Shown piece after piece: positions 1 to 64,000 of a stretch of DNA of 64,000 bases. The DNA is from Eledone cirrhosa (lineage: Eukaryota), in NCBI GenBank assembly GCA_964016885.1, contig OZ024748.1, positions 32,674,001-32,738,000 on the forward strand, in the 5' to 3' direction. Within the stretch, counting starts at the first letter, position 1. Each line of letters starts with the position of its first letter. The notes below the pieces were generated by a model. The model saw nothing but the letters and a program-made list of their open reading frames with translations. It did not search any database and was not told the origin of the DNA. A program made the translations under genes and the position numbers.

Positions 1-261
1 TCCGCTAAGCGCCACTTTCGGTTATTTGTCGGAGATTCCTTCATAGAAGCCTCATTCGTATAGCCTGGTCTATTCAATTTTTTATATAGTTAATTATGCT
101 AATTGGGCGAGGAAATAGGTTATATTTTATCTTGTGATTCTATAGACATGTTTTATGATATATAGCTCTGATTGTTTAATTTATTAATTTTTCATTGAGT
201 CACAAAGTGACCAGTTGCAAAACACGTATATATATGTGTATGTATTTATATATGTAAACTT

Positions 262-334
<73 letters not shown>

Positions 335-352
335 CATATATATACATATATA

Positions 353-454
353 TGTCTAAAGTCACCCTCCTCACCAAGAAACCTTGGTGGGGTTGCCAGT
401 TTAGTCGCCAACGACCCGACAATGGTTGTACTGGGATACATGTTACCAGTTACA
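353..454 (-). repeat. Short inverted copy of the start of the 3896-4486 element, embedded in (TA)n
   Basis: Reverse complement matches 3896-4003 (aactggtaacatgtatcccagt...gtcgttggcgactaaactggcaac...ggtgaggagggtgacttt). Confidence 0.75.
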
Positions 455-505
455 TATATATATATACACATACATACATATATATATGTATACATACATA
501 TATAT

Positions 506-1706
506 AAAAACTTATAATGAAACAATTGTTTGGAAAGAGAGATATATTTTAACTTTAATTATATCTAATAAAATAATACAACTGGCTTTCCACAAAATAC
601 ATATAGTTAGCACCCCAAACACTTAAATTGGGTTATACTAACATATAACCTAATGTTTGTTGAGGGAGATGGTTACCAGTCAGAGTTTAGCTTTAAGCTA
701 TCTTTGTTATTGTATTAAATATTTTACTCTTGATTGGCCAGAGGTATTTTTTCCAGGTACCTTATAAATATGACTTTCCGTATTTATTACTGTTATGTGA
801 TATGGTGGTTTTTTGGTTGTCACTTCTCTGTTTTTAGCCTAAGAAAATATATATATGCCTGTGTAAATAATTACATGCATACATTTATTTTTTTTAATTA
901 ATTGAGTTCTTAACACGTGGAATTGATATTAGTTTTGAAATAACTAATTAACCCGCGTGTGTTTAATATTTTACTCTTAATTCGGCCAGAGATTTACATT
1001 CCCAATAGCCCTTTAAAGCGTAACTTTCCGTATTTACTACTGTTATGAGATGCGGTTTGTTATTCAGGTACAACTTCTGTTTTTAGCCTAAGAAAATATC
1101 TATATGCGTGTGTAATTAATACACGCATACATTTATTTTTTAAATTTCAATTGAGTTCTTAACACGTTGGATTGATAAAGTTTTTGAAAAAACTAATTAA
1201 CCCGCGTGTATATTATTTTTTCTTTTCTCGTGAATCGTGGTTGTCTCCCTTTCCCGCTTCGTGACGCTATAATACTTCCTCAGTCAAAAACTGCTGGAAT
1301 TTCAAATTTGGCGGTCATTCGATGCGTGAAGGAGCAGCTTAGCAGACACGATTTTTAACTGCGGTAAGAATTTTTTCTTATATCAAAGTTTAATGGGCTT
1401 CCACTGAAGATTTATAAGTGCCCACCTAAATATATTCTTACATAAATATATGTTAGGCTTCTACATAAACTGGAAACATTCTCCCAATTTGTAGAAAACT
1501 TATAATGAAACAATTGTTTGGAAAGAGAGATATATTTTAACTTTAATTATATCTCATAAAATAATACAACTGACTTTCCACAAAATACATATAGTTAGCA
1601 CCCCAAACACTTAAATTGGGTTATACTAACATATAACCTAATGTTTGTTGAGTGAGATGGTTACCAGTCAGAGTTTAGCTTTAAGCTATCTTTGTTATTG
1701 TATTAA

Positions 1707-1708
<2 letters not shown>
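506..1708. mobile_element. Terminally redundant non-coding element with ~210 bp direct repeats and an internal ~240 bp duplication; probable non-autonomous PLE or retrozyme-like insertion
   Basis: aaaacttataatgaaacaattgtttgg...gttattgtattaaat occurs at ~506-720 and ~1495-1708. ~720-960 is repeated at ~965-1205. Flanked by (TA)n. Confidence 0.55.
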
Positions 1709-1738
<30 letters not shown>

Positions 1739-2042
1739 GGCGGCGATGAATTAGTTTTGCGAGGTTTTTTATATGAAATCGTGTGTCGAAACAATTACAA
1801 ATAAAATAAAATAAATAAATAAATAAATACATACACAAACACAATAACAACAAGCACATAAACACACAATAGTCACCCATCACACAGCAAACAAAACACT
1901 ATACACACACGCAAACGCACGCACAAAGAAGACAAAATAAAATAAACAAACAAGCAAATAAATAAATATATATATAGACAGACTGAATAAAAATGGCGTA
2001 GACATACAATACAACAGGAGGAAAACTGGACATGAACTGGAC

Positions 2043-2640
2043 ATGAAAGGAATTTGCCCATTATACAGGAGCAAATCATGGAATAGCTTAGATAGGGCTA
2101 GACATAAGATAGGGAAAGCCACCTCATGGTACGACAACCAGAGATACCAGAGTGTCATGTTTGTGGACGCCACCCCTGGAGGGAAATTAGCTAACCAGTG
2201 TAGAAAGGCCCTGAGAAAGACCCACTTAAAAATAAAGGTGGTAGAAAAGCCAGGAACCACCACAAAATCCCTGATCAGCAAAACCTACCCTTTTAAGAAA
2301 ACCCACTGTACCAATAGGAAATGTATCATATGTAAGGTGAACCCCCGGATAAACTGTAAAACTAGAAACGTAGTCTATAGCATAAGATGTACAGAGGGTA
2401 CTTGCAGAAACATGACAACAACATACATAGGTGAGACAGCTCGTAGCATAGGTGAAAGGATAGTGAAAAAACGGGTCAGTACTATACGAACATGCTAGAC
2501 AACAACATGACGGTAACATAGACAACATAGAAATTAGAATAATATCTAAACATAGAAATGACCCAGCAGATAAGCAAATCAGAGAGGCCAGTGAAATAGA
2601 AATTAGAAGACCAAGGCTAAACAGAAAGAATGAATGGAAT
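2043..2640 (+). pseudogene. PLE ORF C-terminal fragment: RT-EN linker, Cys-rich region and GIY-YIG endonuclease
   Basis: FVDATPGGKL...KVVEKPG...CxxxxCxxC...NCKTRNVVYSIRC...YIGETARSIGER. Frameshifted after ~2460 and lacks the RT core. Confidence 0.8.
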
Positions 2641-2924
2641 AACAAAAACACCCAAACAAACAACACTGACCTAAGAGAAATATAAATAAGTAAATAAAAT
2701 AAAATAAATAAATAAATAAATACATACACAAGCGCAATAACAACGAGCACATAAACACACACTAGTCACCCATCACACAGCAAACAAAACACTATACACA
2801 CACGCAAACGCACGCACAAAGAAGACAAAATAAAATAAACAAACAAGCAAATAAATAAATATATATATAGACAGACTGAATAAAAATGGCGTAGACATAC
2901 AATACAACAGGAGGAAAATATAAC

Positions 2925-2960
2925 ACCACTGACGATGTTGCAGATGTGCAACGAAAGATT
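2925..2960 (+). ncRNA. Hammerhead ribozyme core, incomplete
   Basis: CTGACGA-t-GTTGCA-gatg-TGCAAC-GAAA at 2929-2956. No clear helix III or helix I partner downstream. Confidence 0.5.
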
Positions 2961-3171
2961 TATGATAAACTATATATATGTGTTTGTGTCTATATTGTAT
3001 CTGTATTATTTTTGACCGTCGGTCAGTCAATGGCAACATTGAGGACCGAGTAAGTTAGATTACCGATATAAAAGACACAGAAGCGAGAAGCGAAAACCAA
3101 CCAAACAGTGAGTGTGTTCTGTTATTAATTCTGGCAATATTACACAAATATGACCCTCCCCAAGTATAACA

Positions 3172-3895
<724 letters not shown>

Positions 3896-3897
<2 letters not shown>

Positions 3898-4486
3898 TAA
3901 CTGGTAACATGTATCCCAGTATAACCTGTCTCATGATCGGGTCGTTGGCGACTAAACTGGCAACCTCACCAAGGTTTTTTGGTGAGGAGGGTGACTTTGG
4001 ACATCCTGCAGGACTAAAAACAAAACCTGTCAAAGGGCAAAGGAGCTCTTGAGAGTCAATGGCCATCCAAATTCACCGGGTGAGATGACCCCTTAGCCTT
4101 TGTCAAGGCAGAATTCTAGGAGAAGGAAAACTCTGATATAACACCTGCAACCCTGATGGTATCCAATGATGTTGACTTGTTCTTCTTTTTGGTAAATATC
4201 ATCTTGGTTAAGAGAGTGGGACTGGCTTTGTGCAGTGCTTTTGCTCACTATAAAATCTTCACGGCACAGGCATTGCTTTATATCTGGAGATCTCTCTGCA
4301 CTTGTCGTCACAGGGTACCATGGGCCCAGAATTATATGTCAATAATTGTCACAAGTGTAGTGTTTGTACCAGAGTTTTCAAGTTGCTGGCTGGACTAAAA
4401 CGTCACATTCTTTGAGCGCATCGGTAGGGGTTCTCCTACATGGATATAAATTAGTGGCCGTACTCGAAAACGAGTTGGCAGCCACC
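3896..4486 (+). mobile_element. Interspersed repeat, possibly the 5' region of an RTE-like LINE
   Basis: Balanced-GC island inside (TA)n with a second partial copy at 353-454. Contains ggagaaggaaaactctgat, reminiscent of RTE 5' UTRs. No ORF. Confidence 0.35.
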
Positions 4487-4975
4487 ATATATATATGTAG
4501 GTGTATATATATATATGTATGTATGTGTATATATGTATATATATATATGTATGTATGTGTATATATATATGTGTATATATATATGTATATATATATATGT
4601 ATATATATATATGTATATATATATATGTATATGTATATATGTATGTATATATATATATGTATATGTATGTATATATATATATATGTATATGTATGTATAT
4701 ATATATATATGTATATATATGTATGTATATATATATGTATGTATATGTATATATATGTGTATGTATGTGTGTGTATATATATATATATATGTATATATAT
4801 ATGTATGTATATGTATATATATATGTGAGTGTGTATATATATATATATATGTATATATATATGTATGTATATGTATATATATATGTGAATGTATATGTAT
4901 ATATATATGTGAATGTATATATATATATATATTATATGTGTATATATATATATATGTATGTGTATTATATACATA
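4487..4975. repeat. Imperfect (TA)n/(TATG)n microsatellite
   Basis: Direct reading. Confidence 0.95.
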
Positions 4976-5247
4976 GATTTATTTATAAATAAATATACAC
5001 GGGTGTATGATTGTGTATAGAAAATTATATTAATAAAAGGAATTCCATCTTTGATTTACTCGTTTTATTTACAATCCTTTAAAATTATAATGGTATTAGA
5101 ATGAAATAGTATGGTAAAATATTAAGTGTTAATTGAACAAGTACTTTCATGCTTTCGCAATCTCCAGGTTCAAATTCTGTGGTGGCAGTCAAGTTTGCAA
5201 TTTTCAACTGTAATGAGATCGGTAATATATATATATGTATGTATGTG

Positions 5248-5280
<33 letters not shown>

Positions 5281-5480
5281 GTATATATATGTATGTATAT
5301 GCATGTATATATGTATATATATATATATACATATATATAAAAGAAATAGGATTTAGCTTCAAGCATAGCTTTATACAATATGTATAAATATTTCGTAATA
5401 GCCGTAGCTATCTAAACACCGGAGGGGGGGGGGGGACTGACGCTCTCTGGTGATGTCCAGCAGAAGCAAGGGGGACAATT

Positions 5481-5518
5481 GTCTATGCATTTCAGCCTTA
5501 ACTGGCCTTCGTCAGGAC
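5481..5518 (-). ncRNA. Minimal type I hammerhead, PLE type (helix II partly decayed)
   Basis: Reverse complement reads gtc-CTGACGA-aggccagttaaggct-GAAA-tgca-TA-gac. Confidence 0.65.
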
Positions 5519-5524
5519 GGTCCC

Positions 5525-5869
5525 TCATTTGTTCAACACTGACAAAGGAACGCTCTACTAGTTTCAAGCTTATTCCCATATGAAGCTGCATAAGTTAGCT
5601 CAACTTATAATAATAAACAAGTTGAGCCAACTTATGCAGCTTCATATGCAAATGAGATTAATCACCTCATTTACACAAACGAGAAAAGTATATATTCTCT
5701 CCTGTCTTCTAGTCCAGCAGTCGCAAGCGTTGGGAGGGACCGTCCTGACGAAGGCTAGTTAAGCCTGAAATGCATAGACTGTTGTCCCCCTGGTGTTAGC
5801 ATAGCTACGGCTTCCTAAAACCGTATTTCCTTGGAGATACGAAATATTTATATATATATATATTATATT

Positions 5870-5917
<48 letters not shown>

Positions 5918-6730
5918 TATGTATACGTAGATACATATATGTATACAGACGTACAGTAGTATGTATATATATATACATACATGCATACATATATATATGT
6001 ACGTATGGATTCACCGAATATTTATTATAATGCTCGGTGTGTTTGTAAACAAACACCCGAATTATCCGTACAGTGTCTAGCAACCATCGTTGCTCATTTG
6101 TTCAACACTGACAAAGGAACGCTGTACTAGTTTCAAGCTTATTACCTATCGTCAGCAACGTATACCTTCCTGACAGATGATTGAACGTCTGAAAGTATAT
6201 ACTTTCCTTATGCATACTAACGGTGAGCAGCCTAATTTGCATATCGAGTGAGGTAATCGGCCGGGCGCACCGAAAACGATAAACGGAAAAATGAAACGAA
6301 ATTTCATTTCTCACTCTTAATACGGCTGTTACTTAAATATAAGTATGTATACGTACATACATATATGTATACAGACATACAGTACTATGTATATATATAT
6401 ACATACATGCAAACATATATATATGTACGTATGGATTCACCGAACACTTATTATAATGCTCGGTGTGTTTGTAACCAAATACCCGAATTAAGCCGTTCAG
6501 TGTCTAGCAACCATCATTGTTCATTTGTTCAACACTGACAAAGGAACGCTGTACTAGTTTCAAGCTTATTAGCTATAGTCAGCAACGTATACCTTCCTTC
6601 CAGATGATTGAACGTCTGAAAGTATATACTTTTCTTATGCATATTAGCGGCTGAGTAGCCCAATTTGCATATCGAGTGAGGTAATCGGCCGGGCGCACCG
6701 AAAATGATAAACGGAAAAAATGAAACGAAA
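5525..6730 (-). repeat. Diverged copies (~2.5) of the HHR-bearing satellite monomer
   Basis: tactagtttcaagctt at ~5556, ~6126 and ~6552. Also cctaatttgcatatcgagtgag...gcgcaccgaaaa. Confidence 0.85.
5742..5779 (+). ncRNA. Minimal type I hammerhead with palindromic helix III (ATGCAT)
   Basis: gtc-CTGACGA-aggct-agtta-agcct-GAAA-tgca-TA-gac. Helix I is GUC/GAC and helix II is AGGCU/AGCCU. Confidence 0.8.
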
Positions 6731-6749
6731 TTGGGGAAGAATGAGGTTC

Positions 6750-7595
6750 CATGTTCGGGTAATAGGAAAACCAGTGTGTACATGGGGTGGGGTGTAAGTC
6801 AGAGTGTGGTTGGTGAGGGGGTGGGGGAAAGGGGCGTGCGCATTCTGGAGGCCGAGTATGTGTACGTGAGGATACGCACGTGTGTGTTTTTGTGTGGTGT
6901 GGATGTATGGTTCTGTGTGTGCGAAAATAGTGCAAGTGTTTGTGTGTGTATTCCTGAATGTTGTCCCGCATAGTATAGGAAGAGATGCTGAAAAATCCGA
7001 GTATAAGAGGGTGGATGACTGGAGCGGTGTGACCAGTGGTGTAGAATCTGTGGAGGGGTGCGGTGAGAGTTGTGGGGTGCGCACAGAATAGGAAGTGGGC
7101 AAGAGGGTCAAGACAGGGCGAAGGATGTGGGAGAGAGGAGATAGCAGTAGGAGGGTGACGGGCAGTGGTAGGGATGAAGGCAGACGGACGGTGTTAGGGA
7201 TGGTCTGTATGTGTGTGTGTGGAGGTGCGGTGGACAGGGGAGGTGATGGGTGGACAGGAGAACCAAAGTGGAGGGCGATGGGGGAACTCCAGCCGAGACG
7301 AATATCACGGAGGTGCTCTGTGAACCGATCCGCCAGGCTACGGCTGGTCTGTCCGATGTAGGTGGCGCTGCACTCCATGCAGCGAGGTCTGTAGACGAGG
7401 TTGGAGGAGGTGCAGCGTAAGGCATGCCGGACAGAGAGAGACTGGCCAATGGGACCCTGGAAGGTGGTGGTGTTGGTGGGGTGGAGGCAGGTCTGGTGCA
7501 AGGAAGGGAACTAAGAGGGAACGGGGCATGGGGGTAGGGACTGCGGACGAGGAGGTTGCGGAGGCTTCATGCGTGTTTGAAGGAGGACAAAGAGG
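6750..7595 (-). pseudogene. GC-rich PLE fragment encoding a GIY-YIG endonuclease (domain at ~7255-7470)
   Basis: ORF 6644..7501(-): CTSSNLVYRPRCMECSATYIGQTSRSLADRFTEHLRDI...PIALHF. No RT in frame. Confidence 0.8.
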
Positions 7596-7652
7596 TGTAT
7601 ATATATATATATAATATAAATCAAAAGATGGTTAAAAGAGTTCCATGTATTT

Positions 7653-7713
7653 TATTATGCGCATTTCAAAAACAAATATCATCATAGGATGATATTTGCG
7701 TTCTCATCAGATA
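7653..7713 (-). ncRNA. Type I hammerhead with long helix II and palindromic helix III (ATGCGCAT)
   Basis: Reverse complement reads tat-CTGATGA-gaacgcaaatatcatc-ctat-gatgatatttgttttt-GAAA-tgcgca-TA-ata. Confidence 0.75.
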
Positions 7714-8036
7714 TATATGTAAAAGTATCTGAATTCATTTGCAATTATGCAAACAAGCCTCAATTTTATAGCCATGTCAGTAGAATGAACACTTCATTCT
7801 TGCTCTTGTGTTGGCAAGTAAACAGAACTGCAGACACTAATGTTTCTGTGTATCACCCTTCATGCAGTTCTGTTCGCATGCCAACACAAGCAAAATTTAT
7901 ACATATACATATATATACACACACATATATATATACACACATACATACATAGATATATATAGAGATATATACACACACAGACACACATATATATATATAC
8001 ATGTACATATATATATATACATATATATACACATAC

Positions 8037-8105
<69 letters not shown>

Positions 8106-8779
8106 AATTATATATACAAATAATATATGCAGACAAGCGCTCCATGGTTATGAAGATACCAGAGCTATAAACATAAGTTAAAATGGTCATACAAACTGAG
8201 ACGATGGTTAAGAAGCCATTAACCACCTTAGCCAAAAAAGCGAACACGCTAAACGGGTCAAACAAAATAAGATATGATTGAAATAGTTACCCGGACCCTC
8301 GTGGAAGATGGAATACTCCGATATTTGGGTTTCTGCAACACCTAAATCAATAATACTGTCTGCTTATAAAAAATAAGCTTTTGGTATAATGATCGAACAA
8401 GGCATCGCTTTCTAAACAGGCATTTTGCTCTTCGTGCGCCAGAATCTCACAGGTTATGAAAGCACATGTGAGGTTCTAAGGGGAGGAAACCCCTATTTGG
8501 CCAGTGAATTCAGCATGTGTAGTTATTGTGAAAATTTGCAAAAACAGCACAAAACGAATTTGTTTGGAAATTAAACTTAAGCGATTAATCAGTCATATAT
8601 ATATATATAATAATAATAATATCATTTATAGTTATGTATACACTATATACAACTATAAACAGGAAAGGTCAGTAATTCATTACTCACTTATTACAAGTAA
8701 GAAAAATAGCTCATGAGATGTTTTACAGAGCCAGAATAAAAATTACACAATAATCAAAGCTATATTCAAATCATTTTAT

Positions 8780-8826
8780 TGCTGACAATCGTTTCTTCCA
8801 AACTTTCGTTTGGAATCATCGAAGCA
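8780..8826 (-). ncRNA. Decayed type I hammerhead in the left PLE arm
   Basis: tgct-TCGATGA-ttccaaac-gaaa-gtttggaa-GAAA-cgattg-TC-agca. The core CT is changed to TC. Confidence 0.65.
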
Positions 8827-9696
8827 CTAGCAAAGTTTGGACATATAATTAACTTCCTATCCAACTGAACAATCATATAGATATATGGATATTAATGTTG
8901 TCATCAACAGTTTCATATTTACAGAGTGGAATGGATGTGACAGAGATCACAAGAGAATTCTATAATAATTAAAGAGGTACAGAGTGGAATGCATGTGACA
9001 GAGATTACAAGTGAATAGTATAATAATTAAAGAGGCATTAAGGCAGAAAGTTACTCGTAAAACGAGGTCACTAGCAGTAGATATGCAAGCTTATAGAAAG
9101 TGCAAATGCGTTAGGCATATACAGGACAGTTAGGTAGGAAACAAGCAATGGTACTAGGCATATATAATTACTGTATGGCAAAGGTATCACATAAAATAAC
9201 ATAGGTTTCCAAGCATATCAAGCAGGCAAAGATGTTTGTGTATTAAGATTATGAGTTTATGGTGAATGTAGTGTGATAATTGTTTCTGCATTGTTCAAAT
9301 GTGCATGTGTTGAGAGTGTTAATATTATTGTTATCTTTTCCATTACATTGGTTATATTTTATTTTAGTTAATGTTTATAATTAGTTACAGCTATGGATTG
9401 TATATTGGTCCTATTATTTTGTTATCCAGGGTTCGAGTTGTTCTGGAGTGATACTTCTAACGGTTTAATTTCCGGAAGCGAGTTTAAGATCTATATTAAG
9501 GGGAGCTAATGTGAAAGGGGAGGTAATTAGCGATTAATTTGTATATGATAGAAAAAAAATGTATAGTTCTTTACAGCTCCAATTAGTTAAATTCCTTGAG
9601 CTAATATACATTATATTGTGTTACAAGTGAATCCTTTTTATATAATGCTATTTATTTATATTTAATTTTAAATACAATCTATTTTCCTATAATACA

Positions 9697-9850
9697 TAGA
9701 GGGTCGGACATTCTGAGTTCAAATCCCGCCGAGGTTAACTTTGCCTTTCATCCTTACGGGGTCGATAAAATAAAGTACCAGTCACGAACTGGGGTAGATT
9801 TAATCGAATTTCCCCTCCCCCAAAATTGCTGGCCTTGTGTCTATATAATA
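9697..9850 (+). mobile_element. tRNA-derived SINE (partial)
   Basis: B-box gagttcaaatccc, then gcctttcatccttacggggtcgataaaataaagtaccagt, then the tail gctggccttgtg. Confidence 0.85.
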
Positions 9851-10179
9851 AATCATTATATTATGTTATAAGTGAATCCCTTATATATAATGCTATTAAT
9901 TTATATATTTAATTATAAATATAATTTATTTTCCTATAATACATTATCTATCCATTATTGAATATAATATTAGTAAGCTATAGTAGTTATATTAAATGGT
10001 GGTAGCTTTATGTTTATTTCTAATAGGAGTTAAGTAGAGGAATGAGCTGATCATAGAGTGTGATGCTGTGGGGGTAATTAGATGCTGATAAAACCTAGAG
10101 GTGAAGTGTTAATGATGGTGAGGAATCCAGATCTGACATTGTTATATACTAGCAGCTAGGTTTAAAGTTATGGAAAGAG

Positions 10180-10540
10180 TGTCGGTGGTGGTGTTGGCAC
10201 ATGGAAAAAATCTCTGATTTTCTATTTAGGAGGTCTAGTTTCGAATAGATTATAGTGTGGGTTTCCAGAAGACAGAGGTTACATAATTAATTCGGTGGCT
10301 TATACGATGCGGCCCTATCTATTACTTCCCATTTAAGTGTATATGGTCTATTCCTAGTTTTTAGAGAGTGTATGTAGTTAGATAAAGAAGTGGGGTTGGC
10401 TAGATTGTGATTTGAAAGAGTGGAGATGCGAGTTATATCTCGTCTTGAAGCAGTTCGAAGTTGAACCGATATATATTTTTGAAGAGTTGTTTGTGTTGAC
10501 CATGCATGAGTAAATGATATCTTTGATTAAGCAATTTTTA
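10180..10540 (-). pseudogene. PLE GIY-YIG fragment (inverted arm)
   Basis: Reverse complement translates to YIGSTSNCFKTRYNSH...CNLCLLET. Confidence 0.8.
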
Positions 10541-10562
10541 CCTAATCGTTTCTTCGGCGTAG

Positions 10563-11830
10563 GTGGTGGGCCTATATATCTTAAATGAAATTCATAAGAA
10601 CCTACCCTACCTCAATGGTGATTTATACCGCGATGATGCATTACTTCTTATTGACTATAACAAATTTAATATAGAAAGAACTAGGAAACAATTACATAAA
10701 ATTTTCAAAAACTTCAACTTAGGTATCACCATAGATAAAAACACTAAAAACGTTAACTTCCTTGATGCTACCCTTTGCCTAGACTCTAAAATATATACAC
10801 CCTTTCATAAACCAAACGAAAAACTACTTTATGTAGATACCAACACTAACCACCCTAAATCCATATTAAACTCAATTACTAAAGGAATATCAAATAGAAT
10901 CTCTAATCTATCATATAACGAAACCCTATTTAACAATAATTCCCAATACTATAATGAGGCCTTAGCTAAATCAGGACATAAAAATGAGATTAAATTTCTA
11001 CCTATAAAATCACCTAGTTACAACATTATTTCTCACAATATGGCCATGAGGAAAAATAATAAAAGTACTAGCCACTCTAACACTAATACAAAGGGTAATA
11101 TCAAACTTAACTCGCACCAGAATAAACACCCCAATAATAATAATAATATAAACAGAAATATAAACAATACCTCAAGTAACATTACAAAAAACAAAAATAG
11201 AAGAACTAATACATTCTTCAATCCCCCTTTCAATCTAAACGTCTCTACCAACTTGTCTAAGGCTTTCTTCTCAATCCTAGAAAAAAACTTCCCAGCCGGC
11301 ACAAATACCATAATCTTATCAATAAAAATACCATTAAAATCTCTTACTCTACCACACCTAACATCGCATACCATATAGCTAGGAGTAATAAAGGGAATAT
11401 TAATAATTATTTCCAACTAATTAAATCACAACAGGGGGTAAACTTACAGAGCAACACAGTACCAGAGAATATTAGTAGCAATAATAATAATGATAATAGC
11501 ACTAATGAAATTAATAACAATAGAACGATAACCATCATTACCCTAATGCCATCCCTAACAGCCAGGCATCTACACAACATAGTAACCGGCAAGCAAACAA
11601 CCGGAATAACTGTAACTGTAGAACAAATAGAACTTACCCCTTAGGTAAAAATTGATTAATCAAAGACATCATTTACTGATGCACGGTCAACACAAACATA
11701 TATCGGTTCAACTTCGAACTGCTTCATGACGAGATATAACTCGCATCTCCACACTTTCAAAATTGCAACCTAGCCAACTCCACTTCTTTATCTAGTTACA
11801 TACAATCTTTGAAAACTAGGAATAAACATA
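10563..11830 (+). pseudogene. 5'-truncated PLE reverse transcriptase (YRDD onward) plus frameshifted GIY-YIG
   Basis: LYRDDALL...VNFLDATL...PFHKPN...YVDTNTNHP...ALAKSG...FFNPPFNLNVSTNL. YIGSTSNCF at ~11700. Confidence 0.88.
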
Positions 11831-11997
11831 AAGCTAACACCATTTAATATAACTACTATAGCTTACTAATATTATATTCAGTAATGGAAAGATAATAATA
11901 TGATGTAGTATAGGAAAATAAATTATATTTATAATTAAATATATAAATTAATATAAAAAATGAAATTTCATTTTTTCCATTTATAAATTAATAGCAT

Positions 11998-12185
11998 TGT
12001 GGATTGGCAGTATCGGTAGAGGGTCGGACGCCATGCTTTCCAGCATAGTTACGTCCCTTTATGATCTGAGTTCAAATCCCGCCGAGGTTGAATTTGCCTT
12101 TCATCCTTACGGGGTCGATAAAATAAAGTACCAGTAATGCACTGGGTAATTTGCTGGCCTTGTGCCTAAAGTAGAAACAATTATA
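11998..12185 (+). mobile_element. tRNA-derived SINE
   Basis: gtggattggcagtatcggtagagggtcggacgcc...gagttcaaatcccgccgagg...gtagaaacaatt. Confidence 0.9.
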
Positions 12186-12214
12186 TATAAGGGATTCACT
12201 TATAACATAATATA

Positions 12215-12390
12215 ATTGTTTCTACTTTAGGCACAAGGCCAGCAATTACCCAGTGCATTACTGGTACTTTATTTTATCGACCCCGTAAGGATGAAAGACA
12301 AAGTCAACCTCGGCGGGATTTGAACTCAGATCGTAAAGGGACGGAAAGCATGGCGTCCGACCCTCTACCGATACTGCCAATCCACCGCCA
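12215..12390 (-). mobile_element. tRNA-derived SINE, tail-to-tail with the previous copy
   Basis: Reverse complement of the same consensus. Confidence 0.9.
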
Positions 12391-12499
12391 ATGCATATTA
12401 ATAACACAAGAGATTTAACTAATTGGACCTGTAAACAACTATACATTTTTTCCTATAGTTTACTTATACTTTATTCAGTAATGGATAGATAACAATATA

Positions 12500-12690
12500 A
12501 TTGTTTCTACTTTTGGCACAAGGCCAGCAATTACCCAGTACATTACTGGTACTTTATTTTATCGACCCCGTAAGGATGAAAGGCAAAGTTAACCTCGGCG
12601 CGATTTGAACTCAGAATAGAAAGGGGCGTAACTCTATGAATCAAGGCATGGTGTCTGACCCTCTACCGATACTGCCAATCCACTGCCATT
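12500..12690 (-). mobile_element. tRNA-derived SINE
   Basis: Reverse complement of the same consensus. Confidence 0.88.
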
Positions 12691-13614
12691 AGATAACAAT
12701 ATAATGAGACCTTTAATGTATTATAGGAAAATAGATTGTATTTAAAATTAAATATAAAAAATAGCAATATATAAAAGGGATTCACTTATAACACAATATA
12801 ATGTATATCAACTCAATGAATTTAACTAATTGGAGCTGTAAACAACTATACATTTTTCCCATTTTTCTAATTTCTTCTACCATTTACAATGTAATCGCTA
12901 GTTACCACCTCACCCCCTTTCGTTTAGTTCCCATTAATATAGATCTCAGACTCACTTCCGGAAATTAAACCGTTAGAAGAATCACTCCAAAACAACTCGA
13001 ACCCCAGATAACAATATAATAGGACCGGTGTACAAACCATGGCTGTGACTGATTAAAAACATTCCCTAAAATAAAATATAGCCAATATGATGGAAAAGGT
13101 AGCAATAACATTGATACTCTCAGCACATACACATTTGAACATTACAGAAACAATCGTCACACTACATCCACCATAAACCTATAATTTTAATACACAGACA
13201 CATTTGCCTGCTTGATATGCTTGTAAACATATGTTATTTTATGTGATACCTTTGGCATGCAGTAATTATATATGCCTAGTACAATTGCTTGTTTCCTTCC
13301 TGTATATGCCTTACGTATTTGCATTCTCTATACGCTTGCATATGTACTGCTAGTATCCTCGTTTTACGAGTAACTTTCTATCTTAATGCCTCTTTATTTG
13401 TTATACTAATCTCTGTCGCATACATTCCACTCTGTGCCTTTTAATTTATTAACTTTTAATTTTTAATTGTAATTATTGTACAATTCTCTGGAATTCTATG
13501 TCGCATCCATTCCACTCTGTAGATACGAAACTGTTGTTCACAACATTAATATCCATGTATCGATATGATTGTTCAGCTGAATAGGAGGTTAATTATATGT
13601 ACAAACATTGCTAG

Positions 13615-13661
13615 TGCTCTGATAATCCCAAACGAAAGTTTGGAAGAAAGGATTGTCAGCA
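13615..13661 (+). ncRNA. Decayed type I hammerhead in the right PLE arm
   Basis: tgct-CTGATAA-tcccaaac-gaaa-gtttggaa-GAAA-ggattg-TC-agca. Confidence 0.65.
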
Positions 13662-13911
13662 ATAAAATGATTTGAACATAGCTTTGATTATTGTGTAATT
13701 TATATTCTGGCTCTGTAAAACATCTCAAGTATTTACATTGAGCTATTTTTCTTACTGGTAATAAGGTAGTAATGAATTACTGGCCTTTCCTGTTTATAGT
13801 TGTATATAGTGTATACATAACTATAAATAATATTATTATTATATATATATATATATATAAGTATGTATGTATAGGTACATACATATATGTATACAGACGT
13901 ACAGTAGCATG

Positions 13912-13977
<66 letters not shown>

Positions 13978-14246
13978 CATACAGGCACACATATATATAT
14001 GTACGTAACAGTTTATCGAACATTATTATAATGTTCGCTTTGTCCGTTTCTTTACAGACGGACAGCCTGATTTACGCCGTACAGTGTTCAGGCAACCACG
14101 TCAGCTTTTTGTTCAACACTGACACAGGAACGATGTACTAGTTTCAAGCTTGTTAGCTTTCGCCAGCACCGTATAGCTTTCTGCCAGATGGTTGAACGTT
14201 CGAAAGTATATACTTTCATTATGAAAATTAACGGCTGAGCAGCCTA

Positions 14247-14254
14247 ATTTGCAT
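14247..14254. promoter_or_regulatory. Octamer motif ATTTGCAT, present in most monomers (representative copy)
   Basis: cctaATTTGCATatc lies ~80 nt upstream of the HHR on the HHR strand. Function untested. Confidence 0.35.
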
Positions 14255-14405
14255 ATCGAGTGAGTTCAGTCGGCCAGGCGCACCAAAAACGATAAAAGGA
14301 ATAGAATGAAACGAAATTTCATTTCTCACTCTTAGTGTGGCACTTACTTAAATGTAAGTATGTATGTATACGTACATACATATATGTATACAGACGTACA
14401 GTAGC

Positions 14406-14448
<43 letters not shown>

Positions 14449-15328
14449 CAGGCACACATATATATATGTACGTAATAGTTTATCGAACATTTATTATAAT
14501 GTTCGCTTTGTTCGTTTGTAAACAAACGGACAGCCTGATTTACGCCGTACAGTGTTCAGGCAACCACGTCACCTTTTTTCCTCAACACTGACACAGGAAC
14601 GATGTACTAGTTTCAAGCTTGTTAGCTATCGCCAGCACCGTATAGCTTTCTGCCAGATGGTTGAACGTTCGAAAGTATATACTTTCATTATGAAAATTAA
14701 CGGCTGAGCAGCCTAATTTGCATATCGAGTAAGTTCAGTCGGCCAGGCGCACCGAAAACAATAAATGGAATAGAATGAAACGAAATTTAATTTCTCACTC
14801 TTAGTACGGCACTTACTTAAATGTAAGTATGTATGTATACGCACATACATATATGTATACAGACGTACAGTAGCATGTATATATATATATATATATATAC
14901 ATACAGGCACACATATATACATGTACGTATCAGTTTACCGAACATTTATTATAATCTTCGCTTTGTTCGTTTGTAAACAAACGGAGTGCCTGATTTACGC
15001 CGTACAGTGTTCAGGCAACCACGTCGCCTTTTTGTTCAACACTGACACAGGTACGATGTACTAGTTTCAAGCTTGTTAACTCTCGTCAGCACCGTATACC
15101 TTTCTGCCAGATGGTTGAACGTTAGAAAGTATATACTTTCCTAATGAAAATTAACGGCTGAACAGCATAATCTGCATATCGAGTTAGTTCAGTCGGCCAG
15201 GCGCACCGAAAACGATAAATGGAATAGAATGAAACGAAATTTCATTTCTCACTCTTAGTACGGCACTTACTTAAATGTAAGTATGTATGTATACGTACAT
15301 ACATATATGTATAGAGACGTACAGTAGC

Positions 15329-15394
<66 letters not shown>

Positions 15395-15842
15395 GCACAC
15401 ATATATATATGTACGTATCAGTTTACCGAACATTTATCATAATGTTCGCTTTGTTCGTTTGTAAACAAACGGACAGCCTGATTTACGGCGTACAGTGTTC
15501 AGGCAACCACGTCACCTTTTTGTTCAACACTGACACAGGAACGATGTACTAGTTTCAAACTTGTTAGCTATCGTCAGCACCGTATACCATTCTGCCAGAT
15601 GGTTAAACGTTCGAAAGTATATACTTTCCTCATGAAAATTAACGGCTGAGCAGCCTAATTTGCATATCGATGAGTTCAGTCGGCCAGGCGCACCGAAAAC
15701 GATAAATGGAATAGAATGAAACGAAATTTCATTTCTCACTCTTAGTACGGCACTTACTTAAATGTAAGTATGTATGTATACGCACATACATATATGTATA
15801 CAGACGTACAGTAGCATGTATATATATATATGTATATATATA

Positions 15843-15898
<56 letters not shown>

Positions 15899-16488
15899 CA
15901 GGCACAGATATATACATGTACGTATCAGTTTATCAAACATTTATTATAATGTTCGCTTTGTTCGTTTGTAAACAAACGGACAGCCTGATTTACGCCGTAC
16001 AGTGTTCAGGCAACCACGTCACCTTTTTGTTCAACACTGACACAGGAACGATGTACTAGTTTCAAACTTGTTAGCTATCGTCAGCACCGTATACCATTCT
16101 GCCAGATGGTTGAACGTTCGAAAGTATATACTTTCCTTATGAAAATTAACGGCTGAGCAGCCTAATTTGCATATCGATGAGTTCAGTCGGCTAGGCGCAC
16201 CGAAAACGATAAAAGGAATAGAATGAAACGAAATTTCATTTCCCTCTCTTAGTACGGCACTTACTTATATGTAAGTATGTATGTATACTTACATACATAT
16301 ATGTATAGAGATATACAGTAGCATGTATATATATATATACAGGCACACATATATATATGTACGTATCAGTTTACCGAACATTTATTATAATGTTTGCTTT
16401 GTTCGTTTGTAAACAAACGGACAGCCTGATTTACGCCGTACAGTGTTCAGGCAACCACGTCACCTTTTTGTTCAACACTGACACAGGA

Positions 16489-16531
16489 ACGATGTACTAG
16501 TTTCAAGCTTGTTAGCTATCGTCAGCACCGT
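16489..16531 (-). ncRNA. Representative minimal type I hammerhead of the array
   Basis: Reverse complement reads acggtg-CTGACGA-tagct-aaca-agctt-GAAA-ctag-TA-catcgt. Helix I has 6 bp with one GU pair. Helix III is the palindrome ACTAGT. Confidence 0.8.
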
Positions 16532-16763
16532 ATACCTTTCTACAAGATGGTTGAACGTTCGAAAGTATATACTTTCCTTATGAAAATTAACGGCTGAGCA
16601 GCCTAATTTGCATATCGATGAGTTCAGTCGGCCAGGCGCACCGAAAACGATAAAAGGAATAGAATGAAACGAAATTTCATTTCTCACTCTTAGTACGGCA
16701 CTTACATATATGTAAGTATGTATGTATACGTACATACATATATGTATAGAGACGTACAGTAGC

Positions 16764-16803
<40 letters not shown>

Positions 16804-16910
16804 TATTTTCCGTTGTGTTGTAATATAAATATTACACACAGTAGATTATCAGCTCACGTAGAGTTTGCTCGACGGTTCCAGTTGTAGTTCCAAAAGTAAT
16901 CCGGAGAAAA

Positions 16911-17651
16911 ATAGAAAGATTTGAATGGATACAGTTTAGTTGAAAGGAATTTATTGACACGTGTTTCTATAACAGTTACATAACCTAAAACAGCTATCTA
17001 CAAACTTTTAGTTATGCAGACATTCAATATTTCAATGTTATTATTTACTGTCATTTCATCAGAATAATATTACTGAGGACCTATTTAGTTTTTATAGAGA
17101 ATATTAGGAGGGAGGGGTGAAGTTGTTAGAAGAATAGTTGAAGGAGTGGTTTTTCGATAGCAGTGAGAATTCTTGGTGGCAGTGAGTAATTAGATTCCCA
17201 TCTGTTGTTTTGACATTTTTTATGGAATATATTATTGGTTATTTTTCTAAATCTATAGAAGGATTAGAGATAGTAAAGATATGCGTGGTTGGTTTTGTGT
17301 TTGCACTTAACATTCAGACTTAAATTTTTCTTTCAAGTGTACGTATTCTTTCACCCACGCATTCACACAAATATATTTGCACACCTCTACAAAATACATA
17401 TACTCACAATTCACATATTCATACTTACATATATATACACATGCATACACATATATATACACACATGTATTCATGTACATACATACGCGCTCATGTGTAT
17501 ACATTTTCATACTCAACTTATCTTTATATATACACACGTATAGACACACACATATATACATACATACTCTAGTCCATGTGTACACACATACGCATACATA
17601 CACATCCACATACACATACATACATACACATATACATATATATATATACAT

Positions 17652-17708
<57 letters not shown>

Positions 17709-18596
17709 CCCACACACACACATATACACATACACACATATATATATATATATATAAGCACTTTAATACATGAATACACTTACATCTAACTATACACATC
17801 AAACATATATATATATTTACTTATTTATATACATTTTCACATATATATACATACTTATGGACGTTTTTAGACACATTCATTATCGCATATTTGTACCTAT
17901 TCTCATCAGCATATCTTTTCATTATTAGTATGGTAATTTAGGTTATTAATATATGTTGAGAAGAGATTGTTTTTATATTTTTCTAACTAGATTAAGGTTT
18001 ATATAGTTGGGGGATGTCCCTCTTTTATGTAATATTCGGCTTGTAGTGGGAAAAAAGGGTTTTAGTTCTGTGACGGCAGAATAATGTTCGTTCAATTCTG
18101 TTATTCAGCAGTTTCTTCTTGTGTGTGATTATGTAATAAATCTCAAGATTACACAATCTTGAGATTTATTACATAATCACACACAAGAAGAAACTGCTGA
18201 ATAACAGAATTGAACGAACATTATTCTGCCGTCACAGAACTAAAACCCTTTTTTCCCACTACAAGCCGAATATTACATAAAAGAGGGACATCCCCCAACT
18301 ATATAAACCTTAATCTAGTTAGAAAAATATAAAAACAATCTCTTCTCAACATATATTAATAACCTAAATTACCATACTAATAATGAAAAGATATGCTGAT
18401 GAGAATAGGTACAAATATGCGATAATGAATGTGTCTAAAAACGTCCATAAGTATGTATATATATGTGAAAATGTATATAAATAAGTAAATATATATATAT
18501 GTTTGATGTGTATAGTTAGATGTAAGTGTATTCATGTATTAAAGTGCTTATATATATATATATATATGTGTGTATGTGTATATGTGTGTGTGTGGG

Positions 18597-18661
<65 letters not shown>

Positions 18662-19396
18662 ATGTATATATATATATATATATGTGTATGTATGTATGTG
18701 TATGTGGATGTGTATGTATGCGTATGTGTGTACACATGGACTAGAGTATGTATGTATATATGTGTGTGTCTATACGTGTGTATATATAAAGATAAGTTGA
18801 GTATGAAAATGTATACACATGAGCGCGTATGTATGTACATGAATACATGTGTGTATATATATGTGTATGCATGTGTATATATATGTAAGTATGAATATGT
18901 GAATTGTGAGTATATGTATTTTGTAGAGGTGTGCAAATATATTTGTGTGAATGCGTGGGTGAAAGAATACGTACACTTGAAAGAAAAATTTAAGTCTGAA
19001 TGTTAAGTGCAAACACAAAACCAACCACGCATATCTTTACTATCTCTAATCCTTCTATAGATTTAGAAAAATAACCAATAATATATTCCATAAAAAATGT
19101 CAAAACAACAGATGGGAATCTAATTACTCACTGCCACCAAGAATTCTCACTGCTATCGAAAAACCACTCCTTCAACTATTCTTCTAACAACTTCACCCCT
19201 CCCTCCTAATATTCTCTATAAAAACTAAATAGGTCCTCAGTAATATTATTCTGATGAAATGACAGTAAATAATAACATTGAAATATTGAATGTCTGCATA
19301 ACTAAAAGTTTGTAGATAGCTGTTTTAGGTTATGTAACTGTTATAGAAACACGTGTCAATAAATTCCTTTCAACTAAACTGTATCCATTCAAATCT

Positions 19397-19402
<6 letters not shown>
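16911..19402. repeat. Near-perfect palindrome (~1.24 kb arms, 4 nt loop ACAC at 18151-18154) inserted in the array
   Basis: The centre reads tctcaagatt-acac-aatcttgaga. The outer ends are atagaaagatttgaatggatac and gtatccattcaaatctttctat. Confidence 0.95.
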
Positions 19403-19444
<42 letters not shown>

Positions 19445-19866
19445 GCACACATATATATATGTACGTATCAGTTTACCGAACATTTATCATAATGTTCGCT
19501 TTGTTGGTTTGTAAACAAACGGACAGCCTGATTTACGCCGTACAGTGTTCAGGCAACCACGTCACCTTTTTGTTCAACACTGACACAGGAACGATGTACT
19601 AGTTTCAAGCTTGTTAGCTATCGTCAGCACCGTATACCTTTGTGCCAGCTGGTTGAACGTTCGAAAGTTTATGCTTTCCTTATGAAAATTAACGGCTGAG
19701 CAGCCTAATTTGCATATCGAGTGAGTTCAGTCGGCCAGGCGCACCGAAAACGATAAGTGGAATAGAATGAAACGAAATTTCATTTCTCACTCTTAGTACG
19801 GCACTTACTTAAATGTAAGTGTGTATGTATACGTACATACATATATGTATAGAGACGTACAGTAGC

Positions 19867-19914
<48 letters not shown>

Positions 19915-20791
19915 GCACACATATATATATGTACGTATCAGTTTACCGAACATTTATTATGATGTTCGCTTTGTTCGTTTGTAGACAAACGGACAGCCTG
20001 ATTTACGCCGTACAGTGTTCAGGCAACCACTTCACCTTTTTGTTCAACACTGACACGGGAACGATGTGCTAGTTTCAAGATTGTTAGCTAACGTCAGCAC
20101 CGTATACCTTTGTGCCAGATGGTTGAACGTTCAAAAGTATATACTTTCCTTATGAAAATTAACGGCTGAGCAGCCTAATTTGCATATCGAGTGAGTTCAG
20201 TCGGCCAGGCGCACCGAAAACGATAAGTGGAATAGAATGAAATGAAATTTCATTTCTCACTCTTAGTACGGCACTTACTTAAATGTAAGTGTGTATGTAT
20301 ACGTACATACATATATGTATACAGACGTACAGTAGCGTGTATATATATATATATATATATATACATGCTGGCACACATATATATATGTACGTATCAGTTT
20401 ACCGAACATTTATTATAATGTTCGCTTTGTTCGTTTGTAAACAAACGGACAGCCTGAATTACGCCGTACAGTGTTCAGGCCACCGCGTCACCTTTTTGTA
20501 CAACACTGACACAGGAACGATGTACTAGTTTCAAGCTTGTTAGCTATCGTCAGCAACGTATACCTTTCTGCAAGATGGTTGAACGTTCGAAAGTATATAC
20601 TTTCCTTATGAAAATTAACGGCTGAACAGCCTAATTTGCATATCGATGAGTTCAGTCGGCCAGGCGCACCGAAAACGATAAAAGGAATAGAATGAAACGA
20701 AATTTCATTTCTCTCTCTCAGTACGGCACTTACATATATGTAAGTATGTATGTATACGTACATACATATATGTATAGAGACGTACAGTAGC

Positions 20792-20877
<86 letters not shown>

Positions 20878-21299
20878 GCACACATATATATATGTACGTA
20901 TCAGTTTACCGAACATTTATCATAATGTTCGCTTTGTTGGTTTGTAAACAAACGGACAGCCTGATTTACGCCGTACAGTGTTCAGGCAACCACGTCACCT
21001 TTTTGTTCAACACTGACACAGGAACGATGTACTAGTTTCAAGCTTGTTAGCTATCGTCAGCACCGTATACCTTTGTGCCAGCTGGTTGAACGTTCGAAAG
21101 TTTATGCTTTCCTTATGAAAATTAACGGCTGAGCAGCCTAATTTGCATATCGAGTGAGTTCAGTCGGCCAGGCGCACCGAAAACGATAAGTGGAATAGAA
21201 TGAAACGAAATTTCATTTCTCACTCTTAGTACGGCACTTACTTAAATGTAAGTGTGTATGTATACGTACATACATATATGTATACAGACGTACAGTAGC

Positions 21300-21334
<35 letters not shown>

Positions 21335-21758
21335 CTGGCACACATATATATATGTACGTATCAGTTTACCGAACATTTATTATAATGTTCGCTTTGTTCG
21401 TTTGTAAACAAACGGACAGCCTGAATTACGCCGTACAGTGTTCAGGCAACCAGGTCACCTTTTTGTTCAACATTGACATAGGAACGATGTACTAGTTTCA
21501 AGCTTGTTAGCTATCGTCAGCACCGTATACCTTTCTACAAGATGGTTGAACGTTCGAAAGTATATACTTTCCTTATGAAAATTAACGGCTGAGCAGCCTA
21601 ATTTGCATATCGATGAGTTCAGTCGGCCAGGCGCACCGAAAACGATAAATGGAATAGAATGAAACGAAATTTCATTTCTCTCTCTTATTACGGCACTTAC
21701 TTATATGTAAGTATGTACGTATACGTACATACATATATGTATACAGACGTACAGTAGC

Positions 21759-21816
<58 letters not shown>

Positions 21817-22690
21817 GCACACATATATATATGTACGTATCAGTTTACCGAACATTTATTATGATGTTCGCTTTGTTCGTTTGTAGACAAACGGACAGCC
21901 TGATTTACGCCGTACAGTGTTCAGGCAACCACTTCACCTTTTTGTTCAACACTGACACGGGAACGATGTGCTAGTTTCAAGATTGTTAGCTAACGTCAGC
22001 ACCGTATACCTTTGTGCCAGATGGTTGAACGTTCAAAAGTATATACTTTCCTTATGAAAATTAACGGCTGAGCAGCCTAATTTGCATATCGAGTGACTTC
22101 AGTCGGCCAGGCGCACCGAAAACGATAAGTGGAATAGAATGAAACGAAATTTCATTTCTCACTCTTAGTACGGCACTTACTTAAATGTAAGTGTGTATGT
22201 ATACGTACATACATATATGTATACAGACGTACAGTAGCGTGTATATATATATATATATATACATGCTGGCACACATATATATATGTACGTATCAGTTTAC
22301 CGAACATTTATTATAATGTTCGCTTTGTTCGTTTGTAAACAAACGGACAGCCTGAATTACGCCGTACAGTGTTCAGGCCACCACGTCACCTTTTTGTACA
22401 ACACTGACACAGGAACGATGTACTAGTTTCAAGCTTGTTAGCTATCGTCAGCAACGTATACCTTTCTGCAAGATGGTTGAACGTTCGAAAGTATATACTT
22501 TCCTTATGAAAATTAACGGCTGAACAGCCTAATTTGCATATCGAGTTAGTTCAGTCGGCCAGGCGCACCGAAAACGATAAATGGAATAGGGTGAAACGAA
22601 ATTTCATTTCTCACTCTTAGTACGGCACTTACTTAAATGTAAGTATGTATGTATACGTACATACATATATGTATACAGAGGTACAGTAGC

Positions 22691-22824
<134 letters not shown>

Positions 22825-22826
22825 CA

Positions 22827-22857
<31 letters not shown>

Positions 22858-22918
22858 AATATATACATATATATATATATATATATAAATATATACATAT
22901 ATATATATATATATATAA

Positions 22919-22995
<77 letters not shown>

Positions 22996-23191
22996 CAGGC
23001 ACACATATATGAAAATTAACGGCTGAACAGCCTAATTTGCATATCGAGTTAGTTCAGTCGGCCAGGCGCACCGAAAACGATGTATGGAATAGAATGAAAC
23101 GAAATTTCATTTCTCACTCTTAGTACGGCACTTACTTAAATGTAAGTATGTATGTATACGTACATACATATATGTATAGAGACGTACAGTA

Positions 23192-23250
<59 letters not shown>

Positions 23251-23676
23251 CAGGCACACATATATATATATGTACGTATCAGTTTACCGAACATTTATTA
23301 TAATGTTCGCTTTGTTCGTTTGTAAACAAACGGACAGACTCATTTACGCCGTACAGTGTTCAGGCAACCACGTCACCTTTTTGTTTAACACTGACACTGG
23401 AACGATGTACTAGTTTCAAACTTGTTAGCTATCGTCAGCACCGTATACCATTCTGCCGGATGGTTGAACGTTCGAAAGTATATACTTTCCTTATGAAAAT
23501 TGACGGCTGAGCAGCCTAATTTGCATATCGATGAGTTCAGTCGGCCAGGCGCACCGAAAACTATAAAAGGAATAGAATGAAACGAAATTTAATTTCTCTC
23601 TCTTAGTACGGCACTTACTTATATGTAAGTATGTATGTATACGTACATACATATATGTATAGAGACGTACAGTAGC

Positions 23677-23741
<65 letters not shown>

Positions 23742-24166
23742 CAGGCACAGATATATACATGTACGTATCAGTTTACCGAACATTTATTATAATGTTCGCT
23801 TTGTTCGTTTGTAAACAAACGGACAGCCTGATTTACGCCGTACAGTGTTCAGGAAACCACGTCACCTTTTTGTTCAACACTGACACAGGAACGATATACT
23901 AGTTTCAAGCTTGTTAGCTATCGTCAGCACCGTATACCTTTCTGTCAGATGGTTGAACGTTCGAAAGTATATACTTTCCTTATGAAAATTAACGGCTGAG
24001 CAGCCTAATTTGCACATCGAGTTAGTTCAGTCGGCCAGGCGCACCGAAAACGATGTATGGAATAGAATGAAACGAAATTTCATTTCTCACTCTTAGTACG
24101 GCACTTACTTAAATGAAAGTATGTATGTATACGTACATACATATATGTATAGAGACGTACAGTAGC

Positions 24167-24233
<67 letters not shown>

Positions 24234-24668
24234 TATACATACAGGCACACATATATATATATGTACGTATCAGTTTTTCCGAACATTTATTATAATGTTC
24301 GCTTTGTTCGTTTGTAAACAAACGGACAGACTCATTTACGCCGTACAGTGTTCAGGCAACCACGTCACCTTTTTGTTCACCACTGACACTGGAACGATGT
24401 ACTAGTTTCAAACTTGTTAGCTATTGTCAGCACCGTATACCATTCTGCCGGATGGTTGAACGTTCGAAAGTATATACTTTCCTTATGAAAATTAACGGCT
24501 GAGAAGCCTAATTTGCATATCGATGAGTTCAGTCGGCCAGGCGCACCGAAAACGATAAATGGAATAGAATGAAACGAAATTTAATCTCTCTCTGTTATAA
24601 CGGCACTTACTTATATGTAAGTATGTACGTATACGTACATACATATATGTATAGAGACGTACAGTAGC

Positions 24669-24716
<48 letters not shown>

Positions 24717-25607
24717 GCACACATATATATATGTACGTATCAGTTTACCGAACATTTATTATGATGTTCGCTTTGTTCGTTTGTAGACAAACGGACAGCC
24801 TGATTTACGCCGTACAGTGTTCAGGCAACCACTACACCTTTTTGTTCAACACTGACACGGGAACGATGTACTAGTTTCAAGCTTGTTAGCTAACGTCTGC
24901 ACCGTATACCTTTGTGCCAGATGATTGAACGTTCAAAAGTATATACTTTCCTTATGAAAATTAACGGCTGAGCAGCCTAATTTGCATATCGAGTGAGTTC
25001 AGTCGGCCAGGCGCACCGAAAACGATAAGTGGAATAGAATGAAACGAAATTTCATTTCTCACTCTTAGTACGGCACTTACTTAAATGTAAGTGCGTATGT
25101 ATACGTACATACATATATGTATACAGACGTACAGTAGCATGTATATATATATATACATACTGGCACACATATATATATGTACGTATCAGTTTACCGAACA
25201 TTTATTATAATGTTCGCTTTGTTCGTTTGTAAACAAACGGACAGCCTGAATTACGCCGTACAGTGTTCAGGTAACCACGTCACCTTTTTGTTCAACACTG
25301 ACACAGGAACGATGTACTAGTTTCAAGCTTGTTAGGTATCGTCAGCACCGTATACCTTTCTGCAAGATGGTTGAACGTTCGAAAGTATATACTTTCCTTA
25401 TGAAAATTAACGGCTGAACAGCCTAATTTGCATATCGAGTTAGTTCAGTCGGCCAGGCGCACCGAAAACGATAAATGGAATAGCGTGAAACGAAATTTCA
25501 TTTCTCACTCTAAGTACGGCACTTACTTAAATGTAAGTATGTATGTATACGTACATACATATATGTATACAGAGGTATAGTAGCATGTATATATATATAT
25601 ATATATA

Positions 25608-25655
<48 letters not shown>

Positions 25656-25668
25656 TATATATATATAA

Positions 25669-25701
<33 letters not shown>

Positions 25702-25718
25702 AATATATATATATATAA

Positions 25719-25805
<87 letters not shown>

Positions 25806-26248
25806 AATATATATATATACATACAGGCACACATATATATATGTACGTATCAGTTTAACCAAACATTTATTATAATGTTCGCTTTGTTCGTTTGTAAACA
25901 AACGGACAGCCTGATTTCCGCCGTACAGTGTTCAGGCAACCACGTCACCTTTTTGTTCAACACTGACACAGGAACGATGTACTAGTTTCAAGCTTGTTCG
26001 GTATCGTCAGCACCGTATACCTTCCTGAAAGATGGTTGAACGTTCGAAAGTATATACTTTCCTTATGAAAATTAACGGCTGAGCAGCCTAATTTGCATAT
26101 CGAAGAGTTCAGTCGGCCAGGCGCACCGAAAACGATAAATGGAATGGAATGAAACGAAATTTCATTTCTCTCTCTTAGTGCGGCACTTACTTAAATGTAA
26201 GTATGTATGTATACGTACATACATATATGTATACAGACGTACAGTACC

Positions 26249-26303
<55 letters not shown>

Positions 26304-26311
26304 CATACAGG

Positions 26312-26342
<31 letters not shown>

Positions 26343-27220
26343 ACAGGCACACATATATACATGTACGTTTACCGAACATTTATTATAATGTTCGCTTTGT
26401 TCGTTTGTAAACAAACGGACAGCCTGATTTACGCCGTACAGTGTTCAGGCAACCACGTCACCTTTTTGTTCAACACTGACACAGGAATGATGTACTAGTT
26501 TCAAGCTTGTTAGCTATCGTCAGCACCGTATACCTTTCTGCCAGATGGTTGAACGTTCGAAAGTATATACTTTCCTTATGATAATTGACGGCTGAGCAGC
26601 CTAATTTGCATATCGAGTTAGTTCAGTCGGCCAGGCGCACCGAAAACGATAAATGGAATAGAATGAAACGAAATTTCATTTCTCACTCTTAGTACGGCAC
26701 TTACTTAAATGTAAGTGTGTATGTATACGTACATACATATATGTATACAGACGTACAGTAGCATGTATATATATATATATATATATATATACATACAGGC
26801 ACACATATATATATGTACGTATCAGTTTACCGTACATTTATAATAATGTTCGCTTTGTTCGTTTGTAAACAAACGGACAGCCTGATTTACGCCGTACAGT
26901 GTTCAGGAAACCACGTCACCTTTTTGTTCAACACTGACACAGGAACGATGTACTAGTTTCAAGCTTGTTAGCTATCGTCAGCACCGTATACCTTTCTGTC
27001 AGATGGTTGAACGTTCGAAAGTATATACTTTCCTTATGAAAATTAACGGCTGAGCAGCCTAATTTGCACATCGTGTTAGTTCAGTCGGCCAGGCGCACCG
27101 AAAACGATATATGGAATAGAATGAAACGAAATTTCATTTCTCACTCTTAGTACGGCACTTACTTAAATGTAAGTATGTATGTATACGTACATACATATAT
27201 GTATACAGACGTACTGTAGC

Positions 27221-27292
<72 letters not shown>

Positions 27293-28345
27293 GCACATAT
27301 ATATATATGTACGTATTAGTTTACCAAACATTTATTATAATGTTCGCTTTGTTCGTTTGTAAACAAACGGACATCCGGATTTACGCCGTACAGTGTTCAG
27401 CCAACCACGTCACCTTTTTGTTCAACACTGACACATGAACGATGTACTAGTTTCAAGCTTGTCAGCTATCGTCAGCACCGTATACCTTTCTGCCAGATGG
27501 TTGAACGTTTGAACGTGGTTGCCTGAACACTGTACGGCGTAAATCAGGCTGGTCGTTTGTTTACAAACGAACAAAGCGAACATTATAATAAATGTTCGGT
27601 AAACTGATACGTACATATATATATGTGTGCCTGTATGTATGTATATATATATATATACATGCTACTGTACGTCTGTATACATATATGTATGTACGTATAC
27701 ATACATACTTACGTTTAAGTGCCGTAATACGAGTGAGAAATGAAATTTCGTTTCATTCTATTCCATTTATCATTTTCGGTGCGCCTGGCCGACTGAATTC
27801 ACTCGATATGTAAATGAGGGTTCTTAGCCGTTAATTTTCATAAAGAAAGTATATACTTTCGAACGTTCAACCATCTGGTAGAAAGGTATACGGTGCTGAC
27901 GATAGCTAAGAAGCTTGAAACTAGTACATCTTTCCTGTGTCAGTGTTGAACAAAAAGGTGACGTGGTTGCCTGAACACTGTACGGCGTAAATCAGGCTGT
28001 CCGTTTGTTTACAAACGAACAAAGCGAACATTATAATAAATGTTCGGTAAACTGATACGTACATATATATATGTGTGCCTGTATGTATATATATATATAT
28101 ATATATATACATGCTACTGTACGTCTGTATACATATATGTATGTACGTATACATACATACTTACATTTAAGTAAGTGCCGTACTAAGAGTGAGAAATGAA
28201 ATTTTGTTTCATTCTATTCTATTTATCGTTTTCGGTGCGCCTGGCCGACTGAACTCACTCGATATGCAAATTAGGCTTCTCAGCCGTTAATTTTCATAAG
28301 GAAAGTATATACTTTCGAACGTTCAACCATCTGGCAGAAAAGTAT

Positions 28346-28388
28346 ACGGTGCTGACGATAGCTAAGAAGCTTGAAACTAGTACATCGT
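28346..28388 (+). ncRNA. Array hammerhead in an inverted monomer
   Basis: acggtg-CTGACGA-tagct-aaga-agctt-GAAA-ctag-TA-catcgt read directly on the plus strand. Another copy lies at 27890-27930. Confidence 0.8.
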
Positions 28389-28537
28389 TCCTGTGTCAAT
28401 GTTGAACAAAAAGGTGACGTGGTTGCCTGAACACTGTACGACGTAAATGAGGCTGTCCGTTTGTTTACAAACGAACAAAGCGAACATTATAATAAATGTT
28501 CGGTAAACTGATACGTACATATATATATGTGTGCCTG

Positions 28538-28612
<75 letters not shown>

Positions 28613-28717
28613 TACTGTACGTCTGTATACATATAAGGTATGTACGTATACATACATACTTACATTTAAGTAAGTGCCGTACTAAGAGTGAGAAATGAAA
28701 TTTCGTTTCATTCTATT

Positions 28718-28781
<64 letters not shown>

Positions 28782-29806
28782 ACGTGTATATAATTGCATT
28801 TGTATATTTAATTTTAAATTTCCTGGCCTAGTATGAATAACAATTTCTAGATGGTTTATAACACAAACTATGGAAAATTTAGTCAGAAATATTTTAAAAA
28901 TAAAACATAATACATTAGTGAATAAAACGTAATAATGATAAAAATTGTTGAATTACCTTGAAAATATTTATTTATTAGCTAGAAGATATTTATTTAGCCA
29001 GAGATTTTACTGGAAATATTTATATATTAGGTTGATATGTGGTCTAAAATATATATATTGTCTATAATTGACTGATAGCAGATGTTCCGGTGAAATAGTA
29101 GTTTTACTACTACAGATTGTAATGGAACTCTTAGTAGACACAATTGTAAAGTAAGAATAGATATGACAGTGTAAGACTGGTGTACGGGAAAGAAAATTGT
29201 TTGTATATATATATAATTGTTACACAAGATATAATTAGATTAATTAAAGTTATAATTGTTTCTACTTTTGGCACAAGGCCAGCAATTATCCTGTGCATTA
29301 CTGGTACTTTATTTTATCGAAATGAAGACAGCAGGTACACGGTATCGTTGGGAATGTTTCAACTCTCATACCTACCGGTGTCATACGTTAAAAGCCCCTG
29401 ATATAATTTAATGCATTCAGACACAGTTCCAATCGTATTTAATTAATTGTAAATCACAAAGTATCACTCAGTAAAATATCAATTATATATCAATAAGAGA
29501 ACCTCTACGTAGTCTCAGTGACTGCTAGAAATAGCAGCGATATTATCCATTTCAACTTAGTTTTTTCTGTTTAAAATCTCCAAAGTTTAGTTATACAATC
29601 AACAGCAAGCCTTTTGTACAGACTTCGGAATAAACTGGAAGACCGTAAAAATATCATTCTCCTTCTCTCTCTCTTTAAGCAAAGAATCGTTGCTTTCACC
29701 CTTAACGGGATCTTTTGAAACTCATTATTTTAATAAATAGTTGCCCTACGGCTTATATATACATATATATATATATATTATCCTTATCGAGCCCCCTCCG
29801 GATTAT

Positions 29807-29871
<65 letters not shown>

Positions 29872-30157
29872 CGTTTCTGAATTTGTTTAGCAAGATTCTT
29901 TATCTGAAAACGTGTGTTGAAACCGATATTGTTATACTTTGAGAGGGTCATGTTGCTAATAAGAAACACACGCACCTGTTGCTTTGACTTCAATTTATTA
30001 TAATAAATTTATAAATTTAGGAATTTATAAATTTCCGTTCCACAACCAGATGATTGTTTATATATTGTCAAAGTTCTTTCGTCACACATTCTGTGTGTAT
30101 ATATATATATATATTAATTCAAAATATTAACAAAATAGATATTCTTGTGATCAAGTA

Positions 30158-30224
30158 TATTTTATTATACATATTTCAGAGGTACTGAGTTAACTTCAAC
30201 AGTACGTCCACATCAGATAAAATA
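30158..30224 (-). ncRNA. Type I hammerhead with one core substitution
   Basis: tattttat-CTGATGT-ggacgtactg...cagtacctct-GAAA-tatgta-TA-ataaaata. Helix I has 8 bp. Confidence 0.65.
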
Positions 30225-32289
30225 AGATGATGCATGACATACCCTGATATAGTAGATCGTTAAGATTCAGTCATGGTAGTGAGTAATATATGACAAAACT
30301 CAATATTTATATACCTTAATATTGAAAACATGAACAAAACTACATATAATAGAGAGGGTACGTGTGAGAAAGCTTTAAAAATACATGGCAGCAATATAAC
30401 TGTTAAATATTCAAATAATTTAAATTACTGAACAAAGAGGAAAGAAAAGAAAGGCATAGAGGAAGAAACAGGTGAGGGGATAATATAGCTAGTAGGAGCC
30501 TAGAAAACAAAGGAGAGTTGATTACAGAGAGAGAGATAAAGAGAAATAACTTATATATTGTAATAATGTAGGGAGATATTAAATTAGAACAACATTTGGG
30601 CTTAGCTTTAGGAAAAAGGAAAAAAATTCAATTCATTGAATTATTGAAATATCTAAAAATATTCATCAATCGGAATTTTAATTTTAAATATAGTTGGGTG
30701 TATTCATATGAAGGTTAATACCAAGTCTTTAGACAATTATCTATATATACAATATATATCCAAACATATCTGGTTGACCGTTAACATTCAAATCATTTAA
30801 TTTAAGTTAGTTCAGAGTAATGAATAATATTTTAGGTTATAAAAGTTAATAAATATCTGTATTAATATTAAAGAATACTATCATATTTAATTTCTAAAAT
30901 CAAATTTTATGAAATCAAATTTAGAGGAATTACAAACACGAGAAAAAAACATAATGTTTTTACAACCTCGCGAAGGTAAACTTTACTAAATTTATTATAT
31001 AATATTAAATTATTTATATTATATTGAAAACAGTTTATATTATATAATTTAGAAAATAATTACAATTATAATTTTTAAACAATTTTAAGATTAACAAATT
31101 GAATCCCTAAAGGATCAACAGGTCTTATAATTAAACTTTAAAAAGTCTGATTATTAAATTATATATATGCGTTTATCAAAAAAATACACAAAGATTATAT
31201 TGTCTAAAGACTTAAGATGATACCTCTCAATTAGACATAACCTAATACAATACAATAAATAAGTTACTGAAAATATTGTTAAAATTAATGTTTTAAATCA
31301 ATTATTGTAATAGGATCATTTAATAGATATAATATACAAGTCAAAACTTCATGAGTCCTAAGGATAAGGACTAGATGCAAAATAAAAAAGTGAAAAAAGT
31401 AAAAATAATGAATTGTTTGCGATCATAAAAGTGCTCAATATTAAAAAATATAGTTTAAAATGCAAGAGGTTTTTTTTTTATTTATATAGTAGACAAACAA
31501 GACTTCTAAAGTGTCCACGAAGATGATAGAAAGAGGAGCTAAGGATTTGCATGACCCGAAGGTAACCCAAATTTAATTAAAATAAATTAAATTAAATTAA
31601 GTAATAATCGTTATATAATTTAGAACATTAAGGAAATATCTAACAATTATATCAATAGAGAGTCAATTGAGTATCCAAATTACTTATAATTGTAACTAGG
31701 AGCATGTTATTATACTAGATAAACAAATTTGCTCAAATATATAGATATAGGTATTAGTGAAACGATATACATATAATAAATAAATAATTACAATCATTAT
31801 TAGTAATGTTATAATTGTAGTTTTACCTCTTGTTCAGTGGAAAGAAAGACCAATATTTGTCGACTAGTATGATTTGTGACATTTATACCTAAATATATAT
31901 AAAAAAATATATATGTACAAATCTAACTTTCTGAATCTTAAAACATAACCAAAATGAGTAAAATATATAAATGCATGAATGATTTACGGTTCAATTATAA
32001 CCGGTAATCTTACAAGTTATATATCCAAAACAAAGACAAATATATAAGGATCCAAATCTACATTATATATATCTAAAATAATCCAAAGGTGTGCATATTC
32101 ATCAAGAGAACAAGTTAATAAATAATATGTTTATATACCTAAACAGGAGCCTTCAGTCTAACATTAATTCTATCATAAATGAGTAGAAAATAAAACATTA
32201 TTAAAGTTTTATAATCTGTTATAACGTTTTAGGTATAACAGTTGATAAGAGACGTCAAAAATTAAAACCTGTTTATTTAGTATTTTTTC

Positions 32290-32705
32290 CTGACTTTTTG
32301 CGAGGCTTGGAATGTAGACAAAGCTTTATGAAGGCAGTTTGAGAATAATTCACTTTTTTTGTTAATTAAGTTTTCATAATTATTAATTATTAATAGGGTC
32401 TCCATAGTACAGAGGTTGCAGTTAGGTGATATTGACGAATTCGAGTACATTCTACTATTACATAGCTTCGTCCAAAAAATCGAGTATTTTAAATTTTTGT
32501 CTTTTAATGACCATATAAGTTGTGATAAAGAAGTCTAAGACTTCCTATTAGGATTCGAAAAAGAGCATTTGTGATTCCCAAATCTCGATTTAAATGTCGA
32601 AGAAGTTGCCCCTATGTAATTGTATGTGATGTTATTTGTTTTAACGGTGCATACACCAAATTTCTATCTAGACAATTATTTTGCAGAGGGCAATTTGGTT
32701 TATTT
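32290..32705 (-). pseudogene. PLE GIY-YIG endonuclease fragment
   Basis: Reverse complement translates to PNCPLQNNCLDRNLVY / NYIGATSSTFKSRFGNHKCSF / CNLCTMET, with frameshifts. Confidence 0.8.
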
Positions 32706-32752
32706 CTACAATTAGATTTCTATTTATTATTATTATAATTTATAATTTATAA

Positions 32753-32945
32753 GGGCGGTGGATTGGCAGTATCAGTAGAGGGTCGGACGCCATGCTTTCC
32801 AGCATAGTTACGTCCCTTTACGATCTGAGTTCAAATCCCGCCGAGGTTGACTTTGCCTTTCATCCTTACGGGGTCGATAAAATAAAGTACCAGTAATGCA
32901 CTGGGTAATTGCTGGCCTTGTGCCTAAAGTAGAAACAATTATTAT
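32753..32945 (+). mobile_element. Full-length tRNA-derived SINE
   Basis: ggcggtggattggcagtatcagtagag (A-box-like), gagttcaaatccc (B-box), conserved core, attattat tail. Confidence 0.92.
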
Positions 32946-34689
32946 AATTTATATTAACACTATTAATACTTCGAAATGTTCTAGAATCAGTAGAGTGTCA
33001 TACGATATGCTTTATGTCATAATGTTACAGTACTTTATGTTCTGGGTTTAAATCATGCCATGGTCAACTTTGACTATCATCCATTCATGGTTGATAAAAA
33101 TCAGTAACAGTAATACACTGGGCCTGATTTAATTGGCATTCCCCTTTCTCTTCAAATTGCTGGCCTTGAGTCAAAAGTAGAAACATTTATTTAAAGTCTA
33201 TAAAACAATAGATAGAATGCTTTCTGCCATATTTTCCTGGTTCTTTGCTCTCTGAGTTTAAATCCTGCTGAGGTCAACTTTCTTTCATTCATTCATGGTT
33301 GATAAAAAACAATACCAGTCTATCACTGGGGTCTATTCTTGCTCTCTATATTTCTATCTCACTTCCTCCCTCTTATTCTATCTCCTCCTCTGGGAGAAAT
33401 CAACTGTTCAAACCTGGAGAGTGAAGGGCTCCACCAACCTTCAAATGTCCAGTGACACCCTTATGACTACATTATTTAAAAAAAAAAAATTGATGTGTGT
33501 ATATGTTTATTTTGTAAACCTTAACTGGTTTGTATTTATATTTATGACAAAATATCCACATGTGTAAATAAAAACAATTGCATAACTTTAATATTTGTTG
33601 GATGGTACTTTCATGACAGTTGAAATTTTGACTTTTTAAAAAAATAATTCACATTTGAAAGTACTTTACAACTTTCTTCACTTTTTCTTCAGCCATTTCA
33701 CATACCACATCAAAACACCACAACACACCACATACCACACCACAGCAGACATATACAAACCAGGTAGTTATATCTGAGATCTTACTTACCAAGTGCAGTG
33801 GAACTAATCAGATTGGACCAAGGAAACAATGGATGAAATTGAATTGGATCAGAAAGAAAGAAAAAAATAGAGAATATATTTATTTGCCGTTGTGTTGCCA
33901 AACGATGCCAAAAGCCATTGACCTGCATCTTTGGTCAAGAAGGCCATTGGAGCATCACTCACAGAAGCTGATACAGCAGCCAGCTTGACAGCCGATATAG
34001 GTAGCACCAACAATTATCACTACCATTAACAAGAGGAAGGCAACGACAGAAACTGTGACAATAGCAACGACACCCGCATCTTCGATTAAAGAAGGCGCCC
34101 GAGCCCCAGCAACCAGCCTGGCAGCCCGAATAGGTAGCTGTTTCAACCACCACCACCATAAACAACAGGATGGCAGCGACAGCAGCGGTGACATTAACAA
34201 CAACAACATATATGTGTATACACCAACAACTTACCAGCAAACACAACCACTACCATTAACAAGAGGAAGTCAACTCCCATCATCAATGACATTAACAACA
34301 ACACATGTTTTCAGGAGTGAAAGACTCGCCTTTAGCCACAAGGTTCTATGAGAAACTGCTAACATGCTCGCATGTGTGCGTGCTGAACACTGGGGCTCCC
34401 ACTGGGAAAAACCGCCTGTTTTCTTTTTTGTATATTCATCCATTCATTCATTTATTCATTTGTTAACATTCTACCTTCTTGTGTGTCCCCCTCCATGCAG
34501 CCCCTTCTTTTCTCTCTTGTCTTCTGACGCCTCCATATCTGATGTAGGTGACCTATGAGGCCCTCTTATCAGCACTTTGCCTTCCACCCACACAGTTGTG
34601 TCTAGCACCTAGGCTTGTGGCAGCCAGCCACTCACTCCTGATGCCGCTTCGTGCCCTACGCCCCATCCCCAACCCCCACCAGTCAACAC

Positions 34690-35650
34690 CTGCAGCATCT
34701 CGCATAGTGGAGATGCAGAAAATGTCTCTTCGCCTCGTCTGCCCAGCCACGGCTGTCTAGCACATCATCAGATGAGACAGCAACCTTGCCTGATGCCCAA
34801 GCGTCGCTGGTCATCATTGCTCGGCTCAGGCGGTGCCGGAAGATCCGACTCAGGATCCCGAGAGCAGTCCGGGTGCCTATAGCCACTTTCCGTGCTTCCT
34901 CGATTGGGAGTGCCCTGGACTCCAATCAAGCCAGCGACTGGGACTGACTCTTCTAATTCGCCCCACTTGCCCTGGGCCTCCGCATCTCTTGCCTTGTCCG
35001 AGGCGGCCGGTTGACAGCAGCCTTTGTCAAGGCCATTCCAAGCGTCCCTAAGGGCACCACACAACCTGCTCTCGGGTGCCCCTATTCCTCCAACCCTGAG
35101 GCCAGCACCAAGCGTTTGCGTGACCGTGTAAACGCCAAATTAATCAAGGGTGATGTCTCGGCTGCAGTCAGAGTGGTTGCCTCAGAGGAGATCCTGGCTG
35201 CCTTGCAAATCAAGCACCCTGAACCACTCGCTGATCTCAGACCCATAGCTCCACCCGATCCCCACTTGCTCCGTGTGGCTTCCAATTCAGACATCATGTC
35301 CGCTATCAAGTCCTTCCCAGCTAGTAGCAGCGGAGATGCTGATGGTATCCGGCCTGGCCACCTCAAGGACTTGCTATCTCCCCTCTCCACTGAGGCCGGG
35401 CGCTGCCTTTTGAGTGCAATTCTGGCACTCACCAATAAACTAATCCATGGAGCCCTGGACCCTCACGACCAAGGCCTCTTTTTCAGCTAGCCTGACCGCT
35501 CTCAGGAAGAAAGAGGGTGGCATACGCCCCATCTCTGTGGGCAATGTCTTCCAGGGGCTGGTTGCCAAGCTGGTCTGCAGGTCCATAACACCTGAACTGG
35601 GTGAGGAGTTCAGTCCCGTGCAACTGGGTGTCTGCGTGTGAGGGGGGCAG
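34690..35650 (+). pseudogene. CRE-clade non-LTR retrotransposon RT N-terminal fragment
   Basis: VNAKLIKGDVSAAVR...LQIKHP...AIKSFPASSSGDADGIRPGHLKDL / SLTALRKKEGGIRPISVGNVF...PVQLGV. Frameshifted. Confidence 0.75.
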
Positions 35651-35990
35651 CACATGCAACCAGGCAGTTCTTCAACAGCTGCCCACCGGAACTGGCATCC
35701 AGGCACTCCCGGCACCTCATTGTCAATGTGATTGGCATTAGGAAGGGCATCCAGCCATAGAAAACCAGCCAGAAACACTCCTATATGAGGTGTCACGGTC
35801 ACCTGACACAACTTGCCTTAAAATAGGACCTGTGTAACCCATGGAAGATAGATGTTAATCGATGATGGTGATGATGATATATATGTAGTGTACACATAGT
35901 ATGTATAGTGCATATATATATATATGATAAATGCTGGTGCCAAGCCGTTTCAGCCATTCCTCTGGACATTATATATAGTGTATGTATATA

Positions 35991-36080
<90 letters not shown>

Positions 36081-36117
36081 TATATACATACACTATATAT
36101 AATGTCCATATATATAA

Positions 36118-36168
<51 letters not shown>

Positions 36169-36898
36169 AGAGGTATAGAGATTGTTTTAGCGAGAAGCTA
36201 ACAGCATTTTATAACATATATGCGACTATAACGTCAAGATGGGAAAAGTAGTTAACGTAAGATTTAGGAAAAATAATTCAAACTCATCTCAAAAGAGAAT
36301 CAGGATACAAATTCATCCACAGAATTTAGTGCAATCCAGGGAAAAATCAATAGACCTTTAACTCATGATAAAATAAAGTTTAAAACACTTATCCTTCAAT
36401 TTGGAATAACATCAAATGCTCTGTATAGTCTTAAAAGACTATTTCATGAAAACTTTCAGTGGAGATGGTCACGGTTGGATTTCATTCATCAGCAGAGCTC
36501 AACAGAAAACTAGGGCTCTCACAGTATTATAATCCGAAAAAGGGAATTCTAAAACTGGCTAGTTCGCCATCATGTGTAGTTATGAAAAAGCACATGGGGA
36601 AAAACGGGGCTAGTGACGTCAGGATGTAAGTGAATGTTTATTTACAAGAAATAGCAGTCAAATACATTCTGAAAAAAACTCTACAAAAGGAGTTCAGCAA
36701 AAATAGCAATAATTATCACAGTTTTTATGAAAAAAACCGGGATTAGTCACAGATAGTTTAAGCACTCTAGGAAAAGAATCCGAGTATAAATATAAATGAG
36801 AGGTATAGAGATTGTTTTAGCGAGAAGCTACCAGCATTCTATAACATATATGCGACTATAACGTTAAGATGGGAAAAGTAGTTAACGTAAGATTTAGG

Positions 36899-36902
<4 letters not shown>
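36169..36902 (-). mobile_element. 630 bp-period, terminally redundant non-coding element carrying a hammerhead (retrozyme-like)
   Basis: A ~104 bp direct repeat (agaggtatagag...gatttaggaaaa) lies at 36169-36272 and 36799-36902. The element sits in (TA)n and is absent from the paralogous cassettes. Confidence 0.8.
36418..36498 (-). ncRNA. Canonical type I hammerhead ribozyme
   Basis: gctctg-CTGATGA-atgaaa...tttcat-GAAA-tagtctt-tt-aagacta-TA-cagagc. All three helices pair. Confidence 0.9.
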
Positions 36903-36957
<55 letters not shown>

Positions 36958-37007
36958 TACATACATACACTATATCTTTCATTTATATATATATATATAT
37001 ACCTTTC

Positions 37008-37057
<50 letters not shown>

Positions 37058-37419
37058 TATAATAGTTGTAATGTCACTGGTGCCTATCCCTTGGACAACA
37101 TGACATATAGTCTATATATATTATACAATATTCTATACATATATGTACACACATTGACAAACATATATATACATATAGAAGGGTCGGGTGAGGAGCTTAT
37201 AGACTGACCAAGTTACTCTCATGGAATGAGACAATGTATACACACAAAAATATGTATACAAACACATATATTTTATAGTGAAGTCATACAGCATATTGTA
37301 ATATAATATTTTCAAAGGGAGGTACATTGTGACCTTAAGCAAGACACATCATTCCACATGTCTCTAATGTTTTTGTTTTTCATCTTTTCATTTCCATTTT
37401 TTTAATGCTTTATTACCTT

Positions 37420-38155
37420 TATAACGGCGGCGAAGATTCGAAACCGAATCTGAGCTTTCCCGCCTCTGGGACAAGCAGTGGTAAGTTGTTTACGCTCAAG
37501 AGACTAACCCCTTGGGAGAGGCTAAACACAGGTCAGAGGTGTTTACGCCTGACAGAAAATAGGTCAGAGGATATATCCATCTTTCTGACTTGTTTACGCT
37601 TGGCAAACTAATCCCTTGGGAGACTAACCAAACTTCAGAGGATATATCTATCCTTCTAACTTCAACTCTTATAAATACAGGGGTTGTTTACGCCCCGACA
37701 GAAAAGAAGTGATATACAGACAAGACAAGTCGCATTTACAAGCTCTCGTCATGAAAAACCAGTCTGCCACTTATTCTCACCTTCCTGGCTGATCGCTGAC
37801 TCCTGCAATACAAACAAGCAAATAGACTGATACGCACACACGCATTCATAGTGAGTTCAGTATTTTTACACGCACCATTTTTGTTTATACATATTGTATC
37901 TTTCTGATACAGTACAAATTATATTATAATCGTATTCTGAGATACTTGAATTTACGTGGCTCGAAGATCCACCAAATTATTGTATTAATATTTTGTGTTA
38001 TTGATTTTATCATTCAATATTCAAATTGAATATGGTTATAATAAAATAAACTTTGTAACAACACAATCCTGGTATTTTTCTTTACATCGACACCACCATA
38101 CCAACAGTTACATCCATCCACTTATCGTTACAACCACACATAATATTCCGTTACA
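37420..38155 (+). mobile_element. Solo LTR (probably Ty3/Gypsy) with 4 bp TSD CCTT
   Basis: cctt-TATAACGG...CCGTTACA-cctt. Internal tataaata (~37669) and aataaa (~38040). The paralogs show the empty site tattacctttaataatg. Confidence 0.8.
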
Positions 38156-38204
38156 CCTTTAATAATGTGTTTTGTTTTAATATGGACAGTTATGTAAAAT
38201 TAAT

Positions 38205-38390
38205 AGTTGTTTCTACATTTGGCACAAGGCCAACAATTATACCAGTGTATTACTGGTACTTTATTTTATCGACCCCGTAAGGATGAAAGACAAAGTTAAC
38301 CTCGGCGGGATTTGAACTCAGTCCGTAAAGGGACGTAACTGTGCTGTAAAGCACGGCCTCCGACCCTCTACCGATACTGCCAATCCACCG
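38205..38390 (-). mobile_element. tRNA-derived SINE
   Basis: Reverse complement of the SINE consensus. Confidence 0.88.
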
Positions 38391-39110
38391 TAAATTAATA
38401 ATGTTATTTATACAAATCTGAATAAATTACTAGCATATTGATTGAACGTGTGAATTAACATAACGGAAGTTGTTTCTGAATGTATTAAATTATGTAAGGG
38501 ACTTTTACGTCATGACACCGGTGTCAACTAGACAGTGAAAAATTACCATTTATATCAGCTCCATTGTTACAACTTAAACCTCATCTAATTTTATCTTTTA
38601 TGGTGATTATTTCATATTAAGGTGAGCGTAAATGTTTGGAAATAACATACGGTGACTTATTTACCTTATAGTTGTTGTTTTATCACCTGTATTATTAAAT
38701 ATTGAAGTGGTTGTTCAACATTTTACAGGACAGGAAAATATTATTTTAATCAGAAATCAGTGAAAATTTAGTTCTTCCTAACTTTTGTTGACTTTATTAC
38801 AACTCGTACACACATATTTCAACACACACACACACACGCATGTCTATTTATTTCTCTCTCATACGTACACACTATGTCTGTATATATATATATATATATT
38901 AACCTTCATCTTTTGTAATTATGGATATTAATTCTCTTGTCACCTGCACTGTCGTCAATAACAAGAACCTTAAATTACGAAGACTTCGTTTGTTTTATGA
39001 GCTGAGGAGTTATTGTGAATATAGCTTCTCCCACCTTAACAAAAATTTTAAAAAAATATACACACACACATATATATATATGTATATATATATGTGTGTG
39101 TGTGTGTGTA

Positions 39111-39154
<44 letters not shown>

Positions 39155-39266
39155 CACTTGCTTTTTCTTCCTAGATGAGTCTTACGCTGTCATACCTCTT
39201 ATTACTTTACCAACTGAATGCTACATTTCTTAATATATGAGTGAAAGTGGTGAGATTCCTTTATGA

Positions 39267-40043
<777 letters not shown>

Positions 40044-40291
40044 AATATGTGGGAAATCTTTAGTCTCTTACAATAAAATAACTCTAAGAAAAAGATTTTT
40101 CCGAGCCATATATTATAATTGAATATAAAAGAAAAACGAACACAGATATATACATATATGTGTCCAAATCGCAAGGGACCAGATTCGCTAAGGTGAAAAG
40201 AATACTAACTATAGACAATAGGGTTTGCCTGTCTCAATTTAAGAAAAATTCAAGAAAATAAATACAAACCAGAATTGTGGTAACTACCAAT

Positions 40292-40367
40292 CACCCAGAC
40301 AGCTCTTGCTGCTGTTTCGCAATATTAATTGTGAATAGAAATACCAATTCTAGCTCATCAGTGGGTG
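40292..40367 (-). ncRNA. Type I hammerhead (left arm)
   Basis: Reverse complement reads caccca-CTGATGA-gc...gc-GAAA-cagc-agcaaga-gctg-TC-tgggtg. Confidence 0.85.
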
Positions 40368-40437
40368 AAAAATTAGTATTCTAGACACTTCTAAGTATAT
40401 TAAAAAACTGAAAGAAGTGTCTATGATACTAATTCTT

Positions 40438-40513
40438 CACCCACTGATGAGCTAGAATTGGTATTTCTATTCACAATTGATATTGCGAAACAGCACCGAG
40501 AGCTGTCTGGGTG
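40438..40513 (+). ncRNA. Type I hammerhead (right arm), same sense as the ZNF ORF
   Basis: caccca-CTGATGA-gc...gc-GAAA-cagc-accgaga-gctg-TC-tgggtg, with a GUC cleavage triplet. Confidence 0.88.
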
Positions 40514-40768
40514 ATTGGTAGTTACCACAATTCATGGTTTGCATTTATTTTCTTGATCTTTTTTCGTAAATTGAGACAGGCAAAACCTATTGCCTATAGT
40601 TAGTATTCTTTTCACCTTAGCAAATCTGGTCCCTTACGATTTGAACACATATATCTGTGTTCGTTTTTCTTTTATATTCAATTATAATATACGGCTCGGA
40701 AAAATCTTTTTCTTAGAGCTATTTCATTGTAAGAGACTATTTTGAGTTTCTAACTCAATATATACCTT

Positions 40769-40822
<54 letters not shown>

Positions 40823-42020
40823 TATTTTTATTTTTTAATACATTACTCAAAGGGAAGAAATATACTGACATATATCAAAGATTACCATAATGTATACACA
40901 CAAATATATATTATATATATGTATACAAACAGATATATATTTTATAGTAAAGACATACAGCATATTGTAATATAATGTTTTCAATTCTCAGCCAGGTCTT
41001 CAATTCTCAGCCACATTGTGTCTTTAAGCAAGACATCATTCCACATGTCTCTCATGTTTTTGTTTTTCATCTTTTCATTTCCATTTTTTAAATGTTTTAT
41101 TACCTTTAATAATGTGTTTTGTTTTTAATATAAACAGTTATGTAAAATTAATAATGTTATTTATACAAATCTGAATAAATTACTAACATATCGATTGAAC
41201 GTGTGAATTAACATAACGGAAGTTGTTTCTGAATGTATTAAATTGTGTAGGGGACTTTTAAGTCATGACACCGGTGTCAACTGGACAGTGAAATATTACC
41301 ATTTATATCAGCTGCATTGTTACAGCTTAAACCTCATCTAATTTTATCTTTTATGGTGATTATTTCATATTAAGGTGAACGTTAATGTTTGTAAATAACA
41401 TAAAATGACTTATTTACCTTATAGTTGTTGTTTTATCACCTGTATTATTAAATATTGAAGTGGTTGTTCAACATTTTACAGGACAGGAAAATATTATTTT
41501 AATCAGAAATCAGTGAAAATTTAGTTCTTCCTAAATTTTCTTGACTTTATATTTGGTCTTGAAAACTAAAGTACGTATTATTTCGTTTTCCATCACAAAC
41601 ATTGTGAACTTTTCTACTATCTGAAGTGAAATATCTTGATTTATTACAACACTTACACACATATTTCTACACACACACGCATCTATTTATTTATTTCTCT
41701 CATACGTACACACTGTATGTCTGTATTGAAATTATGGATATTAATTCTCTTGTCACCTGAACTATCGTCAATAACAAGAACCTTAAATTACGAAGACTTA
41801 TTCGTCTGTTTTATGAGCTGAGGATGTTATTGTGAATAGAGCTCTCACCTTAACAAAAATTAAAAAAAATATATATATATATACACACGACACACACATA
41901 AGCACTTGCTTTTTCTTCTTCGAAGATCAGTCTTACGCTTTCATACATCTTATTACTTTACCAACTGAATGCTACATTTCGTAATATATGAGTGGAAGTG
42001 GTGAGATTCCTTTATGAAAT

Positions 42021-42520
<500 letters not shown>

Positions 42521-43029
42521 TATGAAAAACACAAATATATAGACACACTTTGGAAGGCAGAATATAAAATGTGAAGCTTGAGAAATCTTATACATCTCAA
42601 CACATATGTTGTGTGTGTGTGTATATATATTTTATTATTATTATTTTTTAATACATCACTCAAAGGGAAGAAATATACTGACATATATCAAAGATTACCA
42701 CAATAACTAGGGAGCAGAGGACAAGATATGCTAGACATTGCAACTGAGGGTAGGATGAGCTGGCTATTGTGGTGGATACCTAAACATTGTAAGACCATAG
42801 TGGGATGACTGAGATTGACCTACATAGATCAAATGTCTCAGGATGTCCAGCTGGAGATTAATGATCTCAGGAATGCCATAGACATCTAAAAAAGAAGAGT
42901 AGAATTGTTCTGGCCAATCCACCTGACCTAATAAATCTAAACTATAACAAAGTAAGGAGCGCGGGACTGTGTACGGTTTATAATTTTTTATCCCATTAGT
43001 AAAATAAGTTGGATTACTTTGAATAAATA

Positions 43030-43405
43030 ATTGTTTCTACTTTTTGGCACAAGGCCAGCAATTACCTGGTACTTTATTTTATCGACCCCGTAACGATGAA
43101 AGGCAAAGTTAACTTCGGCGGGATTTGAACTCAGACCGTAAAGAGACATAACTATGCTGGAAAGCATGGCGTCCAACTCTCTACCGATACTGCCAATCTA
43201 CCGATCTACTTTGAATAAATAATTGTCTCTACTTTAGGCACAAGGCCAGCAATTACACAGTGCATTACTGGTACTTTATTTTATCGACCCTGTAAGGATG
43301 AAAGACAAAGTCAACCTCGGCGGGATTTGAACTCAGATCGTAAAGGGACGTAACTATGCTGGAAAGCATGGCGTCCGACCCTCTACTGATACTGCCAATC
43401 CACCT
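43030..43405 (-). mobile_element. Two tandem SINE copies
   Basis: Consensus matches at ~43030-43205 and ~43222-43405. Both are absent at the paralogous site near 52880. Confidence 0.88.
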
Positions 43406-45809
43406 CCCTGAATAAATAATGAATGAATATTACATAATTTATCTAGTAAATTTCGGGGCTGTTGATTAAATATATTTTATAGCTTATTTAAAGATTCACT
43501 TCTTTAAAATTTCGGAAATGTCAACACTTCCAGTTAGCCATCGCTTAAATAAACATTCATATATTTCCGTCACTAATTTTCTCCAAATGCAGTTTATATA
43601 TGATATCGTCTTTTTTAATGTATCATGGATTATGTTACTGATTAAATAAGACAGTGTAACACACAATTTCTATGTATTATATATTGTTAATTACGATTTT
43701 ATTTGATGTATCATATCTACATGTATATATAACTGCATGTAATATCAATATGCACACTACACATGCTAGCAGAAAATAATAATAATATTAATATATATTG
43801 ATGAACATTTATTATGGTGAAATATGTTGGAAATCATTCTCAGAGGTTTTCTATTGTAATTAACAAATACACCCTGTAGACAGTACCCCTTCATATTATT
43901 TGTCATTAAGGGCTATTACAGAGACACAATCTCATTTCATTGTTGAGGGTGGTGGATTTGCAGAATCAGTAGAGTGTCATTCGATATGCTTTGTGTCATA
44001 AAGTAAGAGTCCTTTATGTTCTGGGTTTAAATCATGCCATGGTCAACTTTGACTTTCATCCATTCAAGCTTGATAAAAAACAGTAACAGTAATTCACTGG
44101 GCCTGATTTAATTGGCATTCCCCTTTCTCTTCAAATTGCTGGCCTTGAGTTTTGACTCAAGGCCAGCAATTTGAAGAGAAAGTAGAAACATTTATTTAAA
44201 GTCTATAAAACAATAGATAGAATGCTTTCTGCCATATTTTCCAGGTTCTTTGCTCTCTCAGTTTAAATCCTGCTGAGGTCAACTTTCTTTCGTTCATTCA
44301 TGATTGATAAAAAACAATACCAGTCTATCACTGGGGTCTGTTCTTCCTCTCTATATTTCTCTCTCCTTCTCTGGGAGAAATCAACTGTTCTAACCTGGAG
44401 AGTGAAGGGCTCCACCAACCTTCAAATGTCCAGTGACACCCTTATGACTACATCATTTAAAAAAAACAAAAACATTGATATGTTTATATGTTTATTTTGT
44501 AAACCTTAACTGGTTTATATTTATATTTATGACAAAATATCCACATGTGTAAATAAAAACAATTGCATAACTTTAATATTTGTTGGGTGGTACTTTCATG
44601 ACAGTTGAAATTTTGACTTTTTCTAAAAAATATTTCACATTTGAAAATATTTTCTTCTCTTTTTCTTCACCCATTTATTTCTGAGAAGGTTGTAGGGGTA
44701 GAGTCCTCACATACCCCTTCTAGGTCATATGTGTGTAAAATTTCCTCTTTACACTACACACACACACCATATCAAAACACCACAACACATAACATACCAC
44801 ACCACAACACATACAAACAAGGTAGTTATACCAATCCAGGATCTTGATTTTAGTGATATTTTTGTAATAAATCTCATCTCAGTTCTTACTTACCAAGTGG
44901 AGTGGAACGCATCAGATTGGACCAAGGAAACAATGTTTCCATTGGTCTTCCCAATTGATGATATTGAATTGGATCAGAAAGAAAGAAAAAAAAATAGAGA
45001 ATATATTTATTTGCCGTTATGTTGCCAAACGATGCCAAAAGTCATTGACCTGCATCTTTGGTCAAGAGGGCCATTGGAACATCACTCACAGAAGCTGATA
45101 CAGCAGCCAGCTTGACAGCCGATATAGGTAGCACCAACAATTATCACTACTCACAAGAGGAAGGCAACGACAGAATCTGTGACAATAGCAACGACACCCG
45201 CATCTTCGGTTAAAGAAGGCGTTCAAGCACCAGCAACCAGCCTGGCAGCCCGGATAGGAAGCAGTTTCAACTACCAACATCATCAACAAGAGGATGGCAG
45301 TGACAGCAGCGGTGACATTAACAACAACAACATATGTGTATACACCAACAACGTACCAGCAAACACTACCAATACCATTAACAAGAAGAAGCCGACTCCA
45401 TCATCAGTGACAATAACAACAACACATGTTTTCAGGATTGAAACGCTCACCTTTAGCCACAAGGTTCTATGAGAAACTGCTAACATGCTCGCATGTGTGC
45501 GTGCTGAATTCTGGGTCTTCCCACTGGGAACAAACCCGTTTTCTTTTTTGTATATTCATCCATCCATTCATTCATTTATATATTTGCTAACATTCTACCT
45601 TCTTGTGTGTCCCCCTCCATGCACCCCCATCTTTCCTCTCTTGTCTTCTGACGCCTCCATATCTGATGTAGGTGAGCTATGAGGCCCTCTTATCAGCACT
45701 TTGCCTTCCACCCACACAGTTGTGCCTAGCACCTAGGCTGGTGGCAGCCAACCACTCACTCCTGATGCCGCTTCGTGCCTCATGCCCCATCCTCCATCCC
45801 CACCAGTCA

Positions 45810-46812
45810 ACACCTACAGCAACTCGCATATTGGAGATGCAGCAACTGTCTCTCTGCCTCGTCTGCCCAGCCACGGCCGTCTAGCACATCATCAGATGAG
45901 ACAGCAACCTTGCCTGATGCTCAAGCGTCGCTGGTCATCATCGCTCGGCTCAGGCGGTGCCAATAGATCCCACTCAGGATCCCGAGAGCAGCCCGGGTGC
46001 CGGTAGCCGATGCCCTTGTTTCCTCAATTGGGAGTGCCCTGGACTCCAATTGAACCAGCGTCTGGGTGCATCTCTTCTAATTCGCCCCACTTGCCCTTGG
46101 CCTCTCCATCTCAGGCACTGTCCAAGGCAGCCGGTCGACAGCAGCCTTTGTCAAGGCCAATGTTTCATCCTTTGGGCAAGTGCCCATTCCAAGCATGCCT
46201 AAGGACACCACACACCCCGCTCTCGGGTGCCCCCAATCCTCCACCCCTGAGGCCAGCACCAAGCGTTTGCATGACCGTGTAAACGCCAAATTAATCAAGG
46301 GTGATGTCTCGGCTGCAGTCAGAGTGGTTGCCTCAGAAATCACTGTCCTACAAACCACCGAGGAGATCCTGGCTGCCTTGCGAATCAAGCACCCTGAACC
46401 ACTCGCTGATCTCAGACCCATAGCCCCACCCGATCCCCACTTGCTCCGTGTGGCTTCCAATGCAGACATCATGTCCGCTATCAAGTCCTTCCCAGCTAAT
46501 AGTAGCGGAGATGCTGATGGTATCCGAACTGCTCACCTCAAGGAGTTTCTATCCCCCCTCTACGCTGAGGCCGAGTGCTGCCTTCTGAGTGCAATTGTGA
46601 CACTCACCAATAGGCTAATCTATGGCGCCTTGGACCCTCACCCCCAAAGCCTCTTTTTTGGCCTGCCTGACGGCTCTCAGGAATAAAGAGGGTGGCATAT
46701 GCCCCATCTCTGTGGGCAAGGTGCTCCAGGAGCTGGTCTGCAGGTCCATAACACTTGAACTGGGTGAGGAATTCAGTCTGGTGCAACTGAGTGTCAGCAT
46801 GTGAGAGGGGCC
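45810..46812 (+). pseudogene. CRE-clade RT fragment (duplicated copy)
   Basis: Paralog of 34690-35650; ORF 46180..46686. Confidence 0.75.
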
Positions 46813-47654
46813 GCACATGCAACCAGGCAGTTCTTCAACAGCTGCCCACCGGAACTGGCGTCCAGGGACTTCAGGCACCTCACTGTCAATGTGGTTGGCA
46901 TTAGGATGGGCATACAGCCATAGAAAACCAGCCAGAAACACCCCTATATGAGGTGTCACGGTCACTCGACACAACTTGCCTCAGAATAGGACTTGTGTAA
47001 CCCATGGAAGATAGATGTTAATCGATGATGGTGATGATGATGATATATATGTAGTGTATACATAGTATGTATAGTGCTATATATATATATGATAAATTCT
47101 GGTGTCAAGCTGTTTCAGCCATTCCTCTGGACATTATATATAGTGTATGTATGTAGTATATATATATAGTGTATAAAATAGTTGTAATGTCACGGCTGCC
47201 GATCTATATCAGCCTTTCCCTTGGACAACATGACATATAGTCTATATATATTGGACAATAATATATGTGGTGTATATAGTAGTTGTGACAATATTCTATA
47301 TACATATGTACACACACATTGACAAACATGTATATACATATAGAAGGGTCGGATGAGGAGTTCATAGACTAACCAAGTTACTCTCATGGAATGAAACAAT
47401 GTATACACACAAATATATACTATATATATGTCTACAAACACATATACTTTATAGTAAAGTCATACAGCATATTGTAATATAATGTTTTCAATTCTCAGCC
47501 AGGGAGGTACATTGTGACCTTAAGCAAGACACATCATTCCACATGTCTAATTTTTCTGTTTTTCATCTTTTCATTTCCATTTTTTAAATAAATGTTTTAT
47601 TACCTTTAATAATGTGTTTTGTTTTAATATGAACAGTTATGTAAAATTAATAAT

Positions 47655-47830
47655 TGTTTCTACTTTTGGCACAATGCCAGCAAATCACCCAGTACATTAC
47701 TGGTACTTTATTTTATCGACCCCCGTAAGGATGAAAGGCAAAGTTAACCTCGGCGGTATTTGAACTCAGACCGTAAAGGGACGTAACTATACTGGAAAGC
47801 ACAGCGTCCGACTCTCTACCGATACTGCCA
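47655..47830 (-). mobile_element. tRNA-derived SINE at the position paralogous to 38205
   Basis: Reverse complement of the SINE consensus. Confidence 0.85.
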
Positions 47831-48716
47831 ATAATGTTATTTATACAAATCTGAATAAATTACTAGCATATTGATTGAACGTGTGAAGTAATATAACTGA
47901 AGTTGTTTCTGAATGTATTAAATTATGTAGGAGACTTTTAAGTCATGACACCGGTGTCAACTAGACAGTGAAAAATTATCATTTATATCAGCTCCAATGT
48001 TACAACTTAAACATCATCTAATTTTATCTTTTATGGTGATTATTTCATATTAAGGTGGACGGTAATGTTTGTAAATAACATAAGGTGACTTATAGTTGTT
48101 GTTTTATCAGCTGTATTATTAAATATTGAAGTGGTTGTTCAACATTTTACAGGAGAGGAAAATATTATTTTAATCAAAAATCAGTGAACATTTAGTTTTT
48201 ACTAACTTTTCTTGACTTTATATTCGGTCGTGAAAACTAAAGTACGTATTATTTCGTTTTCAACCACAACACAAATATTGTGAACTTTTCTATCTGAAGT
48301 GAAATATCTTGATTTATTACAACACTTACACACATATTTCTACACTCACACCGGTCTATTTATTTCTCTCTCTCATACGTACCCACTGTATGTCTGTATA
48401 TATATGTATATATATTCACCTTGATCTTTTTAAATTATGGATATTAATTCTCTTGTGACCTGAACTGTCCTCAATAACAAGAATCTTAAATTACAAAGAC
48501 TTTGTTTTATGAGCTGAGGATGTTATTGAGCTTCTCTCACCTTAACAAAAATAAAAAATATGTATATACACACACACATATATATATAAGCACTTGCGTT
48601 TTCTTCTTCCAAGATCAGTCTTAGACTTACATCTTATAATACATCTTATTACTTTACCAATTGAATGCTACATTTCTTAATATATGAGTGGAAGTGGTGA
48701 GATTCCTTTATGAAAT

Positions 48717-49891
<1,175 letters not shown>

Positions 49892-51653
49892 AAAACACAA
49901 ATATATAGACACACTTTGGAAATCTTTGAGAAATCTTATACATTTCAACATATATGTTGTGTGTGTGTATGTATATATATATATATATATTTTTTATTAT
50001 TTTTATTTTTTAATACATTACTCAAAGGGAAAAAATATACTGACATAAATCAACGATTACCACAATAACTAGGGAGCGGAGGGCAAGATATGCTGGACAT
50101 TGTGCTACTGAAAGTAGGATGGGCTGGCTATTGTGGTGGATACCTAAACATTGTAAGACCCTAGTGGGATGACTGAAATTGTCCTACATAGATCAGATGT
50201 CTCAGGATGTCCAGCTGGAGATTAATGATCTCAGGAATGCCATGGCACTCACCAATAAGCTAATCGATGGTGCTCTGGATCCTCACACCCAAGGCCTCTT
50301 TTTCGGCTAGCCTGACCGCTCTCAGGAAGAAAGAGGGTGGCATACGTCCCATGTCTGTGGGCAATGTCTTCCAAGGGGCTGGTCTGCAGGTCCATAACAC
50401 CTGAACTGGGTAAGGAGTTCAGTCAGGTGTAACTGGGTGCCTGCGTGTGAGGAGGCCGCACATGTAACCAGGCAGTTCTTCAACTGCTGCCCACCGGAAC
50501 TGGCATCCAGGGACTCCAGGCACCTCATTGTCAATGTGGTTGGCATTAGGAAGGGCATACAGCCTTAGAAAACCAGCCAGAAACACCCCTATATGAGGTG
50601 TCACGGTCACTCGACACAACTTGCCTCATAATAGGACCTGTGTAACCCATGGAAGATAGATGTTAATCGATGATGATGATGATATATATGTAGTGTATAC
50701 ATAGTATGTATAGTGCTATATATATATGATAAATGCTGGTGTCAAGCTGTTTCAGCCATTCCTCTGGACATTATATATAGTGTATGTATGTAGTATATAT
50801 ATATATATATATAGTGTATATAATAGTTGTAATATCACTGGTGCCGATCTGTATCAGCCTTTCCCTTGGACAACATGACATATAGTCTATATATATTGGA
50901 CAATATTATATATAGTGTATATGTGGTGTAGGTAGTAGTTGTGACAATATTCTATATACATATGTACACACACACTGACAAACATGTATGTACATATAGA
51001 AGGGTTGGATGAGGAGTTCATAGACTGACCAAGTTACTCTCATGGAATGAGACAATGTATACACACAAATATATACTATATATATGTATACAAATACATA
51101 TATATTTTATAGTGAAGTCATACAGCATATTGTAATATGTTTTCAAAGCGAGGTACATTGTGACCTTAAGCAAGACGCATCATTCCACGTCTCTAATGTT
51201 TTTGTTTTTCATCTTTTCATTTCCATTTTTTAAATGTTTTATTACCTTTAATAATGTGTTTTGTTTTAATATAAATTTTTACTAACTTTTCTTGACTTTA
51301 TATTTGGTCTTGAAAACTAAAGTTTGTATTATTTCTTTTTCCATCACATCACAAACGTGAACTTTTCTACCATCTGAAGTGAAATATCTTGATTTATTAC
51401 AACTCGTACACATATTTCTACACACACATCTATTTACTTATTTCTCTCATATATACACACTGTATGTCTGTATATATATGTATATATATTAACCTTCATC
51501 TTTTGAAATTATGGAAATTAATTCTCTTGTGACCTGAACTGTCTTCAATAACAAGAACCTTAAATTACGAAGACTTATTTGTCTGTTTTATGAGCTGAGG
51601 ATGTTATTGTGAATAGAGCTTCTCTCACCTTAACAAAAATAAAAAAATATATT

Positions 51654-51684
<31 letters not shown>

Positions 51685-51930
51685 CACCTTGACCGACCAG
51701 TCTGTCAGGCGTCCATTCGGCGCCCGCTGGTCACAGCACATCATGCTGTTTTAGCCATAAGATAACGCCATCCCACTGGCTGGGCGGGCAGGCCTATATA
51801 TATATATATAAGCACTTGCTTTTCCTTCTTCCAAGATCAGTCTTACGCTTTCATACATCTTATTACTTTACCAACTGTATGCTACATTTCTTATTATATG
51901 AATGGAAGTGGTGAGATTCCTTTATGAAAT

Positions 51931-52378
<448 letters not shown>

Positions 52379-55300
52379 AAAACACAAATATGTAGACACA
52401 TTTTGGAAGTCAGAATATAAAATGTGAAGATTGAGAAATCTTATACATCTCAACACATATGTTGTGTGTGTATATATATATATTATTATTTTCATTTTTT
52501 AATACATTACTCAAATGGAAATGGAGAAATATACTGACATATATCAAAGATTACCACAATAACTAGGGAGCGGAGGACAAGATATGCTGAACATTGCTAC
52601 TGAGGGTAGGATGAGCTGGCTATTGTTGTAGATACCTAAATATTGTAAGGCCCTAGTGAGATGACTGAGATTGACCTACATAGATGAGATGTCTCAGGAT
52701 GTCTAGCTGGAGATTAATGATCTCGGCAATGCCATGGAAGATTGTGACATCTAAAAAAGAAGAGTAGAATTGTTCTGGCCAATCCACGTGACGTAATAAA
52801 TCTAAACTATAATAAAGAAGCGCGGGACTGCGTACGGTTTATAATTTTTATCCCATTAGTAAAATAAGTTGCATTACTTTGAATAAATAATGAATGAATA
52901 TTACATAAATTTATCTACTAAATTTCGTGGCTGTTGATTAAATATATTTTGTTTATTTAAAGATTCACTTCTTTAAAATTTCGGAAATGTCAACACTTCC
53001 GGTTAGCCATCGCTTAAATAAACATTCATATATTTCCGTCACTAATTTTCTCCTAATACAGTTTATATATAATATCGTCTTTTTTAATGTATCATGGATT
53101 ACATTACTGATTAAATAAGAGAGTGTAACGCAGTCTTCGTTCAATTTCTATGTATATTGTCAATTATGATTTTATTTGATGTATCATATCTAGATGTATA
53201 TATACCTGCGTATAATATCAATATGCACACTACACCTGCTAGCAGAGAATAATAATAATATTAATATATATTGATGAACATTTATTATGGTGAAATATGT
53301 TGGAAATCATTCTCAGAGGTTTTGTATTGTAATTAACAAATACACCCTGTAGACAGTACCCCTTCATATTTTTTGTCATTAAGGGCTCTTACAGAGACAC
53401 AATCTCATTTCATTGTTGAGGGTGGTGGATTTTCAGAATCAGTAGAGTGTCATACGATATGCTTTGTGTCATAAAGTTAGTCCTTTATGTTCTGGGTTTA
53501 AATCCTGCCATGGTCAACTTTGACTTTCATCCATTAAAGGTTGATAAAAAACAGTAACAGTAATGCACTGGGCCTGATTTAATTGGCATTCCCCTTTCTC
53601 TTCAAATTGCTGGCCTTGAGTCAAAAGTAGAAACATTTATTTAAAGTCTATAAAACAATAGATAGAATGCTTTCTGCCATATTTATCCTGGTTCTCTGGT
53701 TTAAATCCTGCTGAGGTCAACTTTCTTTTGTCCATTGATGGTTGATAAAAAACAATACCAGTCTATCACTAGGGTCTGTTCTTCCTCTCTATATTTCTAT
53801 CTCACTTCCTCTCTCTCATTCTCTCTCCTTCTCTGGAAGAAATCAACTGTTCAAACCTGGAGAGTGAAGGGCTCCACCAACCTTCAAATGTCCACAGTGA
53901 CACCCTTATGACTACATCATTTTTTAAAAAAAACATTGATGTGTTTGTATGTGTTTACTTTGTAAACCTTAACTGGTTTATATTTATATTTATGACAAAA
54001 TATCCACATGTGTAAATAAAAACTATTGCATAATTTTATATTTGTTGGATGGTACTTTCATGACATTTCAAATTTTGACTTTTTAAAAAAATAATTCACA
54101 TTTGAAAATACTTTACAACTTTTTTCTTTTTTTCTTGACCCATTTATTTCTGAGAGGGTTGTAGGGGGTAGAGTCCTCACACACCCCTTCTAGGTCCTAT
54201 GTGTGTAAAATTTTCTCTTTACACTACACACCACATCAAAACACCACAATATACATATCATGCCTTACCACACCACACCAAAACACATACAAACCAGGTA
54301 GTTATACCAACCCAGTAGCTTGATTTTAGTGATTTTTTTGTAACAAATCTCACCATCTCAGTTCTTACTTACAAAGTGGATCGGAACTCATCAGATTGGA
54401 CCAAGAAAACAATGTTTCTATTGATCTTTCCAATTGATTATATTGAATCGGATTAGAAAGAGAGAAAAAAAATAAAGAATATATTTATTTAAAATCCATT
54501 GACCTGCATCTTCAGTCAAGAAGGCCATTGGAGCATCTCTCACAGAAGCTGATAGAGCAGCCGATATAGGTAGCACAAACAATTATCACTACCATTAACA
54601 AGAGGAAGGCAGCAACAGCAGCAGTGACATTAACAACATTAACAACAACATATATGTGTATACACCAACAACTTACCAGCAAACACTACCATTACCATTA
54701 ACAAGAAGAAGCCAACTCCAGCATCAGTGACAATAACAACAACACATATGTTTTCAGGATTGAAAGTCTCACCTTTAGCCACAAGGTTCTATGAGAAACT
54801 GCTAACATGCTTGCATGTGTGCTGAACAACCCCCATTTTCTTTTTTGTACATTCAACCATTCATTCATTTATTTATTTGCTAACATTCTACCTTCTTGTG
54901 TGTCCCCCTCCATGCACCCCTTCTTTTCTCTCTTGTCTTCTGACGCCTCCATATCTGATGTAGGTGAGCTATGAGACCCTCTTATCAGCATATTCCCTTC
55001 CACCCACACAGTTGTGCCTAGCACCTAGGCTGGTGACAACCAGCCACTCACCCCTGATGCTACTTGGTGCGCCCCCCCCCCCCCCAAATCCTCCATCCCC
55101 TGCAGTCGACACCTGCAGCACACCATGAATAGACGGGAGAGGGGCCGGAACTGATGGGGTGCGGCTGCTTCCACCACCTCACCTGTGTTGGCTTGGCACG
55201 TCAAACCTCCAGTGCCCTCGCAGCGTGGAGAAGCTGAAACTGTCTCCGCCTCGTCTGCCCAGCCACAGCTGTCTATCACACCAACAGATGAGACAATGAG

Positions 55301-55977
55301 CTTGCCTGACACCCAAGCCTCGCTGGTCAACATTGCTTGGCTCAGGTGGTGCCGTAAGATGCCACTCAGGATCCCGAGAGCAACCCGGGTGCCGGTAGCC
55401 GATGCCCTCGCTTCCTCTTTTATGATGATTATTTCATATTAAGATGAACGTTAATGTTTATAAATAACATCAGGTGACTTATTTACCTTATATTTGTTGT
55501 TTTCTCACCTGTATTATTAAATATTGAAGTGGTTGTTCAACATTTTACGGGACAGAAAAATGTCTTTTTAATCATAAATCAGTGTACATTTAGTTTTTCC
55601 TAAATTTTCTATTTTCTTGACCTTATATTTGGTCTTGAAAACCAAAGTACATATTATTTCATTTTCTATCACAACACACGTATTGTGAACTTTTCTACCT
55701 GAAGTGAAATATCTTGATTTATTACAACACCTACACACATATTTCTACACACACACACACCTCTCTATCCCCCCTCTCTCTCTGATTGAATTATATAATA
55801 TACGCTTGAATTTTCTTCGTCAAAAATCAGTCTTGGGCTCTCATATATCTTATTACTTGTACCAACTAAATGCTACATTACAACTTTGTAGAAGAAGAAA
55901 GTGGAGTTCTGCAGTCTTTTATGGACCCTTGTATATTAGACTACATAGCATATATTAACGATATCTACATTTCTTAA

Positions 55978-56770
<793 letters not shown>

Positions 56771-56800
56771 TGAAATCCTTCTCTTATACATCTCAACATA

Positions 56801-56834
<34 letters not shown>

Positions 56835-58084
56835 CCTCACTCAAGCGGATGAAATATACTCCCATATATCGATATCACAATTGGACATTGCTACTGAGGG
56901 TAGGATGACCTGATGAGCTGGCTCCTGTGGTGGATACCTAAACATAGTAAGACCCTAGTGGGATGACCGAGATTGCCCTAACAGATGTCTCTGGATGTCC
57001 AGCTGGAGATTAATGATCTCAGCAATGCCATGGAAGATCATGACATCTAAAAAAGAGTAGAATTGTTCTGGCCAATCCACTGATTTAATAAATGATAATG
57101 ATAATAATATATATTAATGAACATTTATTATGGTGAAATATGTTGGAAATCATTCTCAGAGGTTTTGTATTGTAATCCACAAATACACTCTGGAGGAAGC
57201 TCCACTTCATATTATTTGTCATTAAGGTTTCTTATATAGATACATTCTCATTTCATTGTTGAGGGTAGTGGATTTGCAGAATCAGTAGAGAGTCAGACAA
57301 AATACTTTGTGTCATATAGTTACATCCCTTTACATTCTGTATTAAAATCTTGCTGAGGTTAGCTTTACTTTTCTTCCTCAGAGGTTCAGTAAAATAAAGT
57401 ACCAGTAATCCACTGGAGTTGATTTAATCAACTTTCTCCTTCCCTTCCAATTGCTGGCCTTGAGTTAAAAGTAGAAACATTTATTTAAAGTCTATAAAAC
57501 AATAGATAGAATGCTTTCTGCCATATTTGCTCTGGTTCTCTGCTCTCTGAGTTTAAATCCTACTGAGGTCAACTTTGCCTTTCATCCATTCAAGGTTTAT
57601 AAGGAAAAAGTAGCTGTCTACCACAGGGTCTGTTCTTCCTCTCTCTCATTCTCTTCTTTGGAAGTAATCAACTGTTCAAACCTGGTGAGTGAAGGGCTCC
57701 ACCAATGACTCCATCGTTTGAACAAAAAACAAAGCAAAAGATCAACTGGTTTATATTCAAAAGATCAACTGGTTTATATTCATATTTGTGACAAAATATC
57801 TACATTTATGTTTAAATAAAAACAATTTTATAACTTCAGTATTTGTTGGATGGTATGGTCATGACAGTTCAAATTAGGACTTTTAAAAAAAATTAACATT
57901 TGAAAATACTTTACAACTTTCTCCTCTTTATCTTTACCCATTCCTGAGAGGGTTGTAAGGGGTAGAGTCCTCACACACCCCTTCTATGTCCTATGTGTGT
58001 AAAATTTCCTCTATACACTACACACTACATCACTCTGCACACACACACACCACATTACTACACCACAATACACACCCCATGGGA

Positions 58085-58910
58085 AATTGAGTGTACAGGT
58101 GGAGGTCCATTAGGGTTCCATCTTTAGCCCCCTCCTCTTTAATATTGTCCTACAGGCTATAACTGGAATTTAAGACTGGTTGCTCATGGGAAATCCTATA
58201 TGCCGACAACCTGACCCTCTTAGCCGAGTCTATGACAGAATTAATTAGAGAAGAAATATCAGACATGGAGGCACAACTTAGAAACAAAAGGTCTCAGAGT
58301 CAACAGGGCTCTGATCCACTCAGGGAAATGGCCCTGCTCGGTATGGAGGAAAGGAGTAGGTAGAAACTCAATCCAGTGTCCCAAATCCAAACTGTGTGTA
58401 CACAAGAGATGTAGTGGGAAAACAGGCAGGCTAGCAAAATACACAGACTTTATATGTGGATCCTGCACAGGCGTAGTAAGCAAAGACCCTCAGGAAGTAA
58501 GCCTCTTCATTTGCACAGAGGACTCCATAGAAATAGTTGAGAGCTTCTGCTATCTGGGTAACCAAATCAGCTGCGGAGTTGGTTATGCAGAAAATACAGT
58601 TGCCAGAGTGAGAACAGGATGGAAAAAGTTCAGGGAGTTACTGCCATTGCTACCTACAAAAGATCTCTCACTCAAGATAAAAGGCAAACTGTACAATGCC
58701 TGTGTGTACACAGCAATGTTACATGGAAGTGAAACATGGGCTCTGTGTGCCAAGGATCTACGGAGATTGGAAAGAAACAAAGCCTGCATGTTACAATGGA
58801 TGTGTAACAGTAGTTTGTGGGAACAGCAAAACGTAAAAGAATTGAGAACGAAACTGGATATAAGAGGGATCAAATGTTGTGTGCAGGAGAGAAGACTGCA
58901 GATGACATGT
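58085..58910 (+). pseudogene. RTE-clade LINE RT fragment
   Basis: GSIFSPLLFNIVL, ILYADNL (decayed YADD), KGVGRNSIQC..VHKRCSG, RTGWKKFRELLPLL..KGKLYNACV..MLHGSETW. Confidence 0.85.
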
Positions 58911-59324
58911 GATGTGTATGTAGCAAGCTACTTTCCTTTGGCGCATTGATACCCTTTCTTTACATTGTTTGGCTAAGTTTAGCCAATCGCTATCGGCGTA
59001 AGGATATGTATTTCAACTTCCGCCCAAATGGAGAAATTCCCACTTCTTTTTAATAAATTAATTCTCTTGCAGCTTGACTTAGCTAAGGTAAACAACCATT
59101 TGCTTTCACTCCGCAAACATCATTCCAATATGTAACTATAAAACATTACCGCGGCCTGGCTTCTCATGCCAACCACTGGACCGTGTCTTCTCTTACAGAT
59201 CTTAATTTGTTTGTTCATTTCGTTTGGCATTCCAACCAACCAAGCTTAATCCAGCTCTTTTCACCTTAAACATTGTTAATAAATTCTATTACAACAAACT
59301 ACACATGTTGTCGTTAAAAACATT

Positions 59325-60913
59325 GTTACATATTCTGGTTATATATTACACACATATAATACTATACTTCTAAGTTGGTTATATACTACATGCTGCTAAA
59401 AGTAATACTATACTTCTAAACTGGTTATATATTGCACACTGTTAAAAGAAATACTATACTTCTAAATTAGTTATATATTACACATTGCTAAAAGTAATAC
59501 TATACTTCTAAACTGGTTATATATTACACACTGCTAAAAGTAATACTATACCTCTAAACTGGTTATATATTACACACTGCTAAAATTAATACTATACCTC
59601 TAAACTAGTTATATATTACACACTGCTAAAAGTAATACTATACTTCTAAAATAGTTATATTACACACTGCTAAAAGTAATACTATACTTCTAAACTGGTT
59701 ATATATTACGCACTGCTAAAAGTAATACTATACTTCTAAACTAGTTATATATTACACACTGTTAAAAGTAATACTATACTTCTAAGCTGGTTATATACTA
59801 CATGCTGCTAAAAGTAATACTATACTTCTAAACTAGTTATATATTACACACTGCTAAAAATAATACTATACTTCTAAACTGGTTATATACTACATGGTGT
59901 TAAAAGTAATACTATACTTCTAAACTGGTTATATATTACATGTTGCTAAAAGTAATACTATACTTCTAAACTGGTTATATACTACATGGTGTTAAAAGTA
60001 ATACTATACTTCTAAACTGGTTATATATTACACACTGCTAAAAGTAATACTATACTTCTAAACTAGTTATATATTACACACTGCTAAAAGCAATATTATA
60101 ATTCTAAACTGGTTATATATTACACACTGCTAAAAGTAATACTATACTTCTAAACTGGTTATATATTACATGCTGCTAAAAGTAATACTATACTTCTAAG
60201 CTGGTTATATATTACATGCTGCTAAAAGTAATACTATACTTCTAAACTGGTTATATACTACATGGTGTTAAAAGTAATACTATACTTCTAAACTGGTTAT
60301 ATATTACACACTGCTAAAAGTAATACTATACTTCTAAACTAGTTATATATTACACACTGCTAAAAGTAATATTATAATTCTAAACTGGTTATATATTACA
60401 CACTGCTAAAAGTAATACTATACTTCTAAACTGGTTATATATTACATGCTGCTAAAAGTAATACTATACTTCTAAGCTGGTTATATATTACATGCTGCTA
60501 AAAGTAATACTATACTTCTAAACTGGTTATATATTACATGCTGCTAACAGTAATACTATACTTCTAAACTGGTTATATATTACACACTACTAAAAGTAAT
60601 ACTATACTTCTAAACTGGTTATATATTACATGCTGCTAAAAGTAATACTATACTTCTAAGCTGGTTATATATTACACACTGCTAAAAGTAATACTATACT
60701 TCTAAACTGGTTATATATTACATGCTGCTAACAGTAATACTATACCTCTAAACTAGTTATATATTACACACTACTAAAAGTAATACTATACTTCTAAACT
60801 GGTTATATATTACATGCTGCTAACAGTAATACTATACCTCTAAACTAGTTATATATTACACACTACTAAAAGTAATACTATACTTCTAAACTGGTTATAT
60901 ATTACATGCTGCT
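59325..60913. repeat. 46 bp minisatellite, ~34 copies
   Basis: Unit ctgctaaaagtaatactatacttctaaactggttatatattacaca, e.g. at 59531 and 59577. Confidence 0.97.
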
Positions 60914-61356
60914 ATACTGATAACATAATGCATCATCATCTTATGTTATAAACTGCTTCACTGGTGACTTCTATTGATACACAATACACAAATACAAATA
61001 TAACTTTGCCTTTCATCCTTACAGGGCCGATAAAATAAAGTATCACTGGGATAATTGATGGCCTTGTGCCAAAAGTAGAAATAATTATTATTCTCAAACA
61101 TATCTTATCAAATACTATCTTCCCAGTAACTGTCCCAAACTCCCGCATAGTGGGACAACCCAGCTCCCAAATTATGGTTCCAATGTGTGCAGGATAGGGT
61201 GCAGCCCACTGACCAGAACCTCCTAATAAAGGTGTCACCCAGGGCTCTATTATAAACAAGGCTTGGTATGACCAACTGGCCAGAACCTCCTCATAAAGGT
61301 GTCACCCAGGGCTCCACTATGAACAAGGCTTGGTGCATTAAGCGATTTAGCTATCT

Positions 61357-61383
61357 CCGGGCAACACCGGGCCATTCTGCTAG
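61357..61383 (+). mobile_element. Helitron-like 3' terminus
   Basis: Hairpin ccgggcaacaccgg lies ~10 nt before CTAG, which is followed by T. Confidence 0.55.
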
Positions 61384-61409
61384 TAATATATATATATATA
61401 TAATATATA

Positions 61410-61530
61410 TGGCTTAGTGGTTAGACCATTGTGCTTGTAATCGAAAGGTTGTGAGTTCAATTCTCGGACCGGGTGATGTGTTGTTTCCTTTAGCAAGACA
61501 CTTTATTTCACTTTGCTCCTTCTACCTGGA
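61410..61530 (+). mobile_element. Second tRNA-derived SINE family (head plus core)
   Basis: tggcttagtggttaga (A-box), gagttcaattctc (B-box), then ...cctttagcaagacactttatttcac. Confidence 0.7.
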
Positions 61531-61879
61531 GTTGTGACCAATAGATATTATTAGCAATTGGAAAGACCAATGGAAACATTGTTTCTTTGGTCCAATTTGA
61601 CGAAAGTCGATCGACTGACGATATATATATGTATATATATATATTATACATATATATAATATATATATATATAATATATATATATAATATATATATATGT
61701 GTCACTTGCTGGATCCGCTAGAAGGACCCAGATAATATGAGATGTTCTCCCGGCTGTATCATATACTGCAAATCTATGCAGATGTATACACATATATACA
61801 CAAACACATAAAGATACACAAGTAATTATACACACATAGAAGTGGTTGATAGCTTCTGTGACTTAATTAGCAGTGGAGG

Positions 61880-62350
61880 ATGACTGTATAACACCTGCCA
61901 ATAAAATATGATGCTGCATGGTAGTGAAACATGGGCTGTGACAGAAGAAAAAAGCGTAGACTGGAGAGAAATGCAACCATGCTTCATTGGATGTGCAATT
62001 TAAGTATGAGAGAAAGGCAGATCTTGGACATGTTGAGGGAGAAGCTGGGTTTAAGAGGGATCTTAAGGGGTGTGTAAGAGAGAAGACTGGATTCGTATGG
62101 ACATGTGATATGCATGGATAATGACAGCTGGGTGAAGAAGTGCTAGGACATCCCTGTAGAAGGAAGTCATAGTAGAGGTGGTCCAAGAAAGACCTGAACA
62201 GAGGCTGTTGTGAACTGACTTCAAATGACTGATTCTCACAGAGGAGATGACAAAGGAACACGACAAGTTCAAAGATGCCATGTTGAGAAGGACCCATCCA
62301 ACCCAAGGAAGCATGGAAAAACGAACATAAAAACAGTGATGATGTTGATG
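61880..62350 (+). pseudogene. RTE LINE 3' fragment with (GAT)n-like tail
   Basis: MLHGSETWA; agaggtggtccaagaaagacc (RGRPRKT-like); gatgatgttgatgaagatga tail. Confidence 0.7.
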
Positions 62351-62959
62351 AAGATGACGTACATATACACACATACATAATCAAATAAATCAAATACAGA
62401 TATGCACATACTTATATACAAACATATCCATGGACACAAATGTCTACACACATACATTCACATATATATAACGTATGTAAATTCTGAATGATACAGCACA
62501 AGTCTTGGTTACAACTTCTACAAATAAAATGAAAGGAGAAGAATTTCTTACTAAAACAGTTTTATTCAAAATATTAACAACATTGGTGGCACTATTTTAG
62601 GTGAGTGACGTGGTTTTCATCTTGTCTGATTGTGTTTGTGTTGCATCAAGTAACCTTTACAAGAGAATGATTTATCACAGACATCACAGTGATATAGTTC
62701 CTCTCCTGTATGTTAGTGTCTAGTGAAACCAAAATTAGAAAATGTTTTACATTGGCAGAGGTGGTGAGAGCAGACCTCTGAAGCTCATAGTGGAGATGAC
62801 GAAGGAGCGTGTCGAGTGGAGAGATGCTGTGCTGAATAGGACCCATCCCACCCTTGCAAGTAGGGAAAAGCGGACATAAATGATGATGATGATATGGTTT
62901 CCCTCATCTATATATATATATAGTTAAATTATATATATATATATTTAGTTAAATTGCTC

Positions 62960-64000
<1,041 letters not shown>

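What the first reader, a model, noticed from the sequence alone, without database searches (positions are those of the whole stretch)
36169..36902. Single retrozyme-like 1.16-mer with a perfect hammerhead
Seen: a 630 bp unit plus ~104 bp terminal redundancy, no ORF, inserted in (TA)n in only one cassette copy. The HHR has fully paired helices I (6 bp), II (6 bp) and III (7 bp plus the core pair). Inference: greater-than-unit length is what reverse transcription of a circular or multimeric RNA would leave. It is unrelated in sequence to the large array, so it would be a second family.
Basis: partly seen in the sequence, partly recalled or inferred. Interest (0 to 1): 0.7.

Follow-up and report, generated by a model that had tools for sequence, protein, structure and literature searches.

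The report
Hammerhead retrozyme inserted into TA repeats
This is one copy of a 630-base non-coding jumping repeat, present thousands of times in this animal genome, that carries a hammerhead motif predicted to cut its own RNA; its copies start at one fixed point beside TA repeats and run on past their own start, likely because a Penelope-type enzyme copies a circular RNA.

Summary
There is a 630-bp unit plus ~105–115 bp of redundancy, no ORF, and a type I hammerhead on the minus strand, in the TA run of 1 of 3 cassette copies. It is not single. The genome has 2,143 exact matches to a 20-mer across the cut site and 824 exact copies of one end. An older 622-bp subfamily shows three compensatory changes in helices I and II. 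Ends are not circularly permuted: 167 of 177 segments start at one fixed site beside (TA)n, and the other end is randomly truncated, as in target-primed reverse transcription. Copies of 0.05–7.4 units cross the start site and the ribozyme cut site seamlessly, with no pile-up at the cut. That fits a circular or an uncut multimeric RNA template. No coding Penelope body was attached to any sampled copy, and the partner enzyme was not identified. The window copy has only one hammerhead, so it could not release a circle itself. Cleavage, expression and circles are untested. Verdict: new member of the animal non-LTR retrozymes. The scan noted other such families in this genome, and none matched this sequence.

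The parts
36161..36903 (-). Whole inserted copy, about 1.18 units of the 630-bp family (subfamily A); hammerhead-sense RNA is the minus strand
36161..36175 (-). Fixed end of the family (3' end in hammerhead sense; inferred priming site), abutting (TA)n; slightly altered in this copy
   Evidence: 167 of 177 segments start here; 824 exact genome matches
36169..36798 (-).
   Evidence: tandem period 628–630 in multi-unit copies
36799..36903 (-). Terminal redundancy (start of a second unit), ending at the randomly truncated end
   Evidence: 3 mismatches in 104 nt; same haplotype variants as the first unit
36418..36498 (-). Type I hammerhead: helix I 36498–36493/36423–36418, core CUGAUGA 36492–36486, helix II 36485–36480/36451–36446, GAAA 36445–36442, helix III 36441–36426; predicted cut between 36424 and 36423
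36899..36926 (+). A28 run: expansion of the unit's internal A5 at the truncated end, not a poly(A) tail
   Evidence: (L042 alike)
35963..36165 (.). Left junction: expanded TA runs and a 28–32-bp fold-back (inverted) copy of the left target flank at ~36081–36108
36927..37052 (.). Right junction: TA runs, an inverted ~21-bp copy of left-flank target sequence, and two inverted 8–9-nt starts of the family's fixed end (subfamily C-type letters)

Best explanation
It is one truncated insertion of a high-copy, non-coding 630-base repeat family with a conserved type I hammerhead, likely pasted into TA microsatellites by a Penelope-type reverse transcriptase that primes at one internal site of a probably circular RNA. 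Shown: thousands of dispersed copies in several subfamilies; one fixed end beside (TA)n; a randomly truncated other end; seamless read-through of both the start site and the ribozyme cut site; no ORF; compensatory changes in the hammerhead helices. Inferred steps: (1) Copies holding two hammerheads (8 of 72 sampled) are transcribed on the hammerhead strand. (2) They self-cleave to a 630-nt monomer that is ligated to a circle. (3) An autonomous element's endonuclease nicks (TA)n, and the DNA 3' end pairs with the UAUA stretch inside the RNA. (4) The enzyme copies onward at a roughly constant stop rate, sometimes round more than once. (5) Repair at the TA break joins the far end and leaves fold-back copies of the target. 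The window copy is likely a dead end because it has a single hammerhead.
For: Fixed end: 167 of 177 segments, and 88 of 92 greater-than-unit ones; 824 exact ends genome-wide; the same end in subfamilies B, C and D. TA target: 153 of 158 fixed ends have ≥3 TA units and 140 of 177 variable ends have a TA run within 25 nt. Read-through: uniform junctions (273 exact); 2,143 intact cut-site 20-mers against 17 ending there into TA; 6 of 219 passes stop within 10 nt of the cut versus 2.9–4.4% in neighbouring windows, and the stop rate has no step at 630 nt. One template per insertion: 1.0% divergence within versus 2.9% between insertions; 19 private variants present in every covering unit. Selection on the ribozyme: 3 pairs with double-sided changes between subfamilies A and B, 96.8% of cells paired. 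A predicted circle folds at −125.8 kcal/mol versus −106.0±5.3 for 40 shuffles, with the hammerhead formed. L299 looks like twin priming: one arm ends at unit position 328 and the inverted arm starts at 329. The genome holds many Penelope-like elements (10,597 GIY-YIG candidates). A Penelope RT initiates internally and cuts AT-rich DNA in vitro (PMC11167929), and Hydra and Naiad clades insert in (TA)n (PMC8557442).
Against: No RNA evidence for cleavage, expression or circles. No autonomous partner was found: no related hammerhead beside 50 GIY-YIG loci, no homology beyond family copies, and the published Hydra-1_Obim hammerhead looks unlike this one by eye. The two-start 'tail' signature of Penelope elements is missing: 0 matches for a second start at unit position ~57. 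The PAc enzyme primes without homology and uses unprocessed RNA as its dominant substrate (PMC11167929). RNA-editing marks repeated in every unit are at best weak (5 of 19 vs 13 of 136, p=0.049; no overall strand bias). Several long arrays show block patterns among units (L027, L217, L216) that suggest growth by DNA recombination after insertion. The three covarying pairs are three inherited events, not 50.
Confidence: 0.6

Rival explanations
1. Same element and same priming, but the template is the uncut linear multimeric transcript of a tandem copy, not a circle. The hammerhead acts at another step or only trims transcripts.
For: It predicts the same seamless read-through and no pile-up at the cut. 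In vitro the Penelope PAc inserts from unprocessed RNA and hammerhead mutants insert normally (PMC11167929). The editing test for repeated copying of one molecule was weak.
Against: It does not explain why the helices stayed paired through compensatory change in a propagating lineage. Insertions of 7.4 units (L211, L216) need equally long source arrays or later expansion. Private variants shared by all units would each need a rare source array.
Confidence: 0.25
2. It is mobilised by a TA-targeting LINE (for example Dong/R4) rather than a Penelope-like element.
For: Dong-R4 is among the most recently active LINE groups in Octopus vulgaris (PMC13282606, table passage). A fixed 3' end with 5' truncation and occasional inversions (L033, L299, L338) is also the LINE footprint (established knowledge).
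Against: The priming site is internal to a continuous unit, with uniform junctions, which is reported for Penelope RT (PMC11167929). Head-to-tail partial tandems and hammerheads are Penelope traits (PMC8557442, PMC4209133). I did not compare the family with Dong/R4 3' ends.
Confidence: 0.1
3. These are simply truncated 3' ends (pLTRs) of a coding Penelope-like element.
For: The fixed end, TA target, partial tandems and hammerhead are all pLTR traits. Frog retrozymes are homologous to pLTRs (bioRxiv 10.64898/2026.07.22.740005), so descent from one is plausible.
Against: All 92 greater-than-unit segments run back into their own start, not into an ORF. Among 177 flanks, the only pairs sharing sequence right after the variable end are the element's own inverted arms. 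The 12 flanks with Penelope-protein hits belong to different clades and start ≥178 nt away.
Confidence: 0.04
4. It is a DNA-level repeat (satellite or DNA rolling-circle element) with an incidental hammerhead-like motif.
For: Some arrays show DNA-level block duplication. No RNA was observed.
Against: One fixed and one random end whose polarity matches the hammerhead strand, dispersal over many chromosomes, a motif absent from 2,000 shuffles and covariation.
Confidence: 0.01

Closest known systems
Metazoan non-LTR retrozymes (Cervera & de la Peña 2020, PMC7229834; Li, Clavereau & Pollet 2026, bioRxiv 10.64898/2026.07.22.740005)
   Same: Non-coding, low-GC (~33%) unit with a type I hammerhead; monomers, partial and full tandems; thousands of copies; coexists with Penelope-like elements; predicted circle leaves the hammerhead free to fold.
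   Different: The 630-bp unit is longer than the 150–450 bp of the 2020 paper, though within the preprint's 51–972 bp. Helix III is long (6–7 bp, near-palindromic) and loop II is 28 nt. Strict (TA)n targeting and a fixed-end/truncated-end polarity are mapped here, and I did not see them described in the parts read. Expression and circles are not shown here.
Penelope-like elements with C-terminal endonuclease (Poseidon PAc, PMC11167929; Hydra, Neptune, PMC8557442)
   Same: Internal start of reverse transcription, AT/TA-rich targets, 5' truncation, partial head-to-tail tandems, occasional inverted arm, hammerhead on the sense strand.
   Different: No RT or GIY-YIG ORF; one start site rather than two (no 30–40-bp tail); the start site matches the TA target; a canonical rather than minimal hammerhead; no sequence link to any coding element found.
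Non-autonomous Chlamys elements such as MRC1 (PMC8557442, passage)
   Same: Non-coding Penelope-dependent elements with pLTR-like redundancy and multicopy head-to-tail insertions.
   Different: Those share 3' ends with known autonomous families, and most Chlamys lack canonical hammerheads. Here no partner was found and the hammerhead is canonical.

Membership tests
Non-LTR retrozyme | Type I hammerhead with canonical core in the unit | tested here: met
   (sequence and structure only)
Non-LTR retrozyme | Non-coding, low-GC unit in tandem, multi-copy | tested here: met
   no ORF; ~33% GC; arrays up to 7.4 units; 2,143 cut-site matches
Non-LTR retrozyme | [quoted passage not shown] | tested here: met
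   met by the family (L211–L219; 8 of 72 sampled copies); not met by the window copy, which has one hammerhead
Non-LTR retrozyme | No LTR-type fixed ends on both sides | tested here: met
   one fixed, one random end; PBS/PPT not searched separately
Non-LTR retrozyme | Self-cleavage and accumulation as linear and circular RNA | not testable with these tools
   no RNA holder listed
Non-LTR retrozyme | Target-site duplication | tested here: inconclusive
   hidden by (TA)n on both sides; the window junction shows inverted target copies instead
Autonomous Penelope-like element / its pLTR | RT plus GIY-YIG ORF attached to the repeat | tested here: not met
Autonomous Penelope-like element / its pLTR | Two RT start sites giving an optional 30–40-bp tail | tested here: not met
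   0 matches for a start at unit position ~57 (one candidate site, exact pattern); 167 of 177 segments share one start
Plant-type LTR retrozyme | Type III hammerhead in two LTRs, both ends fixed | tested here: not met
   type I, single, internal; variable end
tRNA-derived SINE | tRNA head and 3' A/simple-repeat tail, unit length or less | tested here: not met
   ARAGORN 0 genes; the A run is at the RNA 5' side; copies exceed one unit

The most novel reading that the evidence does not exclude
The family records a telomerase-like way of writing an RNA circle into DNA. A nicked (TA)n end pairs with a short internal UAUA-flanked template, can realign and add the first 9–15 bases repeatedly (about ten repeats at L374; also L363, L366 and the right junction of the window copy), and then rolls round the circle. 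Such elements would lengthen the TA microsatellites they target and give a direct assay for how animal retrozyme circles are retrotransposed.
Probability: 0.2. Interest if true: 0.72.

Novelty: new member of a known kind. Interest (0 to 1): 0.42.

Why it matters
The 2020 retrozyme paper leaves open whether animal retrozyme circles are primed by target DNA or by a small RNA, and which enzyme copies them. The 2026 preprint says the mechanism remains to be worked out. This family's ends point to target priming at one internal site with read-through of the ribozyme cut, and its young copies (median 0.8% from the majority) give a defined substrate for cleavage, circularisation and Penelope-RT assays. 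It also shows a hammerhead kept paired across subfamilies ~26% apart. The class is known, and the scan has noted several other such families in this genome, so the gain is a clean new example rather than a new kind.

Tried and rejected
Sequencing runs: no RNA holder listed. Contigs of four runs of unknown kind, one study, cover the unit but cannot show ends or expression. Rfam gave nothing relevant. A metagenome scan for the hammerhead pattern gave 0 matches. Partner search: 30 top GIY-YIG loci and 20 long-frame loci out of 10,597 candidates were compared by BLAST and covariance model. The only hits were short family copies, which led to subfamilies C and D. Hydra-type 3' UTRs in held loci showed no resemblance. 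This search was far from exhaustive, and LINE 3' ends were not compared. Rejected: circular permutation of ends; pile-up at the cut site (four long arrays ending 11–23 nt short of it first looked suggestive but the larger sample is flat); a second fixed start; a poly(A) tail; relation to the 469-bp array; a dimeric-circle reading of alternating variants in L027 (the pattern does not fit cleanly); strong A-to-I editing marks. In one search one row (L189) was given on the wrong strand and was ignored. Literature searches for a cephalopod hammerhead or retrozyme listed no paper describing this family. Subscription journals, Repbase and Dfam were not searchable, and the supplements of the 2026 preprint and the O. 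vulgaris repeat library were not seen, so it may already be catalogued as an unnamed repeat.

Full report
Observation. The sequence at 36169–36902 is as described. The first 104 bases recur 630 bases later with 3 mismatches, and no frame is open for more than 78 codons. A type I hammerhead lies on the minus strand at 36498–36418, with helices I and II of 6 bp, an intact core, and helix III of 6 bp plus the core pair. The predicted cut is between 36424 and 36423. A looser descriptor matched 0 of 2,000 shuffles of the unit. Rfam has no match. The other two cassette copies have only (TA)6 and (TA)10 at this site, and the element is unrelated to the 469-bp array. The host looks like an octopus, judged from recall of its zinc-finger arrays and the 3.0-Gb genome; no call names it.

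Family. The own-genome search gave 2,843 first-look candidates, of which 40 were scored at 95–100% identity. Exact counts are lower bounds: 2,143 matches to a 20-mer across the cut site, 824 to the fixed end of the window's subfamily A and 273 to its internal unit junction. An older 622-bp subfamily B is about 74% identical, and C and D are intermediate. Across 37 distinct hammerheads of A and B, 96.8% of cells pair. Two pairs of helix I and one of helix II change on both sides between the subfamilies. These are three inherited events, but they show the fold was kept in the lineage that propagated.

Ends. I mapped 177 segments (≥88% identity, far end inside the locus, duplicates removed) from loci L001–L060 and L201–L360. 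Of these, 167 start at one site next to (TA)n, which is the 3' end in hammerhead sense. Part of that sample was selected by this end, but 88 of the 92 greater-than-unit segments also start there, and these were mostly found by the whole unit or the internal junction. The other end is spread over the unit. In a sample of 72 taken along contig C1 by their fixed end, the median is 295 nt, 15 exceed one unit and 8 hold two full hammerheads; the stop rate stays at 0.1–0.4 per 100 nt with no step at 630. The window's A28 run extends an internal A5 at the truncated end, as in L042.

Template. Unit junctions are uniform, with no added bases, so the start site is internal to a continuous template. Copies also pass the ribozyme cut without stopping. 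Only 17 end there into TA against 2,143 intact, and 6 of 219 passes stop within 10 nt of it, three of them fetched for that reason, against 2.9–4.4% in neighbouring windows. Cut linear monomers are therefore not the template. Units within an insertion differ by 1.0% and insertions by 2.9% (59 arrays); 19 private variants occur in every covering unit (162 insertions, 85 multi-unit). This fits one circle copied repeatedly, or an uncut multimer from a homogeneous array. Editing marks do not decide it (5 of 19 vs 13 of 136, p=0.049, no overall strand bias). Some long arrays show block patterns that suggest later DNA-level growth. Three insertions have an inverted second arm (L033, L299, L338), and in L299 it starts one base after the first arm ends. 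The predicted circle is more stable than 40 shuffles (z −3.7) and keeps the hammerhead folded.

Partner. No coding body follows the variable end. Among 177 flanks only the element's own inverted arms are shared, and 12 flanks have unrelated, non-adjacent Penelope remnants. The genome is rich in Penelope-like elements, but 50 GIY-YIG loci showed no related end or hammerhead, and Hydra-type ends did not resemble it. A second start site was not found. Assigning a Penelope enzyme therefore rests on the footprint and on literature, and a TA-targeting LINE is not excluded.

Junction of this copy. The left side has a 28–32-bp fold-back copy of the target flank. The right side has an inverted copy of left-flank sequence and two inverted 8–9-nt starts of the family end, all among expanded TA runs. 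Among 18 genome matches (12 places read) for a start that stops after 9 bases, three places show reiterated starts, about ten at L374. This could be telomerase-like realignment or DNA slippage and end-joining; two neighbouring repeats at L374 share a substitution, which favours some DNA-level copying.

Literature seen. PMC7229834: parts 2–3 of 6, passages and the Discussion. bioRxiv 10.64898/2026.07.22.740005: parts 1–3 of 5. PMC8557442: passages, the Hydra section and supplement rows. PMC11167929: parts 1–2 of 4. PMC4209133: part 1 of 4. PMC13282606: passages. The 2020 paper proposes that circles are primed by target DNA or a small RNA and names Penelope elements as strong candidates. Searches listed no description of this family.

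Verdict. It works like, and meets the sequence-testable criteria of, an animal non-LTR retrozyme; cleavage and circles are untested. It is not a coding Penelope end, an LTR retrozyme or a tRNA SINE. Earlier scan notes describe other such families in this genome, and none matched by sequence. Novelty: new member of a known kind; interest 0.42.

Noticed in passing
window 13942–28600: The 469-bp array carries its own, unrelated hammerhead-like motif on the minus strand (for example core at 15089); dispersed copies occur in many other loci.
   Followed up: partly
L374 (G000:C15:36290343–36290549), L363, L366: About ten reiterated 9-nt starts of this family separated by TA runs, followed by an inverted short copy and a 98-nt copy; telomerase-like addition or DNA slippage.
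   Followed up: partly
L299, L033, L338: Two-armed inverted insertions; in L299 the second arm starts one base after the first ends, as in twin priming.
   Followed up: partly
L091–L120, L141–L200: Older subfamilies B (622 bp), C and D share the fixed end and TA target. Many C/D copies stop after ~57 nt at an internal TA-like stretch, partly because of the query used.
   Followed up: yes
window 34957–35700 and 46081–46683: Broken reverse-transcriptase-like frames in the repeated cassette, resembling CRE/R2-group non-LTR elements (recalled, not tested).
   Followed up: no
window 1962–2495, 6647–7510, 10164–11375, 32328–32618: Penelope-like coding remnants of several clades (Naiad-like, Hydra-like and another; labels from motif recall).
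   Followed up: partly
window 39267–40040, 48801–49828, 52002–52304, 56192–56849, 63139–64000: C2H2 zinc-finger arrays in a cassette repeated about every 10–11 kb, several with frame breaks.
   Followed up: no
window 59357–60914: 46-bp tandem array of 34 copies, 91% matches.
   Followed up: no
window ~36611–36622 and ~36735–36750: A CRE-like palindrome and a block near the unit end are conserved across subfamilies and are candidate promoter elements.
   Followed up: no
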